A stretch of DNA of 64,000 nt from Endomicrobiales bacterium (GTDB lineage: Bacteria > Elusimicrobiota > Endomicrobiia > Endomicrobiales > JAFGGC01): positions 135,796 to 199,795 of the forward strand of contig JAFGGC010000013.1 of NCBI GenBank assembly GCA_016930715.1. Direction: 5' to 3'. The notes under the pieces were generated by a model that did not search any database, was not told where the DNA came from, and worked only from the letters and a program-made list of their open reading frames with translations. Shown piece after piece: positions 1 through 64,000 of the stretch (its first letter is position 1; each line of letters begins with the position of its first letter). The translations under genes and the position numbers were made by a program.

Positions 1-414
1 AACCCCATAGAACAGCTTATAATCACTAACGGAAAAAAGGTATGGGTGTACACGCCCTCTTACAATCAAGTAATCGTTGACAGCTGGAAAAAATGGTCCT
101 CGAACAGCATGATACCTCCTTCCGTGCTCAATTTCGGGGACACCTGGTCTGACTTGAAAAAGAAATACAAATTTACCTACCTCGGCAAGACCGGCGACGA
201 AGAACTCATCGAACTGGTCCCGTTAAAAGACGATATATTCTCAATGAAATTCTGGATAAACAGCAGGACCTATTTTCCCGACAGGGTGGACCTGTCCGGA
301 GAGAACATAATCGTTGAAACAAAGATAAGCGCGTACGAACTGAACCCGAAAATCGACACGAAACTCTTCGAGTTCAAGGCGCCGTCCGGGGCGGACGTCC
401 TCAGCATTCCCTGA
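1..414 (+). CDS. lolA: LolA-like outer-membrane lipoprotein carrier protein, 5'-truncated by the window edge
   Basis: Frame 1 is open from base 1 (NPIEQLIITNGKKVWVYTPSYNQVIVDSW...), so the GTG at 46 in the ORF track is internal. The pattern ITNGKK.W.Y.P..NQV plus the C-terminal LFEFKAPSGADV fits my recollection of the LolA family. Stop is TGA at 412-414. Confidence 0.6.
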   Translation, partial: NPIEQLIITNGKKVWVYTPSYNQVIVDSWKKWSSNSMIPPSVLNFGDTWSDLKKKYKFTYLGKTGDEELIELVPLKDDIFSMKFWINSRTYFPDRVDLSGENIIVETKISAYELNPKIDTKLFEFKAPSGADVLSIP

Positions 415-428
415 TACAATCACGTTGT

Positions 429-455
429 CCGGGTCGCGTTTTTGCGGCGGCCCGG
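429..455 (+). terminator. Stem-loop after lolA (possible weak terminator)
   Basis: ccgggtcgc / gcggcccgg forms a 9-bp stem (one G-U pair) with the 9-nt loop gtttttgcg. No T-tract follows directly, so the terminator function is uncertain. Confidence 0.25.
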
Positions 456-549
456 CAGGAAGCGGGTTTTGAATCAAAAGGCTGTTTTACGTCCGAAAAT
501 GTTTTGCGTTGTTTGCATGTAAACTAAGTGATTTGCGGAGTATTTTCTG

Positions 550-1236
550 ATGAAAATCGGAGAGATGCTGAAGACAAAAAGGGAAAAGACCGGGCTTTCC
601 TTCGAGCAGATTACGAAGAGGACCAGGATACCGCTGAAATACATAAAGGCGCTGGAGTCCGGCGAATACGGAGAATTTCCCGCCGAGGTGTACGTTATCG
701 GATTCTTGAGGAATTATTCCGCTTTTCTGGGCCTTGATTCCGACGAGATCGTAGCCGTGTACAATGCCTCCAAAGGCAGGAATACCGATGATGATGTGGC
801 GGCAGCCCCCTCAAGAAAAATGAAAAAGACCGCTGTCGCTGGCATACTTGTCTGGACGCTCATGGCCGTTGCGATAGGGACGGTTTCGGTTAAGGTGCTC
901 GAGCACCGGTATTCAATACTTAAATATCCGTGCGAGAACGGAAAAAGCTCCGTCACTTCCGCGGCGGAAGGCAGCCCGGGCGCCGGGCTTAAGCTCGAAA
1001 TAGCCGCCAAGCAGGATTCCTGGATACGCGTAGTGGCTGACGGTGCCCAGATTTTCGAGGGGATCCTTTCGGGCGGGAGGAACGAGACATGGACCGCGAA
1101 GAATAAATTTTACGTCATATCGGGGTACGTACCAGGGATAGAAGTAAGGTTGAACGGGGTCCCCGTGGATATGGGCAGGAACGCCAAACAGGATGTCGGC
1201 GAGATAACGCTCTATGCCGATAAAGACGGACGGTGA
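550..1236 (+). CDS. rodZ: RodZ-like helix-turn-helix membrane protein (HTH + TM + DUF4115-like C-terminus)
   Basis: The N-terminus is IGEMLKTKREKTGLSFEQITKRTRIPLKYIKALESGEYGEFPAEVYVIGFLRNYSAFLGLD, the typical RodZ HTH. A central TM segment (VAGILVWTLMAVAIGTV) is present. The C-terminus (LEIAAKQDSWIRVVADG...) resembles DUF4115. Confidence 0.65.
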   Translation: MKIGEMLKTKREKTGLSFEQITKRTRIPLKYIKALESGEYGEFPAEVYVIGFLRNYSAFLGLDSDEIVAVYNASKGRNTDDDVAAAPSRKMKKTAVAGILVWTLMAVAIGTVSVKVLEHRYSILKYPCENGKSSVTSAAEGSPGAGLKLEIAAKQDSWIRVVADGAQIFEGILSGGRNETWTAKNKFYVISGYVPGIEVRLNGVPVDMGRNAKQDVGEITLYADKDGR

Positions 1237-2561
1237 CGCAGGTCTTTGAAAATATGAAAAAGCTTTCCCTGATAATCCTCGGGTGCCCGAAAAACGTGGT
1301 CGAAGGCGAGAACATGGCGGGGCTTCTTAAGGACGCCGGCTGGTCGTTCACGGCGGACGTGAACGAAGCTGACTGTGCCGTGGTGCACACGTGTTCTTTC
1401 ATCAGAGACGCCCAAAGGGAGTCAGAAGCCGCGATACGCCGGCTTTGCGGCCTCAAGAAACGCGGCGGGCTTAAAAAACTGATAGTCACTGGCTGCCACG
1501 TGCAGTCGAATTCCGAATCGCTCATTGACAAGTACCCGGAAGTTGACGGTTTCCTCGGAACCGGAAGCCTGGAAATGATAAATGAGATAGCGGGCCGCGG
1601 GGTTTCATGCCTGGTGACCGAACCCGGCGGTTTCCTTGAGACGCTTCCGGGTAAAGGGAGACTGCTGTCAAGCGCTCTGCCGAGCGCCTACCTGAGGGTC
1701 TCGGAAGGATGCGATCACAGATGCGGTTTCTGCGTGATACCGCGCATGAGGGGCGGATACAGAAGCAGGAAAAAGGAGAACATCGTCCTTGAAGCGCGCG
1801 AGCTGGCTGAACGCGGTGTTAGGGAATTCATTCTCATAGCGCAGGACACCACCTCGTACGGCCGCGATATATACGGTTTCTTCGCTCTTTCAAAACTCTT
1901 GAAAGACCTCTGCCGCGTGGACGGCGTGAAATGGATAAGGCTGATGTATGGGTACCCTGGAAGCGTGACGGACGAACTCCTGGACGTCATCGCCGGCGAG
2001 GACAGGATATGCAAGTACATTGACCTGCCTCTGCAGCACGTCAGCGAAAAAGTCCTGAAGCTGATGAAGCGGCCCGCGGGCGCCAGGCAAACCGCCAGGA
2101 GGGTAAAGAGCCGCGTTCCGGGAGTGTTTTTAAGGACCAGCCTGATAACGGGTTTTCCGGGCGAAGGAAAAAGAGAGTTTGAGGAACTGCTCGGTTTCGT
2201 GTCGGAGGGATGGTTCGACCATATGGGGGTTTTCGAATATTCCGACGTCGAGGGCGCAGCGTCGTGTTCCTTGATAAACAAGATTAAAAAGAATACTGCG
2301 GTTTCAAGGAAGAAAGCGCTGATGCTCGAACAGCAAAGAGTAGTAAAAATTAAAAACGGAAAACTCGTCGGAAAAACCGCCGAGGTGCTGCTTGAAAAAG
2401 GTCTCGGGGGCGGCCGTTTCAGGGGCAGGGCGTGGTTCCAGTCGCCTGAAGTCGACGGATCAGTATTTTTGAAAGCAAAAACCGGGTCAAGGGAAGGAGA
2501 TTTCGTGAAAACTACCATTGAAGGGTTTTCGGGTTACGACCTGAAAGGCGCGCAGAGATGA
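1233..2561 (+). CDS. rimO: Ribosomal protein S12 methylthiotransferase RimO (radical SAM + TRAM)
   Basis: Motifs seen are LGCPKNVVEGE, the radical-SAM cluster CDHRCGFCVIP and a C-terminal TRAM-like region. The GTG at 1233 overlaps the rodZ stop (GTGA). ATG at 1254 (MKKLSLIILGCPKN) is an equally plausible start. Confidence 0.8.
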   Translation: MTQVFENMKKLSLIILGCPKNVVEGENMAGLLKDAGWSFTADVNEADCAVVHTCSFIRDAQRESEAAIRRLCGLKKRGGLKKLIVTGCHVQSNSESLIDKYPEVDGFLGTGSLEMINEIAGRGVSCLVTEPGGFLETLPGKGRLLSSALPSAYLRVSEGCDHRCGFCVIPRMRGGYRSRKKENIVLEARELAERGVREFILIAQDTTSYGRDIYGFFALSKLLKDLCRVDGVKWIRLMYGYPGSVTDELLDVIAGEDRICKYIDLPLQHVSEKVLKLMKRPAGARQTARRVKSRVPGVFLRTSLITGFPGEGKREFEELLGFVSEGWFDHMGVFEYSDVEGAASCSLINKIKKNTAVSRKKALMLEQQRVVKIKNGKLVGKTAEVLLEKGLGGGRFRGRAWFQSPEVDGSVFLKAKTGSREGDFVKTTIEGFSGYDLKGAQR

Positions 2562-3175
2562 ACCTTGCCAACAAACTCACGTTAATAAGGATAGGGCTCG
2601 TGCCGGTCCTTATACTTTTTATGTACCTGAACAATTTCTGGACGAGAATAATCGCCTTGTTGATATTCATCATCGCGGCGGTAACCGACGTCTATGACGG
2701 CATGGTGGCGAGAAGGCAGAAAACCGTGACAACCCTCGGTATTTTCTTGGATCCGCTGGCGGACAAACTCATAATCTCGGCGGCGCTCATCTCATTCGTG
2801 GGCTTGAAGGAGCTTCACGTCCCAGCGTGGATGATTATACTGATAATTTCACGGGAGTTCATAATAACGGGTTTGAGGTCCATCGCTGCGACCAAAAACG
2901 TTGTCATACCGGCGAGCAAGTCCGGAAAGTTCAAAACGACGTCCCAGATTTTTTCGATAATAGTTTTGATGCTCGTTTTGATTGTTAACTCCGCGCTTTG
3001 GCGTTTTTACCAAATCAGGTCTCCCATGCTCCTTGAACAGTCCGGATGGGGTTTCGCGCTGGGGTGGGTGCTCGTCAAACTGCCTTTCTGGCTGATGCTT
3101 GTCACGACGCTCTTGACGATAATATCGGGTTTCACGTACATATCAAAGCACAGGGAACTTCTCAGGGAAAAATGA
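2558..3175 (+). CDS. pgsA: CDP-diacylglycerol--glycerol-3-phosphate 3-phosphatidyltransferase
   Basis: NLANKLTLIRI plus the CDP-alcohol phosphatidyltransferase motif DVYDGMVARR...GIFLDPLADKL. Multi-TM protein. ATGA overlap with rimO. Confidence 0.85.
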   Translation: MNLANKLTLIRIGLVPVLILFMYLNNFWTRIIALLIFIIAAVTDVYDGMVARRQKTVTTLGIFLDPLADKLIISAALISFVGLKELHVPAWMIILIISREFIITGLRSIAATKNVVIPASKSGKFKTTSQIFSIIVLMLVLIVNSALWRFYQIRSPMLLEQSGWGFALGWVLVKLPFWLMLVTTLLTIISGFTYISKHRELLREK

Positions 3176-3633
3176 ACCTAGTAATAAAAATTCTTGCGAC
3201 CGGTCTCGGCACCGGCTACAGCCCTTTCGCTTCGGGCACGGTGGCAAGCGCCGCAGCCCTCGGGATATACTTCTGCCTGTTTCCTTCAGACCCGCTGGCG
3301 GCCCTTGCGGTGGTCGCGGCCGTAACGGCGGTTTCGATACCGGTCTGCTCGAAGGCGGAGAAAATATTCGGGATGAAGGACGATTCGCGCATAACTCTCG
3401 ACGAGTTCGTGGGCATGTGGATATCGCTTCTTTTCCTGCCGCACGCTCCGAAGATTTTTGCCTTCGCTTTCCTGTTTTTCAGGGTTTACGACGTCTACAA
3501 GCCGTTCGGCATAAAGAGAGTCCAGAAGCTCGGCGGCGGTACGGGCGTTGTAGGGGACGATATCCTTGCGGGGATCGCCGCCAATCTTTCCATGCAGGCG
3601 CTGTTATGGATAAATTTTTTGCGGTTGAAATAG
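3172..3633 (+). CDS. pgpA: Phosphatidylglycerophosphatase A
   Basis: Motifs LATGLGTGYSPFASGTVAS, DEFVGMW, FRVYDVYKPFGIK and GGTGVVGDDILAGI are PgpA-like. I chose the ATG at 3172 (ATGA overlap with the pgsA stop), not the upstream in-frame 3046 of the ORF track. Confidence 0.8.
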   Translation: MNLVIKILATGLGTGYSPFASGTVASAAALGIYFCLFPSDPLAALAVVAAVTAVSIPVCSKAEKIFGMKDDSRITLDEFVGMWISLLFLPHAPKIFAFAFLFFRVYDVYKPFGIKRVQKLGGGTGVVGDDILAGIAANLSMQALLWINFLRLK

Positions 3634-4247
3634 CCATAGTCGGAAATCTCGCGACGAACTGCTACATCGTCTATGAGCCTTCATCTGGTTCGGGCGTCGT
3701 GATAGACCCTGGAGCCGAGGCCGAGTTCATAATCAAGAAGATAGAAGCCAAAAAGATAAAACCCAGAGCCATAATAAATACCCACGCCCACGCCGACCAC
3801 ATCGAAGCCAACGCCAAGATAAAGAAAAAGTACAAAATACCCATTTACGTCCACCGTTCAGACGCCGTAATGCTCAGGGACGAGATAATGAACGGTTCCA
3901 TGCTCGTCGGGGAGGCCTTCAAGTCGCCGGAGGCCGACGTGCTCATCGAGCACGGCGATAAGATAAGCGTTGGGAACCTGTCTTTTGAGGTTTTCCATAC
4001 GCCCGGCCACTCGGCGGGGGGCATCTGCCTCTACATCGGGAACACGCTTTTTACCGGGGACACCCTTTTCAAGGAAACCGTGGGCAGGTGGGACCTGCCC
4101 GGAGGCGACGAGAAGGCCCTAATGCGCTCTTTAAGGACCTTTGACTCGTTTCCCAAGGAAACGGTCATACTTCCCGGCCACGGCGAGGCGAGCACTCTCG
4201 ACTACGAGTACGCCCACAACCCGTTCTTCGAAAAGCGGAGGAGATGA
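3606..4247 (+). CDS. MBL-fold metallo-hydrolase (glyoxalase II-like)
   Basis: NCYIVYE..GSGVVIDPG, the HxHxDH motif (THAHADH), TPGHSAGG and LPGHG. The ATG at 3606 (MDKFFAVE) is preferred, because the N-terminal extension of the 3417 ORF is Arg-rich nonsense overlapping pgpA. Confidence 0.75.
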   Translation: MDKFFAVEIAIVGNLATNCYIVYEPSSGSGVVIDPGAEAEFIIKKIEAKKIKPRAIINTHAHADHIEANAKIKKKYKIPIYVHRSDAVMLRDEIMNGSMLVGEAFKSPEADVLIEHGDKISVGNLSFEVFHTPGHSAGGICLYIGNTLFTGDTLFKETVGRWDLPGGDEKALMRSLRTFDSFPKETVILPGHGEASTLDYEYAHNPFFEKRRR

Positions 4248-5122
4248 CGGAATACCTGAAAGGCTTCATTTCGTACCTGTCGGCCGAAAAAGGGCTCTCA
4301 AAAAACACCCTTCTTGCATATTCATCCGACCTCGACAATTTCACGGGATACCTTAAAAGAATAAAGAAATCGCCGCTGAACATAACCCACGAAAACCTCA
4401 CCGATTTTCTGTGGCACGAGAAGATGCGGGGTTTGAAGCCGCGTTCGCTCTACCGCCTGATGGAAACGCTCCGGCACTTCTACAGGTTTTTGGTCGCCGA
4501 AGGGATAATGAAAAAAAACCCGGCCTCCACGCTGGTGGCGCCGAAGATTCCCGGGAAGCTCCCGTCGATGCTGAACAAGGACGAGGTCGAAAGGCTGCTT
4601 TCCGCCGCGTCCGGCGAAAAAGAAAGAGAAGTCCGGAACAGGGCGATGCTTGAGCTCTTGTACGCCACGGGTTTGAGGGTTTCCGAGCTCGTGAACCTTG
4701 AAACGGACAATGTCGATTTCGGCATTTCCTGCGTGCGTGTGATAGGCAAGGGCAATAAGGAGAGGATAGTCCCGGTAGGAAAGACGGCCGTCAGATACCT
4801 TGAGAAATACATCGCGCTGCGAAATAAAAAATCAGGGGCATCGGAAAAGGGCCTGTTCCTTTCAAAGCTCGGCAGAAAGATGTCGCGCGTCGAGTTCTGG
4901 CGCCAGCTCAAGAACTACGCGAGAAAAGCGGGTATCACGAAAAACATTACTCCGCACGTCCTCAGGCATTCTTTCGCGTCCCACATGCTCTCCGGAGGGG
5001 CCGACCTGCGCTTCGTTCAGGAGATGCTCGGGCACAGCTCGATTTCCACCACCCAGATATACACCCACGTCGATACCGACCGCCTCAAGGAATTGCACAA
5101 AAAATACCATCCAAGGGGATGA
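4244..5122 (+). CDS. xerD: Tyrosine site-specific recombinase XerD/XerC
   Basis: The N-terminal SAM-like domain reads FISYLSAEKGLSKNTLLAYSSDLDNF. Catalytic-domain motifs are ELLYATGLRVSEL, GKGNKERIVP, HVLRHSFASHML, LGHSSISTTQIYTH. ATGA overlap with the preceding gene. Confidence 0.75.
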   Translation: MTEYLKGFISYLSAEKGLSKNTLLAYSSDLDNFTGYLKRIKKSPLNITHENLTDFLWHEKMRGLKPRSLYRLMETLRHFYRFLVAEGIMKKNPASTLVAPKIPGKLPSMLNKDEVERLLSAASGEKEREVRNRAMLELLYATGLRVSELVNLETDNVDFGISCVRVIGKGNKERIVPVGKTAVRYLEKYIALRNKKSGASEKGLFLSKLGRKMSRVEFWRQLKNYARKAGITKNITPHVLRHSFASHMLSGGADLRFVQEMLGHSSISTTQIYTHVDTDRLKELHKKYHPRG

Positions 5123-5146
5123 CGTTTTGCGGATATAGCCGGTTCA

Positions 5147-5175
5147 TTGAAATTTCGCCGGCAAAAGAGTATAAT
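5147..5175 (+). promoter_or_regulatory. Sigma-70-like promoter of the MoxR/Bat block
   Basis: TTGAAA (5147-5152), a 17-nt spacer, then TATAAT (5170-5175). A GGAGG Shine-Dalgarno at 5189-5193 precedes the GTG start at 5199. Confidence 0.55.
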
Positions 5176-5198
5176 TAACATACACGCTGGAGGTTAAA

Positions 5199-6212
5199 GT
5201 GGCTGAAATTTCAGACAAAAAAGACACCGAGCTTGTTGACAAACTGCGGAAGGGATTCATCTCGATAAAGGCGCAGCTTTCCAAGATAATAGTGGGCCAG
5301 GAGCGCGTTATCGAGGAGATGCTCATATCGCTTTTCGGCCGCGGACACGTCCTAATAGTGGGGGTTCCGGGCCTTGCAAAAACGCTTCTGATTTCAAGCC
5401 TCGCTCAGATACTCGACCTCGAGTTCAAAAGAATACAGTTCACGCCGGACTTGATGCCCGCCGACATAACCGGAACCGAGATAATCGAGCAGGACCCGGG
5501 CACGGGGAAACGCACCTTCAGGTTCGTGAAAGGTCCTCTCTTCGGCCAGATAATACTTGCCGATGAAATAAACCGCACGCCCCCGAAGACCCAGGCCGCG
5601 CTTCTGCAGGCAATGCAGGAGTGCAGGATAACGGCGGCCGGCCAGACCTACGAGCTTAAACTTCCGTTTTTCGTGCTTGCCACGCAGAATCCCATAGAGC
5701 AGGAAGGAACGTACCCGCTTCCGGAAGCCCAGCTTGACAGGTTCTTCTTTCAGATTAACATGGATTATCCCTCATACGGCGAGGAAAAAACGATAGTCAC
5801 ACAGACCACGGGCACGTGGTCGCCGAAGCTGGAAAAAAGCCTGTCAAACAAGGAGATACTGGCGCTTCAGGACATAGTGCGGAAAGTGCCGGCGTCCGAC
5901 TACACGGTTGATTACGCGGTCAAGCTTGCCCGTGCTTCGAGGCCGAAGGAGGATTCCGCTCCGGACTTCGTGAAGCAGTTCGTCAGCTGGGGAGCCGGGC
6001 CCCGCGGGGCGCAGGCCCTTATAATCGGCGCGAAAGCGCGGGCCCTTTTGAACGGGCGCTACGCCGTGTCCTGCGACGACGTTAAGGCCGTGGCCTTTCC
6101 GAGCCTCAGGCACCGCATAATAGTCAATTTCAACGCGGAAGCCGAGGGTATTAGTTCAGAAGAAATAATAAGACGCCTGCTTGATAACGTCCAGCCCGAA
6201 CGTTCTGTATGA
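5199..6212 (+). CDS. MoxR-family AAA+ ATPase
   Basis: Walker A is VGVPGLAKT. Also seen are FTPDLMPADITG, ILADEINRTPPKTQAALLQAMQE, VLATQNPIEQEGTYPLPEAQLDRF. This is a classical MoxR (AAA_3) signature. Confidence 0.9.
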   Translation: MAEISDKKDTELVDKLRKGFISIKAQLSKIIVGQERVIEEMLISLFGRGHVLIVGVPGLAKTLLISSLAQILDLEFKRIQFTPDLMPADITGTEIIEQDPGTGKRTFRFVKGPLFGQIILADEINRTPPKTQAALLQAMQECRITAAGQTYELKLPFFVLATQNPIEQEGTYPLPEAQLDRFFFQINMDYPSYGEEKTIVTQTTGTWSPKLEKSLSNKEILALQDIVRKVPASDYTVDYAVKLARASRPKEDSAPDFVKQFVSWGAGPRGAQALIIGAKARALLNGRYAVSCDDVKAVAFPSLRHRIIVNFNAEAEGISSEEIIRRLLDNVQPERSV

Positions 6213-6235
6213 GATTGCCGACAAGGCCGGCAATC
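6213..6235 (+). other. Stem-loop immediately after the moxR stop
   Basis: gattgccg / cggcaatc forms an 8-bp stem with the 7-nt loop acaaggc. There is no T-tract. It may be a processing or stability element or part of the adjacent repeat element. Confidence 0.3.
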
Positions 6236-6238
6236 TCT

Positions 6239-6321
6239 GATTACACCGATTAATACGGGGATTAAACAGATTAAGGTCTGTCGACGTATCTGTGTAATCG
6301 GTTTAAAAAATCTGTGGAATC
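6239..6321. repeat. Repeat family 1, copy a (2 forward + 2 reverse GATTACACAGATT-type boxes)
   Basis: Forward boxes are gattacaccgatt (6239-6251) and gattaaacagatt (6260-6272). Reverse boxes are atctgtgtaatc (6288-6299) and aatctgtggaatc (6309-6321). The architecture matches the copies at 30042 and 41179. Confidence 0.8.
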
Positions 6322-6330
6322 CTGTTTTCA

Positions 6331-7203
6331 ATGAAATACCTCGATTCTCTCACCTTAGCCAAGATCTCCAAATTCAATCTCAAAGTGCGGTATGTCGTTG
6401 AGGGAGTAATGAGCGGTCTCCATTCGAGCCCGCTCAAGGGGCACTCGCTCGAATTCGCCCAGCACAGGGAGTATTCTTCCGGGGACGAGCTGCGGCACAT
6501 CGACTGGAAAATATACGGGAGAACCGAAAGGTTCTTCGTCAAGCAGTTCCAGGACGAAACCAACCTGCGTGCCTACATACTTCTTGACGCCTCCGCGTCG
6601 ATGGGGTATTCCTCCGGGAAAAACCCGAAAAAAATGGAGTACGCCGCGCAGCTTTCTGCGGCTCTCGCCTACCTTCTTGTTCATCAGGAGGACTCGGTTG
6701 GTTTTTCGATGTTTGATTCCTCTCTGCGGTTCTTTGTCCCTCCGTTCCACAGAGTAAGCCACCTGGCAACCATATTTGACAGGCTCGAGCACGTTGAGAC
6801 AGGCGGCGAAACGGACATCGATGGGATCTTGCGGGATTTCGCAAGGCACGTCAAGAAAAGGTCGTTGTTGATCGTTGTTTCCGACCTTCTTGACGATCCG
6901 GAAAAGACCCTCAAGGCCCTAAAATATTTTCGTTTCCGCCACCACCAGATCATCGTCCTTCAGGTCCTCGACAGGCAGGAGGTCGATTTCGGTTTTTCGG
7001 GAGAGAACCTGTTCAGGCATCTTGAGACCGGCGGAGGGCTCTTTGTAGATGCCGACGAGCTGAGGGCTTCCTACAGGCAGGTTTTCGGTTCGTTCGTCGA
7101 AAAATACAAGTCGGGTTTCAGGCAGGCGGGAATAGAATACTTTCTCGTGACAACCGACGTTCCGATCGAAGTATCTCTGGCAAAATGTCTCACGGCCAGG
7201 TAA
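6331..7203 (+). CDS. DUF58 domain protein (MoxR partner)
   Basis: G.H.S...G.S.EF..HREY..GD..R.IDWK.Y.R....FVKQF, followed by LDASASM, which is the DUF58 hallmark. The gene position after MoxR is canonical. Confidence 0.85.
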   Translation: MKYLDSLTLAKISKFNLKVRYVVEGVMSGLHSSPLKGHSLEFAQHREYSSGDELRHIDWKIYGRTERFFVKQFQDETNLRAYILLDASASMGYSSGKNPKKMEYAAQLSAALAYLLVHQEDSVGFSMFDSSLRFFVPPFHRVSHLATIFDRLEHVETGGETDIDGILRDFARHVKKRSLLIVVSDLLDDPEKTLKALKYFRFRHHQIIVLQVLDRQEVDFGFSGENLFRHLETGGGLFVDADELRASYRQVFGSFVEKYKSGFRQAGIEYFLVTTDVPIEVSLAKCLTAR

Positions 7204-7205
7204 AG

Positions 7206-7297
7206 AGTGCAAGTTGAATGGTATATGCTGTTGGCAATACAAAAGACATCCGAGGTACGTGCTTTTAACTTTCAACATTTACCTTTTACCATTTGTC
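7206..7297. repeat. Repeat family 2, copy a (inverted heptamer arrays)
   Basis: Forward heptamers are agtgcaa, gttgaat and ggtatat (7206-7226). Reverse heptamers are ttttaac, tttcaac, atttacc, ttttacc and atttgtc (7263-7297), the reverse complement of GGTAAAA/GTTGAAA-type units. Confidence 0.65.
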
Positions 7298-7304
7298 ATT
7301 ATTT

Positions 7305-9299
7305 ATGAGCATCTCTTTCCTTAATCCATCGTATTTGTGGTTTCTGCCCCTGGCACTCGGGCCCCTGGTCATCTATTTCCTTTACAGGAAAAACCCGAAG
7401 AAGATAGAATTTTCCGACCTGCGTTTTATCGAAGAGGCCTTGAAGCGGATAAGCCGGCGCCTGAGGTTCAAGCAGAACCTCCTTCTCATTGTAAGGATGC
7501 TCATAGTCCTTTTGCTCGTGTTGTTCTTTTCAAGGCCCGTCAGGCATATCCTGTCTTCGGGTGTTTCAAAGGAAGCGGGAAACATCGCGGTGGTCCTGGC
7601 TCTTGACGTTTCCTATTCAATGTCCTGCGTGTCCGACGGCAGGAAGAACCTGGAGTATTACAAGGACGCGGGAAAAAAAATAATCGACTTACTCCCTTCT
7701 TCGGCAAGGATAGGCGTCGTGGTTTATTCCGACAGGGTGCACTCCGCCACGCCGGTGCTCTCGTCCGACAGGAATTACCTTGCCGGGATCATCGGGCAGG
7801 CCAAACCGACCGATTTTACCACCAAACATGCCGCCGCGTTCGAGGAAGCACAGCGCCTGCTCGGTTCCGGAACGTTTTCGAACACCACCGTTGTCTTTCT
7901 TTCCGACCTTGCAGCTCACGGTTTCGGCGCGAAGATAAAAACCGTTTCCGGAAAAACACGGGTGATAGCCATAGACAGAGACAGGCCGTGCGAGAATTTT
8001 TGGATAGACGACGCGAGGCTCTCATACGATGCCGCCGCAAAGCATTGGCAGGTTGAGGTGACGGGCGGTTCGCATCCGGCCGGGAAAACCGGGGCAAGGT
8101 CCGTGTCATACCATGCCGGGTTAATCAAGGTGGGAGAGGATTTCATAAAACCAGGAGAGGACGGCAGGTTCAGGCACGTTTATTCCTTCAGACGGGGTGA
8201 AGGTGAGTCATGTTCGGGGCGCGTCAGGATCGAGCAGGACGCGCTTGACGCGGACAATGTGTTCCATTTTGCCGCCAGAAGGCCGGGGGAGTTCGGGGTC
8301 TGGCTCGTGGACGGCGACCCGAAATTCGGAGCCGGGTCGGAGAGCTATTATTTAAGGAATATCTTCCCTGCGGCCGAGGTATTGACCGAAAGCGAGGTTC
8401 CCGGCGCTTCTTTTAACGCGCCAGGGGTCATTATTCTTGCCAACGTGCGCCAGGACAGCGAGCGCGTCGCGGATTTCGTCAAGAACGGAGGGGGGCTCAT
8501 TGTGTTCCCCGGCAGCAACACGACGGATGAGTTCTCACCGCCGTATCTTCCGGCTTCTTTCGGCCAGAGGTTCAGAAAATCGATGAACGTCACCTGGCAG
8601 GACGCCGGTTTCTGGGAAGAGCTCGGGACTTCACCCGAAGAGTTTGAATGGCAAAGAATCAGCGTCGAAAGCGGTTTTTACATGAAACCCGAACAGGGTT
8701 CGCGTGTGCTCGCCTCGCTTTCCGACGGCTGGCCTTTCGCGGTCGTCGGCGGCTACGGCTCCGGAAGGGTGGTCGTGTTCGCCACCAGCGCCGACAGGGA
8801 CTGGAGCAACATCGTAAGCAAGCCGGTGTACGCCCCGCTTCTTTCCGGTCTCGCGAGGCATCTTTCCGGTACGCAGGACAACGTTGGGATCAAGTATCTT
8901 AAGGCCGGCGAAGTACTGAGGGTGCAGCATAAGGGGCCCTGCACGGTTGTCCTTCCGGAAGGCGGAAGGGAGAAGTGCGAAGGCGGTCCGAACGAGGTAA
9001 TATTCGAGAACACTTCGCGGACCGGCGTGTACGCCGTTTTATCGGACGGAAAGGAGGTCGCCAGAGCGCTGGTCAATCTGGATACGGGTTCGGATGAAGG
9101 CAATACATCAAGGGCGTCTTCCGGCGAGATAAGGAAGTATTTCAGCCCGAACCCGGTTTACGAGCTTCCGGAAAACGGATGGGAAGACAGGCTGTCGGCT
9201 ATTATCGCGGGAAAAGAGGTTTCTGACGGGTTATTGTTCGCGGTCCTGCTGCTTCTTGCGGGTGAAGTTTTGCTTTCCTCGAGGAAAAGAGAAACATGA
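7305..9299 (+). CDS. BatA-N-terminal-domain / vWA membrane protein
   Basis: The N-terminus FLNPSYLWFLPLALGPLVIYFLYR is the aerotolerance-regulator N-terminal double-TM domain. The MIDAS-like motif is LDVSYSMS. A C-terminal TM is present. ATG at 7305 is preferred over the TTG at 7293 in the ORF track. Confidence 0.75.
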   Translation: MSISFLNPSYLWFLPLALGPLVIYFLYRKNPKKIEFSDLRFIEEALKRISRRLRFKQNLLLIVRMLIVLLLVLFFSRPVRHILSSGVSKEAGNIAVVLALDVSYSMSCVSDGRKNLEYYKDAGKKIIDLLPSSARIGVVVYSDRVHSATPVLSSDRNYLAGIIGQAKPTDFTTKHAAAFEEAQRLLGSGTFSNTTVVFLSDLAAHGFGAKIKTVSGKTRVIAIDRDRPCENFWIDDARLSYDAAAKHWQVEVTGGSHPAGKTGARSVSYHAGLIKVGEDFIKPGEDGRFRHVYSFRRGEGESCSGRVRIEQDALDADNVFHFAARRPGEFGVWLVDGDPKFGAGSESYYLRNIFPAAEVLTESEVPGASFNAPGVIILANVRQDSERVADFVKNGGGLIVFPGSNTTDEFSPPYLPASFGQRFRKSMNVTWQDAGFWEELGTSPEEFEWQRISVESGFYMKPEQGSRVLASLSDGWPFAVVGGYGSGRVVVFATSADRDWSNIVSKPVYAPLLSGLARHLSGTQDNVGIKYLKAGEVLRVQHKGPCTVVLPEGGREKCEGGPNEVIFENTSRTGVYAVLSDGKEVARALVNLDTGSDEGNTSRASSGEIRKYFSPNPVYELPENGWEDRLSAIIAGKEVSDGLLFAVLLLLAGEVLLSSRKRET

Positions 9300-10042
9300 A
9301 ACGAATGATGCGCAAAATCGCGATTTTTACCATAGCGGTATGCTGCGCCGCGGCGTTCGCGGGCGCCCAGAACGGGAACAGGTTCGTTTTTACCCAGATG
9401 AAGTATTCGGGGAAATGGGACCCGTACCCCGAGGTCTGGAGGGACATACTTGAGTTTGTCGCCGTCACCACGAGCATCAAGGCCGAATATTCGAGGAAGA
9501 TCATAACGGCCGGCGAGCCGGCGTTGTTTGCGTCCCCTTTCATCGTGGTGGCCGGCACGGAAAAATTCCCGGATCTGGGCGAAAGAGAGAGGAGCGCTCT
9601 CAGGAGTTACCTGGTAAACGGCGGGCTGATGTTCGTGGAAGATTCTTCCGCGTCGAGAAGCGGAAGCTTTGACAGTAGCTTCAAGAAAGAGATCGCGCTG
9701 CTTTTTCCCGAAACATCTCTCAAAAAACTTCCAATGAACCATCCGCTGTTCAGGTCGTACTACCTGCTGCGCAAAATCGGCGGACGCAGGATAACGAACA
9801 ATTACCTTGAGGGCATAGAAGCGGGAGGGCGCACAGTGATAGTGTATTCGCAGAACGACCTGCTCGGCGCCTGGGCAAAGGACAGGTTCGGCAATTACCT
9901 GTGGGAGTGCGCTCCGGGAGGCCAGGACCAGCGGTTCGAGGCGCAAAAACTGACGTTAAACCTCATAATGTACAGCGTCACGGGGACGTATAAAAGCGAT
10001 GCCATTCACAAGCCGTATATTCAGCGGAAACTGGGCAGGTAG
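9296..10042 (+). CDS. DUF4159 domain protein (secreted)
   Basis: Signal peptide, then FVFTQMKYSGKWDPYPEVW, PFIVVAGTEKFP, LRSYLVNGGLMFVED. This fits my recollection of DUF4159 and its usual position after BatA-like genes. ATGA overlap. Confidence 0.7.
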   Translation: MKRMMRKIAIFTIAVCCAAAFAGAQNGNRFVFTQMKYSGKWDPYPEVWRDILEFVAVTTSIKAEYSRKIITAGEPALFASPFIVVAGTEKFPDLGERERSALRSYLVNGGLMFVEDSSASRSGSFDSSFKKEIALLFPETSLKKLPMNHPLFRSYYLLRKIGGRRITNNYLEGIEAGGRTVIVYSQNDLLGAWAKDRFGNYLWECAPGGQDQRFEAQKLTLNLIMYSVTGTYKSDAIHKPYIQRKLGR

Positions 10043-12207
10043 TGTTTCACGCGCGGGGCGATATGTTTCATTTTAGTTTCAGGGAACTGGATTACATCGT
10101 GCTTCTTTCGTTTGCGGCCGCCTGCGCGGGGTTTTACCTTCTTTACCGCCAGAGGATAAAGGCGGTCGTTTTTTATTTGAGGGTATTGTGCGTCGCGCTG
10201 ATGCTGTTCGCCCTGATGAGGCCCGTTTTCGCGCCGGTGTCCGGAGATAAGCGGCAGCGCCTTGCCGTCGCGGTGGACGTTTCGCAAAGCATGAAGATGA
10301 CCGGAAGGCTGTCGTCGGCTGTCAGCCGTCTTGAAAAAATTGAACCCGATTTGAAAAGGAAATACATTGTCCGTTATTACGGGTTTGGAAGCTACGCGGG
10401 CAGGGTCAAGAACGCGCAATCCCTGAAGAAGACGGTTTTTGGCTCCGGGACCGACGTTCACAGGTCCCTTTGGGACGTGGTAAGGGAGGAAGGCGGCGGG
10501 TTGTCGGGAGTGCTCCTGGTTTCCGACGGCAACCACAACAAAGGGGAGCTGGCCGCCTCGTGGGTGGAAGAACTCAATACCAGCATTTCTGTCCTGCGGC
10601 CCGAAGTTAAGGATGAATTCAGGGACGTGGCGGTGAGGTCCGTCAGCGTGGGCGATTTTGCTTTCAAGAACGTCCCGGTTGAGATCACGGCAAAGATCTC
10701 GGCCCAGGGGCTTACAGGAAAAAAACTCACGGTAAACCTGAAGAGCGTGGCGCCGGATCGCAGGCTCATTTCCTCAAAGCAGGTCCCTATCGGTTCGGCT
10801 AAGGAGTTAAATGACGTACGGTTTGTTTTCACGCCCGCCGTTTCCGGAGGATACGCCTACGAGGTCGAAGCCGTTCCGTTGAGGGGCGAAGCTACCACCG
10901 CCAACAACAGGAAGGAATTTTCGCTCGATATCATCAGGGACAAGGTGAGGATACTCTACCTCTGCGGCCAGCCGGGTCCGGAATACGCTTTTTTGAGGCA
11001 CACCTTGAAGAGCGATCCGTTGTTCGAGCTCGTTTCTTTCGTCATACTGAGGAACCCTGAAAACCTGACGCTCGTGCCCGATCTTGACCTGGCGCTCATA
11101 GCGTTCCCGGTGCACAACATCTTCTCGAAAGACATTTATGATTTTGATATACTTATCCTTGAGAATTTTACGTACAGGAGGTTCGGTTTTTTGCCGGAAT
11201 ACCTGGCCAATATCCGGAACTGGGTCACGGACAGGGGCGGCGGGCTGCTTATGTCGGGCGGCGAGAACGCCTTCGGAAGCGGCGGATGGGACAATACGCC
11301 GGTCGCGGAAGTCCTCCCGGTAACCCAGCAGGAAGAGCAGTTCTGGGAAGACGGCTTTTTCAGGCCTCAGGTTACGGCGCCCGGCCATCAGATAATGAGC
11401 GTTTTTGAAGAGAGAAAACAGAACGAGGATGCTTTCAAGAACATCATAGAGCTGGACGGCTGCCAGCGGCTTTCGGCGAAACCGCGTTCCGAAGTCCTGA
11501 TGAAGCATCCCTTCGGCGGCTGGGCGGTCCTTGCCGCCTGGGAGAAGGGCAGGGGCAGGGTCGTCGCGCTGGGCGCTAACACCACCTGGCGGTGGGCGCT
11601 CGGGTCCCGCTATCCGGAGTTCTACGTGCGGTTCTGGAGGAACGTGATGCGCTACCTCTCCAGAAAGAACGATTCAAAAAAATTCTACGCGCATTTCGAC
11701 AGCCAGCAGTATTTCGCCGGCCAGGAGTTCACGCTTCGCCTGAGGCAGACTGAACAGTCGCCGGACGAACGGATAGACGTGACGATGGTCAGCCCTTCCG
11801 GGGCAAGAAGCGTTCTTTCCGTGTCGCGCAGCGGAAAGAGGGAATGGTCGTGCACGGGAACTTACGCTAAGACGGGGCGGTATGAATTCAGGATCAGGTC
11901 GGTTTCGGGCAGAAGGCCGGTTTACGAAGAGTCGATAACCACGGAAGTCGGCTCGTCCGACGTCAGGGAGGAGTCGGAGCTCGGCGTGGACGAAGAGTTC
12001 CTCGCTGGGATAGCCGAGAGGTCGGGCGGAGCGGTGTTCGAAGCTTCCGGCTTTGCGCCCGAAGGGCTTTCTTCGAAAATGAAGAAGGCGGAAACACGGG
12101 CCGGGGTGGCGCAAAAACCGGTGTGGGACTCGCGGTACCTGCTGCTTGCTATAATCGGGTTGTTCCTTTTTGAGCTTTACCTGCGGAAGAGGTACGGCAT
12201 CGCGTAA
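10042..12207 (+). CDS. Membrane protein with vWA-like MIDAS and GATase1-like (ThuA/DUF1355-like) domain
   Basis: N-terminal TMs are present. The DxSxS motif is VDVSQSM. Also seen are LLVSDGNHN, YLCGQPGPEYAFLRHTL and GGGLLMSGGENAFGSGGW, with a C-terminal TM. The GTG at 10042 overlaps the upstream stop (TAGTG). ATG at 10063 is an alternative start. Confidence 0.6.
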   Translation: MFHARGDMFHFSFRELDYIVLLSFAAACAGFYLLYRQRIKAVVFYLRVLCVALMLFALMRPVFAPVSGDKRQRLAVAVDVSQSMKMTGRLSSAVSRLEKIEPDLKRKYIVRYYGFGSYAGRVKNAQSLKKTVFGSGTDVHRSLWDVVREEGGGLSGVLLVSDGNHNKGELAASWVEELNTSISVLRPEVKDEFRDVAVRSVSVGDFAFKNVPVEITAKISAQGLTGKKLTVNLKSVAPDRRLISSKQVPIGSAKELNDVRFVFTPAVSGGYAYEVEAVPLRGEATTANNRKEFSLDIIRDKVRILYLCGQPGPEYAFLRHTLKSDPLFELVSFVILRNPENLTLVPDLDLALIAFPVHNIFSKDIYDFDILILENFTYRRFGFLPEYLANIRNWVTDRGGGLLMSGGENAFGSGGWDNTPVAEVLPVTQQEEQFWEDGFFRPQVTAPGHQIMSVFEERKQNEDAFKNIIELDGCQRLSAKPRSEVLMKHPFGGWAVLAAWEKGRGRVVALGANTTWRWALGSRYPEFYVRFWRNVMRYLSRKNDSKKFYAHFDSQQYFAGQEFTLRLRQTEQSPDERIDVTMVSPSGARSVLSVSRSGKREWSCTGTYAKTGRYEFRIRSVSGRRPVYEESITTEVGSSDVREESELGVDEEFLAGIAERSGGAVFEASGFAPEGLSSKMKKAETRAGVAQKPVWDSRYLLLAIIGLFLFELYLRKRYGIA

Positions 12208-12268
12208 ACACGGAAGTTGGATTTTAAATATCTATTTTCGCGGAATTGCGGATGATGGAGCCGGACAG

Positions 12269-14305
12269 ATGATTTATTGGCCGTTGTTTCTCGTTTATTT
12301 CGTCCTGTACCTTTTTTCGCTTTCGCCGAGCATTTCGGTGGGAGATTCGGGCGAGCTCTGCGCCTCAAGCGTCATACTCGGCGTGGCGCACAGCCCGGGC
12401 TATCCGCTTTTTTCGCTTATCGGGAAAGCGGCGACCGTCATTGTCCCTTTCGGTAATCTTGCCTACAGAATCAATATATTGAGCGCTTTGTTCGGTGCTG
12501 CGTCCCTGGTGGTAATCATCAGCTCGTTTATGGCGGCGTTGAAATTCGAAAAGGAGAAGTTAGGTTTTTCAGAAGCGGGGGTTCTTCTCGTCGCGTCTCT
12601 CTTCGTGGGCGTATCTCCCGCTTTCTGGAGCTCGTCGGTCCAGTCCGAGGTATTCACCCTTAACGCCTTCATCGCCGCGCTTCTGATACGGGCGGTAGTC
12701 GCTGCGCGGTACGAGCTCGCGGCGTTTATCTTCGGCATCGGGCTCGGCAACCATCACACGCTCGTTTTCCTTTCGCCGCTGTTCATCTTCGCCTTTTCGG
12801 GAGCCGGCAGCGCGTTCAAAAAGTCGGCTGCCATGTTTTTCGCTTTTCTGCTGGGTTTCAGCGTCTACTTCTACCTTCCCGTGCGTTCCGCCAAGGACCC
12901 CGGGCTTGACTGGGGTAATGCCGAAACGCCGGCGAACATCCTGCGGGTCATAAGAAGAGCCGATTACGGGTCCTTGTCCCTGACGGTGGGAAAAAAGATA
13001 GAGAGAAACGTTTCGAACACTTTCCGCCAGATAATTGAGTTCGCCGCGTCAATGAACAGGCAGTTTACCGTTCTGGGCATCGCGCTCGGGCTGTTCGGCA
13101 TATACGCGGCGGTTAGGAAAAAGCACAGGTTTTTCAACGCCCTCGTCCTGATATGGTTCATCGCGGGTCCCGGGTTCGCGCTTCTTGCCAACATGCCGTT
13201 CACCGCCCAGACAAAAGGGGTGATGGAGAGGTTCCACGTTTTCACCAACCTTTTATGGTTTTTTCCGGTGGCTCTGGGACTGAATGAACTTGCCAGGAGC
13301 AGGTTCGGCGGCATGCTCCTGGTGCCGGCGGGCGCGGTAATGCTGGCGGCGGCGGTGCCGGTCCATAACCAAGTCACGATGAGGAACTATTACCTTGCCT
13401 ACGACTATGGCAAGAACCTCCTGAAGACCCTCGCTCCCGGTTCGGTCTTTTTTATGGACGGAGGCGACGACACATTCTACAGCATGGCTTATCTGTGTTT
13501 CGCAGAAAAGAGGCGGCAGGACGTAGAGCTTCACGACAGGGGCGGGCTCGTTTTTAAAAGCGTTTACGGGCCCGACTTCAGAAGGATCCCGCCGCAACTC
13601 AAGGAAAAGCGCAGGAACCGGGTCGAGATGACATATCTTGGCATGCGCCCGCTCTATTATTCGACTTTCAACGTCGAGGTAATGCCGGGCGTGAAAATGG
13701 TGCCGGACGGCGTGCTCTACAAGCCCGGGAGCCAAAAAGGCCCCAACACGATGGAGTTCTACAGCTTGAGGGGGGTTTTTGACGGTAGTTACAGCGACCA
13801 CAGGAGCAGGGCGCTGGTGCCGATATATCCTTTTTTCATGGAACTGGAAAGCGGTGATAAAGAAAAGTACAGATACTGGAACTTCGCGCGCCTTTCGTGG
13901 CCCGAGATAGGGTGGCTTTCAAACAATCTGAAAGTAGAGATGGTCCAGCGGGGGTACAGGCAGCTCGTCGCTGGACGATATGACGAAGCCGAAAGGACGT
14001 ACGATCTTCTTCTTGAATGGTTCCCGGACGAGAGTTCAGTGCTCGTTAACCTCGGAGTAATAAACGAAAAAAGGGGGGACGCCGAGGCGGCCAAAAAGCT
14101 GTACCTCAGGGCCATTGAGCTGGACCCGAAAATGGCCGACGCTTATTATAACTTGAGCGTGATATTCTGGCGAGAGAAAAACTGGGAGATGGTTGTCAAA
14201 AACCTCGAAAGGCTTCTTGATGTAAACCCGAAGGATGAAAGAGGCAGGCATTTTATGCCCCTTGCCGTCGAGAACCTCAGTAAAACAAAGGGAAACGTGA
14301 AGTGA
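12269..14305 (+). CDS. DUF2723 (TMEM260-like GT-C fold) glycosyltransferase fused to C-terminal TPRs, paralogue 1
   Basis: The first loop is SPSISVGDSGELCASSVILGVAHSPGYPLF. There are more than 8 TM segments and a C-terminal TPR region (NLGVINEKRGDAEAAKKLYLRAIELDPKMADAYYNLSVIFWREKNW). ATG at 12269 is preceded by GGAG at 12257-12260. The ORF-track start at 12170 overlaps the upstream gene. Confidence 0.75.
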   Translation: MIYWPLFLVYFVLYLFSLSPSISVGDSGELCASSVILGVAHSPGYPLFSLIGKAATVIVPFGNLAYRINILSALFGAASLVVIISSFMAALKFEKEKLGFSEAGVLLVASLFVGVSPAFWSSSVQSEVFTLNAFIAALLIRAVVAARYELAAFIFGIGLGNHHTLVFLSPLFIFAFSGAGSAFKKSAAMFFAFLLGFSVYFYLPVRSAKDPGLDWGNAETPANILRVIRRADYGSLSLTVGKKIERNVSNTFRQIIEFAASMNRQFTVLGIALGLFGIYAAVRKKHRFFNALVLIWFIAGPGFALLANMPFTAQTKGVMERFHVFTNLLWFFPVALGLNELARSRFGGMLLVPAGAVMLAAAVPVHNQVTMRNYYLAYDYGKNLLKTLAPGSVFFMDGGDDTFYSMAYLCFAEKRRQDVELHDRGGLVFKSVYGPDFRRIPPQLKEKRRNRVEMTYLGMRPLYYSTFNVEVMPGVKMVPDGVLYKPGSQKGPNTMEFYSLRGVFDGSYSDHRSRALVPIYPFFMELESGDKEKYRYWNFARLSWPEIGWLSNNLKVEMVQRGYRQLVAGRYDEAERTYDLLLEWFPDESSVLVNLGVINEKRGDAEAAKKLYLRAIELDPKMADAYYNLSVIFWREKNWEMVVKNLERLLDVNPKDERGRHFMPLAVENLSKTKGNVK

Positions 14306-16302
14306 AAACGTTGCTGGGCGCTCTGATTTTTCTGTCGGTCTTTGCCGTGTACCTGTCCACGATGACCCCCTCGCTGACGGACGACGATTCCGGCGAGTTG
14401 GCCGCGGTGGGTGCCGTGCTGGGAACCGCGCATTCGCCCGGATACCCTCTTTATTGCATGGTGTCGAAGTTATTCGCCGAAACGTTTCCTTTCGCGAACT
14501 ACGCATACAGGGTCAACCTTGTTTCGGCTTTTTTCATAGCTCTGGCGGCGCTGGTGGTTTTCCTGTTTTCCGGATTCATCGTGAAGGACGCGGCGGTCTC
14601 GGCCGCGGTCGCGATGATGTTCGCGTTCTCAAAATCGGTGTGGTCCATGGCAAACGTGACGGAGGTCTACGGCGTCGCGGCATTTTTCCTGTCGGTGATG
14701 CTGCTCGTAATGTTTGCCGGCGCCGGCGCGCGGGTGCTTCCGCTTTATCTTGCCTCTTTTGTCTTCGGTCTGGGGCTTCTAGCGCACTACACGATAGGAT
14801 TTTCAGTGTTCGGTCTCCTGTTGTGGGCGGTGTTCAACAAAAAGGAGCTCGTGTTGAAAAGGCCGGCGGCGCTTTTGAGCGCTTTTTTATGGGCGGCGGC
14901 AGGTTTTTCGGCGGTAATGTATATATACATCAGGGCGAAGGCCGCCCCGGTGGTGTCGTGGGAGGAGCCGGACACGCTGGAACGTTTCTGGCAGGTGGTG
15001 GCGCGTTTCAGGTACGGGACGGCGGCGCTCGCTCAGGGAGGCATGCCGCCGCTTGACCCCGCGACCATATGGCGGAAAACAGTTTTCTTCGTTAAAATGC
15101 TGTCGGAAAATTTCACTGTTTTCGGTTTTCTGTTGTTTCTTTTCGGGGTATTCGTTGCTTTAAAGGATAAAAGAACCGGCTGGCCGGTGCTCTTGATGCT
15201 TCTGGCGCTCGGCCCCGGCTTTCTTCTGGCGGCAAACGTCGGCATGGACCCGGGTTCGGCCGAACTCCTGAAGAGGTTCTTCTTTCTTTCCGTCATAGTT
15301 TCGCTGGCGCTCATCGCCAATGGCCTCGGAAAAATACCGGAAAAGGCGGCCAGGGTGTCTTTGTTCATACCGGTGTACCTGTTGTTTTTCAATTTCGGCC
15401 AGATGAACCACAGGAACGAATACGCCTTCAACGATTACGCGAAAAACATACTAAGGACCCTGCCCGAAGGCTCGCTGCTTTTCTGCGACAGGGCCGACGA
15501 GATGGAGTTTTGCCTCGGGTATTACATGTTCGCCGAGAACAGGAGGGCCGATACCGTCATAGTCGATTGCAACGCCGGCATAACAAGGAGCATCTACGGG
15601 CCCGGGTATTACCGCATCTGGGGTAAACCGCGGCTCGCGATAAGAAAGAAGGTCGAGTCGGAAATAATAAGAAAGACCGAAAGGCCGGTCTATTACGCCA
15701 CGTTCTATCCGGATATGATAGACATACCCCGTTATCCCGAAGGGCTGATATTCAGGGCAAAGCCCGGCGGAAGCTCAAAATTTCCCTGGTGGGAGACCTA
15801 CGCTTTGAGAAAACCGCAGGAAAAGAGCATGAGCGCCAGGACGAAAAGCCTGATAATTTCCAATTACTACATAATGAGCGAGTACGCGCTCGGTCTCGGC
15901 GACGCAAAAAAGGCCGAGGATTTTATCGCGGGCTTAAGAGCTTACGATGAAACAAAAAGATGGATGCCGACGGTCGCATACATGTTCCACAAGCGCGGAA
16001 TGCTAAAAGAGGCAAAGAGGTACTACGAAGAAGCGGACGCGTCGGGGCTGGAGGTGCCGCTGATTTACACGAACCTCGGCGTGATTCTTGAGTCCGAGGG
16101 TAAGTCCGAAGAGGCGCTTGCCGCGTACGAGAGGTCTGCCTCACTTGACCCTGAAAATCCGCAGGTCTTTTTCAACATAGCCGTGCTCTACTGGAGAAAA
16201 GGCGAGTGGGACAGGGTGATAGACAATCTGGAAAAGGTGATCGCCCTTGACCCCGGGAACGCCCGGGCGCGGGGGTATCTTGAACAGGCCAGGCAAAAGT
16301 AG
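14302..16302 (+). CDS. DUF2723-TPR glycosyltransferase, paralogue 2
   Basis: TPSLTDDDSGELAAVGAVLGTAHSPGYPLY, multi-TM, and C-terminal TPRs (NLGVILESEGKSEEALAAYERSASLDPENPQVFFNIAVLYWRKGEW). GTGA overlap with paralogue 1. Confidence 0.75.
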   Translation: MKTLLGALIFLSVFAVYLSTMTPSLTDDDSGELAAVGAVLGTAHSPGYPLYCMVSKLFAETFPFANYAYRVNLVSAFFIALAALVVFLFSGFIVKDAAVSAAVAMMFAFSKSVWSMANVTEVYGVAAFFLSVMLLVMFAGAGARVLPLYLASFVFGLGLLAHYTIGFSVFGLLLWAVFNKKELVLKRPAALLSAFLWAAAGFSAVMYIYIRAKAAPVVSWEEPDTLERFWQVVARFRYGTAALAQGGMPPLDPATIWRKTVFFVKMLSENFTVFGFLLFLFGVFVALKDKRTGWPVLLMLLALGPGFLLAANVGMDPGSAELLKRFFFLSVIVSLALIANGLGKIPEKAARVSLFIPVYLLFFNFGQMNHRNEYAFNDYAKNILRTLPEGSLLFCDRADEMEFCLGYYMFAENRRADTVIVDCNAGITRSIYGPGYYRIWGKPRLAIRKKVESEIIRKTERPVYYATFYPDMIDIPRYPEGLIFRAKPGGSSKFPWWETYALRKPQEKSMSARTKSLIISNYYIMSEYALGLGDAKKAEDFIAGLRAYDETKRWMPTVAYMFHKRGMLKEAKRYYEEADASGLEVPLIYTNLGVILESEGKSEEALAAYERSASLDPENPQVFFNIAVLYWRKGEWDRVIDNLEKVIALDPGNARARGYLEQARQK

Positions 16303-16374
16303 GGACAGACACCATTTTTAACAAATCCCACCCCGGAGGTGGGCTCGGTTACGTCCTCTATAAAGAAGTAAAAA

Positions 16375-18498
16375 ATGATTGCATTCTTTACAATCTTCAT
16401 CATTTATCTGATAACCCTTTTCCCGGGGCTTGCTCCCTACAGGGACACCGGTGAGATGGTGAGCGTCGCTCATACCCTTGGCGTTGCCCATCCCCCGGGC
16501 TATCCGTTTTACATACTTGTATCCAAGGTGTTCATGGCGGTGCTAGGGCTCGGCAACCTTGCCTGGAGGATGAACGTCCTTTCCGCGCTTGCCGGGGCGC
16601 TGGCCGTCTGGGCGGTGTACCGGTTGTTCCTTGGGATGAAACTGACAAGGACGGCGTCGTTTTTTCTTTCCGTGCTTTTCGGCACGTCCTACCTGCAGTG
16701 GTACCTTTCGCTGGTTCAGGAGATGTACACCTTGAACATCCTTTTCGCTTCTGTTCTGATACTTCTTGTCCACCGCGCGGTTTCGTCCGGCGCGCCCTCG
16801 GCCATTGCGAAACGCCTGTATTTCATCTCGTTCATCTTCGGGATCGGACTCGGCTGCAGGATGGACCTCCTGATGCTTGCCCCGGGCCTCGTCTTCATAG
16901 TCTTCTCTAAAAGAAAGGAGCTTAAAGCCGCCAACATAGCCGCGGCGTTACTGTTTTTCGGCGCCGGGTTTTCGGTATACCTCTACCTTATGCTGCGCTC
17001 GGGGCTCTACCCGATGATAGACTGGAACCATCCCGGGACTTTCAAGGGCCTGTTGTCCTCGCTGATGAGAAAGACGCACGGCGGCACGCTGGACCTGATC
17101 TCTACCAACTACGCTCCAGGCGAGAATTTTATTTCGACGTTGGGTTTTTACTTCGCTCATCTCGCGAGGGGGTCCGCCTATGCCGGGCTCGCGCTCGGCG
17201 CTTTCGGCGCGTGGCATTCGTTCAGGCGGAACTGGGTTTTCGCCGTTTTCCTCCTTGCCTCGTGGTTTTTTTCGGGACCGCTTTTCATATACCTTGCAAA
17301 CATGCCGCCGAACCCTCACGCGCTGGCCATACTTGAGGCGCATTTTCTTCTTCCGAACCTTTTTTTCGCGGTGTGGATTGGCGAAGGGTTCTTGTTCCTC
17401 TGGCCGCGTATCGCAAGGATACACGGCTGGCTGCCCGCCGCCGCGGTTCTTTGCCTCGTTCTTTTGAACCTGAAGCTGCACTGCGCCGAACTTAACAAGC
17501 GGGACAATTTCATAGCTTACGATTACTCGAAAAACGTTCTCAGGTCTCTTCCGAAGGGCTCCGTCGTAGTGATGAAAAAAGACGTCCAGCTTTTTTCAGT
17601 GTGGAACAAGCAGTTCGTGGAGAAAAAAAGGCCCGACCTACTTCTCGTGAGCCAGGGCCTGGCCGGTTCACCGTGGTACCAGAAGGTATTTCACAAGTAC
17701 AGGGAGCCGCTGTTTCTGTGCCGGCTCGACGAGCCGGAGGACTGGGCAAGGTTTGCGGCGCTCAATCCGTCAAAGAGGATATTCCATTCGCTTGACGCAG
17801 ACTACAGGCATCCGGACGGCTACGCGCAGACCGGGCACGGCCTAGTGGCGGAAACGTCGAAAGAAAATGATGCCGGGACTTCAGGCGTGCTTCTTGAGCA
17901 CGTATACCCTTTCAGGGGAAAGTACGATTATCCGGCGTACAGGGAGTTCTTCACGCCAGACCTGATAGAGGAATACGTTAAGGCGTTTCTTAATTTCGGA
18001 ATAAACGAGATGAACGGGGGCAGGAGCGAAAGGGCCCTGAAAAACATGGAACAGGCGCTGGCCTTCAAGCCGCTTTTTCCCATAGCGGACAACTACATTG
18101 CTTTCATCCATTTCAACGCCGGCAGGCACGGCCGGGCTGAAGAAAGCTACGTCAAGGCCGCGCGCGGCTACGGCGAGATGGTGGAGCTGGCCGAAAAATA
18201 CAACGCTCTGGAGTCCGTTGCCAGCTCGATGAAGCGAAGCCTTTCGGACGTCTACATTTCGCTCGGCGTCTGCAGGGAAAAGGCCTCCGACGACGGCGGC
18301 GCGCTGGGGTTTTACACGAAGGCCCTTGAATCGGACCCGTCCCAGGCCCGGGCGTATTTCAACAGGGCGGTCATTTACTGGAAGAAAAACGACTGGAGGA
18401 AGGTCGTCGCGGAGCTTGAAAACGCTCTCAGGATCAACCCGAACTACGCCGAAGCGGCCTATTACCTCGAACAGGCGAAGAACAGGTTAAGGAACTGA
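16375..18498 (+). CDS. DUF2723-TPR glycosyltransferase, paralogue 3
   Basis: FPGLAPYRDTGEMVSVAHTLGVAHPPGYPFY, multi-TM, and C-terminal TPRs (FYTKALESDPSQARAYFNRAVIYWKKNDW). Confidence 0.75.
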   Translation: MIAFFTIFIIYLITLFPGLAPYRDTGEMVSVAHTLGVAHPPGYPFYILVSKVFMAVLGLGNLAWRMNVLSALAGALAVWAVYRLFLGMKLTRTASFFLSVLFGTSYLQWYLSLVQEMYTLNILFASVLILLVHRAVSSGAPSAIAKRLYFISFIFGIGLGCRMDLLMLAPGLVFIVFSKRKELKAANIAAALLFFGAGFSVYLYLMLRSGLYPMIDWNHPGTFKGLLSSLMRKTHGGTLDLISTNYAPGENFISTLGFYFAHLARGSAYAGLALGAFGAWHSFRRNWVFAVFLLASWFFSGPLFIYLANMPPNPHALAILEAHFLLPNLFFAVWIGEGFLFLWPRIARIHGWLPAAAVLCLVLLNLKLHCAELNKRDNFIAYDYSKNVLRSLPKGSVVVMKKDVQLFSVWNKQFVEKKRPDLLLVSQGLAGSPWYQKVFHKYREPLFLCRLDEPEDWARFAALNPSKRIFHSLDADYRHPDGYAQTGHGLVAETSKENDAGTSGVLLEHVYPFRGKYDYPAYREFFTPDLIEEYVKAFLNFGINEMNGGRSERALKNMEQALAFKPLFPIADNYIAFIHFNAGRHGRAEESYVKAARGYGEMVELAEKYNALESVASSMKRSLSDVYISLGVCREKASDDGGALGFYTKALESDPSQARAYFNRAVIYWKKNDWRKVVAELENALRINPNYAEAAYYLEQAKNRLRN

Positions 18499-20168
18499 TG
18501 GATAACAGGAAAGCGCAGGTTATAACGCTGTTATTATTTATCGCGGCGCATTTGGCGCTCGGGATGTACGCCGCGGGCAGGCTTTCGCCGACCTACGACG
18601 AGCACATACATCTTGCCTCCGGATACACGTATTTGAAACTCAACGACTACAGGCTGAATACCTCCGACCATCCGCCTTTCTCGGAGATGTGGGCGGCGCT
18701 TCCGCTTCTTTTTATGGGGCCTTCGGTGCCGGTGCATCATCCCTACTGGGAGAAGGCAAGAAAGCACCAGTACGCGTTCTCGGACATATTCGTTTACCAC
18801 AACAGGGTCGACCCGGAAAAGATGCTCAAAGCGGGCAGGGCGATGACCCTGCTTCTTTCGCTCGCGCTGGGTTTCCTGGTTTTCAAGTGGGCGAAGGATC
18901 TTTTCGGCACGCGTTCCGGGTTTCTTGCTCTCGCGTTATGGTGTTTCATGCCCGTTTTCCTGGCAAACGGCATGCTTGTTACGACCGACACGGCCATGAC
19001 GCTGTTCTATTTTTCAACCGTTTACTTTCTGTGGTTGTGGACGAAAAGCGCCAAAAGGAAGGGCAGCGGCTACAGAAGGGACGCGGTCCTTTTAGGCGCG
19101 TCTTTGGGTCTTCTTTTCGCGTCGAAATATTCCGCGCTCGCGATGCTGCCGGTTGCGGCGGCGATACTGGCGGCGTTCTACGTCGAGGAAAAAAAGGTAG
19201 ACCCGAGGTTCACCGTTTCGCTTTTCATAGCCGCCGCCTCCGCGGTGATAGTGCTGGAATTGGTTTACAGGTTCAATCCGCTCGGCCCGTACTTTTTCTA
19301 CGGCCTGAAAAGGGTGCTCTCCGGCGTCGCGTCCGGAAGGTCGAGTTTCCTGATGGGCGACCATTCAACCACCGGCTGGTGGTATTATTTCCCGGTCGTG
19401 TTCTTTTTCAAGACGCCCGCGGGTTTTCTGGCGCTTCTTGCGGCGTCGTTTTTCAGAAAAGAAATGTACCGGAAGGAGTACGCGCTGTTTCTGCTCCTTC
19501 CTGCGCTGTTTTATTTTGCCGTAAGCTGTTTTTCGAAAGTCCAGATAGGCCAGAGGCACATAATGCTGGTGTATCCGTTCCTTATAGTATGGGTATCGGG
19601 TCTTCTGGCGGAAGGCGCGGGGAAGGCCGCTAAGGTGTTCGTGGCCGCGATGCTGGTTTTTTTCGTCGTTTCGGCCGTGAAAGCGCGTCCGTGGTACCTG
19701 TCGTACTGCAACGAATTCGTCCCTTCGGGCAGGGGACACGAATATTTCACCGATTCCAATCTCGACTGGGGCCAGGGATTGAAAGAATTATCCCGATACC
19801 TGAAAGACAGGAATTCGGGCGGCATATATATGTGCTATTTCGGCACGGGCGACCCGTCATACTACGGAATAAGGTACCGGCCCATAGGTTTCATCGACAA
19901 CATAAGCGATACGGAGGCGCGCGACCTCAGACGCGGAGACAGGATAGATTTTTCAAGGCAAGCCGATGTCCTTTTCGCGATCTCCGCCACGAACCTTCAG
20001 GCGACGTACTACAAGGACAAGGGGGTATTCTCCTTTTTAAAGGATGTCGTTCCCGAAGCGGTCGTCGCGCGTTCCATATTCGTTTATGACCTTACAAAGA
20101 ACAAGCGGGCATTTTTGGAACTGACGAACCTTATCAAGGCAGTGAGAGGAGAACAAAATGGACATTAG
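18498..20168 (+). CDS. GT-C fold glycosyltransferase, PMT_2/ArnT-like (GT39/GT83-like)
   Basis: The first-loop acidic motif is SPTYDEHIHLASGYTYL. There are more than 10 TM segments and a soluble C-terminal domain. The 1-nt overlap (TGATG) links it to paralogue 3. Confidence 0.65.
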   Translation: MDNRKAQVITLLLFIAAHLALGMYAAGRLSPTYDEHIHLASGYTYLKLNDYRLNTSDHPPFSEMWAALPLLFMGPSVPVHHPYWEKARKHQYAFSDIFVYHNRVDPEKMLKAGRAMTLLLSLALGFLVFKWAKDLFGTRSGFLALALWCFMPVFLANGMLVTTDTAMTLFYFSTVYFLWLWTKSAKRKGSGYRRDAVLLGASLGLLFASKYSALAMLPVAAAILAAFYVEEKKVDPRFTVSLFIAAASAVIVLELVYRFNPLGPYFFYGLKRVLSGVASGRSSFLMGDHSTTGWWYYFPVVFFFKTPAGFLALLAASFFRKEMYRKEYALFLLLPALFYFAVSCFSKVQIGQRHIMLVYPFLIVWVSGLLAEGAGKAAKVFVAAMLVFFVVSAVKARPWYLSYCNEFVPSGRGHEYFTDSNLDWGQGLKELSRYLKDRNSGGIYMCYFGTGDPSYYGIRYRPIGFIDNISDTEARDLRRGDRIDFSRQADVLFAISATNLQATYYKDKGVFSFLKDVVPEAVVARSIFVYDLTKNKRAFLELTNLIKAVRGEQNGH

Positions 20169-21096
20169 CATCGTAATCCCGGTTTTCAACGAAAAGGGCA
20201 CGATAGAGGAGCTCTACGGGAAAATCAACAATGCCGTTAAAAATTTCCGTGAGATAATTTTCGTGGACGACGGCTCGTCGGACGGCAGTACGGAGATAAT
20301 CAGGGGGATCGCTTCCAAAGACAAAAAGGCGAGGGCGGTCGTCCTTTCAAGGAACTACGGGCAGACGGCCGCGCTCTCCACGGGTTTCTTGTGCGCGACG
20401 GGCGAATTCGTCGTGACGCTGGACGCCGACCTTCAGAACGACCCGGCGGACATACCGGAGCTGGTCAGGAAGGCGGAGGAGGGCTGGGACGTGGTTTCCG
20501 GATGGAGAAAAAAAAGGCAGGACCCTTTTTTAGCCAAGCAGCTGCCGAGCGCCGTCGCCAACGTGCTTATTTCGTCGATAACCGGAGTGCGGCTTCACGA
20601 TTACGGGTGCACCCTGAAGGCGTACAGGAGGAGTTTGCTTGAAAATCTCGTTCTGTACGGCGAGATGCACAGGTTCCTTCCGGCATACCTGGCCTGGAAC
20701 GGCGCCAGGATATGCGAGCTTTCGGTGAGCCATCACGCCAGGCGTTACGGCGAGTCCCATTACGGCCTTGAACGCGTGTTCAAGGTGGTGCTCGACCTTC
20801 TTGTCGCGAAATTTCTGCTTTCATACATCACCAAACCGATATACGTTTTCGGGGGGATGAGCCTTGTGTTTTTCCTGCTAAGCCTTCTGACCGGCGCGGC
20901 CGTGGTGGCAAGAAAGGTTTTTTACGAAGGACAATGGATAAGTCCTTTGATATTCGTATGTTTCTTTCTTGCCGGTGTTTCAGTGCTGTGCCTTCTTATG
21001 GGTTTTCTTGCCGAGATAATGACTAGGATATACTTCGAGGCCCGGAAGACGCCTCCGTGCGTCATCAAAGAAAAGATCAATTGTGAGCGGAATTGA
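20158..21096 (+). CDS. GT2 polyprenol-phosphate glycosyltransferase (GtrB/ArnC/Dpm1-like)
   Basis: SIVIPVFNE, FVDDGSSDGS, RNYGQTAA, LDADLQNDPADIPELV and GWRKKRQDPF, with two C-terminal TMs. This is the typical lipid-carrier sugar synthase layout. Confidence 0.85.
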   Translation: MDISIVIPVFNEKGTIEELYGKINNAVKNFREIIFVDDGSSDGSTEIIRGIASKDKKARAVVLSRNYGQTAALSTGFLCATGEFVVTLDADLQNDPADIPELVRKAEEGWDVVSGWRKKRQDPFLAKQLPSAVANVLISSITGVRLHDYGCTLKAYRRSLLENLVLYGEMHRFLPAYLAWNGARICELSVSHHARRYGESHYGLERVFKVVLDLLVAKFLLSYITKPIYVFGGMSLVFFLLSLLTGAAVVARKVFYEGQWISPLIFVCFFLAGVSVLCLLMGFLAEIMTRIYFEARKTPPCVIKEKINCERN

Positions 21097-24000
21097 CCTT
21101 CTTATCGGAAAAGCAAGAATAAGGCTTCTGGCGTCGCGGGCGGCGGAATACGCGTCCGGATGGCTGTTGTGGAATTTTTCGGCACTTGTCCTGTGGATCC
21201 TCTGCGATCTGATTTTTGTCCTTGACCCCCTTTCCAGAAAATCCTTCTATTTTGCGAGCGCGGCGATACTGCTTGCCTGGCTGTTGAGGTTCGCGCGCTC
21301 CGTTTCAGGCGGAAGGCTTTCCGAAAAAAACATACTCGTGCTGGTCGGGGAGAGGGCGCCCGATCTGGGGGACGGGCTCGTGAGCTCGTGGCAGTTGTCG
21401 CGCGCGGGAACGTCCGGTGTTTCGAGGGAACTGATAGAAACCCACGGGGAAAGAATAAATGAAAAGATCAGAAGGACGGATTTAGGCGCTGTCATACCGC
21501 TGGTCACCAAAAAAACGGCCCTGTACCTGAAGGTAATAATTCCGGCCGTTTTTCTGGCAGGAACGCTTGTCTGCGCGCCGCCGGGGGTATTGAGGGCGCC
21601 GTTTCTAAGGGTCGCGAAATCTCTTTTTCCTGCAGACTGGAGGGAATGGCTGGCGGTCGAGCCGCGCAGCGCCTCGGTCCCTTCCGGCAGCGCGGTCACG
21701 GTGAAACTCGAAAAGAAACAGGCCATTCAGGGGATTCCGCGCCTCTGGATAAGGACCGAACGAGGCCCGTGGACGAAAAACGATTTTACTTTCGCGGGAA
21801 AAGGTTCGTACTATTTCGAGATGGAAAAAATAGTATCCGAAACCGAGTACTACGCGGTCCTGGGCGACATCGAAACGGAGCGGTTCGTGCTCAAGCCCGT
21901 GACCTTTCCTAAACTCGGGAACTTTAGGATAAGCGTCCTGTATCCTTCATACACGGGGCTGACGGAGCCGGTGTTTTCTGAGAATCCGAATATCTCCGCG
22001 CCTGCCGGTTCAACTGTCAGGATAGCGGCCGAATCGGACAAGCCGCTTGCCGGGGTCGCCGTAAAAACAAGCTGGGGCGCGAGGCCAGCCGTCAAGCGCG
22101 GCAAGCGGAAACTTGATTTTAGTTTCACGATAAGCAAGGATGGCGATTTCAGGATACTGGCCGTCGGCGCCGACGGCGCGCGGGATCCCGATCCGGCGCG
22201 GTACCAGGTTTCGGTTCTGCGGGATGACACCCCGGACGTCAGGATCGTTTCGCCGGATGGCGACCTTCTCGTTTCAGAAGGCGCCGGGATACCGGTGATA
22301 ATCAGCGCTTCGGATGATTTCGGCGTTACGGGGATAGACGTGGTGTACAGGATTGACGGCGCGGGCGAGCGCAGGATAAATGTCGCGAAGTATCACGCCG
22401 CCAGAGAGTTCAGCGTGAACCTTGAACATATCTTAAAACCATCTTCGTTGGGCGTGAGGCCTGGCGGGAAAATAGCGTACTACGCCCAGGCGTTCGATAA
22501 CGACACCGTGTCTGGGCCGAAATCGTCCGTTTCCGCGCCGAGGAACGTTGAGGTCACGGATTCGATGAACGAGCACGAAAAGATCGAAGCCGGCGTAAAG
22601 GATCTCAGAGACTCCCTTCTGAACCTTCTGGCGGACCAGATGCAGGCGCGGGAGAAGACCGAGAAGCTTGAAGTGCGTTTTTCCTCGCGGGCCTATTCCG
22701 GCGCGCTGGAACTCCAAAAAAGAATCCTGGACAACGCGCGCAAGGGCTCTGACGGGCTTTCAGAACTGGTTTCAAGGATGGAACGCGACCCGTACACGGA
22801 TTTTTCAACGTTTTCAGAGTACAGAGGCATGAAGTCGCACCTTGATTACGTAAGGGACGATTTGATGCAAAAAGCGCAAGACGCCCTTGAAAGAAAGGAT
22901 TTCAGCGGCGCGGGGCTGAACCAGAAAGAGGCCGTGGCCGAGCTGGAAAAGATTTCACTCCTTGCGGAGGATATATTCGAATACCAGAAGATGCGGGACT
23001 TGCTGGCGAGCGCCGATGACCTGCACAGGAGGGTCTCGGATTTCAAGAGCGCCCTCAATGATTCCAGAGACGGCGCGGCCATGAAGGATGCATACGGCAG
23101 GATACAAGAACTGCTCGAAAAAATAAACGTGCAGCTGTCCAGGCTCGGCAGCGAACTGCCGGAGGATTTCGTGAATTCCCCGGCCGTCAAAAAGATCGAC
23201 ATGAACGAGTACCGCGACCTCTCCAAAAGGCTCGAGGATGCGATCGAAAACGGCAATTTAGAAGAGGCCGGAAAACTTGCCGAGGAATTCGAGAAAAGCC
23301 TCAAGAACCTTTCCGAAATGCTGGATTTGGCGGGAAAGAATATAGGTTTTTCTTCGTCGCTCAGCGCGGAGCTGTCTGAAAAGATAGAACGGTACAGGGC
23401 CGAACTTTCAAGAATAATAGACGAGCAGGAACAGATAACGTCCAGGACCGAGAAGCTCAATTCGCTTTATGAGGAGTTGCTGAACCGGGAACAGGAAAAA
23501 CTTTTTCCCGAGCTTGCCAGGAAACAGAAGAAACTGGTAAATTCGGCGGAATCCTCCAGGGAAGCTTTTCTCAAAGCCGGGACGTGGAAAATGGGAGAAA
23601 CATTGAAGCTGATGAGTAAGGTGCTTGAAGAATTCGAGGGGAAAAGAGCCTTTAATTCTCAAAAATATCTCAAGGACATCATAGACAACATGGAAGAGGC
23701 GAAAAAGCGCGTTGAGAAAGACGAACCGCTTTCCGCCAAAGCCGCCGGGATCGCGAATGGCGAAAAGGAGATACTTGAAATCCTTAAAAATGAAACCGAA
23801 CAAATCCCTTTCGGCCCTTCCGACAGGAAAAAGATGGGAGAATTAAAGGACGATCAGTCCCGTCTTTCCCGGGACACCAGGAAACTCCGCGAATCGGCCG
23901 GCGAATTCACGCGGAAAAGCATGTTGATGGATCCTTCGGTTTTCATGAACCTCAAGATGGCGGAGTACAGCATGAACGGCGCCGCCTCCGGCCTGTCGGA

Positions 24001-24316
24001 AGAGAAAATACCCAGTGCGCTTGAAAACTCGAGGCTCGCGCTTGAATACCTGAAAGGGACCGGAGAGGCTTTCCAGTCGGCCGGGTCGGGGTTGTCGGAC
24101 ATGCAGAAAAAAGCGGGGACTCCCGTGACGGGCCTTATAAAGATAAAACGGGGCGGAATGACCGGTTTTTCGGCCCAACCGGTGAAGCTTCCGGGGATAG
24201 AGGATTATAAACCTCCCCGGGAGTTCAGACAGGAGATAATGGAAGCCCTGAGGGAAAAATACCCTCAGGAATACGAAAAGATGATCAAGGAATACTACAG
24301 GAAACTCACGGAGTGA
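21083..24316 (+). CDS. DUF4175-like large envelope protein (2 N-terminal TMs, beta-rich region, long coiled coil)
   Basis: Two N-terminal TMs, an Ig-like middle region and a roughly 450-aa E/K/L-rich coiled coil. The C-terminus EFRQEIMEALREKYPQEYEKMIKEYYRKLTE is as I recall for DUF4175 members of Bat-type operons. The GTG start overlaps the GT2 gene. Confidence 0.55.
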   Translation: MSGIDLLIGKARIRLLASRAAEYASGWLLWNFSALVLWILCDLIFVLDPLSRKSFYFASAAILLAWLLRFARSVSGGRLSEKNILVLVGERAPDLGDGLVSSWQLSRAGTSGVSRELIETHGERINEKIRRTDLGAVIPLVTKKTALYLKVIIPAVFLAGTLVCAPPGVLRAPFLRVAKSLFPADWREWLAVEPRSASVPSGSAVTVKLEKKQAIQGIPRLWIRTERGPWTKNDFTFAGKGSYYFEMEKIVSETEYYAVLGDIETERFVLKPVTFPKLGNFRISVLYPSYTGLTEPVFSENPNISAPAGSTVRIAAESDKPLAGVAVKTSWGARPAVKRGKRKLDFSFTISKDGDFRILAVGADGARDPDPARYQVSVLRDDTPDVRIVSPDGDLLVSEGAGIPVIISASDDFGVTGIDVVYRIDGAGERRINVAKYHAAREFSVNLEHILKPSSLGVRPGGKIAYYAQAFDNDTVSGPKSSVSAPRNVEVTDSMNEHEKIEAGVKDLRDSLLNLLADQMQAREKTEKLEVRFSSRAYSGALELQKRILDNARKGSDGLSELVSRMERDPYTDFSTFSEYRGMKSHLDYVRDDLMQKAQDALERKDFSGAGLNQKEAVAELEKISLLAEDIFEYQKMRDLLASADDLHRRVSDFKSALNDSRDGAAMKDAYGRIQELLEKINVQLSRLGSELPEDFVNSPAVKKIDMNEYRDLSKRLEDAIENGNLEEAGKLAEEFEKSLKNLSEMLDLAGKNIGFSSSLSAELSEKIERYRAELSRIIDEQEQITSRTEKLNSLYEELLNREQEKLFPELARKQKKLVNSAESSREAFLKAGTWKMGETLKLMSKVLEEFEGKRAFNSQKYLKDIIDNMEEAKKRVEKDEPLSAKAAGIANGEKEILEILKNETEQIPFGPSDRKKMGELKDDQSRLSRDTRKLRESAGEFTRKSMLMDPSVFMNLKMAEYSMNGAASGLSEEKIPSALENSRLALEYLKGTGEAFQSAGSGLSDMQKKAGTPVTGLIKIKRGGMTGFSAQPVKLPGIEDYKPPREFRQEIMEALREKYPQEYEKMIKEYYRKLTE

Positions 24317-24357
24317 TCAATAGAGGCAGCGAAAATTGAAAAAATTTAGAATTAAAA

Positions 24358-25926
24358 ATGAAAATCATGAAATTTGAAACAGCTGTCGTCCTGGGGTTGT
24401 TTTTCGTGTTTGCCTCGAGCGGTCACTGTTCGAGCAGCGAAAACGCCGATATCGAAAGGCTTCTTGAATGCGGGGAGTTTGCCGCGGCTCAGAACAGGAT
24501 CGAACGGTTCGAGGACGATAGGGAAAGGGCTTACTGGAAATCGAAAGAATTGTTCTACAGGGGCGATTACCGCGGGGCGTTTGACGAGATGAACGGGGTT
24601 CTTGGCTCGGAGAAAGGCGAAGAGAAATGGATATATTTCAGGGACTATTGCGCTCTTGTGTGGAACAGTATAAAAGACCACGAGGCATTCCTTAGCGAGC
24701 ACTTCGTTATCAAAGCCAGGGACGAAGATGTCATACTGGCGGATTATGCCCTCGATGCTCTTGAAAAGGCCTATGAGAAGATAGGCGGCAGTCTCGGTGT
24801 TTTTCCTGAAGACAGGGTAACCGTCGAGATATATCCGGACAAGGAATCTTTCGCGATCGCATCCACGCTCGGCATGAAAACGCTCGAAAAAAGCGGGACG
24901 GTGGGCATCTGCAAGTTCAACCGCATAATGATGATATCGCCCCGCGCCCTGCCGCTTGGTTTTGCCTGGCAGGACACGCTCGCGCACGAGTACACTCACT
25001 TCCTGATAAACAGGAAAAGCGCCGGAATGTGCCCCCTCTGGCTGCACGAAGGCATAGCGAGATATTTCGAGACAACGTGGCGGCTGGATAAGCCGTATTT
25101 CATCAGCCAGTCTGCGGAAAACCTTATCGTTAAAGCCGTGAAGAACAAAAGCTTCATTTCGTTCAAAAGGATGCATCCTTCGATGGTTTACCTCAAGGAC
25201 CGCGACGAGATATCCCTTGCTTTCGGCGAGGTGGCGTATTCGGTCGACTATGTAATCAAGGAATACGGCAAGAAAAAGATCGGCGAACTGCTCGGGGAGA
25301 TGCCGTCCGGCGGCGTGGACGGGGCGTTTTCAAAAACGTTGTCGGTGTCGCAAAGGAAGTTCGAAAAAAACTTCTTTAGATACCTTGCCTCTCTTGATCT
25401 CGCGCTTTCAGAAGGCTCGATGAACGATCAGCCGGACTATTCTCGCAAGGATGAAGAGGCTTTCATAGGGGCTGATCTTGCCGGTACTGTGCGCCTGGGT
25501 GACAGGATGCGCCGGATAAAACGCTTTGACGCCGCTGTAGAGCACTACCAAGAAGCGCTTGAAAGCGAGCCGTCGAACCCGGTGATACTTCTCAAGAAAT
25601 CGAAGGCGCTCGTCATGCTGGGGCGCTACGAGGAAGCCGCGGACGCGCTTGAAGCGGCCATATCGGACAACCCGGGCTACGTGACCCTTTATGAAACGCT
25701 CGGGGGGGTATATTTCGCGCGCAAGGATTACGGCAAATCAGCAAAAGTATTCCTTGGAGCGGTCGCGATAAACCCGTACAACCCGGAGACCCACAGGTTC
25801 CTGTGGCAATGTTACCTGGCCAAAAACGACAATGCAAAAGCCCTGAATGAAATGCGGATCGAGCTCATCCTTGATCCCGGCGATTTTCAGACGAGGATTT
25901 TGTACGAAAAGATGAAAAGTCAATAG
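24358..25926 (+). CDS. Secreted HEXXH metallopeptidase-like (peptidase MA) protein with C-terminal TPRs
   Basis: Signal peptide, the HEXXH motif LAHEYTHFLIN followed by WLHEGIARYFE, and a C-terminal TPR region (AVEHYQEALESEPSNPVILLKKSKALVMLGRYEEA...). Confidence 0.65.
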   Translation: MKIMKFETAVVLGLFFVFASSGHCSSSENADIERLLECGEFAAAQNRIERFEDDRERAYWKSKELFYRGDYRGAFDEMNGVLGSEKGEEKWIYFRDYCALVWNSIKDHEAFLSEHFVIKARDEDVILADYALDALEKAYEKIGGSLGVFPEDRVTVEIYPDKESFAIASTLGMKTLEKSGTVGICKFNRIMMISPRALPLGFAWQDTLAHEYTHFLINRKSAGMCPLWLHEGIARYFETTWRLDKPYFISQSAENLIVKAVKNKSFISFKRMHPSMVYLKDRDEISLAFGEVAYSVDYVIKEYGKKKIGELLGEMPSGGVDGAFSKTLSVSQRKFEKNFFRYLASLDLALSEGSMNDQPDYSRKDEEAFIGADLAGTVRLGDRMRRIKRFDAAVEHYQEALESEPSNPVILLKKSKALVMLGRYEEAADALEAAISDNPGYVTLYETLGGVYFARKDYGKSAKVFLGAVAINPYNPETHRFLWQCYLAKNDNAKALNEMRIELILDPGDFQTRILYEKMKSQ

Positions 25927-25983
25927 CCGTGTCCCGGGTGCGGATGCGGTTCCCGGGCGGGGAAAACCAGTTGCCGGCTGAGC

Positions 25984-26012
25984 TTTACTCCGGCCGTATT
26001 TTCTGCTATTAT
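25984..26012 (+). promoter_or_regulatory. Possible promoter upstream of the CpXC gene
   Basis: TTTACT (25984-25989), a 17-nt spacer, then TATTAT (26007-26012). Hexamer match only. Confidence 0.3.
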
Positions 26013-26025
26013 TTAGAAACCAGCC

Positions 26026-26682
26026 ATGTCAATGTCAAAACTTGAGGAAATCACCTGTCCGTGTGGAGAGAAGTTCGAGGCGGAGCTCTGGAACGCGATA
26101 AACGCCGTCGAAGACCCCGAGCTTAAAGAGGCGCTTATCTCGGGAGAGATAAACGTCGTGTGCTGCCCCGCCTGCGGAGAGATATTCTACGCGGAGCATT
26201 TCCTTCTCTACCACGATTCAAGGAACGAGATAATAGCGTTCGTGTACCCGTCAAGTTTCCAGCATCAGGCGACATACTGGGCGGAGAAAATGCGCAGGGA
26301 TTTCGAGACGGCGGTCGCGGAGTTGATGCCCGAAGAACGCGTGGACTATGAGCCGGTACTGCTGTTCGGCCTGGATTCCCTTGCCGACCTTCTCCGCGCC
26401 GAAGACGAAGAGGGTGACGAAGTCACGATACTCGAACACGTCGCCAGCGACCTCAAGTTAAAGCTGATTAACCTGAAACCCTCCCTGGCAAGGCCCATGC
26501 GGATGCCAAGAGTCATTCCGTGCTGCGGTGGTGCCAAGTCCGACGACATGCGTGAAGAGATAATGGACGGACTGCGTAAACTCCTCAAACATAACACTAA
26601 TCTTGAAGCCTACAGAAAACTCCTTGATTCCATCGAACGCAATAAAAACTGGAAACTTGACAAGAAACTCCTGAAGAAATGA
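26026..26682 (+). CDS. CpXC domain protein
   Basis: ITCPCGEKFEAELWNAINAVEDPELKEALISGEINVVCCPACGEIF. The two CxxC pairs and their spacing fit the CpXC domain. Confidence 0.65.
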   Translation: MSMSKLEEITCPCGEKFEAELWNAINAVEDPELKEALISGEINVVCCPACGEIFYAEHFLLYHDSRNEIIAFVYPSSFQHQATYWAEKMRRDFETAVAELMPEERVDYEPVLLFGLDSLADLLRAEDEEGDEVTILEHVASDLKLKLINLKPSLARPMRMPRVIPCCGGAKSDDMREEIMDGLRKLLKHNTNLEAYRKLLDSIERNKNWKLDKKLLKK

Positions 26683-26843
26683 CGAGAACCTCGCGCGATG
26701 CTGCGGGATCGTTCCGGATGCCGTATTCGTTTCTCAACTGATAACCCGTCTCTTCGGCGGGTCAAACGAGAGATTGGTTTGACTTGAATCTATGATTCGA
26801 ACGATACTTCGTGAAAAATCAATAGTAAATTGGGGTTTTTCGT

Positions 26844-28634
26844 TTGAAAAAAGGTGAGATTCTCCTATCGTTGTCCATAGTCGTCCTGTTCGTGATACTG
26901 TCGTTCAGGCCGTGCTTCGACGCGGGTTTCGTGAACCTCGACGACGACGTGCTCGTGACGGGCAATCCCCAGATAAAGTCGCTTTCCGCAAAGAGCGTCG
27001 CGAAGATGTTCTTGGCTCCCTATAACGGGTTGTACCACCCGCTCGTGACCCTTTCGTACGCGGTCGAGCGCAGGATATTCGGCCTCGACCCCGCGGTTTA
27101 TCACACGACGAACCTGCTCCTTCACGTTTTTAACACCCTTCTCGTTTTCTGGATGTTGTTCCTGTTAAAGAAAGACGTGCTGTTTGCCGCGCTGGGAGCG
27201 CTTTTTTTCGGCATACATCCCGTGCACGTCGAATCCGTGGCCTGGATAAGCGAAAGAAAGGACGTGCTCTACGGTTTCTTCTTTCTCGGTTCTCTCGTCT
27301 TCTACCTGAGGTATGTTTTGTCTGCGAAAAGGGTCGATTTTGCGTTCTCGCTCGTGTTTTTTGTTCTCTCGCTTTTTTCGAAATCCATGGCCGTGTCGCT
27401 GCCCTTGGTCATCGTGCTGATCGACGTGTATTCCAAGCGCTCGCGGGACAAAAAAGTGATTATGGAAAAACTGCCCTTTCTTGCCGTTGCGCTTGTTTTC
27501 GGGGCGCTGGCCCTGTTGGTACATTACGTGCGGGGTCCGAGGGGAGGAGCGCCGAGCATCGACCCGGCGGCGGCCGTTATCGAGGCATCAAACAACATAT
27601 TGTTTTACGCGGTGAAGTTCTTCCATCCGTCCGGGTTGTCCGTCCACTATCCGTATTCGGGCGCCGGCTGGAGCGGATTCTTCGGGTCGATGTTCGCTGC
27701 CCTGCCGCTTATTGCGATCCTGACGGTTATAAGCATAAGGTTGTTCAAACACAACCGCCTCGCGGTTTTCGGGGCGTTTTTTTATGTTCTTGCGATACTG
27801 CCCGCCTCTCAGATAATACCGTTCGGCCAGAAGGTGCCCGCGGACAGGTACAACTACATTCCGTCAATAGGTCTTCTGATGCTGGCGCTTGAGCTCCTGT
27901 GGCGTTTTTACGCCTGGAGGACCGTCTTTAACAGGGTCAAAAAAGCTGTCGTCGTCTTTGCCGTTTTTTTTCTTGCGATATATTCGAGCAACGCGACGTT
28001 CAACAGGTGTTTAGTGTGGGAGGACAGCATTATCCTCTGGAATGACGTCATAAGGAAACACCCTTATTCGGCCAGGGCATATAAGTTCCGTGCCGACGCT
28101 TACAAGGACAACAAGGAGTATGAAAAAGCGTTCGTGAACTACGCAAAAGCGATAGAATTAAAGGAAGACTATGCCGAGAGCTACAACAACCGCGGGAACC
28201 TCTATAACGCTCTCGGGCGCCACGCAGACGCCGTCGCTGATTTCACGAAAGCCGTCGAGATACTGCCGGGATACACGGACGCGGTCTATAACAGGGCGTT
28301 AGCGTGGCAGGGCGCGGGAAAACCCAAAAAAGCCCTCGAAGATTACAGTCACGTGATAATGAAGGATCCCGGGCACGCGGCGGCCTTTAATAACAGGGGA
28401 GTGCTGCTGGCGCGGATGGGCGATATGTCCGGCGCGGTCCGGGATTTTAATTCCGCCGTATGCCTTGATCCGGAGTTTGACAGCGCGTACCTTAACAGGG
28501 CGCTGGCTCTATACGAGCTCGGGGATCATGAAGGGGCCCGCAGGGACGCCAGGCGTCTTGCCGGGCGGAGGGTTAAGCTGCCCGAAAAATTTGTGAAAAA
28601 GTTGTTGAAAGAGCAGCGGAAAATGATAGAATGA
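26844..28634 (+). CDS. TMTC-like GT-C membrane domain (DUF1736-type) fused to TPR repeats
   Basis: The first loop is FVNLDDDVLVTGNPQI. Also seen are YHPLVTLSYAVE, HTTNLLLHVFNTLLVF and GIHPVHVESVAWISERKDVLYGFFFL. The C-terminus has 5-6 TPRs (AESYNNRGNLYNALGRHADAVADFTKAVEILPG...). TTG start. Confidence 0.7.
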   Translation: MKKGEILLSLSIVVLFVILSFRPCFDAGFVNLDDDVLVTGNPQIKSLSAKSVAKMFLAPYNGLYHPLVTLSYAVERRIFGLDPAVYHTTNLLLHVFNTLLVFWMLFLLKKDVLFAALGALFFGIHPVHVESVAWISERKDVLYGFFFLGSLVFYLRYVLSAKRVDFAFSLVFFVLSLFSKSMAVSLPLVIVLIDVYSKRSRDKKVIMEKLPFLAVALVFGALALLVHYVRGPRGGAPSIDPAAAVIEASNNILFYAVKFFHPSGLSVHYPYSGAGWSGFFGSMFAALPLIAILTVISIRLFKHNRLAVFGAFFYVLAILPASQIIPFGQKVPADRYNYIPSIGLLMLALELLWRFYAWRTVFNRVKKAVVVFAVFFLAIYSSNATFNRCLVWEDSIILWNDVIRKHPYSARAYKFRADAYKDNKEYEKAFVNYAKAIELKEDYAESYNNRGNLYNALGRHADAVADFTKAVEILPGYTDAVYNRALAWQGAGKPKKALEDYSHVIMKDPGHAAAFNNRGVLLARMGDMSGAVRDFNSAVCLDPEFDSAYLNRALALYELGDHEGARRDARRLAGRRVKLPEKFVKKLLKEQRKMIE

Positions 28635-28683
28635 AGCAAGTCGGGCGTTTTGTTTTTTAAAAGCTGCCGCAAAAGAAATTAAT

Positions 28684-29025
28684 ATGTGCAAATACTCGCT
28701 TAAGTTCATCATCGGAATGATATTCCTTCTTACGAACAATGTCGTCGGATGGTCCGGGCTTGCCGCCGGCGCGTATTTCATGCGGAGGACGGGAAAGAAA
28801 CTCTTCATGAGCGCGGGGACTTTTGTGTACGCGGTCTCGTGGGCGATGCTCCTTGCCGGCGCCTATCTCGTGGGCCCGGACGGTGTTTGTTTCGCCAGGG
28901 AACTCCTGAAAAAGCACAGGATCGAAAGCTTTATCGTTTTTTCGTTGATAATAATCGCCGCATCGTTTTACGTAATTGCAAAGAGAAAGAAAGTCTATGC
29001 GATCAAGCCTTCCGGTCAGGTCTGA
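28684..29025 (+). CDS. Small hypothetical membrane protein (3-4 TM)
   Basis: The ORF has hydrophobic segments (IIGMIFLLTNNVVGWSGLAAGAYF, FVYAVSWAMLLAGAYLV, FIVFSLIIIAASFYVI). I recognised no family. It overlaps the next gene by 29 nt. Confidence 0.35.
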   Translation: MCKYSLKFIIGMIFLLTNNVVGWSGLAAGAYFMRRTGKKLFMSAGTFVYAVSWAMLLAGAYLVGPDGVCFARELLKKHRIESFIVFSLIIIAASFYVIAKRKKVYAIKPSGQV

Positions 29026-30031
29026 CAGAAGGCTGGCCAGAATCGGGCAATTCGCCGATTCTCTGGGGCTTGAGGCTTATCTGGTAGGCGGGGCCGTACG
29101 GGACCTTCTCTCCGGCAAAAAACTCACCGATCTTGACTTCTCAGTAGAAAAAAATCCGTTGCCGCTGGTTAAAAAAGCCGCTTCCGAATTCGGCGGGAAG
29201 ATCGTTTCCCACGGCCGGTTCGGGACTTTTACTCTTGCGATGAGAGACGGCCGCCATATTGATTTTGCGACAGCCAGGGAAGAGTCCTATCCGCAACCGG
29301 CTGTTTTGCCGACGGTAAAAAAGAGCACGATACGAAAGGACCTGTTCAGGCGGGACTTTACCATAAACGCAATGGCGCTGCGGGTAGGAAAATCCGGCGC
29401 GCGGCGTCTTCTGGATCCCTGCGGGGGAAGAAAGGACCTGGAAAAGAGGATTTTACGTGTTCTTCATCCGCGGAGCTTCCGCGACGATCCCACGAGGATC
29501 TACCGCCTTGCGCGTTTTGCCTCGAGGGGCTACAGGATAGACCCCGTTACCGTTAAATACCTGAAACGTGACAGAAAATTCGCCAGGCTCCTGACAAGAG
29601 AAAGGGTCAGGGAGGAACTGCTTGCGATCCTTTCAGAAAAAAACCCGGCGCCCGCGCTGAGACTCCTGATGAAGTGGAAGATAGCGGACGAGCTTTCGCG
29701 CATCCCGGCAGTTACGGGCAGGCTCGGCCTTCTGCAAAAATGCGGGGGGCTTCCCGAAAGAATAGCCGTTCTCATCAAAAACCTTTCAGCTGCCGGGAGG
29801 CTCGGGTTTCTTGAAGGTTTGAGGCTGTCCAGAAGGCTGAAAAGCGAGGTTCAGGAGCGTCTTGCGCCTGGACTGCCCAGGCCGGTGCTCAACGGCGACG
29901 ATCTCAAACGCATTGGATACAGGCCCGGACCCCGGTTCAAGCTAATGCTGTCCGCGCTTTCAAGGAGAGGATTCAGATCCCGCCGGAAGGCCGTCAAATT
30001 CCTGTTTGACAAATTTCCGCAAAAAAGTTAA
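28997..30031 (+). CDS. cca: CCA-adding enzyme / poly(A) polymerase-family tRNA nucleotidyltransferase (short form)
   Basis: AYLVGGAVRDLLSGKKLTDLDFSV, RDFTINAMA and DPTRIYRLARFASR. ATG at 28997 is chosen over the ORF-track 28976. Confidence 0.7.
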   Translation: MRSSLPVRSDRRLARIGQFADSLGLEAYLVGGAVRDLLSGKKLTDLDFSVEKNPLPLVKKAASEFGGKIVSHGRFGTFTLAMRDGRHIDFATAREESYPQPAVLPTVKKSTIRKDLFRRDFTINAMALRVGKSGARRLLDPCGGRKDLEKRILRVLHPRSFRDDPTRIYRLARFASRGYRIDPVTVKYLKRDRKFARLLTRERVREELLAILSEKNPAPALRLLMKWKIADELSRIPAVTGRLGLLQKCGGLPERIAVLIKNLSAAGRLGFLEGLRLSRRLKSEVQERLAPGLPRPVLNGDDLKRIGYRPGPRFKLMLSALSRRGFRSRRKAVKFLFDKFPQKS

Positions 30032-30041
30032 AATCAACAGA

Positions 30042-30139
30042 GATTACACAGATTTTTACTTCTGATTACACAGATTCAGACAGTAAAGGATTTAATGTTG
30101 ACAGTAATCTGTGTAATCGTTTTAAAAATCAATGTAATC
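30042..30139. repeat. Repeat family 1, copy b (best-preserved copy)
   Basis: gattacacagatt occurs at 30042-30054 and 30064-30076. aatctgtgtaatc occurs at 30106-30118 and aatcaatgtaatc at 30127-30139. The inner pair is a perfect 13-bp inverted repeat. Confidence 0.85.
30098..30126 (+). promoter_or_regulatory. Promoter-like hexamers embedded in repeat copy b
   Basis: TTGACA (30098-30103), a 17-nt spacer that is the inner reverse box, then TTTAAA (30121-30126). The -10 is weak. Confidence 0.3.
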
Positions 30140-30173
30140 AAGGTCTGATGGTTTGTTTCAGACCAAAGAAATT

Positions 30174-30803
30174 ATGGATCTGCTAATATCGCTTCCCGTA
30201 CTCCTTTTTTCCGTCATACTTCATGAATACGCCCATGGCTGGATGGCCGAAAAATTCGGCGACGACACGGCAAGAATAATGGGCCGTCTCACCTTCAATC
30301 CCGTGCCTCACATAGATTTTTTTGGCACCATTATACTTCCGGCCGTGGCGATAATCTCCGGCGCGCCCATTTTCGGCTGGGCGAAACCGGTGCCGGTAAA
30401 CCCGTACAGGCTGAACAACCCGCATAAAGACATGGTGTGGGTTTCGCTTGCCGGGCCGCTTTCGAACATAATGCTGGCGGTCGGCGCGGCGTTCGTGATG
30501 TGGGGTTTGAGACTCATAGATTTCCAGGCCTCCGGCCTCTTGATAGCCCTTTACCAGCTGGCCTACCTGACGATGCTCATAAACATAATACTTCCGGTCT
30601 TCAACCTGTTCCCCGTCCCGCCGCTCGACGGCAGCAAGGTCGTGATGGGGATACTGCCTCCGAGGCTGGCGTTCCAGTACGCGCAGCTGGAGCCGTACGG
30701 GTTTTTCATCATAATCATACTCCTTTCAACGGGTTTTTTCGGCAGGGTTCTTGGGCCGATAGTAAGTTTTTTTGTGTACGCTTTGAGCGGGCGGGGTTTT
30801 TGA
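30174..30803 (+). CDS. Site-2 protease family (peptidase M50) membrane protein
   Basis: HEYAHGWMAEKFGDDTA contains the HExxH motif. Also seen are NPVPHIDFFGT and the LDG motif FNLFPVPPLDGSKV. ATG at 30174 is preferred over the TTG at 30153. Confidence 0.8.
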   Translation: MDLLISLPVLLFSVILHEYAHGWMAEKFGDDTARIMGRLTFNPVPHIDFFGTIILPAVAIISGAPIFGWAKPVPVNPYRLNNPHKDMVWVSLAGPLSNIMLAVGAAFVMWGLRLIDFQASGLLIALYQLAYLTMLINIILPVFNLFPVPPLDGSKVVMGILPPRLAFQYAQLEPYGFFIIIILLSTGFFGRVLGPIVSFFVYALSGRGF

Positions 30804-30978
30804 TTCATATGGCATAATCTGTCTTCGCAGGTCGCATCAGCTATTACCATGCCTATTCGGCATATCGCTGATTCTGCTTCGGCGGACCACTTGTGGTTGT
30901 TGAGCGTGGAAAGGAAATTTGGTTGATAATTGCACAGATGCTGATATTTTTTAGAAGAAGACCAAGGAGAAATTACAG

Positions 30979-31953
30979 GTGAAGCGCATACTGTCCGGCA
31001 TGAGGCCCTCAGGCAAGCTGCACCTGGGGCATTTTTTCGGAGCCCTGTCCAACTGGGTCAGGCTGCAGGACGAATACCAGTGTTTCTACATGGTCGCCGA
31101 CTGGCACGCTCTGACGACGGAGTACGAGGATACTTCCAAAACCGCCGAGAGCTCAATGGAAATGGTGATCGACTGGCTCACGGTCGGCATAGACCCGGAG
31201 AAGAGCGTCATTTTCCGCCAGTCTGACGTAGCGGAGCACGCCGAGCTTTTCCTCCTTCTTTCTATGGTGACGCCTCTCGGCTGGCTGTTCAGGTGTCCGA
31301 CCTACAAGGAACAGCTCAAGGAGGTGCAGAACAAGGACCTCCACACGTTTGGTTTCCTGGGGTATCCGGTGCTTCAGGCGGCCGATATACTGCTCTACAG
31401 GGCCAATGCCGTTCCGGTGGGAGAGGACCAGCTCCCGCACCTTGAGCTGACGCGCGAGATATGCAGGAGGTTCAACAATTTCTACGGCGAGCTTTTTCCC
31501 GAGCCCCAGGCGATACTGACGCGGTCGGCCAGGGTCCCCGGGATAGACGCGCGGAAGATGTCCAAGTCCTACGACAACGCCATCAACATCGGCGAAGAAC
31601 CGGACGCGATAAAGAAAAAAATACAGCAGATGTTCACCGACCCCCAGAAGATCCGCGCCAACGACCAGGGCCATCCGGAAGGCTGCGTGGTTTTCGCCTT
31701 CCAGGAGCTATATAACCCCGGCGCGAAGAAGATAGAGTCCGAATGCCGGTCCGGTTCCCGGGGATGCGTGGCGTGCAAAAAAGAGCTTTCCGAAGCGATG
31801 GCGGAAGCCCTTAAGCCCTTGAGGGAAAAAAGAAAAGAGATATCGCGTGATAAAAAGCTCATAGAAAAGATACTGCAGGAAGGACAAAAGAAAGCTGCCG
31901 AAGCCGCCCTTGCCACTATGAAGGACGTTCGGAAGGCGATAAGACTGAAATAA
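30979..31953 (+). CDS. trpS: Tryptophan--tRNA ligase
   Basis: SGMRPSGKLHLGHFFGAL (HIGH-like), ADWHALT, GEDQLPHLELTREI and KMSKSY. The GTG start is preceded by AAGGAG. Confidence 0.9.
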   Translation: MKRILSGMRPSGKLHLGHFFGALSNWVRLQDEYQCFYMVADWHALTTEYEDTSKTAESSMEMVIDWLTVGIDPEKSVIFRQSDVAEHAELFLLLSMVTPLGWLFRCPTYKEQLKEVQNKDLHTFGFLGYPVLQAADILLYRANAVPVGEDQLPHLELTREICRRFNNFYGELFPEPQAILTRSARVPGIDARKMSKSYDNAINIGEEPDAIKKKIQQMFTDPQKIRANDQGHPEGCVVFAFQELYNPGAKKIESECRSGSRGCVACKKELSEAMAEALKPLREKRKEISRDKKLIEKILQEGQKKAAEAALATMKDVRKAIRLK

Positions 31954-31957
31954 ATCG

Positions 31958-32023
31958 GGTAAAAGTTGCAGGGTACAAGGTAAATATTAACGGTTTCAAA
32001 GACTTAAACTTTTACCTTTTAAT
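31958..32023. repeat. Repeat family 2, copy b (inverted heptamer arrays)
   Basis: Forward heptamers are GGTAAAA, GTTGCAG, GGTACAA and GGTAAAT (31958-31985). Reverse heptamers are cttaaac, ttttacc and ttttaat (32003-32023). ggtaaaagtt (31958-31967) and aacttttacc (32007-32016) form a perfect 10-bp inverted repeat. Confidence 0.7.
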
Positions 32024-32851
32024 ATGTTGAGGTTGTCGATGACGTACGACGTGCATCTTGAAATCTTCGAAGGGCCTCTTGACCTTCTTCTTCATCTGAT
32101 AAAGAAGAATGATCTTGAAGTGGCGGAGATCCCCATCGCGCAGATAACTTCCGAATACCTGTCGTACCTCGAAATAATGAAAGAACTGAACCTTGAGATA
32201 GCCGGCGAATTTCTCGTTATGGCGGCGACGCTGATGCAGATAAAGGCGCGCTCAATGCTTCCGAAAGAAGAAGGGATCGAGGAAGAGGACGAGGAGCTAA
32301 GGGACCTCAGGGACAAGCTTCTCGAGTATCAGAAATACAAGGAAGTGGGCAGGTTCCTCTCGTTCAAGGAGAACGAGTTCACGGGAATATACTACAGGCA
32401 CCCTCCCGTGTTCGACAAGGACGAGTACACGCTTGAAGTGTCCCTTTTCGACCTCATAAACGGTTTCCGCGAGGTCCTCAAAGAGCTCCCGAAGGAGCTC
32501 AAGGAAATAGTCTATAAAGAGATACCGATAGAACAGAAGATAAGAGAGATACTCGATATGCTCGAAGGAAAAGAGCACGTCACTTTGATGGATATTTTCA
32601 GGAAGGAAACGACCAGACAGCATCTCATCGTGAGCTTTCTGGCCATACTTGAGCTGATACGCCTGAAGCAGATAATAGCGAGACAGTCCGAACTCTTCGA
32701 GGAGATTAGGGTCTACAGGCTTACCGAGAGGACGGAAGAAAAGGCGGAAGATAAACAGGAACCCGGCTCGGACAACGCGCAAGGCAACGCTGATGCCGGC
32801 GGCGCGGAGAACGCGGAAGGCGAAGAAATAAATACAGATCAAGGAAGATAA
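32024..32851 (+). CDS. scpA: Segregation and condensation protein A
   Basis: LEIFEGPLDLLLHLIKKNDLEV.EIPIAQIT.EYL. The acidic C-terminal tail is unusual in length. ATG at 32039 is an alternative start. Confidence 0.85.
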   Translation: MLRLSMTYDVHLEIFEGPLDLLLHLIKKNDLEVAEIPIAQITSEYLSYLEIMKELNLEIAGEFLVMAATLMQIKARSMLPKEEGIEEEDEELRDLRDKLLEYQKYKEVGRFLSFKENEFTGIYYRHPPVFDKDEYTLEVSLFDLINGFREVLKELPKELKEIVYKEIPIEQKIREILDMLEGKEHVTLMDIFRKETTRQHLIVSFLAILELIRLKQIIARQSELFEEIRVYRLTERTEEKAEDKQEPGSDNAQGNADAGGAENAEGEEINTDQGR

Positions 32852-32853
32852 AA

Positions 32854-33504
32854 ATGGAAACTCAGGAAGTCAAAAAAATCGTAGAAGCGCTTCTTTTTCT
32901 AACGGACCAGCCGATCTCCGTGTCCGTGATCAAGGCGGTCCTCGGCGAAGCTGCAAAAGACCAGAACCTGGAGGAGATAATCAGCCAGATCGACGCGGAA
33001 TACAGGGAGAGGAACAGCCCCATGGAGCTCAGGTTCATCGCCGGCGGCTGGCAGTTCTCTACTAAAAAAGAGTTTTCTTCCTGGATAAGGAAGCTTTACA
33101 GGGAAAGAACGACCCTGCGCCTCTCGAACTCGGCGCTGGAGTCGCTTGCCATTGTCGCCTACAAGCAGCCCGTGACGCGCTCCGAGATAGAGGAGATAAG
33201 GGGCGTCGAAACTTCGGGGGTGCTTGAGACACTCCTCGAGAGGAAACTCGTGCGCATCGTCGGCCGCAAGGAAACCATAGGCAGGCCCCTTCTCTACGGG
33301 ACTACCCTGGAGTTCCTGAGGCATTTCGGGCTTTCGCACTTGAGCGAGCTGCCCATAATCGAAGAGCTGGTGCCGCCCGAACAGGCGGCGCCGCAGGTGA
33401 CAATAGAGGAAGAAACGCCCGAACTTCCTTTCGCGGGAGAAGGCGCGGAGCAAGAGCAGCCCGAAGAAAACAGGGGCGAACCCGAAAACGAGCAAAACAG
33501 CTAG
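32854..33504 (+). CDS. scpB: Segregation and condensation protein B
   Basis: IVEALLFLTDQPISV, AGGWQF.TK, LS.SALESLAIVAYKQPVTRSEIEEIRGV, GRPLLYGTT..FL..FGL. Confidence 0.85.
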   Translation: METQEVKKIVEALLFLTDQPISVSVIKAVLGEAAKDQNLEEIISQIDAEYRERNSPMELRFIAGGWQFSTKKEFSSWIRKLYRERTTLRLSNSALESLAIVAYKQPVTRSEIEEIRGVETSGVLETLLERKLVRIVGRKETIGRPLLYGTTLEFLRHFGLSHLSELPIIEELVPPEQAAPQVTIEEETPELPFAGEGAEQEQPEENRGEPENEQNS

Positions 33505-33506
33505 AA

Positions 33507-34424
33507 ATGCTTTCAATATCAACGGCCTACCATTTAGACCGCAACGATTCCTGGCAAAAATTACTTGATGACACCAAACGGCTCGGGTTCCGGAGCCTGG
33601 AGCTGAACGTTGAATTTCCAGCCGAGTGGCTTTCGGACGCCTTGAGATCAGTCGAAAAAGGCGAGATAGCCGTGTCAAGTCTTCACAATTACTGCCCCAG
33701 GCTCGAGCGTCTTCCGCCGGGAAAGACGGTTTATTCCGGATACCTGCTTTCCTCTGAAGACGAAGAGGAAAGAAAACTTGCCGTGAAATACACAGTCAAC
33801 ACCGTCGAATGCGCGTCCAGGCTAGGGGCAAAAGCCGTCGTGATACACGCCGGCGACGTGGTGACCGAGCCTTCGGGCAGGGAATTCGCCAAATTTGTCC
33901 GTCAATTCGGGATAAAAAGCATGCTGTACGCCAGGTATTTCGAAGAGATGAAGGCTTCAAGGAAGAAGAAGTCCGCCCGCTACATGAACAACCTTTTTAA
34001 AAGCCTCGACGAGGTGGTGAAATCGGCAGAAAGAGCCAAGATCGTGCTTGGCATAGAAAACCGTTACTATTACCACGAGATACCGAACATAGAAGAAACA
34101 AGGCAAATTCTTGACAGGTACGAAGGCGCGGCTCTCGCCTACTGGCACGACACGGGCCATGCTGAAATGTTCGTCAGGCAGGGCTGGGTGAAAGAACACG
34201 TGGAGTTCCTTGAGCCGTTCAAGAAAAGGATCGCGGGTGTCCACCTGCACGACGTGCGCGGGTTCACGGACCACAACGCGCCGGGAAGCGGCAGTTTCGA
34301 TTTCGCGATACTAAAAAAATACATGAATCCTGCAGTGATACCGGTGATAGAGGCGCACCCGAAGGCTTCCGATTCGGAGGTCAGGGGTGGCATCAAATAC
34401 CTGACAAAAATCGGATTGATTTAA
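33507..34424 (+). CDS. Sugar phosphate isomerase/epimerase (xylose isomerase-like TIM barrel)
   Basis: LGFRSLELN, GAKAVVIHAG, LGIENRYY, WHDTGHAEM, GVHLHD. This is the AP_endonuc_2-type metal-ligand pattern. Confidence 0.6.
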   Translation: MLSISTAYHLDRNDSWQKLLDDTKRLGFRSLELNVEFPAEWLSDALRSVEKGEIAVSSLHNYCPRLERLPPGKTVYSGYLLSSEDEEERKLAVKYTVNTVECASRLGAKAVVIHAGDVVTEPSGREFAKFVRQFGIKSMLYARYFEEMKASRKKKSARYMNNLFKSLDEVVKSAERAKIVLGIENRYYYHEIPNIEETRQILDRYEGAALAYWHDTGHAEMFVRQGWVKEHVEFLEPFKKRIAGVHLHDVRGFTDHNAPGSGSFDFAILKKYMNPAVIPVIEAHPKASDSEVRGGIKYLTKIGLI

Positions 34425-34437
34425 CTGATAGTTTTTC

Positions 34438-34466
34438 TTGACAAAGGGTGAATTCTCTGCTAAAAT
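34438..34466 (+). promoter_or_regulatory. Near-consensus sigma-70-like promoter of the kinase block
   Basis: TTGACA (34438-34443), a 17-nt spacer, then TAAAAT (34461-34466). It sits 64 nt upstream of the ATG at 34531, which is preceded by GAGAGG. Confidence 0.6.
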
Positions 34467-34530
34467 TTTTGTTGCGACCCGTTTTTGCTTTGAATTTCAG
34501 TCTTTTTTTAAGCGAGAGGTATATACCGGT

Positions 34531-37500
34531 ATGACTGAAAAACCCGTCCATGGAAAGATGCTCATAAACGAGCAATATCTGACCGTAAAGAAAATCGGCC
34601 AGGGCGGTTTCGGAGTAGTCTGGCGGGCATACGATTTCAGCCTCAAGAATTACGTCGCGGTCAAAGAGCTTCTTCAGGAATACAGCGAGGCGAAGTATGT
34701 CGAGATGTTCTATAAAGAAGCTCTCATCGCGAAAAATATCATACACGACAACATTGTCCGCGTGCAGCATTTCTGGAAGGGCTCCAACGGGGCCTTTTAC
34801 ATCACGATGGACTACGTGTCGGGTACCGACCTGGAAAACCTCCTCAAACTCTGCAATAAAGTCGAAGTCAGGCTTCCGTGGGAACTTGTAGTACTCATAG
34901 CCGGAAGCGCCCTCAAAGCCCTTGATTACGCCAACAGGATCGCCAAGGACGTGATAACCGGCAAACCCTACGGCATCGTATACAGGGACATCTCTCCGGG
35001 AAACATCCTCATTTCGTTCGAAGGCAACGTGAAACTCAGCGATTTTGGCGTGGCAAAGACCGCTGAAGAGATGGCCGACGCCGCCAAGAAAAGGATAGTT
35101 GCCGGGAAGTACGCGTATATGTCCCCCGAGCAGATGAGGGGTGAGCCGGACGTCGACCATCGTTCCGACGTTTTTTCCATCGGGGTCGTGCTTTTCGAAA
35201 TGCTGGCCGGCAGGCCGCTTTATTCCGGTGACACGACCCAGATAAGGGAACAGGTACTGAACGAAAAATTCGATCCCAATCTGCTCACGAGCATCGGGAT
35301 ACCCGACGACCTTGCCATAATAGTCCAAAAGGCGCTCGAGAAGGACAAAGAGCTCAGATACGAAAAAGCCATCGAGATGTTCAGGGACCTGAGGCGCCTT
35401 CTCAAGGGCAAGGAGACGGAGGAGCTCGCCCAGGACCTTTCCGTGTTCATAGCGAGGAATATGAACGAGGAAATCTCCAAGGAAAACGAGTTTGCCGAAA
35501 GCATCAGACAGTTGAACTTAACCGAAATAAAAGGCGATCCCAAAGTAACGAAAATAACCTGCAAGGATTTCATAGTAGGGGATCTCACCGCGGATGTTCC
35601 GCACGAGGAAGCGCCGCCGGCGCCGCAGTATCAGCCGAGCGGGCCGGCTCCTTCCCAGCCCCTTCAGCCGCCTCCGCCAGAAGAGCCGAAGGCGCAACAG
35701 GAACAGCCCGTTCCCGAAGACAAGGAAAAATCAGCCGAACCGTACTATCCCGAGCCGATAGGCGAACAACCGCAGGCGGCCGCGCCTTCCGAGCCGCAAA
35801 AAGCCAAATCCGTCCATAAACCCGAGCCCGAACCCGAACCGAAATACGAACCGCCGCCGCAGCCGCAACAGCCCCAGCAGGCGGCTGCGCCCATACAGCA
35901 GTATTATCCCGCAAAGCAGTCTCAACAGCCTTCCTACGATACGTACTATCCTTCACACCCTTCTCCAAGCGAAGAGAAGGGGAAAACGGTTTTTGAGGAA
36001 GTCGGCGACTGGCTCGTCAACAAGTTTAAGGTATACAAAAAACGCCTGATAAGGGTCACGATGGCCCTGATATTTTTCGCGATTCTTTTTACCGTGGCCG
36101 ATACTTTCTTGAGGATAACCCCGGTGGGCAGCAGGATATATTCCATGCTCTATCCGCCGGACGTGGTGATCACAACGGTGCCTCCCGGAGCCACGGTAAC
36201 GGTTAAAACAAGGGACGGGAAACCCGTCATTTCGAACGCCGATTCGTCCAGGCCCATAGAGCTGAGGAAGGTTTTGCCCAGGACCTACGTGCTTACCGCT
36301 ATGAAGGACGGATTCAAGACTGTCGAGCGCATAATCAAGATAGAGGAGCAGACCGGCGGCAAAAAAATGCAGCAGAACATAGAGGTAACCTTCGATTTCG
36401 CGCTTGAGATCGATTCGATGCCTCCGGGCGCCGAGGTTTACGTCGACGGAAATAAATTCAACGTCACGCCCTGCAGGGGGGAGTTTGTGGCTGGCGAACA
36501 CACGATAAAGCTCGCGATGAAGGGTTTTGAGGATCTGGGCTCAACGGCGAAAGAAGCGAAAGCCGGGCAGTGCAACATCGATTTCACGAGGCCTTCTCCC
36601 GATGAAGCGTTCGGAGGGATAGATCCCAAGTACTGGAAGTACGACGTTATAAATACCGAGTCGGGGGCGGTATTCAAGGTCACGGGGCACCTTTACAAAT
36701 TCTACAATCTCGGATCGGTGCCCAAGGACTGTGTCGTTCACATCGAGGGAGAGAGCCAGCCGAGAGGGAACACTCCTTTAAGGACCCCGCTAAAGGCGGG
36801 AACCTACAAGATAAGGTTCCTTGACTCGAGCGGCAAGTACCAGCAGACCACGAGACCGGTCACCTGCGACCAGAATTCAAATCAGAACATAAGCGTTTAC
36901 CTCAATAAGTGGGTGACGTTCAAAGTCCGCTCAAAAGAGCATCCGAACGAATCTTTCGTTACGAACCTGAAAATAAAAGGCGCCGGTATGAGTGTATCAA
37001 AAGAGATATCAACGAACAAACCAATAAGAATGGCCCTGCCGGTCACGACCTATGAAGTCATTTTCGAGGGCGACAAGGAATATAAAACGCTTGCCTTGAA
37101 GGTGAATATTGCCGGCAGGAGCCTGATACTGGGAGAACTGGAATACGAGAATTCCATTTTAACGGTCAACGTCAAGGATGAATCGACGAAAAAAGCGATA
37201 GAAGACGCGTATGTCTGGCTGGGGTCCAAGATAGCGGGCAAAACGAATTCTCAGGGCGCTTTTGAAACGGAAGTGCTTCACGGCACCACGAGCGTTAGGA
37301 TAGTGGCCAAGGGCTACATTGACAAGACCGTGGAAAAAGCGATAAAAGTCCGGAAAGAGCAGGTGGATATCGAACTGGCTCCGGAAAGAGTCGAGATTCC
37401 GGGCATTTCGACCGCTCCGCCCGTGGCGCCAACCGGCTATGGTTTACCGGGTCAAAAAACGATATTTTCTCCCGTGCCGGCCTCCGAAAAACCTTCCTAC

Positions 37501-37755
37501 GAAGCGCAGACTCCCGGACGGCGGCCCCGCACGCCGGGCGGTTCGCAGCCGGATAGCTATCAGCAGCCTCAGGCGCAGCCGCAGTACCAGCAGCCGCAAT
37601 ATCAGCCGCCCGCGCCCGTTCCAAGGCAGCCGGCGACTTCACCCGGCGGCCAGCAGGTTATAGTGTGCCCCAACTGCGGCAAGGAATATGTTATAACGGG
37701 GCCGAAGAAACCGAGGTTTTGCACGAACTGCGGAAGGCCTTTTAATTTAAGATAA
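34531..37755 (+). CDS. Membrane Ser/Thr protein kinase: Hanks kinase, P/Q-rich linker, TM, PEGA-type beta-sandwich array, P/Q-rich tail and C-terminal zinc ribbon
   Basis: Kinase motifs are GQGGFGVVW, VAVKEL, YRDISPGNIL, DFGVAK and YMSPEQ. The TM is VTMALIFFAILFTVADTFL. PEGA-like units include PPGATVTVKT and MPPGAEVYVDGNKFNVTPC. The C-terminus is CPNCGKEY...FCTNCGRPF. ATG at 34531 is chosen over the ORF-track TTG at 34438, which coincides with the -35 box. Confidence 0.85.
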   Translation: MTEKPVHGKMLINEQYLTVKKIGQGGFGVVWRAYDFSLKNYVAVKELLQEYSEAKYVEMFYKEALIAKNIIHDNIVRVQHFWKGSNGAFYITMDYVSGTDLENLLKLCNKVEVRLPWELVVLIAGSALKALDYANRIAKDVITGKPYGIVYRDISPGNILISFEGNVKLSDFGVAKTAEEMADAAKKRIVAGKYAYMSPEQMRGEPDVDHRSDVFSIGVVLFEMLAGRPLYSGDTTQIREQVLNEKFDPNLLTSIGIPDDLAIIVQKALEKDKELRYEKAIEMFRDLRRLLKGKETEELAQDLSVFIARNMNEEISKENEFAESIRQLNLTEIKGDPKVTKITCKDFIVGDLTADVPHEEAPPAPQYQPSGPAPSQPLQPPPPEEPKAQQEQPVPEDKEKSAEPYYPEPIGEQPQAAAPSEPQKAKSVHKPEPEPEPKYEPPPQPQQPQQAAAPIQQYYPAKQSQQPSYDTYYPSHPSPSEEKGKTVFEEVGDWLVNKFKVYKKRLIRVTMALIFFAILFTVADTFLRITPVGSRIYSMLYPPDVVITTVPPGATVTVKTRDGKPVISNADSSRPIELRKVLPRTYVLTAMKDGFKTVERIIKIEEQTGGKKMQQNIEVTFDFALEIDSMPPGAEVYVDGNKFNVTPCRGEFVAGEHTIKLAMKGFEDLGSTAKEAKAGQCNIDFTRPSPDEAFGGIDPKYWKYDVINTESGAVFKVTGHLYKFYNLGSVPKDCVVHIEGESQPRGNTPLRTPLKAGTYKIRFLDSSGKYQQTTRPVTCDQNSNQNISVYLNKWVTFKVRSKEHPNESFVTNLKIKGAGMSVSKEISTNKPIRMALPVTTYEVIFEGDKEYKTLALKVNIAGRSLILGELEYENSILTVNVKDESTKKAIEDAYVWLGSKIAGKTNSQGAFETEVLHGTTSVRIVAKGYIDKTVEKAIKVRKEQVDIELAPERVEIPGISTAPPVAPTGYGLPGQKTIFSPVPASEKPSYEAQTPGRRPRTPGGSQPDSYQQPQAQPQYQQPQYQPPAPVPRQPATSPGGQQVIVCPNCGKEYVITGPKKPRFCTNCGRPFNLR

Positions 37756-37817
37756 AAAAATTGGATGCCCTGCTTGACCCGGTTCCGGCCGGAACGGTCG
37801 GCGGGGGGAGGATACAG

Positions 37818-38915
37818 ATGGACGGAATACCGATAAAACGTATTTTAATTGCGTCGTTGTTTCTATTCGCGGTTTCGCTGAGCTTCGCGGTGATGCCCAG
37901 GCAGATGAATTACCAGGGGAAGCTGACCGACGATACCGGAGCGCCACTGAACGGGACCTATAATTTCACCTTCACGCTGTATGACGCCAGCGGTTCGACC
38001 TGGACGGAGACTCAAAACGGAATTACTGTGGAGAACGGTCTTTACAACGTTCAGCTTGGAAGCGTCAACAATGCCCTGGCTGACCTTCCCTTCAACACCA
38101 CGTACTTTCTGGAGATCAAGGTGGAAAGCGAGACCCTCTCGCCGAGGCAGATGCTCACTGTGAGCCCGTATTCCTTCAGGAGCAGGTATTCCGATTTCGC
38201 GTCGAGTCCTGGCCAACACGCGAGCACTCACCTTTCCGGTGGCACGGACCCGTTGTCCGGCGTTCTCGCGCCGACCGTCATCGTCAGTTCGGTCGCCTTG
38301 AATTCAATTCACAACGCTCAAGTAAACGGTAGTGCCGCCATCGCGATAAGCAAGCTGGCGTCGTCCGGCACGCTCGGGGCCGGTGTCGTCGCGAGTTCCA
38401 TAGCGGTCAATGCGGTTCATCCGCGGGCCGTGAGGAACGGCGAGTATGACCTTGCCACCAGCACGCTGAATATTGCCGTGATTAACGCGTACATGGTCAA
38501 AGCTTCAAGTTTCTACTCTACGGGCGCCGACCTTGCCGAGATATATCCGTCAATGGAGTTCCTCGAGGCCGGGGATATCGTTTCCATGAGCGAGGAGCGC
38601 GGATTCAACGTGCTCAACGTCGAGAAATCAAAAGTCCCGTACGACCCCAAAGTTCTGGGAGTGGTGTCGACCAAGCCGGGCCAGGTGCTCGGCGCCGGGG
38701 AAAAAGGATATCCCATAGCTCTTGCCGGCAGAGTGCCCGTCAAGGTCACGGCCGAAAACGGGGCGATCGAACCCGGCGACCTGATAACGACTTCGTCAAT
38801 GCCGGGTTATGGAATGAAAGCGACACAGGATAAGCGCGGAACGGTTATCGGCAAGGCGCTCGAATCGCACGATTTCGGCACGAAAAAGATACTTGTTTTC
38901 ATTATGCTAAGATGA
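37818..38915 (+). CDS. Secreted tail-fibre-like protein with possible peptidase-G2/IMC-type C-terminal domain
   Basis: Signal/TM segment ILIASLFLFAVSLSFA. The N-terminal module MNYQGKLTDDTGAPLNGTYNFTFTLYDASGSTWTETQNGITVENGLYNVQLG resembles modules seen in tail-fibre-domain proteins. The C-terminus (ADLAEIYPS...GDIVS...KVLGVVSTKPG...ALAGRVPVKV...PGDLITTS) resembles the autoproteolytic chaperone domain of phage appendage proteins. ATG at 37818 follows GGGAGG. Confidence 0.5.
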   Translation: MDGIPIKRILIASLFLFAVSLSFAVMPRQMNYQGKLTDDTGAPLNGTYNFTFTLYDASGSTWTETQNGITVENGLYNVQLGSVNNALADLPFNTTYFLEIKVESETLSPRQMLTVSPYSFRSRYSDFASSPGQHASTHLSGGTDPLSGVLAPTVIVSSVALNSIHNAQVNGSAAIAISKLASSGTLGAGVVASSIAVNAVHPRAVRNGEYDLATSTLNIAVINAYMVKASSFYSTGADLAEIYPSMEFLEAGDIVSMSEERGFNVLNVEKSKVPYDPKVLGVVSTKPGQVLGAGEKGYPIALAGRVPVKVTAENGAIEPGDLITTSSMPGYGMKATQDKRGTVIGKALESHDFGTKKILVFIMLR

Positions 38916-40120
38916 ACGGTAAAAAACTGTTTGTACTATTCGCCGCTGTGTTTGTTTTTTCGGCCGGGGCCTCGTCCGGAACCGTACAGCCTTTTTATTC
39001 CTCAAGCAACGGCTACGGAAAAGGCTCGTCATCTTCGTACGGAAACACCTCCAACGTGGGGCAGCTCGCCGGAGACTCGCTGAGTCTCAATTACAGGAGC
39101 TACGGCGGTTATCTTGCCTCGCAGGTCGTTGTGATAGATTTTTCAATGACCTTTTTCGACGAATCGCCGGCCGCCAGCGAATGGCAGGAGACCACGGACG
39201 TCACGGCCAGGGTCACGGTGTACGTTTCCACGGGAAACACGATAGCCAGCGTCAAATACAGGATATCGAACTCCGGCCCCGACGAATCAAGTTTCTTCGC
39301 CTGGCAGTCGGACGCGGTCGTGGACACAGTGATAGACGCGACGAAGACGAGGTACAGGGTATCGATTCCAAACTCGGCCGGACAAAGCCTCGCAGAAGGA
39401 GAGAACAATTACATACAGTGGCAGGTGACGAACAACGCGAACTCCAAGGCCCAGTCTGGCATTTACAGGATACGCGTCAGGAGCAACGACGCCCCGTCTA
39501 TCACGATAACGCAGCCGGACGCGAAAAGCAATTTCACCTCGATGTCGCCCCGCGTGGAAGCCACTATCACCGACGAGCACGGGGGAGTGGACGCCGGCAG
39601 CATCGGCGTCGGTATAAGCAGGTCGAATGGGACATCCGTGGCGTCGCTAAATTCGTCCGGCGTGCCGTCCATTTTTGACGCTTCGACGGGTAAGCTGTCT
39701 TGTACCTTTACGGGAGTCTCGCTTACCGCCGACGCTTCATACACGTTGACGGTGACCGCTTCGGACACTAAGGGCAGGTCGTCTTCCAGCACTATGACCT
39801 TTATTCCGAAATCCGGGGCCATAGCCGACCTTGTTCCTTACCCTTCGCCTTTCGACCCCAAGGCGGAGCCGATAAAGATAAGATACGTTCTGACTAAGAG
39901 ATCGGACGTTTCGATAAGGATATATGATATGAGCGGCCGTCTGGTGAGATCGATTGTTGACAATGACGTCAGGGAGGCCGGGTTGTCCGAAGATGAGTGG
40001 CGCGGCATCAATTACGCCGGGGAAGATATGGCCAACGGCGTGTACCTTTGCGAGCTTGTCGCTAAAGACGAGGACGGCGAACATCGTTCCCATACTGCCT
40101 TGGCGATTTTCGGTAAATAG
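38912..40120 (+). CDS. Secreted Ig-like repeat protein with FlgD-Ig / T9SS-CTD-like C-terminal domain
   Basis: Signal peptide, then an Ig-like unit (APSITITQPD...ATITDEHGGVDAGSI...YTLTVTASDTKG). The C-terminus is PYPSPFDPKAEPIKIRYVL...VSIRIYDMSGRLVRSIV...GEDMANGVYLCELVA. ATGA overlap with the upstream gene. Confidence 0.6.
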   Translation: MNGKKLFVLFAAVFVFSAGASSGTVQPFYSSSNGYGKGSSSSYGNTSNVGQLAGDSLSLNYRSYGGYLASQVVVIDFSMTFFDESPAASEWQETTDVTARVTVYVSTGNTIASVKYRISNSGPDESSFFAWQSDAVVDTVIDATKTRYRVSIPNSAGQSLAEGENNYIQWQVTNNANSKAQSGIYRIRVRSNDAPSITITQPDAKSNFTSMSPRVEATITDEHGGVDAGSIGVGISRSNGTSVASLNSSGVPSIFDASTGKLSCTFTGVSLTADASYTLTVTASDTKGRSSSSTMTFIPKSGAIADLVPYPSPFDPKAEPIKIRYVLTKRSDVSIRIYDMSGRLVRSIVDNDVREAGLSEDEWRGINYAGEDMANGVYLCELVAKDEDGEHRSHTALAIFGK

Positions 40121-40123
40121 AAA

Positions 40124-41167
40124 ATGAAAAAGATTCTGCTGGCTGCGACATTCACGGTTTTCCTGGCGAATCAGGTTTTCGGAGGAACGGGCGCCGCCGC
40201 TTTTCTGGATGTTGGCGTGGGGGCGAGGGCGCTGGGAATGGGCGGGGCTTTCGTGTCCGTGGCCGACGACCCGTCCACCGTTTACTGGAATCCGGCGGGC
40301 TTGGGAAGGCTCAACAGGTTCAGCTTCACGGCAATGAGCCAGTCGCTCGCGTCTTCTAAATGGGAAACGCTCGAGGATATTACGCCGAGTTACCAGTTTT
40401 TCGCGTTGACTATCCCGGTGAATACTTTCGGCCTGCCGTTCATAGGCAACGAAACCAACACTTTCGGAATCGGGATGATTTCCTGCGGGCTTGACTCGAT
40501 TCCGTACACGTACCTGGGATCTTCCGGTCAGATAGTAAGGGAAACTTTCAAGGATACGGAGAACGCCTATTTCATTTCTTACGGGGTGCCGATCTTTGAC
40601 GAAAGCGCCGAAGGGCTGTATGCCGGGACGACGCTGAAATTCATTACTCAGAAATTTTCAAAGATCGACGGAGCGAGTGCGACCGGTTACGATATGGATT
40701 TTGGGTTCATGTACAATTCAATGAATTTCAACATCGCGATGATGGTGGAGCGCGGTGCCTGCATGAGCTGGGCCAACGGCCGGTCCGACACGGCGCCTAC
40801 GACCGCAAAACTCGGCGTTTCTAATAAATTCTGGTTCAAGCAGTCGTACTCCATACTTGCGGTGGGGGATCTCGTGCAGAGACAGAACAGCCCGCTGACA
40901 CTTAATGCCGGCGCGGAATTCGGCTATGAAAGGGAATCGGGGAACAGAAGGTTGAAATTCGAGGGAATCTTCGCGCGCCTCGGGGTCGAAGGGTACGCGC
41001 TTGAAAACAGATACGGTTACGCGAGCAAGATAAACGAAGATATTAATCTAACGGCCGGTCTCGGATTGAGGCTGGTGACGTTCGGTTACAGCATCGATCT
41101 TGATTACGCGTTCGGCAGCTACAGGCTGGGCGACAAGAACAGGATCTCGCTGAGCCTTTATTTTTAG
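40124..41167 (+). CDS. PorV/PorQ-like (FadL-fold, UPF0164-like) outer-membrane beta-barrel
   Basis: Signal peptide, then AAFLDVGVGARALGMGGAFVSVADDPSTVYWNPAGLGRL. Alternating beta-strand pattern with a terminal aromatic (SLSLYF). Only 3 nt separate it from the upstream gene. Confidence 0.6.
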   Translation: MKKILLAATFTVFLANQVFGGTGAAAFLDVGVGARALGMGGAFVSVADDPSTVYWNPAGLGRLNRFSFTAMSQSLASSKWETLEDITPSYQFFALTIPVNTFGLPFIGNETNTFGIGMISCGLDSIPYTYLGSSGQIVRETFKDTENAYFISYGVPIFDESAEGLYAGTTLKFITQKFSKIDGASATGYDMDFGFMYNSMNFNIAMMVERGACMSWANGRSDTAPTTAKLGVSNKFWFKQSYSILAVGDLVQRQNSPLTLNAGAEFGYERESGNRRLKFEGIFARLGVEGYALENRYGYASKINEDINLTAGLGLRLVTFGYSIDLDYAFGSYRLGDKNRISLSLYF

Positions 41168-41178
41168 GTAAGTATCTT

Positions 41179-41291
41179 GATTACACAGATTTGCTGAGAC
41201 GATTACACAGATAAAAACGAACCGAAAGATGAAAAAAAGTAGGATTATTAGGTTTTAATCTGTGTAATCTATGTATTGAATCTGTGCAATC
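41179..41291. repeat. Repeat family 1, copy c
   Basis: gattacacagatt at 41179-41191 and gattacacagat at 41201-41212. aatctgtgtaatc at 41257-41269 and aatctgtgcaatc at 41279-41291. Confidence 0.85.
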
Positions 41292-41312
41292 AGATTTTAA
41301 AAAGAGGTATTT

Positions 41313-42107
41313 ATGAAAAGAGAGAATCTTATTAAGAAACTGCCGCCGGCGGTAACGGCTTTCTTTATGGTTGTCTCGTTTGTCGGGGCTGCTGATGCCC
41401 AGCCCAAGAAGGACGTTTCTGATCCCGTCCTTCAGGAGGTTATATCTTCCTTCAGTTCGCGGATGCCGAGGTTCATCGGAAAACACGGGGACGATATTTT
41501 TGTGGCGGACGGTCCTGTGAACAGGGGTAGCCTGCTTTACGCGCTCTATGAATATGACCGTTCGCTGAGGCTGCCCAGGAAAGATTATGTGAGCAAGCTC
41601 GAATTCGAGGAGTTCAGGCAGAAAATCGAGAATGACATGGCGCTATCGTCAAGGTCGAGAGCGAAGCAATCGGCTTCGGGAAAACTCGATATAATGGAAG
41701 TGATAAACGATCTTCAACCGAACATGCCCATCCTTCTGGACAACTCCCTAAACAATTCAAAAGTTTTCAATCAGCTGAAGGCCCAGGTCCGGTCAGGAGG
41801 AGGCGGTGGCGATGTAGCAGAACTTGAACGGAGGATCTCGAGGCTGGAGGGTGCTCCTTCGAGCGCCTCGGGGTCCAGGTATTCCGCTTCCGGGGCGGAA
41901 ATATCCGACTTGAGATCCAGGATAAAAAAACTGGAAGCCAACGAGAAAGACATAGCTAAACTCGAACGCAGGGTTGACGAGTTGTCGAGAAGAGATGGCG
42001 GCGGCAAATCTTCCGGGGCCGTTTCTGAGGTAAAAGGTTACACGTCTTCTTTGGTCAAGATAAGCCTGGGCTTGAGCATGGTGGCGGCGCTTTTCATAGC
42101 GAGATAA
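41313..42107 (+). CDS. Hypothetical secreted coiled-coil protein with C-terminal TM anchor
   Basis: Signal peptide (VTAFFMVVSFVGAADA), heptad-like segments (VAELERRISRLEG, ISDLRSRIKKLEANEKDIAKLERRVDELSRR) and a C-terminal TM (ISLGLSMVAALFIA). I recognised no family. Confidence 0.5.
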   Translation: MKRENLIKKLPPAVTAFFMVVSFVGAADAQPKKDVSDPVLQEVISSFSSRMPRFIGKHGDDIFVADGPVNRGSLLYALYEYDRSLRLPRKDYVSKLEFEEFRQKIENDMALSSRSRAKQSASGKLDIMEVINDLQPNMPILLDNSLNNSKVFNQLKAQVRSGGGGGDVAELERRISRLEGAPSSASGSRYSASGAEISDLRSRIKKLEANEKDIAKLERRVDELSRRDGGGKSSGAVSEVKGYTSSLVKISLGLSMVAALFIAR

Positions 42108-42116
42108 CAAGAACGT

Positions 42117-42197
42117 GGTAAAAGGTAAAAGTTGAAAGGTAGAAGTTAGAAGCAAAAGAAGATTATAATTTTTACCATTTACCTTGTACCTTGTAAC
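42117..42197. repeat. Repeat family 2, copy c (5 forward + 4 reverse heptamers)
   Basis: Forward heptamers are GGTAAAA, GGTAAAA, GTTGAAA, GGTAGAA and GTTAGAA (42117-42151). An 18-nt spacer follows. Reverse heptamers are ttttacc, atttacc, ttgtacc and ttgtaac (42170-42197). Confidence 0.75.
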
Positions 42198-42216
42198 TTA
42201 TCATAGGAGTCAATAT

Positions 42217-44466
42217 ATGCCGAGGATCACGGTAAAGAAAAGAGCCGAAGTGATAGCAGAATACAGGATTCCGAAAAGGCCCATCGTGAACATCGGGTCG
42301 GGGAAAGGTAACGAAATAGTCATTCAGGATAAAAATATCTCTGAATACCATTGCGTAATACAGAAAAAAGAAGGCGGCTATGAAGTAAAGGACAAGAACA
42401 CGCTCACCGGCACAAGGATAAACGACAAGCCGGTTACCGTCAGGGACATTCAGTTCGGCGACGTTGTCAACATAGGAGTTCATTCTCTTGTCTTCCGGTC
42501 GCTGAAAAGCTCCAGGACCGCGGAGGCGGCGGGCGCCGAAGAGAAAGCCGTGGTGGAAGCGCAGAAGATATACTATCTGCTCGGCATATACGGGAAGTTC
42601 GAAGGCAGGAAATACGAGCTTGGCGAGGGAGAGACATACATCGGGCGCGAGAATATAGCGCCCAAAGGCATGGACAACGACGTGGTCCTCGCCGGCGATA
42701 TGACAGTTTCCAAGGGCCACGCGAAAATAACGTGCGGCCCCAATCAGTGCATGATAATGGATGTCGGGAGCACGGGCGGTGTTGCGGTCAACGGCATCAA
42801 GGTAGGCCAGCTCAACGAAATAAACATCCGGCCCGGCGACGAGGTGGCTATCGGCCGAACGATATTCAGGTTTGTCGAGGAAGGCAGGGAAGACTACAGC
42901 GTACCCAAGAATTACGGCATCTTTCTTTTGAAGATCAAGCAGCCCGTTACCATACTCACGACCCTGGCCGTGCTCGGTTTCTCCGGTTTTCTTGCCTACA
43001 CGGGCATCAACGGCGTCATGGTCCTCAACGACAAGCCGAAAAAAGTGGATATCGACATAAACAGGTACTGGTCGCCCGAAGAAAACGTGGTGAAGACCGC
43101 TATGTCCGAATACGACATCTCCTGCACTCCGGCCATTGGCGACATCAACAACGACGGCAAGAACGATATCGTGTACCTGAATTCCGCCGGCAGCCTTCTT
43201 GCCTGGGACGGCGGGAAGGGTTCTCTTCTGTGGAGGCCGTCGGAGATATTCAATTCCGGCATGACTTCTCCGGCCCTGTACGATATGAACAAGGACGGAA
43301 TAAAGGACATCATAGTGCTATCGGACACTTCAATGCTCTATATCATCGACGGGCAGTCCGGAGGAATAATAAAAAGGGAAATGCTGGGGGGCGTGATCGC
43401 GGAATCCTCCCCCGCGATAGGGGACCTCGACGGCGACGGCAAACCGGACGTCGCGGTCTGTTCCGAGGAAGGCATGGTGCATTTCGTGTACGCGCCCGGT
43501 TTCGAGACCAATATGGGGAAATACACGGAGTTCGTGGAAGGGCCCATATACGCGTCTCCGGTAATAATCGGCACGAAAGAAATATCGCCCATGGTGGTCG
43601 TGTGCTCGAACGCCAGCAAGGTGTATTTCTTTGACGGCAAAGCGAGGAGCAAAAAGACGGTTGACCTCATAGAGAAGACGAACAAGGCCCATCTCATTGC
43701 GGCTCCCCCGGGGGTGGGGGATTTGAACGGCGACGGCATCCCGGAAGTTGTCGTTGTTTCTAACGTTCCTCAATACGTGTCGAGCATAGATATTTCGAAA
43801 TTCAGCGTGAACTGGACGTATTTCGTGGAGCCGGTGCCGCCCGCCGGTCTCAAGCATTCGGCTTCGCCCGCCGTGGCAGACTGCGACGGCGACGGTCTGA
43901 AAGACGTCATTGTTCCTTCGGCCAACGGCAGGATCTACTGCCTTAAAGGCAAAACCGGTTATCCTTCGGGAGAAATGCTTTGGAGCCTTGAGATACCTGG
44001 CGCCGGACGTTTCCTTTCTTCTCCGTCCGTGTGCGATTTTGACAAGAACGGAACGGCTGATTTCGTGCTCGGAGGGGAAGACGGTTCGATATACCTTCTA
44101 AGAAACGTTCCAAGCCGCAAGGAAATCGAAGTTTTCGCGACTCTTAAGGCCAGCAACGCTCCGATCACTTCGTCCGGAGTAATAGGGGACGTGAACGGGG
44201 ACGGCAAGATTGACGTGGTATGCTCAAATGTCGTGAACACCGTGCAGGTATTAAACACTAACGTAAAAACTTTCGGCGATAACCTCATCTGGCCCATGTA
44301 TCTCGGCAATATCGCCCGCTCGGGCCAGATGGCTCCGGCGAAGAATATCTGGATATACGTGTCGATGATCTTCGGGGGCGTGTTGCTGGCGTTATTGTTG
44401 TTTGTTTCGAGGTCGACGGTGAAGGCGAAGAAGATGCAGAAAAGACCAAAGGTATCGTATTTATGA
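42217..44466 (+). CDS. Two FHA domains, TM, seven FG-GAP/VCBS-like repeats (beta-propeller), C-terminal TM
   Basis: FHA1 is IVNIGSGKGNEIVIQDKNISEYHCVI...GTRINDKPV. FHA2 is TYIGRENI...VSKGHAKI...VNGIKV. The seven repeats are listed in the finding for this gene. ATG at 42217 is preceded by AGGAG at 42205-42209. Confidence 0.8.
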   Translation: MPRITVKKRAEVIAEYRIPKRPIVNIGSGKGNEIVIQDKNISEYHCVIQKKEGGYEVKDKNTLTGTRINDKPVTVRDIQFGDVVNIGVHSLVFRSLKSSRTAEAAGAEEKAVVEAQKIYYLLGIYGKFEGRKYELGEGETYIGRENIAPKGMDNDVVLAGDMTVSKGHAKITCGPNQCMIMDVGSTGGVAVNGIKVGQLNEINIRPGDEVAIGRTIFRFVEEGREDYSVPKNYGIFLLKIKQPVTILTTLAVLGFSGFLAYTGINGVMVLNDKPKKVDIDINRYWSPEENVVKTAMSEYDISCTPAIGDINNDGKNDIVYLNSAGSLLAWDGGKGSLLWRPSEIFNSGMTSPALYDMNKDGIKDIIVLSDTSMLYIIDGQSGGIIKREMLGGVIAESSPAIGDLDGDGKPDVAVCSEEGMVHFVYAPGFETNMGKYTEFVEGPIYASPVIIGTKEISPMVVVCSNASKVYFFDGKARSKKTVDLIEKTNKAHLIAAPPGVGDLNGDGIPEVVVVSNVPQYVSSIDISKFSVNWTYFVEPVPPAGLKHSASPAVADCDGDGLKDVIVPSANGRIYCLKGKTGYPSGEMLWSLEIPGAGRFLSSPSVCDFDKNGTADFVLGGEDGSIYLLRNVPSRKEIEVFATLKASNAPITSSGVIGDVNGDGKIDVVCSNVVNTVQVLNTNVKTFGDNLIWPMYLGNIARSGQMAPAKNIWIYVSMIFGGVLLALLLFVSRSTVKAKKMQKRPKVSYL

Positions 44467-45881
44467 TAATAGAATCGGCCGCAAAAACACACGTGGGAAT
44501 GAAGAGGACCGAGAACCAGGACTCCTACGGGATATCAAAGAGCAGGAATATCTTCTTTGTCTGCGACGGCATGGGAGGCGGAGCGGCTGGAGACTTTGCC
44601 AGCAGGTGCGCGGTGGAAGTAATGATAAAGGCCCTTGATCTCGTCGGTACGCAGGACACAGAAGCTATTTTTAAGGATACGAAACCGAACATACCCAAGG
44701 AGCTGCTTTTGACCCCTGCCGTCATAAGGCTTGCGAACAGGGCTCTCCATAATTTCACGGTGAAATATTCCGGGCTCTCCGGCATGGGAACGACCGTGGT
44801 CTCGGCCGCGTTTGACAAGAACGTTAACAAGATCCATATCTACAACGTCGGAGACAGCAGGTTATACAGGCTTCGGAACGGAGTCCTGGAGCAGTTGACT
44901 AAAGACCATTCCAAGATCAGCGAGCTCATCGAGCAGGGCAAGATGAAGGAGTCGGACGTTAAGACTGCCGAGATACAGAGCATGATAACCCGGGCGCTCG
45001 GGACCGGCTCAAATGTAAAAATAGATTTTCGTACGGAGTACGTGAAACCCGGAGACCTGTTCATGATGTGCTCGGACGGGCTTAACGGAGAACTTGACGA
45101 CAACGCGATACGTTCGATAATGATAGCCAACAAGAACGATATGGAAGCTCTGTGCGCCAGGCTGATCGAAGCCGCTAATGCGGCCGGGGGGCGTGATAAT
45201 ACCACCGTCGTCGCTATGAGAGAGCCGGAAGAGCACAAGAGCACTCTTCCCTACGATACCAGATCAGGCAGTACGGTGACGATAGACGCGGAAACCGAAT
45301 CCGAATCGCAGCAGGAAGACAAAACCCTCAAGAAGATCATGGAAAAGGTGCAGTTAAAGGTTCCAAAGGCGGCAATGGAAAAGAATATTTTTTCAAACCC
45401 GCTTCTTTTGGGAGCCGTGATAGCTTTTTTCGTGATAAGCGTGGGCATGATAGTTTCGAAGATGTCCAGGCCCGTAAAGCAGGAGACGGAGCTTATGGAC
45501 CTCGCGGGCAAGGTCACGGGTCTTGAGATAGACATAAGGACGCCCCTGCCGGAGAACCTGGCGCTTTTCAGGAGGTCCGACGACGTCGTCGCCAAACTTC
45601 AGATGATACAGGACTGGACAAGGCTCAAAGACGCGAATACGACGATGCTCAGGGACGCCGCCGTGATCATCGAGCAAAACGGCGCAGAATGCTTCAAGGG
45701 CGTTATCGAGGATAAACCCATCCAGGCCAAGCTTGACAGGGGAAGTTATCAGGTGAATTTCTTGTATCCGGGTTACAAGGTCATAACTAATAAAATGGAA
45801 ATGAAGGACAGTATATCGATTTCCGTAGAACTTTCGGAAAAGTACAAGCCGCTTTTTGTTTTGATGATTCCGGAAGAATAA
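44463..45881 (+). CDS. Membrane-anchored PP2C-family Ser/Thr phosphatase with extracytoplasmic C-terminal domain
   Basis: RTENQDSYG, FFVCDGMGGGAAGDFAS, GTTVV, NVGDSRLY, MMCSDGL and GRDNTTVV. The TM is LLLGAVIAFFVISVGMIV. The C-terminal beta-rich part of about 130 aa contains YQVNFLYPGYKV. ATGA overlap with the FHA gene. Confidence 0.85.
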   Translation: MIIESAAKTHVGMKRTENQDSYGISKSRNIFFVCDGMGGGAAGDFASRCAVEVMIKALDLVGTQDTEAIFKDTKPNIPKELLLTPAVIRLANRALHNFTVKYSGLSGMGTTVVSAAFDKNVNKIHIYNVGDSRLYRLRNGVLEQLTKDHSKISELIEQGKMKESDVKTAEIQSMITRALGTGSNVKIDFRTEYVKPGDLFMMCSDGLNGELDDNAIRSIMIANKNDMEALCARLIEAANAAGGRDNTTVVAMREPEEHKSTLPYDTRSGSTVTIDAETESESQQEDKTLKKIMEKVQLKVPKAAMEKNIFSNPLLLGAVIAFFVISVGMIVSKMSRPVKQETELMDLAGKVTGLEIDIRTPLPENLALFRRSDDVVAKLQMIQDWTRLKDANTTMLRDAAVIIEQNGAECFKGVIEDKPIQAKLDRGSYQVNFLYPGYKVITNKMEMKDSISISVELSEKYKPLFVLMIPEE

Positions 45882-45898
45882 TCCAGGGAGGAATTCAG

Positions 45899-46660
45899 GT
45901 GCCGGACAACAAAGTCAAGGTTTTGATAATAGACGATGATCCTGTCGTGCTTGAAGTGACCGCCGCGGGGCTCGAGACGGACGGTTTTGCGGTTTTTACC
46001 GCCGATGACGGCAAATCCGGCATAGAAAAGGTCAAAAGCGAAAAACCTGACATCATACTCCTTGACCTGAAGCTTCCGGACATAAACGGTTTTGAGGTTA
46101 CGAAGGTGCTCAAGCAGACCGCCGGCGTTTCAGAAATACCCGTGATAATGATAACGGGTGACCGGACGGTGGATATAGACCAGGCTTTTGCCGCGGGCGC
46201 CGACGATTGCATTATAAAACCCATTGATATGGGGTATCTCGTGGACAGGATACGCAAAACCGTCAAGAAAAAATTCAGGGTCCTTCTTGTTGATGATGAC
46301 AGGCAGATAGGGGATATCCTGAAGAACGTCATAATAAAGCAGCAGTTTGAGGCCGAAGTGATCTACGATGGCAGGAAGATATTCGACGTTATAAAGGCGA
46401 ACAGGCCCGACCTGATTCTTCTCGACATATCGCTCCAGATAGGCCCGGACGGCATCGAGCTGTGCCGCCAGCTGAAATCCGAATCTTCCACCAAAAGCAT
46501 CCCCATCATAATGATCACCGCGAACGAGTACTCCGACTCCGTAGAGAAGTGTTTCTCTTACGGCGCCGAAGACTACATATTCAAGCCTTTCAACCTTCCG
46601 GATTTCATACTTAAGATAAAGAAATACATGAAAATGAGCGAACAGCTCGAGAAAAAGTAG
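45899..46660 (+). CDS. Tandem receiver-domain (REC-REC) response regulator without output domain
   Basis: REC1 is KVLIIDDDP...PDIILLDLKLPDING...IPVIMITG. REC2 is RVLLVDDD...PDLILLDISL...IPIIMITA. The GTG start is preceded by GGAGG. Confidence 0.8.
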   Translation: MPDNKVKVLIIDDDPVVLEVTAAGLETDGFAVFTADDGKSGIEKVKSEKPDIILLDLKLPDINGFEVTKVLKQTAGVSEIPVIMITGDRTVDIDQAFAAGADDCIIKPIDMGYLVDRIRKTVKKKFRVLLVDDDRQIGDILKNVIIKQQFEAEVIYDGRKIFDVIKANRPDLILLDISLQIGPDGIELCRQLKSESSTKSIPIIMITANEYSDSVEKCFSYGAEDYIFKPFNLPDFILKIKKYMKMSEQLEKK

Positions 46661-46689
46661 CTCTGCCTGTTAAGCGGAACCATTTACGG

Positions 46690-48837
46690 ATGAAATATCT
46701 CGGGAGTCCAAGAACTTTAGCGTCGGCGCTTGCCCTTGTGTTGTTGTGCAGGATCATCGCTTTATCGGGTTCCGGGGCTTCCACGGTGTCCTTTCTCAAG
46801 ATTAATCCCGACCCGCAGTCCGAAGCTCTCGGGGGAAGCGTGCTTTCCCTTTCGGCGACGCCGACCGAGATACCTGTCAATCCCGCGCTTTCCGCGTACA
46901 TCTACCAGACTAAATTCGCTTTTTCCAACACATCCCTTGTTTCCGATGTCGAACATATGCACGGAGGGGCGGCCTTGCCGACAGAAATCGGGCATTTCGG
47001 CATCGGGGTGACGAACATCGGCTACGGCACCATGAAGGGTTATGCCGTGGACGCGAGCGAATATTCCATCCCGGAATCAAACGAAATGGCGGTCGTGCTG
47101 AATTATTCACGGGCTTTCAGGAGGTCGGTGCCGGTATACCGCGACTGGGGTGCCGTGGGCGCGAACCTGAAATTCGTGAGAAGCACGCTCGTGGATTATT
47201 CAAGCGACGCGATTGCCCTTGACGTCGGAGGTATACTCAAGGTCCCGGGCGCGAAAGGGCTTTCTGCCGCGCTTGTTTTTTCGAACATCGGGCAGGGCCC
47301 GAGTTTCGTAAAGGAAAGCAACCCTCTGCCGCTGTCGACGGATGTGGGCCTCAGGTACGACAAACCCGAATGGAAGGACGTGTTCGGCGTCGTGAATTTA
47401 AAAAACGATTCTGACGCGACGGCGTTCTCGGTCGGCGCCGGGGTCAGTCCCTTTTATCCGGCAAAGGTCTGGTGCGGATGGAAGGAATCCGAAAAGGCCG
47501 TCGATTCTGGCCTGAGGTTCGGGATGGGGCTCAATATAGGGTACATTAATTTTTCATATTCGTACGTTTTTTATAAAGATTTTTCGCCGGTTCACAGAAT
47601 CGGCATAGATATGGAGCTGGGCGGGTTCAGCGAGCCGAAAATCGCCTATGATTACTATCTCAACTACTATTTTCACAAAGCCAAGCAAAAATACAACAGG
47701 GGGGATTACCTGGCCGCAAGGCGCCTGTTCTCGGACATACTTTCGGTGTATCCCAACCACGAAGCATCCAAGGATTACCTCGAAAGAATCGCTTTTGAGC
47801 TCGACAAGATCGAACAGCAGAAAATGGTCGAAACGGACAGGCTGCTTCGCCGCGCGGAAGTGGCTCTTTTGAGGGACAACATCATACTTGCCAAAAAGTA
47901 TTACACGCGGGTTTTGGATGTGGACCCCGAGAATCAGAGAGCTCGCGAAGGAATGGACAGAATAGACGAAAGGCTGGGGGATTATTCATCCATCGAGGCC
48001 CAGCGCAGGAACAGGGCGAAACTGAACGTGCTTTGGGAGGATGGCTATACGGCCTACGAAAAAGGCGATTATGTCACCGCAAAGGAAAAATTCCAGCAGA
48101 TTCTAATTCTTGATCCCGAGAACGCCGAGGTTGCCAGATACCTCAGCGAGGTCCATGATCAGATATCCAAGGTTTCCTCGCTCCAAACGGAAGCGCTGTA
48201 TCAAAAAGGAGTGGAACTTTTTGACAAGGGGGATTTCGAGGAGGCGGCCAAATATTTCGGCGCGGTGAGCGTCGCCGACCCTGCAAGGGAAGACGCGAAG
48301 CATTACCTGGCCGAGAGTGAAAAGCGCATCGCGGAAAAGGAAAGAAGGGCCGCGTCGGGCGAAACGGAAAAAACCGCGAAAGAGAAACGGGAAGTCGAAA
48401 GCGTCTATTACGACGCCTTCAAACTTTTCGAGAACGAAGACTACGAAAAAGCCATAAGGGGTTTTACTAAATCAAGAGAACTGGCCAGCAAGTACGGCTT
48501 GAAGAAATACGCGGACGACTCGGCAAACTACATAACGGCCGCCAAAAGCGGCGCGGCTAACAAGTACTACAGGTTCGGCGTAGAAAACGAGAAGAAGAAA
48601 GACGAAGAAGCGGCATATGAGTTTTACCAGAAGGCTCTGGAGTTTAACCGCTCGCATATGGAGGCCAGGCAGGCGGCAAGCCGGCTCTCCGACGATCTTT
48701 CGCAGGCGTATTACGAGTCCGGCATGAAATACTACTCAAAGGGAAATATGAGGAAAGCAAGGGAATATTTTAAAAAATCGCTCTACTACAAACCCGGGAA
48801 ACTGGAATCACTAAGGGCGCTTGAGAGGATAAAATAG
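46690..48837 (+). CDS. PorV-like outer-membrane barrel fused to a long TPR/helical C-terminal region
   Basis: The N-terminus FLKINPDPQSEALGGSVLSLSATPTEIPVNPALSAY, followed by about 300 aa of beta pattern, parallels the gene at 40124. The C-terminal region of about 400 aa has TPR-like units (YNRGDYLAARRLFSDILSVYPNH, AYEKGDYVTAKEKFQQILILDPEN, YSKGNMRKAREYFKKSLYYKPG). Confidence 0.55.
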   Translation: MKYLGSPRTLASALALVLLCRIIALSGSGASTVSFLKINPDPQSEALGGSVLSLSATPTEIPVNPALSAYIYQTKFAFSNTSLVSDVEHMHGGAALPTEIGHFGIGVTNIGYGTMKGYAVDASEYSIPESNEMAVVLNYSRAFRRSVPVYRDWGAVGANLKFVRSTLVDYSSDAIALDVGGILKVPGAKGLSAALVFSNIGQGPSFVKESNPLPLSTDVGLRYDKPEWKDVFGVVNLKNDSDATAFSVGAGVSPFYPAKVWCGWKESEKAVDSGLRFGMGLNIGYINFSYSYVFYKDFSPVHRIGIDMELGGFSEPKIAYDYYLNYYFHKAKQKYNRGDYLAARRLFSDILSVYPNHEASKDYLERIAFELDKIEQQKMVETDRLLRRAEVALLRDNIILAKKYYTRVLDVDPENQRAREGMDRIDERLGDYSSIEAQRRNRAKLNVLWEDGYTAYEKGDYVTAKEKFQQILILDPENAEVARYLSEVHDQISKVSSLQTEALYQKGVELFDKGDFEEAAKYFGAVSVADPAREDAKHYLAESEKRIAEKERRAASGETEKTAKEKREVESVYYDAFKLFENEDYEKAIRGFTKSRELASKYGLKKYADDSANYITAAKSGAANKYYRFGVENEKKKDEEAAYEFYQKALEFNRSHMEARQAASRLSDDLSQAYYESGMKYYSKGNMRKAREYFKKSLYYKPGKLESLRALERIK

Positions 48838-49829
48838 TGTCTGAGCTGAGAAAAGACCCGGTGATAGGAAGGTGGGTAATAATATCATCGGACAGGGGAA
48901 AAAGGCCCGATGATTTCAAGGTCGGGGACGGAGGCGGAAGCCACGATAAATGTCCTTTCTGCCCGGGCAACGAAAAATTCACGCCTCCGGAAATCGTAGC
49001 CTACAGGGACGAGGCGTCAAAGAGCCCGTCGGAATGGCAGTTGCGTGTGATTCCGAACAAGTATCCGGCGCTTTCCGTTGAGGGTGATTTAAACCGCCAG
49101 GGCGAGAGCATGTACGATAAGATGAACGGGATAGGCGCCCATGAAATCATAATTGAAACCCCGGAACACTCAAAATGCATTTCCACGATGTCCGACCGGC
49201 AGGTCGAGAGCATAATCCTCGCTTATCGCGACAGGATAGTGGATTTGAAAAAAGACATTCGGTTCGAGTATATACTTGTTTTCAAGAACCAGGGGCCCCA
49301 TTCCGGCGCAACGTTGTCGCATTCACATTCCCAGCTGATAGCCACTCCGGTGGTGCCTAAGCGCGTCAGGGAGGAAGTGAACGGCGCGAAGAACTACTAT
49401 GATTACAAGGAAAGGTGCGTTTTTTGCGATATAGTGAAGAACGAGCTTGACGTGAAAACAAGGGTGGTGTGCGAGAATGAATTGTTCGTGGCCTTGTGCC
49501 CTTTCGCTTCGCGTTTCCCGTTCGAGTTGTGGATGCTGCCGAAAAAGCACGATTCGCAATTCGAGGACATACAAAAAGAGGAAGCGGCGAGTTTCGCATC
49601 TATTCTCAGAAAAGTAATGGCGAAAATAGACAAAGTCTTGAACAAGCCTTCATACAACTATCTTATTCATAATTCACCCCTCAAGGAGTCCCGCCTGTTG
49701 CATTACCACTGGCACATGGAGATCATGCCCAGGCTCACGAGGGTCGCAGGTTTTGAATGGGGCAGCGGTTTTTATATTAACCCGGTTGCCCCGGAAGAAG
49801 CGGCGAAGGTCCTGAGAGAGGCCGATTGA
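48837..49829 (+). CDS. galT: GalT-family (HIT branch) hexose-1-phosphate nucleotidyltransferase
   Basis: ELRKDPV.GRWVIIS..R.KRP, the zinc motif CPFCPGNE, NKYPAL, and the active-site HSHSQLIA. The GTG start overlaps the upstream stop (TAGTG). Confidence 0.75.
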   Translation: MSELRKDPVIGRWVIISSDRGKRPDDFKVGDGGGSHDKCPFCPGNEKFTPPEIVAYRDEASKSPSEWQLRVIPNKYPALSVEGDLNRQGESMYDKMNGIGAHEIIIETPEHSKCISTMSDRQVESIILAYRDRIVDLKKDIRFEYILVFKNQGPHSGATLSHSHSQLIATPVVPKRVREEVNGAKNYYDYKERCVFCDIVKNELDVKTRVVCENELFVALCPFASRFPFELWMLPKKHDSQFEDIQKEEAASFASILRKVMAKIDKVLNKPSYNYLIHNSPLKESRLLHYHWHMEIMPRLTRVAGFEWGSGFYINPVAPEEAAKVLREAD

Positions 49830-49847
49830 ACCGGCGGCCCAAGGAAA

Positions 49848-51584
49848 ATGAAAAATCTGGTATATTCAATTTTTAGGTTTGCGCGGAAGTTCTTCGGGGA
49901 CAGGGTTGCCGGGAAATACCTGTTTTTTCTCGCCGCCGGGATATTGTTCGCGTGGTTGACGCACGGACTTCACGGCCGAATTGCATTGGAAAACGTCAAC
50001 AATAAGGTCGAATTGTGCGTGAACCTGCGCGAAGCCGTTAGCCTGTGCGTCAATACTGGATATCCGCTCAAGGATTTGCTCCAGAGGTTCAGGACCATCG
50101 GCGTGTCGAGCCTGGCACTCAACGAAGAAACGATAGGAAGTCTCGCGTCGGACGAGAGGATAATCTTCTATCCGGCCTCGGAATATATGATGATGCGTCT
50201 GGTGGACTTGATCCCGAGGGCGAGCATTGTGTCATCGGGCGCGATAGCGACGAAGGACAGGCGGCTTTGCGAAGATCTAAAAGCAATCTTACAGACAAGG
50301 TATAAAATAACCGTAAGAACAAGGAAGGCAGGGAGTTTTTACATTATCCTGCCCCGTTCGGGTAAAAGGGAAGTGCCGTCCTTGCCGGTTGACAGGGATA
50401 TGTATGTCGGTTTCTATCACGCCGATTTGAAGATGGCGGGCGATCTGGGGTTCGGAACCGTGCTCGTGCCTGAGAATGAGGGCGACCCGTCGTGGCTTTT
50501 TGAGAATAATGCCGTTGGCAAGTCGGTTCTTCTGTGGGAATCAAACGATGTCTGCGGTTTTCCGGGCAGTGAAGCGGATTTCGGAAGTAAAATGGAGCAA
50601 GCCGGCGTGAACTACGTCGATCTGGAGTTCATAAACAATCCAGGCATGGAAATGCTGAAAACAACGGCTCTTGGCAGGCTCGTCCGGGGGCATACCATAT
50701 CGCAGGCGGAGATGAACAAGAAATACGATACCAATTTCTGGATCTCAAGATGGACACGGGGCGTAAGGGAAAGAAGCATAAGGTTTCTATACCTTCATTT
50801 TTGGGCTCAAAAGACAATCGAAAGCAATCTGCTGTATGTAAGGGAACTTGCGCAAGCGCTCAAAGCCGGGGGATATATCCTGTCCGTGACTCAGCCGCCG
50901 GATTACCCTTTAAGAAAAAGCACGAAAAGCAGAATATACATTTCCCTGGTCGCGGCAGTTTTCGTGCCTCTGGCCGGTCTCTGGCTGTGCCTGAAGACGG
51001 GCAATCCATACAAGGCGTTTTTTTCATATAACTTGACGACTATTGTCGGAGGAACTCTGGTCTCAGTGCTGCTTTTTGACAGGATGCTGATGCAGGGCGC
51101 GGTGAATTTTCCGTACGTCCGCGTGGTAATGCTTATACCTCTGGTGGCCTCGTTTTTTATGTTGTTTCCGAAAGAAGAGATTCGGAATATGCTCTCAAAC
51201 GACGTGAAAGTGCGGCATCTGGCCGTCGGAGCCCTGGCGGTCGTTGTTATGGTCATAATCATGATACGAGCCGGGAACAACAGCGCGGGATGGCTGCAGT
51301 TCGACCAGTTCATCAGGGAAATCACCGAAGACATTTTTATCGTGAGGCCCAGGACGAAAGAGTTCATCTTCGGCCAGCCGCTTCTTTTCGCGGGGTTATA
51401 TTTCAGGAACCCGTGGATGATACTTATTGGCGTCGTGGGCCAGGTCTCAATGGTAAATACCTTTCTGCACGCTCACACGCCGGTAATCGTTTCGCTCCTG
51501 AGGTCGATATACGGTATATTCCTTGGTTTTACGATAGGTTTTATCGGAGTAAAGACGACCGAATGGATCAAAAACAGGCTATGA
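49848..51584 (+). CDS. DUF5693-like polytopic membrane protein
   Basis: One N-terminal TM, a soluble region of about 300 aa, then about 6 C-terminal TMs. The family assignment rests on my recollection that DUF5693 genes sit directly upstream of csaB. Confidence 0.45.
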   Translation: MKNLVYSIFRFARKFFGDRVAGKYLFFLAAGILFAWLTHGLHGRIALENVNNKVELCVNLREAVSLCVNTGYPLKDLLQRFRTIGVSSLALNEETIGSLASDERIIFYPASEYMMMRLVDLIPRASIVSSGAIATKDRRLCEDLKAILQTRYKITVRTRKAGSFYIILPRSGKREVPSLPVDRDMYVGFYHADLKMAGDLGFGTVLVPENEGDPSWLFENNAVGKSVLLWESNDVCGFPGSEADFGSKMEQAGVNYVDLEFINNPGMEMLKTTALGRLVRGHTISQAEMNKKYDTNFWISRWTRGVRERSIRFLYLHFWAQKTIESNLLYVRELAQALKAGGYILSVTQPPDYPLRKSTKSRIYISLVAAVFVPLAGLWLCLKTGNPYKAFFSYNLTTIVGGTLVSVLLFDRMLMQGAVNFPYVRVVMLIPLVASFFMLFPKEEIRNMLSNDVKVRHLAVGALAVVVMVIIMIRAGNNSAGWLQFDQFIREITEDIFIVRPRTKEFIFGQPLLFAGLYFRNPWMILIGVVGQVSMVNTFLHAHTPVIVSLLRSIYGIFLGFTIGFIGVKTTEWIKNRL

Positions 51585-52618
51585 GAATACTCGTATCGGG
51601 CTACTATGGTTTCGATAACGCAGGAGACGAGTTAATACTCAACTCTCTGCTGATGGACCTCCGGCACAGATTTCCCGAAGCGGGAATAACGGTGTTGTCA
51701 AACAGGCCCGAAAAGACCTCCGCATTGCACGGGATAAATTCGTCTTCAAGGCGGAACCTGTTCAGGATAGTGTCATTGATCCGCTCGAGCAACATCGTCA
51801 TAACGGGCGGAGGCGGCCTTTTTCAGGACAGGACCGGGAGCCTGTCGCTGTACTACTATCTTCTGATAATTTTTCTTGCGTGGGTTTTCGGGAAAAAGAA
51901 TTATATTTTCGGCGCCGGAGTCAACGAGTTAAAAAAGCTTAACAGGTTCATGGCCGGCGCCGTGCTGAGCCTTGCGACCAAGATAACGCTGAGGGAGAAT
52001 ATCTCAAAAGACCTGCTTTTCAGGTGGGGGTGTCCGAAGAACAAGATTGAAGTTACGGCCGACCCCGTGCTATTAAGCGGGAAGAAATCAAATATCAGCG
52101 CCGAACGCACGAAGGTCATTTTTATACTGCGGCCGCCGCTTAAAGGGCAGGAGCCCGTGACAGCTTTTGCGAAGCTTGCCGATTCCATATACCAGAGGAT
52201 ATCCACGGACATAGTATTCATGCCGTTCCATCCGGAATATGACCTTAAATTCAATGAATCCGTTATGAAGGCCATGAAGTCGCCGTCGAAATTGTTCGCG
52301 TGGAGTAATTTCGGCGACCTGCACGACGCGGTCGCGGCCTCGGGGCTCATCATCAGCCAGAGGCTGCACGGCCTGATACTGGCGCTCATTTACGGCGTGC
52401 CGATGATAGGTATTTCCGACGACCCTAAAATAGACAGGTTCCTCAAGGAGCTGGGCCAGAGGAATGTTATGGAGCTGAGCAACGAAAACCTCTATTCGCT
52501 GCTTGCTATGATAACCGACGTTTTGGAATGGAAGGACGAATTCCGCAAAAAGGCCGATATAATGCTTCCCACGTACAGGATGAGGGCGAAAAGGAACGCT
52601 GAATTCCTCTTCGGATAG
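51581..52618 (+). CDS. csaB: Polysaccharide pyruvyl transferase CsaB
   Basis: MRILVSGYYGFDNAGDELIL, ITGGGGLFQD and SQRLHGLILA. ATGA overlap with the upstream gene. The ORF-track start at 51290 is an out-of-context extension. Confidence 0.75.
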   Translation: MRILVSGYYGFDNAGDELILNSLLMDLRHRFPEAGITVLSNRPEKTSALHGINSSSRRNLFRIVSLIRSSNIVITGGGGLFQDRTGSLSLYYYLLIIFLAWVFGKKNYIFGAGVNELKKLNRFMAGAVLSLATKITLRENISKDLLFRWGCPKNKIEVTADPVLLSGKKSNISAERTKVIFILRPPLKGQEPVTAFAKLADSIYQRISTDIVFMPFHPEYDLKFNESVMKAMKSPSKLFAWSNFGDLHDAVAASGLIISQRLHGLILALIYGVPMIGISDDPKIDRFLKELGQRNVMELSNENLYSLLAMITDVLEWKDEFRKKADIMLPTYRMRAKRNAEFLFG

Positions 52619-52639
52619 GGCCTTCCCGCCCCGGTTTTT
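52618..52639 (+). terminator. Weak intrinsic-terminator-like element after csaB
   Basis: gggc / gccc forms a 4-bp GC stem with the loop cttccc, followed by cggttttt. The stem is short, so confidence is low. Confidence 0.2.
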
Positions 52640-52779
52640 ATCCGACTCTAAAGATTCATCCGCGCAACGGACATCCGGGCCCGCAATGGATGCGCAGAAT
52701 GGATATCTGCGCGGGATTCCGCGCTCCAAACAACAGCTCGTGAGACTGTCCTGAAGATACGGATATGTTCATGGAGCGC

Positions 52780-52808
52780 TTCACAATTCTGCTTATTTTT
52801 TCTATAAT
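52780..52808 (+). promoter_or_regulatory. Near-consensus sigma-70-like promoter of the ftsX-envC-ctp block
   Basis: TTCACA (52780-52785), a 17-nt spacer, then TATAAT (52803-52808). GGAGAG at 52822-52827 precedes the ATG at 52837. Confidence 0.6.
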
Positions 52809-52836
52809 AAATTGAGCTGTCCGGAGAGCCGATAAT

Positions 52837-53580
52837 ATGGTTTTTGAAAAGAAAATCGTTAATAAGTCCATCATCGCAATGACCTGCATTTTTACGTGCC
52901 TGTTCCTCGGGCTCGCCTTGAACGCCTATTACCAGGCGAACAAATACTACTGGATAATGCTCCCGAAGAACCATATGGCGGTTTTCCTCACGCCGACCAG
53001 CCCTGTTTCGGCCGACGTTATAAAGGAAAAAATCATCAACCTTGAGGGCATCAAAAAGATACAGTTTGTTCCGAGCAAGACGGTCCTCGAAAAAGTCCTA
53101 AAATCCGATTCAAAAATAAAGGATGTCATAATAACCGGCAACAATCCTTTCTCCTCGTATTTCGTTATATATCCGAAAAAGACGGGTCTTGCCGCGGCGC
53201 TCAGGCTGAGAACACTCATTGCTTCATTTGATGGGGTAAGCGAAGTGCGGTTCGACACTAACCTGTTTTCTCTGACGGAGGAACTTTTCAATTTTGTTGC
53301 GTATTACCGGGCCCTTTTCAAGATATGCCTGGCCGTGCTTGCGGTCATAGTTCTTATGAGAATCCTTACGATGTTGTTGTACCGCAAGTACAATTACATG
53401 AAGATCCTGTCCCTGACCGTGCAGGGCCTTTTGTTCGGTGTCGTAGCGGCGGGTATTTACAGCCTGCTGAGCGCGAACCTGTTCCAGTCCGGGATACTTC
53501 AGCTGCCGGCGAAGTATTTATTGAGCATGCTTGTCCTTTCGCTCATCGTCACATTTATCATAGATGAAGGATGGGAATGA
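52837..53580 (+). CDS. ftsX: FtsX-like permease (short form)
   Basis: One N-terminal TM, an extracytoplasmic alpha/beta domain (VFLTP...IKEKIINLEGIKKIQFVPSKTVLEK...NPFSSYFVIY) and 3 C-terminal TMs. No ftsE lies upstream. Confidence 0.6.
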   Translation: MVFEKKIVNKSIIAMTCIFTCLFLGLALNAYYQANKYYWIMLPKNHMAVFLTPTSPVSADVIKEKIINLEGIKKIQFVPSKTVLEKVLKSDSKIKDVIITGNNPFSSYFVIYPKKTGLAAALRLRTLIASFDGVSEVRFDTNLFSLTEELFNFVAYYRALFKICLAVLAVIVLMRILTMLLYRKYNYMKILSLTVQGLLFGVVAAGIYSLLSANLFQSGILQLPAKYLLSMLVLSLIVTFIIDEGWE

Positions 53581-54710
53581 AGAAGATCTTTCTGCTTTTT
53601 TTGATGTTGCTGGTCGCGGCCGTGCCAGCGGGCGCAAAGAGCATTAAACAATACAAGAAAGAGATAAAAAAGAGCAAGGACAGCCTGAGAGAGCTTCAGC
53701 AGAACATAAAGGAAAAAAGGGAAGAAAAGGAAAAACATCTACTCGAAGAGAAAAGCATAAGGTCTGAACTGAACCGCGTCGACAAGGAGATCAAAAGGCT
53801 TCAGAAAAAGAAAGAATGGCTTGCCTCCGAGATCAGAAAAGCGGAGAAGAACCTTGCCTTGGCGACGAAGGAAATGAGCCAGGCGACATGGGAAAAGAAA
53901 CAATGGTTCAGCGTTTTGAACATAGAAACCGACAGCTGGTACCGGAATCAAAAGGGGTGCGTGTACCTTTTCTGCGATCCCATTGAGGAAAACCTGCGGT
54001 ATGAAGCGCTGAAGCAGAAAAAAGAGAACATGCTTTCAGCGAAGGAAAAGGAGTCCGTGTCGAAACGGGCGATAGAGAAATGGCAGGCGGCTGAAGTAAA
54101 GCTCAAGGAGTTGAAAGACCAGCAGGAAGCGACCATAAACGAGCAGGAAGGCGTCAAGGAGGAAAAACAGTCCATACTTGAAACCACGATAGGAAAACGT
54201 ATCGCGGCTGAGGAAGAGATAAAAAAACTCAGGGACACGGAACAGGCCCTGCAGTCGATGCTAATAAAGCTTGAAAGGGAGAAGAAGGAGACCGAAGAGG
54301 AGCTTGCCGCGAGAAAGAAGTTCAGGACGAGGAAAAAGATACTGAGCTGGCCTCTCAGGGGCGAGATAATCCAGTCGTTCGGAAAAAACAAGCACCCGGA
54401 GCTCGATACCTGCGTAATCAGCAACGGTATCAAAATAAAATGCGACGGGATGAGCGACGTGTCAGCCGCAGACAGCGGCGAGGTTATGTTCACGGGTGAG
54501 TTCCGTTCGTACGGAAACATGGTGGTTGTCGACCACGGAGGCGGATTTTACACTATATACGGGTTGCTTGGTGAGATATCGGTCAAGGAAGGCGACAAGG
54601 TCAAGGAATCGGTGGTCATCGGAAGGACATCTGATGACAAACCGTCCCTGCTTTATTTTGAAGTGAGAGTCGACAACAAACCAGATGATCCGAGATTATG
54701 GCTTAAATAA
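53577..54710 (+). CDS. envC: EnvC-like murein hydrolase activator (coiled coil + degenerate LytM/M23 domain)
   Basis: Signal peptide and about 230 aa of coiled coil. The LytM domain has HPELD (HxxxD) but reads DHGGGFYTIYGLLGE where active enzymes carry the HxH histidines. ATG at 53577 overlaps the ftsX stop (ATGA). ATG at 53571 is an alternative start. Confidence 0.7.
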   Translation: MKKIFLLFLMLLVAAVPAGAKSIKQYKKEIKKSKDSLRELQQNIKEKREEKEKHLLEEKSIRSELNRVDKEIKRLQKKKEWLASEIRKAEKNLALATKEMSQATWEKKQWFSVLNIETDSWYRNQKGCVYLFCDPIEENLRYEALKQKKENMLSAKEKESVSKRAIEKWQAAEVKLKELKDQQEATINEQEGVKEEKQSILETTIGKRIAAEEEIKKLRDTEQALQSMLIKLEREKKETEEELAARKKFRTRKKILSWPLRGEIIQSFGKNKHPELDTCVISNGIKIKCDGMSDVSAADSGEVMFTGEFRSYGNMVVVDHGGGFYTIYGLLGEISVKEGDKVKESVVIGRTSDDKPSLLYFEVRVDNKPDDPRLWLK

Positions 54711-54737
54711 AACATTCGACCAGGAGGTTAAGAAAAA

Positions 54738-56009
54738 ATGATGAAAAAACGAGTTAGTATCTTTACCGCTGCGGTTCTGTGCTTTGTTATCAGTTATTCG
54801 GTGATTACGCCCGTCAGGGCCGCCGTCGATCAAACTTACGACCAGTTGAGGCTTCTGGTCGATGTAATGGGGTTGATAAGGGAAAGTTACGTAGAGCCTA
54901 AAGAAAACAAGGAACTGCTCCTGGGCGCCATCAACGGAATGGTGAGAAGCCTGGACCCATTTTCGCAGTTCATGGAGCCCGACACCTACAAGGAGATGAA
55001 GACGGAAACTGAGGGGCAGTTCGGCGGTCTCGGCATAAGGATATCTATAAAAAGCGACTGGCTTACGATAATCACGCCCATACCGGGGACCCCCGCCTAC
55101 AGGATCGGGCTTCTTCCTGAAGACAGGATTGTCAAGATCGAGGGAACAAGCACCGCTGGCATCAGCATCAACGATGCCGTCAAGAAACTGCGCGGCACGC
55201 CCGGCACAAAGGTGACCATATCGGTGGCGCGCGAGGGGGAGAAGGAACCCATAGATTACACCATAACCCGCGAGATAATAAAGATAGAAACCATAAAAGC
55301 GAAAATGCTTTCGGACGGAGTGGGTTATATAAAGCTGACGGAATTTAACGCGAACACGGAAAGGGACCTTTCAAAAGCCCTTTCTTCGCTTAAAAAGCAG
55401 AAGATGGAATCCCTCGTGCTTGACCTGAGGAATAATCCCGGCGGGCTTCTTGACATAGCGGTGGACGTCTGCAAGGAATTCATCGGCGACGGCAAACTCA
55501 TAGTCTACACGCAGGGCAGGCGGCCCGAAAGCAGAAGGAACTACACATCTTCCGGGCCGGCTCCCCACAAAGACCTGCCCATGGTGGTCCTCGTGAACCG
55601 TGGATCCGCTTCCGGTTCGGAGATCGTGGCAGGCGCTCTGCAGGACCTCAAAAGAGCGCTAATAGTCGGGACGACCACCTTCGGCAAGGGCAGCGTGCAG
55701 TCCGTTTTCCCGTTTCCGGACGGCAATGCCTTGAGACTGACCACAGCCAAATACTACACGCCTTCCGGAAGGAGCATTCACAGGGACGAAAAAACCGGCG
55801 CGGGAGGCATAATACCGGACGTGGTGGTTGAAGTGCCGAGGGAAGTCGAGGCTAAACTGTACATGCAGTCGGAAGAGGTCTTCGCGCTCGGCAAAAAGCC
55901 TAAATCCTCGGTAGAGAAAAAGGATGTTATTGAAGATGCCGCACTTCAGCGGGCAATAGAGCTTTTGAAGATGCGCGAGATACTGATGTCTCTTAAAGAC
56001 TCGAAATAG
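54738..56009 (+). CDS. ctpA: Carboxyl-terminal processing protease (S41)
   Basis: FGGLGI, the PDZ domain (GTPAYRIGLLPEDRIVKIEG), LVLDLRNNPGGLL, LVNRGSASGSEIVAGALQD, GKGSVQ. Confidence 0.85.
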   Translation: MMKKRVSIFTAAVLCFVISYSVITPVRAAVDQTYDQLRLLVDVMGLIRESYVEPKENKELLLGAINGMVRSLDPFSQFMEPDTYKEMKTETEGQFGGLGIRISIKSDWLTIITPIPGTPAYRIGLLPEDRIVKIEGTSTAGISINDAVKKLRGTPGTKVTISVAREGEKEPIDYTITREIIKIETIKAKMLSDGVGYIKLTEFNANTERDLSKALSSLKKQKMESLVLDLRNNPGGLLDIAVDVCKEFIGDGKLIVYTQGRRPESRRNYTSSGPAPHKDLPMVVLVNRGSASGSEIVAGALQDLKRALIVGTTTFGKGSVQSVFPFPDGNALRLTTAKYYTPSGRSIHRDEKTGAGGIIPDVVVEVPREVEAKLYMQSEEVFALGKKPKSSVEKKDVIEDAALQRAIELLKMREILMSLKDSK

Positions 56010-56043
56010 AATTACCTGCAGGACCGTAGAACGGCGGACAAAA

Positions 56044-57141
56044 ATGTTATTGAATTCAAAAGGCATCGTTAAAATAGCGTATCTTGCCGTATTGTTTCTG
56101 CTCGGCGTGCTGATATGGCTTTTGTGGCAGTCCGCCAAGAGGGATTACACCGCCGTGTGCGTCGATTTCGACGGCATGGTCAATGCCGTCCTTGTCCAAA
56201 ACGGCGTCAGGGATTCGGATATCCTGGCGCAGGTGAGGAAGGAAAGAAAAGCGCTCGGGGATGTCTGGGTGGAGTATGAGAAAAAGATAAAGATTTCCGG
56301 AAAGGCGGACCCCGAGAAGATAATGTCGGGTATAAAAAAATCCGCACGCGGGCTTGAGATCGGCATCGAAACAAAGAAAGAAAAGAGCGGCTCGTTTTTA
56401 GTGGAAGCTTATCTGGGAAGGAAATGCCTGATGAGGCTTTCGCTCGTGGCAAAAACGGGCAAATCGGGCAAAAAAGCCGCAATAGTGATTGACGACGTCG
56501 GTTACGCCAAGAACCTCGAGCCGTTCATTGACATCGGCATACCGATAACGTTCGCCATTCTGCCGTCCGAAAGGTATTCCAAGTATTCGGCTCAATTCCT
56601 GTCCAAAAAAAGCATGCCTTATATTTTGCATATGCCGCTTGAACCGGAAGGATATCCCGAAGTCGACCCCGGAAAAGCTGCGATACTTGTTTCGATGGGC
56701 AGAAAAGAGATCAAGGAAAAATTCTATTCGGCGCTGGAATCCGTTACGGGAGCCGTCGGGGTGTCAAATCATATGGGCTCGCGGTTTTCCGCAGACGCAG
56801 AAAAAATGAGGATTTTTCTCGAACTGGTGAAGCAAAAAGGGCTCTTCTATTTCGATTCGTACACTTCGCAAAAGACGAAAGCCGAGAAGGTCGCCAGGGA
56901 GATCGATATGCCGTTTGCCGAAAACGCGGTTTTTCTCGACGTGAAGGATGACCCGGAATATTACAGCGGTCAGATGGAAATCTTCCTGCGCAAGGCAAAG
57001 AAAACCGGCCGGGCCATAGCGATAGGACACATACACAAGAAAGAGCTTCCGAACGTGATAAAGAGCAAGCTGGAAAAATTCAGGGAAAACGGGATTGAAT
57101 TCGTGTATCTTGATGAGATAGTGCGGGATGAATCGAAATGA
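56044..57141 (+). CDS. yibQ: Divergent polysaccharide deacetylase (YibQ family)
   Basis: N-terminal TM, then AAIVIDDVGY, PITFAILP, LHMPLEP, GVSNHMGSRF, IAIGH. Confidence 0.7.
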   Translation: MLLNSKGIVKIAYLAVLFLLGVLIWLLWQSAKRDYTAVCVDFDGMVNAVLVQNGVRDSDILAQVRKERKALGDVWVEYEKKIKISGKADPEKIMSGIKKSARGLEIGIETKKEKSGSFLVEAYLGRKCLMRLSLVAKTGKSGKKAAIVIDDVGYAKNLEPFIDIGIPITFAILPSERYSKYSAQFLSKKSMPYILHMPLEPEGYPEVDPGKAAILVSMGRKEIKEKFYSALESVTGAVGVSNHMGSRFSADAEKMRIFLELVKQKGLFYFDSYTSQKTKAEKVAREIDMPFAENAVFLDVKDDPEYYSGQMEIFLRKAKKTGRAIAIGHIHKKELPNVIKSKLEKFRENGIEFVYLDEIVRDESK

Positions 57142-58166
57142 AGCTCATTGGAATAGAGACGTCATGTGACGAAACGTCCGCGGCCGTGGTGGAAAACGGC
57201 GGGAAAATACTTTCGAACGTCGTAGCGTCTCAGGTGCACGTCCACAGACGATTCTCAGGGGTGGTGCCGGAGCTAGCCAGCAGGCACCACGTCGAGAATG
57301 TCAACTGGGTAATCGGCGCGGCGCTTAAAAAATCCGGGATAGGGAAAAAAGACGCCGCAAGGAAAATTTCGGCCGTGTGTTACACGAGGGGTCCCGGGCT
57401 TGCGGGTTCTCTGGTTGTGGGCCAGGTCGCGGCGCAGTCGTTCTCTCTTGTTTACGGCCTGCCTCTTGTGTCAGTCAACCATATTGAAGGGCATCTTTAT
57501 TCCGTTTTGCTCAAGCATAGAGAGCTCAAACCGCCTTTTTTGTCGCTTGTAGTGTCGGGCGGGCACACGGAGCTTGTGATAGTGAGGGATTTCGGGAAGT
57601 ACAGGGTTCTCGGAGGGACCAGGGACGACGCCGCGGGCGAAGCCTACGACAAGGTCGCGAAACTTCTCAAGCTGGATTATCCGGGAGGGCCCGCGATAGA
57701 CGCTCTTTCAAAAAGAGGGAACCCGGCCGCCGTTAATTTTCCCAGGCCCTATCTGTGGGGAAGCTGGGATTTTTCTTTTTCGGGCATAAAGACTTCAGTG
57801 GTGAACTACGTGTCAAAGAACAAGTACAGGACCGAAGACGTGTGCGCTTCTTTCCAGCAGGCGGTAGTGGAGACCTTGGTAAACAAAACGATGGCGGCCG
57901 CGAAGGCCCATAACATTAAAAAGATAGCAGTGGGCGGCGGAGTGGCGGCGAATTCTCTGTTACGGCTCGAATTCAAAAAGGCCCAGAAAGAATCCGGAAG
58001 AACGGTTTTTTTGCCGGATACTGAACTCTGCACGGACAACGCCGCTATGATAGCCTGCGCGGGCTATTATAAATTCAGATCACGCGATAATAAAAGATCT
58101 TTTAAAACTGCCATGAGCGAAGGAATTGAACCTTCGATGAAACTCGAGGACTGGAATGCAAGGTAA
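57138..58166 (+). CDS. tsaD: tRNA N6-adenosine threonylcarbamoyltransferase
   Basis: IGIETSCDETSAAVV, VPELASRHH, GPGLAGSLVVG, NHIEGH, SGGHT, GEAYDKVAK, GGVAAN. Confidence 0.9.
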   Translation: MKLIGIETSCDETSAAVVENGGKILSNVVASQVHVHRRFSGVVPELASRHHVENVNWVIGAALKKSGIGKKDAARKISAVCYTRGPGLAGSLVVGQVAAQSFSLVYGLPLVSVNHIEGHLYSVLLKHRELKPPFLSLVVSGGHTELVIVRDFGKYRVLGGTRDDAAGEAYDKVAKLLKLDYPGGPAIDALSKRGNPAAVNFPRPYLWGSWDFSFSGIKTSVVNYVSKNKYRTEDVCASFQQAVVETLVNKTMAAAKAHNIKKIAVGGGVAANSLLRLEFKKAQKESGRTVFLPDTELCTDNAAMIACAGYYKFRSRDNKRSFKTAMSEGIEPSMKLEDWNAR

Positions 58167-58191
58167 AACCGTCGCCGGGCGCGTGCGGCCA

Positions 58192-59181
58192 ATGAACATA
58201 GGCAAAGTCAGGCTGAAGAACAACCTGGTAATGGCTCCGATGGCGGGAATAACCGATTTTCCATTCAGGACGCTTGCGCGCGAAGCGGGCGCCGGGCTTG
58301 TCTGCAGCGAGATGTTTTCGTCAAAAGCAATTATTCACGGCCACGCGAGGACCGTCGAGTCGGTCAGGGTGAAAAGTTCCGATCATCCATTGTCCGTCCA
58401 GATATTCGGTTCGGCCGCCAGCGACATGGCCGAATCGGCCAGGATTGTCGAAGACGGCGGCGCGGACATCGTGGACATAAATCTCGGCTGTCCGGTAAGA
58501 AAAATAGTGAAATCCGGGGCGGGGGTCAAAACGGTCGAGAACGAGCAGAGACTGCGCGCCATAATGGAAGGCGTGGTCAAGCAGGTCAAGATACCCGTCA
58601 CGGTCAAGATAAGAACAGGTTTTGACGGAAGGACAAACATTTCTTCGCGCGTTGCCAAAATTGCCGAAGAATCCGGTATTAAAATGGTGGCCGTGCACGG
58701 CAGACCAGCCGAACGGCATCACAGCGGAGCCGTGGACCTTGACGCCATTAAAGAAACCGTAGATTCCGTCCGCATTCCCGTTATCGGCAACGGTGGCGTA
58801 AAGAACGAGCTCACGGCAAGGGAGTTTTTTGACAAGACGGGGTGTGCCGGGCTGATGATAGGCCGCGCGGCGATAGGGGATCCGGGGTTGTTCAAAAGGA
58901 TCGAGCATTTCATGGATCACGGCGACCTCCTGCCCGCGCCGACCTGGGAGGAAAAAATAGAGCTTCTTAAAAAACACGCCGAAAGATCTTCGGCGCATTA
59001 CGGCGAAAAGAGGGGTATCATAGTTTTGAGAAAAATAGCCGCATATTATCTGAAAGGCATGCCTAACGCGTCCAGGGTCCGGCAAAAATTCAACGCCATA
59101 GAATCATTAAGAGAACTGGAAGCTCTTCTAGGCGAAATATGGGAATCGCCGTATTTCGCTGAAGAAACCGCGTTTGAATAG
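58192..59181 (+). CDS. dusB: tRNA dihydrouridine synthase B
   Basis: NNLVMAPMAGITDFPFR, QIFG, DINLGCP, GAG, TVKIR.G, AVHGR. ATG at 58192 is chosen. The ORF-track 58156 would overlap tsaD by 11 nt. Confidence 0.85.
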   Translation: MNIGKVRLKNNLVMAPMAGITDFPFRTLAREAGAGLVCSEMFSSKAIIHGHARTVESVRVKSSDHPLSVQIFGSAASDMAESARIVEDGGADIVDINLGCPVRKIVKSGAGVKTVENEQRLRAIMEGVVKQVKIPVTVKIRTGFDGRTNISSRVAKIAEESGIKMVAVHGRPAERHHSGAVDLDAIKETVDSVRIPVIGNGGVKNELTAREFFDKTGCAGLMIGRAAIGDPGLFKRIEHFMDHGDLLPAPTWEEKIELLKKHAERSSAHYGEKRGIIVLRKIAAYYLKGMPNASRVRQKFNAIESLRELEALLGEIWESPYFAEETAFE

Positions 59182-59848
59182 GATTATCGTGCACAGAGAA
59201 AACAACGCTGACCATGGCAGGTTCAAAAGGCAGGGTTTTCCGGAAGCGGTATACGCTCCCGGCAAGCCGGCAAAAACCGTGATATCTATATGCAGGAAGC
59301 TCGCTGTTTCGGAAGGCCCGGTCATCGTGACGAGGGCTGAAAGGGCCCTTTTCGGGTCCGTCAAAAGGGCGTTCCCGAAAGCGGTTTATTTTGAAAGAGC
59401 CAAAATAGTACTTGTCAAGGCGATGAAGAAAAAGGCTATTTCGTCCGGCTATGTCTGTGTCATAACGGCCGGCACGACGGATGTTCCCGTGGCTGAAGAA
59501 GCCGCCGTTACGGCCGAGGCTCTAGGCGCGAAAGTCAGGAGAATTTACGACGTGGGAGTCGCGGGCGTTCACAGGCTGCTGGAGCACAAGGACGCCATAT
59601 CGGCGGCTAAATGCGTAGTCGTTTGCGCCGGTATGGAAGGGGCGCTGGGCAGCGTCGTGGGAGGAATGGCCGCCTGTCCGGTGATAGGAGTGCCGACTTC
59701 CGTTGGATACGGCGTGTCTTTCGGAGGGGTTTCGGCGCTTCTTTCAATGCTGAATTCCTGCGCGGCCAACGTTTCGGTCGTGAATATCGACGACGGTTTC
59801 GGCGCGGGAGTGATAGCAAGTCTGATTCTAAAAGGAAGCAAAAGATGA
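59174..59848 (+). CDS. larB: Nickel-pincer cofactor biosynthesis protein LarB (AIR carboxylase-like)
   Basis: D..R..R.GFPEAVY..GK, VITAGTTDVPVAEEA, AGMEGALGSVVGG, PVIGVPTSVGYG. TTG start. Confidence 0.75.
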   Translation: MNRIIVHRENNADHGRFKRQGFPEAVYAPGKPAKTVISICRKLAVSEGPVIVTRAERALFGSVKRAFPKAVYFERAKIVLVKAMKKKAISSGYVCVITAGTTDVPVAEEAAVTAEALGAKVRRIYDVGVAGVHRLLEHKDAISAAKCVVVCAGMEGALGSVVGGMAACPVIGVPTSVGYGVSFGGVSALLSMLNSCAANVSVVNIDDGFGAGVIASLILKGSKR

Positions 59849-60930
59849 AAACGGCATATTTCAACTGCTCGTCCGGCATAGCGGGTGACATGGTAACGGC
59901 CGCCCTGATCGATGCCGGAGTCAGCAAAAAAGCTCTCGTATCGGCGCTGAAAAAAGCGTTGGCCGTCAGAAACTGGGATATCGCGATGCGTAACACTATC
60001 AGGGGGCATTTTCCGGCCAAGTATCTGACGATACGCGGCGACAGGCATCTTTCATTGCGGGAAATGAAAAATGTTTTCAAAAAAAGCAGGCTGCCCCAGG
60101 AAACAAAGGAACGGAGCCTTCGGATACTTTACGAGCTTATCGACGCAGAGGCGAAGGTTCACGGCACGAAACCAGGGAAGGTCCATTTTCACGAGATGAG
60201 CTCCGTTGACACAGTGATAGACGTTGCCGCTTCCTGCCTGGCTCTGCGGATGACGGGCGCCAGAAAGGTGTATTCCTCGCCAGTGAACGTAGGCAGCCCG
60301 GCGCCCGCGGCGATCGAGATAATAAAAAAGAAGAAGATACCGGTGTACTCCGGAGACGTTGCAAGGGAACTTGCCACTCCCACGGGCATCGCCATAATTT
60401 CCCACCTGGCGGACGGGTTCGGGCCAATGCCACTGATGTCCGTAGAAAAATCCGGCGCGGGCGCCGGGACGGCCGATACCGGGAACCGGCCGAACATCTT
60501 AAGGGTCTTTATAGGAAAAGCGGGAGGGGTGCCACCGTCGAATATGGACAATGTAGTGCTTCTTGAAACGAATATCGACGACATGGACCCAAGAATATTC
60601 CCGTATGTTCTGGAAAAGCTTCTTGAATCCGGCGCCAGGGACGCCTGGCTCACCCAGTTGATAATGAAAAAAGGAAGGCCCGGGACTAAACTTTCGGTTA
60701 TTTGCGTGCCGGAGACAGAAGCTGAAATATCGGGTATAATATTCAAAGAGACGACTACTCTCGGAATCAGGCGTTTTGAGATATCAAGGCACGTGCTGAA
60801 AAGGCGGGAGCTTCGCGGTGAAAAAAGGATATACCTTCCCGGTGGTCGCGCGTTCACGAGACGGGAGTTCGAAACGGCAAAGAAAATGTCGGACAATGCC
60901 GGGGAGCCGATACTTGAATTCCTGGATTGA
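59845..60930 (+). CDS. larC: Nickel insertion protein LarC (DUF111)
   Basis: YFNCSSGIAGDM..AALIDAG, HFHE..S.D...D, TP.TG.AI, E.N.DD. ATGA overlap with larB. The ORF-track start at 59611 lies inside larB. Confidence 0.7.
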   Translation: MKTAYFNCSSGIAGDMVTAALIDAGVSKKALVSALKKALAVRNWDIAMRNTIRGHFPAKYLTIRGDRHLSLREMKNVFKKSRLPQETKERSLRILYELIDAEAKVHGTKPGKVHFHEMSSVDTVIDVAASCLALRMTGARKVYSSPVNVGSPAPAAIEIIKKKKIPVYSGDVARELATPTGIAIISHLADGFGPMPLMSVEKSGAGAGTADTGNRPNILRVFIGKAGGVPPSNMDNVVLLETNIDDMDPRIFPYVLEKLLESGARDAWLTQLIMKKGRPGTKLSVICVPETEAEISGIIFKETTTLGIRRFEISRHVLKRRELRGEKRIYLPGGRAFTRREFETAKKMSDNAGEPILEFLD

Positions 60931-60981
60931 TAGGGCGTAACTGCCGGACACATATTAAACTCATACGGAGGTAAACTTAAA

Positions 60982-61752
60982 ATGATTGACATCCTGACGT
61001 TATTGGGCCTCGGACTGGGCATCGGCGCGGTCTACATCGTGATGTACTGGGGGGGGATAAGCCATCTATTGTGGCACAGGGACGCCGCCGTTCTCGTGTT
61101 CGGAGGGACCTTCGCGTCAATGCTGATATCCTCCCCGCTTGACACGATACTGCGACTTCCCAAAGCGCTGCTTACGGTGTTTTTTCAGAAGAGGACGTAC
61201 GGGCCACAGCAGATAATCGACCTTATAGTCGGTTTTTCGGAAAAATCCATAAAAAGCGGCATAGATTCCCTGCAGGAAGACGTCGCTCAGATCAGGGACA
61301 GGTTCCTTGCCGACGGCATCGGCATGGTGATCGACGGCCTGAGCCCCGATCTTGTCAGGGAAAACCTTCTCAAGGAGATCACGTTCATAAGAAAGAGGCA
61401 TTATCAGGTTTCGAACATCATCAGGTCCATGGGGACATATTCCCCGATATTCGGGCTTCTGGCCACGCTTCTGGGAGTCGTTCAGGTGCTGCGCAGCATA
61501 AGCGACCCGAAGAGCCTTGGAACCTCAATGGCGATAGCCGTTACCGGAACGTTCTACGGCATAGCCGCCGCGAATTTCCTGTTTCTTCCCATCGCCAACA
61601 AGCTTGACGCGCACACCGACACGGAGCTTCTTGCCAAGGAAGTGATGATAGAGGGCATACTTTCGATACAGGCAGGCGATATGCCGATGATCGTCGGTAA
61701 AAAACTCAGGGCGTTTCTGGCCCCGAGGTTAAGGGGTACGGCGGGGAAATGA
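60982..61752 (+). CDS. motA: MotA/PomA-type proton/sodium channel stator subunit
   Basis: It is 256 aa with 4 TMs, the central cytoplasmic loop and the C-terminal channel helices (GTFYGIAAANFLFLPIANKL). Confidence 0.75.
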   Translation: MIDILTLLGLGLGIGAVYIVMYWGGISHLLWHRDAAVLVFGGTFASMLISSPLDTILRLPKALLTVFFQKRTYGPQQIIDLIVGFSEKSIKSGIDSLQEDVAQIRDRFLADGIGMVIDGLSPDLVRENLLKEITFIRKRHYQVSNIIRSMGTYSPIFGLLATLLGVVQVLRSISDPKSLGTSMAIAVTGTFYGIAAANFLFLPIANKLDAHTDTELLAKEVMIEGILSIQAGDMPMIVGKKLRAFLAPRLRGTAGK

Positions 61753-62423
61753 AGGGTTCATTCAGGTCGGACAGGGACGAGGAAGAGCATAAAGCCGCTA
61801 AGACCGAGAAGCTATGGCTGATCATTTACACCGACATGATCAGCAACCTGGTCATATTCTTTCTCATGCTTTACTGCCTGACCTGGCTCAATGAGGACGA
61901 GAAAAAGATAGCGGCGGCGTCCTTCAAGGAAGCGTTCGCGGGCGAAAGAAAAGCCGTCGAGAACGTGATGACCGAGATAGAAAAAGGCCTTGAAAAGGAC
62001 AGGAACGTCGAGGGCAAGCTGAAAGAGGAGTTCGCCAATAACATAGAAGTTAGCGAGAAAAGAATAACCATTATCCTGCCTAGCCCGGTCCTTTTCGATT
62101 CAGGAAGCGCGGAGCTGAAACCTTCCACCAAAAATACTCTCAAAGAGATTGCGGATATAGTTAAAAGCATATCCAACAAGATAATAGTCGAAGGCCACAC
62201 GGACGACATTCCGATAAGCGGCAGGTACGCCTCCAACTGGGAGCTGTCTTCGGCACGGGCGTTCAGCGTCATCAAGTATTTCATCGAGGAATGCGCCGTT
62301 GAGCCGGCAAGGCTTTCCTCCATCGGCCACGGGGAATTCAAGCCGAAATTTCCGAACGACAACGCGGAACACCGCTCCAAGAACCGCAGGATAGAGATCA
62401 ACATAATAAAGGCGAACACGTGA
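61749..62423 (+). CDS. motB: MotB/OmpA-family stator subunit, paralogue 1
   Basis: The TM carries the conserved Asp (WLIIYTDMISNLVIFFLMLY). The OmpA-like domain shows EGHTDD.P, SNWELSSARA and NRRIEI. ATGA overlap with motA. Confidence 0.75.
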   Translation: MKGSFRSDRDEEEHKAAKTEKLWLIIYTDMISNLVIFFLMLYCLTWLNEDEKKIAAASFKEAFAGERKAVENVMTEIEKGLEKDRNVEGKLKEEFANNIEVSEKRITIILPSPVLFDSGSAELKPSTKNTLKEIADIVKSISNKIIVEGHTDDIPISGRYASNWELSSARAFSVIKYFIEECAVEPARLSSIGHGEFKPKFPNDNAEHRSKNRRIEINIIKANT

Positions 62424-63142
62424 ACGAAAAAAATGGCCATAACGGCACGAGGCTGGACCGGAGGTCCAGGAAGATAGACACCACGGATATCTGGATAATC
62501 CCTTACGCCGATTTTATGAGCGTTCTCATGGTGCTTTTCTTGATGATGTTCGCTTTCGCCTACACGTCAAAAAACGAAAAAAGGTACGGAGAGATAATAG
62601 TGGCGCTACAGACGGAAATGGGGGGCAAGGTAAAGAAGGATTTCCTTGAAAAAATAGACGAAACCGCCAGAACGGAACAGACGGTGATGAAGTTCGACGA
62701 GATGGTCGAAGCTCAGAACCTCAAGAAATACGTGACGGTTTCCTATGACGCCGACCAGATCAAGATAATGATGAAAAACCCCGTCCTTTTCGGCTCCGGG
62801 CAGATTGAGCTCAGGAGAGAATCAAGGGTCATACTGCACGAAGTGGCGCAGATACTATCTAACATAGACAACGATATCATCGTCGAAGGCCACACGGACG
62901 ACATCCCTCTGGCCGGCACTGGAAAAATTCGTTCAAACTGGGAGCTTTCCCAAAGAAGGGCCATAGAAGTTATTAACTACCTCATAGAAAAAGAGAAGCT
63001 CGCCCCTAACAGGTTCGCCGCGGTCGGCTACGGTGAGTACAGGCCGCTGTATCCGAACGATACGCCTGACCACCGCAGCCAGAACAGGAGAATCGAGATA
63101 AATATCCTTCGCGGCAAATCTGACAAGCAACCCTCGAAATAA
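62420..63142 (+). CDS. motB: MotB/OmpA-family stator subunit, paralogue 2
   Basis: WIIPYADFMSVLMVLFLMMF, EGHTDDIP, SNWELSQRRA and NRRIEI. GTGA overlap with paralogue 1. Confidence 0.75.
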   Translation: MNEKNGHNGTRLDRRSRKIDTTDIWIIPYADFMSVLMVLFLMMFAFAYTSKNEKRYGEIIVALQTEMGGKVKKDFLEKIDETARTEQTVMKFDEMVEAQNLKKYVTVSYDADQIKIMMKNPVLFGSGQIELRRESRVILHEVAQILSNIDNDIIVEGHTDDIPLAGTGKIRSNWELSQRRAIEVINYLIEKEKLAPNRFAAVGYGEYRPLYPNDTPDHRSQNRRIEINILRGKSDKQPSK

Positions 63143-63154
63143 TTCAAAAAATAC

Positions 63155-63182
63155 TTGAAATTGCAGGAAAATCTGTTATAGT
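63155..63182 (+). promoter_or_regulatory. Sigma-70-like promoter upstream of the coiled-coil gene
   Basis: TTGAAA (63155-63160), a 16-nt spacer, then TATAGT (63177-63182). Confidence 0.4.
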
Positions 63183-63231
63183 TTTATTATCCATTGGAAA
63201 AACAGACACTTTTTCACTATGAGGTATTGAA

Positions 63232-64000
63232 ATGCACAATGAAGATGCTTCAAAAACCAACGCAAAATTCATTCTCGGAACGGCTCGCGAGGAAAAGAAA
63301 ATCCGGATGGATTCACCTGAATCGGTCGTCAGGGACTTGCTTCGCGCCGAAAAGGATATTGCCGTCGAAACCCTGAAAGCGCTGAGAAACAAGTACGAAA
63401 AATCAAAATCCGAATGGGAACGGCTGTATGCGGACAGGGAGCGGGAGATACTGGAGCTCAAAAAACAGATATCCGATGCCAACGACCGGATCAAGGAAAG
63501 GGACAGAAAATTTCAGGAAGAAAGGGAGTGTGAATTCGAACGGATGAAGCGGTCCGCCGCCGAGACGGAAGAGAAAAAGGTACTTGAAAAAAGAAAATGG
63601 GACGCTATTTCCGAAGAAATAAGGAAGTTCAAGGAGTCCTCTCTTTACGCGCAGAATAAACTGTTCGAAGAGCAGAGGGAGACCGACCGCCTTAGAAAGA
63701 ACATGGCTCTCATCGAGAAGGATTTCTCTGCCAAGACTGAAGTGTCGGAGGACAGCATATCAAGGCTCAAACAGCAGCTGATTCAGAAGGAGGAAGAGTT
63801 ACTGAAGGAAAAAGCGCGCCACGAAGAGCACGTCCATGTGTTGGACGAGCAGCTTTCGGCGCTTCAAAAGGTCGTGACCACCGAGACCGAAAGCCATGCA
63901 AGGATAATCGAGAAGAAGGAAAGAGACACGGCCGAACTTCAAAAGGCCCTGCAGGAGCTGATGATACAGCTCAATAAAGAAAGGGTCAGTAACGGCGATC
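63232..64000 (+). CDS. Long coiled-coil protein, 3'-truncated by the window edge (absent from the ORF track because no stop is reached)
   Basis: My own translation from the ATG at 63232 (GAGG lies 8 nt upstream) is MHNEDASKTNAKFILGTAREEKKIRMDSPES...EILELKKQISDANDRIKERDRKFQEERE...LKQQLIQKEEELLKEKARHEEHV...LQELMIQLNKERVSNGD. It is open to base 64000 and E/K/R/L-rich throughout. Confidence 0.6.
   Translation, partial: MHNEDASKTNAKFILGTAREEKKIRMDSPESVVRDLLRAEKDIAVETLKALRNKYEKSKSEWERLYADREREILELKKQISDANDRIKERDRKFQEERECEFERMKRSAAETEEKKVLEKRKWDAISEEIRKFKESSLYAQNKLFEEQRETDRLRKNMALIEKDFSAKTEVSEDSISRLKQQLIQKEEELLKEKARHEEHVHVLDEQLSALQKVVTTETESHARIIEKKERDTAELQKALQELMIQLNKERVSNGD

Follow-up and report, generated by a model that had tools for sequence, protein, structure and literature searches.

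An eight-bladed propeller protein with two FHA domains as the likely phosphothreonine reader of a conserved kinase–phosphatase module in Elusimicrobiota

The locus analysed here raises the question of what role a membrane protein carrying both FHA domains and FG-GAP repeats could have beside a Ser/Thr kinase and a protein phosphatase. The DNA was a stretch of 64,000 nt (the window) from an Endomicrobiales bacterium (GCA_016930715.1, JAFGGC010000013.1, positions 135,796-199,795 of the forward strand). FHA domains are phosphothreonine (pThr) readers, and seven FG-GAP repeats form the β-propeller of integrin α chains. The original prediction described a seven-repeat, integrin-α-like propeller fused to a double pThr reader and proposed a bacterial form of inside-out/outside-in adhesion signalling. 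The present analysis leads to a different reading, which we consider reasonably probable: the FHA-propeller protein acts as the reader of a conserved three-gene transmembrane module that consists of a PEGA-domain Hanks kinase, the FHA-propeller protein and a membrane PP2C.

The reading frame and the overall architecture of the protein were evaluated at the outset. A TTG at 42184 is an alternative start of the open reading frame. The ATG at 42217 was favoured by an upstream AGGAG and by the alignment of 32 homologs, in which Met1 was invariant and the N-terminus MPRLLLKK was conserved. Pfam models of FHA (93 bits, two stretches), FG-GAP_3 (110.9 bits, E 4e-32) and FG-GAP (79.4 bits, E 2e-22) matched the translated protein, and these profile matches are far beyond chance. 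The AlphaFold2 (AF2) model had a pLDDT of 86.9 and a pTM of 0.70. The predicted layout of two cytoplasmic FHA domains, a transmembrane (TM) helix, an extracytoplasmic propeller with Ca loops, a second TM helix and a short basic tail holds overall. The features of the gene are as follows.

42217..44466, + strand: whole FHA-propeller gene (open reading frame, 749 aa from ATG), encoding FHA1, FHA2, TM1, eight-bladed propeller, TM2 and basic tail
42217..42501 (aa 1-95), + strand: FHA1, degenerate (Pfam FHA stretch 25-87; alignment to Rv1747 FHA-1, 6cah)
42502..42570 (aa 96-118), + strand: inter-FHA linker, disordered and non-conserved (pLDDT <50 for aa 98-114; mean column conservation 0.18)
42571..42882 (aa 119-222), + strand: FHA2, with canonical pThr-reader signature (Pfam Yop-YscD_cpl/FHA stretch 125-222)
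42943..43008 (aa 243-264), + strand: TM1 (hydropathy; inside AF2 helix 236-271)
43120..44307 (aa 302-697), + strand: eight-bladed β-propeller, predicted to be extracytoplasmic (blade HMM, AF2 DSSP, Foldseek)
43549..43698 (aa 445-494, ASPVIIGTKEISPMVVVCS...), + strand: blade 4, degenerate, without Ca loop (blade HMM, AF2)
44347..44409 (aa 711-731), + strand: TM2 (hydropathy; inside AF2 helix 711-741)
44410..44463 (aa 732-749), + strand: basic tail, predicted to be cytoplasmic (charge count: 7 Lys/Arg, no acidic residue)

The two Pfam stretches confirmed the presence of two N-terminal FHA domains, both of which were β-sandwiches in the AF2 model and resembled the FHA domains of OdhI, GarA and Rv1747 by sequence. 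The pThr-binding motifs of FHA domains are GR/SxxH/NG (PMC1262709). The predicted pThr-contact residues of FHA2 were Gly143-Arg144, Ser165 and His168. Gly-Arg and Ser were invariant in the family alignment (59/59), and His was present in 50 of the 59 members. The usual loop Asn was absent from FHA2, with Gly187 in the window protein, and this position was variable across the family. FHA1 had Gly27-Ser28 in place of Gly-Arg and Thr64 in place of the loop Asn, and it kept Ser42 and His45. Position 28 was Ser in 38 of 53 family members and Arg in only five; hence, Arg was lost in 48/53. FHA1 aligned best with Rv1747 FHA-1 (6cah, E 2e-7), and it was missing altogether from the single-FHA members of the family. 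According to this alignment of the Arg/Ser/His triad, the double pThr reader stood for FHA2, which keeps Gly-Arg and Ser-x-x-His, and failed for FHA1, in which the Arg is gone. Hence, of the two domains, only the membrane-proximal FHA2 bears the canonical pThr-binding signature. FHA2 also had the highest conservation across phyla within the protein. FHA1, with its Arg lost, may be an accessory, phospho-independent interaction domain.

The Pfam Yop-YscD_cpl match (86.8 bits) was ascribed to the shared FHA fold. The window protein resembles YscD/PrgH of type III secretion systems in the order of a cytoplasmic FHA fold, a TM helix and a periplasmic domain; however, no ring-building motifs were found in the protein and no secretion-system genes at the locus. 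The FHA domain of YscD is not known to have pThr-binding residues, whereas FHA2 keeps them. Membership in the TagH (NCBIfam, 39.7 bits, with the cutoff at 120) and GltG (38 against 650 bits) families was rejected, and no Glt, type VI or type III secretion genes were found in the 64-kb window.

The topology was assigned from hydropathy, charge and logic. Both hydrophobic segments of the original prediction lay in long AF2 helices, and the short basic C-terminal tail was likewise recovered. The N-terminus had no signal peptide and no lipobox and started as an FHA domain. The distant members listed had two TM helices, and TM2 led into a basic cluster that in most cases preceded hydrophobic residues. 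The predicted N-in/C-in hairpin topology is conserved across the family. The tail ended in a short predicted β-strand (745-748, pLDDT about 84). Apart from the FHA domains, this strand was the sole β structure placed on the cytoplasmic side; a putative contact of the tail with an FHA domain was therefore read from DSSP and pLDDT. The rigid TM hairpin and the conserved basic tail may thus couple the cytoplasmic and periplasmic sides.

The number of blades bears on the integrin analogy. All seven Ca loops of the original prediction were found, at aa 309, 356, 403, 502, 555, 607 and 658, and each fits D-x-[DN]-x-[DN]-G-x-x-[DE]. Nevertheless, the propeller was not a seven-repeat one, because blade 4 had been missed; it lies in the stretch of 99 residues that separates loops 3 and 4. 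This blade was detected by a profile built from the other seven blades only (i-E 9e-6; 32/32 homologs) and had the conserved pattern ASPVI...SP.VVV in the homolog alignment. The structure prediction that had been called for gave the same number, with eight blades of four strands each by DSSP. Eight repeats were detectable in 37 of 59 family members, and most of the others had a double-length gap with one repeat undetected. The propeller is, as predicted from loop motifs and fold, an eight-bladed Ca-binding one. It shares with integrin α the FG-GAP signature and the D-x-D-x-D-G-x-x-D Ca loops between blade strands A and B. However, integrin α has seven blades, type I topology and a β-subunit partner, whereas the window protein has eight blades, a two-TM hairpin and no VWA- or β-subunit-like partner in the conserved block. 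The nearest structures of the model among the best 50 Foldseek matches were BamB, YxaL, ITFG2 and Bap1, and these 50 held no integrin α chain. The phmmer match of integrin αL (E 0.032) was not significant. The integrin-type propeller was rejected on these grounds; reading FG-GAP repeats as integrin homology is tempting but wrong and is corrected here.

The fold was closest to known eight-bladed platforms. BamB matched with a Foldseek E of 1e-14 and a TMt of 0.72-0.80, and Bap1 was the best sequence relative among solved structures (phmmer, E 1e-5). Bap1 and BamB have both been described as eight-bladed (PMC8295476, PMC3506653). The conserved Trp positions W339, W533, W589 and W692 recall the Trp-docking motifs of BamB. 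Although the fold is the same, Bap1/RbmC of V. cholerae, BamB and YxaL are secreted proteins or lipoproteins, and none lies between two TM helices or is fused to a cytoplasmic signalling domain. BamB identity was rejected from the TIGR03300 score (23 bits, with the cutoff at 285) and the missing signal peptide and lipobox. Conservation of the propeller across phyla was nearly confined to structural Asp and Trp positions; therefore, a single conserved ligand is not indicated. Within Elusimicrobiota, many loop positions were invariant, and the D-A and B-C loops showed only a modest excess of conservation.

The neighbouring genes were then considered, which are as follows.

34531..37755, + strand: PEGA-domain Hanks-type Ser/Thr kinase (Pfam, NCBIfam; one TM; orthologs adjoin the FHA-propeller gene)
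37761..42107, + strand: four envelope/surface genes between the kinase and FHA-propeller genes (lineage-specific, outside the core)
44463..45881, + strand: Stp1-like PP2C phosphatase (one TM, aa 314-332; extracytoplasmic C-terminal domain)
45899-46660, + strand: REC-REC protein (downstream; travels with the triad in Endomicrobia)
46690-48837, + strand: PorV/PorQ-like barrel fused to TPR repeats (downstream; travels with the triad in Endomicrobia)

The outside part of the kinase had three PEGA domains and one CarboxypepD_reg domain, and the protein had a CxxC...CxxC motif at its C-terminus. Of the catalytic elements, DFG, the VAVK Lys and the Gly-rich loop were present. The catalytic loop was YRDISPGN, with Ser instead of the catalytic-loop Lys, and it read HQDISPSN in distant lineages; owing to this unusual loop, kinase activity is assumed. 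The conserved activation-loop motif AK-T-A-E/D-E is a candidate Thr autophosphorylation site. The start of the PP2C gene overlapped the stop of the FHA-propeller gene by 4 bp (ATGA). The phosphatase scored 213 bits with NCBIfam Stp1_PP2C_phos, just below the 230-bit cutoff. Its extracytoplasmic C-terminal domain probably resembles the PEGA domains of the kinase, judging from hhalign against these (probability 80%, E 1.4e-5); the E-value of Pfam PEGA alone was 0.036.

The FHA-propeller gene lay between the kinase and PP2C genes in every lineage examined. The order of kinase, FHA-propeller and PP2C, with other genes after the kinase, was found in nine Endomicrobia genomes. The three genes were directly adjacent in one divergent Elusimicrobiota contig and in two distant lineages, whose homologs reached about 360-395 bits with the family profile. 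Relatives of the triad were also found in Desulfarculus (Desulfobacterota), Acidobacteriota and Calditrichota. Hence, the functional link to kinase and phosphatase was supported by synteny conserved well beyond Endomicrobia. At least 120 full-length homologs of the FHA-propeller protein (37-66% identity) were found, and the architecture was common to at least 60 of the best 150 clusters at 50% identity. The names of the homologs did not go beyond "FHA domain-containing protein" and "FG-GAP-like repeat-containing protein". Neither the named homologs nor the literature searched gave a characterised member, in agreement with the original prediction.

The inserted surface genes bear on the adhesion reading, in which the propeller would bind an external or matrix ligand and signal in both directions through pThr reading by FHA. 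These genes encode a fibre-like protein, a FlgD_ig/T9SS-CTD-like protein, a PorV/PorQ-family barrel and a 264-aa protein with a signal peptide and a C-terminal anchor. Together with the outer-membrane barrels, the fibre-like protein would suit such a receptor, as would the FG-GAP-type Ca loops, the adjacent kinase and phosphatase genes, and a single polypeptide carrying both ectodomain and cytoplasmic adaptor. Moreover, the VWA-domain protein gene between the FHA-propeller and PP2C genes of Desulfarculus recalls the integrin pairing of propeller and VWA. However, Desulfarculus was the only relative with a VWA neighbour, and no VWA protein was found in the conserved block (34.4-49.8 kb). Elusimicrobiota have a diderm envelope. 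A diderm cell was presumed for the window because the locus encodes PorV-type outer-membrane barrels, and from its inner-membrane anchor the propeller would then face the periplasm, not the outside. The four inserted genes were present in loci L001, L004 and L006-L012 and absent in L003, L084, L085 and L087; L086 had only a 134-aa gene at this position. The triad was kept in the Endomicrobiellum-type symbiont lineage, in which the adjacent surface-protein genes were lost. This lineage is intracellular and genome-reduced (PMC11257099). The retention of the triad without surface genes argues against adhesion to external surfaces. With eight blades and no integrin-specific similarity as well, the adhesion receptor is highly improbable, and adhesion signalling was not borne out. 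Since the module persists in genome-reduced intracellular symbionts and lies beside cell-envelope genes, control of envelope growth or homeostasis is more likely its task than adhesion.

Bacterial Hanks-kinase/PP2C/FHA modules regulate cell-envelope growth and secretion. In the M. tuberculosis operon fhaA-fhaB-pstP-...-pknA-pknB, FHA adaptors act with the eSTK/PP2C pair, as the FHA adaptor does in the PpkA/PppA/Fha1 pathway of P. aeruginosa. The window locus resembles the mycobacterial FhaA/FhaB(FipA)-PstP-PknA/PknB module in having an FHA gene beside a membrane PP2C and a Hanks kinase with extracellular domains, and in its housekeeping and cell-envelope neighbourhood. FhaB_Rv0019c was the top NCBIfam match of the FHA-propeller protein, below cutoff (60 against 125 bits). 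The locus differs in the large periplasmic propeller of its FHA protein between two TM helices, in PEGA instead of PASTA sensor domains of the kinase, and in the absence of rodA and pbpA genes from the block. The PpkA/PppA/Fha1 pathway of type VI secretion has the same writer/eraser/FHA-reader logic at the inner membrane and a periplasmic kinase domain; however, Fha1 is soluble, and no type VI secretion genes were found at the window locus.

The protein is probably integral to the membrane and serves an eSTK/PP2C envelope module as pThr reader or co-receptor. The kinase would autophosphorylate on Thr, with the activation-loop motif as the candidate site. FHA2 would dock on this pThr or on another one made by the kinase, and the docking would bring the propeller beside the PEGA-type domains of kinase and phosphatase in the periplasm. 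A phosphorylation-dependent ternary complex of the three proteins may thus form at the inner membrane, and PP2C would dissolve it. The propeller may serve as a platform that binds a ligand or partner in the envelope, either protein or glycan.

The likeness to BamB, which serves the BAM machine as a scaffold, and to other eight-bladed platforms points to another possible reading, which we hold only tentatively. The protein would be a phospho-regulated periplasmic scaffold: the kinase would recruit or cluster it via FHA2, and its BamB-like propeller would organise an envelope machine. Candidates are the export of outer-membrane proteins or surface fibres in Endomicrobia, where the PorV/PorQ-like barrel, the barrel-TPR fusion, the FlgD_ig/T9SS-CTD-like and the fibre-like proteins are neighbours, or peptidoglycan remodelling with FtsX_ECD-like, M23 and CtpB-like genes, which were found downstream in the window and in orthologous loci. 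M. tuberculosis Rv1747, an ABC exporter with the cognate kinase PknF, similarly combines N-terminal tandem FHA domains, a disordered linker and a membrane domain. As Rv1747 shows, tandem FHA modules can make the behaviour of a membrane protein depend on phosphorylation, with T152 and T210 as linker phospho-acceptors (PMC8339232), a precedent for such a scaffold. The linker of the window protein differs in being short and non-conserved; Thr101 is present in it, and some homologs, e.g., P0035, have no linker Thr. Furthermore, FHA1 has no Arg, and a propeller hairpin takes the place of the transporter. The BamB models far under cutoff, the inner-membrane anchor and the lack of a lipoprotein signal count against the scaffold reading. 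Several triad loci are without the surface and outer-membrane genes; therefore, these are not a universal client.

The divergence of the propeller surfaces beside an FHA2 by far most conserved across phyla could also suit a passive anchor. FHA2 would bind the activation-loop pThr and inhibit or stabilise the kinase, and the ligand-free propeller would merely position the protein. FHA proteins of the GarA/OdhI type dock on PknB/PknG, and the FHA domains here resemble theirs. In the symbiont lineage, the Ca loops decay and FHA2 stays intact. However, a costly eight-bladed fold of about 400 residues and the hairpin are kept in 59/59 members, including those of reduced genomes, and the invariant loop positions within Elusimicrobiota do not suit an idle propeller. 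This regulator or substrate role is very unlikely.

In the known Hanks-kinase/PP2C/FHA cases, the reader is, to our knowledge, either soluble or anchored only minimally. Here, the reader itself bears a large periplasmic propeller rich in Ca loops and clamped by two TM helices, and periplasmic domains were predicted in all three partners. The triad is conserved in free-living Elusimicrobiota as well as in intracellular symbionts with reduced genomes, and it has relatives in Calditrichota, Desulfobacterota and Acidobacteriota. If the module operates in the proposed way, periplasmic state would be coupled to Ser/Thr phosphorylation in a widespread, unstudied manner in poorly known diderm phyla. 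A bolder form of this reading, which is doubtful, is that the triad is an undescribed class of three-component transmembrane receptor. The pThr occupancy of FHA2 would be mechanically coupled, via the hairpin and the docked tail, to the conformation or the partner binding of the Ca-loaded propeller, and bidirectional signalling that evolved independently of integrins would control an essential envelope process of Elusimicrobiota. Such a class would be one that Elusimicrobiota conserve and that also occurs in three or more further phyla.

The sequence features of the FHA-propeller protein (749 aa) were real and far beyond chance. One long open reading frame was found on the + strand of the window at 42184/42217..44466. 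The start used in the original prediction, ATG 42217, was upheld by an AGGAG motif shortly before it and by the N-terminus of the 32 full-length homologs in the alignment, in which Met1 was invariant and the motif MPR(L/I)(L/V)(L/V)KK was conserved. Both FHA domains were recovered by Pfam (aa 25–87 and about 125–222, 93 bits), as were the FG-GAP-type repeats at aa 309–690 (FG-GAP_3, 110.9 bits; FG-GAP, 79.4 bits). The two hydrophobic segments that had been read as transmembrane (TM) helices were located at aa 243–264 and aa 711–731, and all seven of the proposed loops matched D-x-[DN]-x-[DN]-G-x-x-[DE] (aa 309, 356, 403, 502, 555, 607 and 658). As an observation, the original prediction held for the ORF, the FHA pair, the TM segments and the seven loops, but not for the count of seven blades or the second phosphothreonine (pThr) reader.

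No signal peptide was found in the FHA-propeller protein, whose N-terminus is an FHA domain. Two long helices (aa 236–271 and aa 711–741) were present in the AlphaFold2 model, and the C-terminal tail of 18 residues contained seven Lys/Arg and no acidic residue. Given two TM segments, the only consistent predicted topology was N-in/C-in, which puts the propeller on the outer side of the cytoplasmic membrane. The proposed architecture, in which cytoplasmic FHA–FHA, a TM helix, an extracytoplasmic propeller, a second TM helix and a short basic tail follow each other, was thus borne out by prediction, and the same two-TM hairpin and basic tail occurred in the distant members examined. The Elusimicrobiota envelope is diderm, and PorV/PorQ-type outer-membrane barrels are encoded at the locus; hence, the host cell is presumably diderm and the propeller would be periplasmic. 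The last four residues of the protein were predicted to form a beta-strand (pLDDT about 84). Because the FHA domains are the only beta structures on the cytoplasmic side, the tail may dock on one of them.

The number of blades was evaluated via the loop spacing, a blade profile HMM and the AlphaFold2 model. The Ca-type loops were spaced 47–53 residues apart; the exception was the gap of 99 residues that separates loops 3 and 4. The HMM, to which the 32 homologs contributed only their seven Ca-loop blades, detected an eighth repeat inside this gap in the window protein (i-E 9e-6) and matched it in 32/32 homologs. The model, computed on the 32-sequence alignment (mean pLDDT 86.9, pTM 0.70), had eight four-stranded blades, the first strands of which started from aa 306, 353, 400, 449, 499, 552, 604 and 655. 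The best Foldseek match in the PDB was E. coli BamB (E about 1e-14, TMt up to 0.80), and further matches were YxaL, KICSTOR complex chain B, which we take to be ITFG2, and V. cholerae Bap1. BamB and Bap1 are eight-bladed (PMC3506653, PMC8295476), in agreement with a count of eight blades rather than seven. Eight repeats were detectable in 37 of the 59 family members, distant lineages included, and most of the others had a double-length gap with one blade undetected.

The propeller had also been likened to that of integrin alpha, and this analogy was not sustained. No integrin alpha chain was among the best 50 structural matches in the Foldseek search of the PDB. By sequence, the best solved relative was Bap1 (E 1e-5), and the value for integrin alpha-L (E 0.03) was not significant. 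Blade number, fold neighbours, sequence score, the two-TM hairpin topology and a missing partner were all contrary to integrin-alpha membership; the FG-GAP repeat type is shared, and the homology goes no further. A ligand site could not be claimed from face conservation, as the D-A and B-C loops of the propeller had only a modest conservation excess within Elusimicrobiota and none across phyla. Across phyla, FHA2 was far more conserved than the propeller surface; hence, one universal ligand for the propeller seems unlikely.

The pThr-binding motifs of FHA domains are GR, SxxH and NG (PMC1262709). FHA2 contained Gly143-Arg144, Ser165 and His168, with the Gly-Arg and Ser kept in 59/59 family members and the His in 50/59. 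FHA1 had Gly27-Ser28 in place of Gly-Arg; position 28 was Ser in 38/53 members and Arg in only 5/53, and the loop Asn was also replaced. The domain retained by members with a single FHA was always FHA2. According to these motifs and the single-FHA members, FHA2 would be the universal, canonical pThr reader and FHA1 a degenerate accessory domain, so that the idea of a double reader applied to FHA2 but not to FHA1. FHA1 aligned best to Rv1747 FHA-1, and the likeness to the Rv1747 transporter concerns its tandem-FHA regulatory module (PMC8339232). Every NCBIfam score for FhaB, OdhI, TagH, GltG, BamB and EspA was far below cutoff, and the FHA-propeller protein is, by these scores, outside every curated family. 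A Pfam match to Yop-YscD_cpl reflected the FHA fold only; no secretion genes were nearby, and a T3SS YscD-like reading was rejected.

Full-length matches at 37–66% identity were distributed over more than 120 clusters at 90% identity. The named clusters were all Elusimicrobiota or Endomicrobia metagenome-assembled genomes, with one exception labelled Paludibacter sp., and the best named relatives were "Endomicrobiales bacterium" (54–64% identity); an Endomicrobiales-related member of the Elusimicrobiota is accordingly the most likely source of the window. When 1.84 billion representatives were searched exhaustively with a profile, the top 150 clusters at 50% identity included at least 60 that had the same end-to-end architecture. 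Three variants were distinguished: two FHA domains either with a short linker (740–840 aa) or with one of about 200 residues (850–950 aa), and a single FHA domain (630–720 aa). Distant named members were from Calditrichota, Desulfarculus and Acidobacteriota. In a GTDB genome scan, the patterns of which were biased to the Elusimicrobiota FHA2, 69 of the 71 checked loci outside Elusimicrobiota, among those kept, encoded FG-GAP propeller proteins that lacked FHA and were unrelated. None of the members identified came from a cultured organism. The homologs carried no annotation beyond "FHA domain-containing protein" or "FG-GAP-like repeat-containing protein", and no description of the FHA-TM-propeller-TM architecture was found in literature searches by FHA, FG-GAP/beta-propeller, PEGA kinase, periplasmic and PP2C. 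This agreed with the original prediction, which knew of no characterised member.

Every gene in the window was on the + strand, and the order around the FHA-propeller gene was as follows.

Gene order at the FHA-propeller locus
Upstream of the kinase gene, +, M50 peptidase, TrpRS, ScpA and ScpB, in this order
34531–37755, +, Hanks kinase with one TM; outside, three PEGA domains and one CarboxypepD_reg domain
37761–42107, +, four envelope genes between the kinase and FHA-propeller genes, listed in the next four lines
Envelope gene, fibre-like protein whose length varies (384 aa in the window, 701 aa in the Endomicrobia locus L001)
Envelope gene, within 37761–42107, +, FlgD_ig/T9SS-CTD-like protein
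Envelope gene, within 37761–42107, +, PorV/PorQ-family barrel (90.5 bits, cutoff 90)
Envelope gene, within 37761–42107, +, 264-aa protein with a signal peptide and a C-terminal hydrophobic anchor
42217–44466, +, FHA-propeller gene
44463–45881, +, Stp1-like PP2C with one TM and an extracytoplasmic C-terminal domain
45400–45881 (PP2C aa ~370–472), the extracytoplasmic C-terminal domain, PEGA-like by hhalign
After the PP2C gene, +, REC-REC protein, PorV/PorQ-like barrel and TPR fusion, GalT-like enzyme
Farther downstream, +, FtsX_ECD-like, M23 and CtpB-like genes

The stop codon of the FHA-propeller gene overlapped the start codon of PP2C (ATGA). In a promoter and terminator scan of 34–50 kb, the counts were not above shuffled expectation. 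Nine other genomes of Endomicrobia shared the whole block in synteny. The kinase, FHA-propeller and PP2C genes were immediate neighbours in a divergent Elusimicrobiota contig (L003) and in two distant lineages (L084 and L085), whose homologs scored about 360–395 bits against the family profile; PP2C and kinase genes also adjoined the gene in the Desulfarculus and Acidobacteriota relatives. Only some of the Endomicrobia, with most of their loci, had the PorV-like, FlgD_ig and fibre genes inserted between kinase and FHA genes. The envelope genes were absent in L003, L084, L085 and the termite-gut symbiont locus L087, and in a second symbiont locus (L086) the position held only a 134-aa gene. Because the envelope genes were not universal and the triad was adjacent in distant lineages, the core was identified as the triad, and the proposed functional link to the adjoining kinase and phosphatase was supported. 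A T9SS-like surface apparatus as universal client was rejected, the PorV-like, FlgD_ig and fibre genes being missing from L003, L084, L085 and L087. The N-terminus of the fibre-like protein had a weak likeness to Bdellovibrio "mosaic adhesive trimer" fibre proteins (31 bits, cutoff 60), and its C-terminal ~130 aa were conserved.

The Candidatus Endomicrobiellum cubanum protein fell in one 90%-identity cluster of the family. Two contigs were examined as symbiont loci of the Endomicrobium/Endomicrobiellum type, one encoding the representative of that cluster and the other a 79%-identical relative. Both kept M50-TrpRS-ScpA-ScpB-kinase-FHA-propeller-PP2C-REC-TPR, and the fibre, FlgD_ig and PorV insert was gone. 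Several propeller Ca loops had decayed in this lineage (blades 1, 3, 5, 6 and 8), and FHA2 and the eight-repeat length were kept. That the triad was retained in these intracellular symbionts speaks for a core cellular function, the envelope being its likeliest site, and against external-surface adhesion. The inside-out/outside-in adhesion signalling of the original prediction was therefore disfavoured.

The catalytic loop of the kinase was atypical (YRDISPGN), with Ser at the Hanks catalytic-loop Lys position; the L084 and L085 orthologs had HQDISPSN. "GK" preceded the P+1 loop, where many Hanks kinases have "GT". The activation-loop Thr (AK-T-A-E/D-E) was conserved in seven aligned Elusimicrobiota kinases and is a plausible target of FHA2. 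A zinc-ribbon-like CxxC...CxxC was conserved at the C-terminus after the PEGA domains; the single TM (aa 509–527) places it outside the cytoplasm, which is an odd site for a zinc ribbon. The C-terminal domain of PP2C resembled the PEGA domains of the kinase, with moderate support, in a profile-profile hhalign comparison (probability 80%, E 1.4e-5). It missed the Pfam cutoff for PEGA (E 0.036), and its BLASTP comparison with the kinase was not significant. The domain is probably PEGA-like; hence, the writer and the eraser may share one kind of periplasmic module, with the reader having a propeller instead.

Architecture, FHA2 signature, eight-bladed fold, hairpin topology (by prediction) and a conserved triad were established, and the FHA-propeller protein was best explained as a pThr reader, or co-receptor, that is integral to the membrane and belongs to an eSTK/PP2C module of three genes. 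The kinase would produce pThr on itself or on a partner. Docking of FHA2 on that pThr would bring all three membrane proteins together, and the propeller would thereby meet the PEGA-type domains on the periplasmic side; PP2C would undo the assembly. The propeller would bind an envelope component, and the hairpin with its docked tail would link the two sides of the membrane. The signal could run in either direction, that is, outside-in with the propeller as sensor or inside-out with the propeller as a phospho-regulated scaffold; the scaffold with inside-out flow was considered rather unlikely. With the co-receptor reading, the architecture and the kinase/phosphatase link of the earlier interpretation were kept, but its seven-bladed integrin analogy, double pThr reader and adhesion signalling were abandoned.

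FHA adaptors operate in the mycobacterial fhaA-fhaB-pstP-...-pknA-pknB operon and the P. aeruginosa PpkA/PppA/Fha1 pathway, and the module logic of the triad is the same. What sets this eSTK/PP2C/FHA module apart is its reader, which bears an eight-bladed Ca-loop propeller, predicted to be periplasmic, within a hairpin. The family is conserved, widespread and uncharacterised, it occurs in little-studied phyla, and the mechanism given above is inferred.

Several neighbouring genes were also recorded. A locus of a Desulfarculus sp. metagenome-assembled genome (L015) encoded a 672-aa VWA-domain protein (12149–14167) between the FHA-FHA-propeller and PP2C genes, followed by a 1267-aa kinase with canonical HRDIKPDN and TPR repeats; the FG-GAP propeller beside VWA is a superficial echo of integrin alpha/beta pairing in one lineage only. 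In the window, the 715-aa protein at 46690–48837 had a PorV/PorQ-like outer-membrane barrel (88 bits, cutoff 90) at its N-terminus, fused to a long TPR region. This gene and the receiver-domain gene were conserved downstream of the triad, the latter being a REC-REC duplication in the window and a single REC in other Endomicrobia. Three tandem paralogs at 12170–20168 encoded TMEM260-like membrane proteins (GT-C, protein O-mannosyltransferase-like) with C-terminal TPR repeats; a BatA-VWA gene (7293–9299) was upstream of them, and a PMT_2 family protein and a GT2 glycosyltransferase followed. A DUF5693 membrane protein and a polysaccharide pyruvyl transferase were encoded at 49848–52618, between the GalT-like and FtsX_ECD-like genes. 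Both genes had zero tblastn matches in the orthologous Endomicrobia loci, in which a glycogen-synthase-like GT occupied this position.
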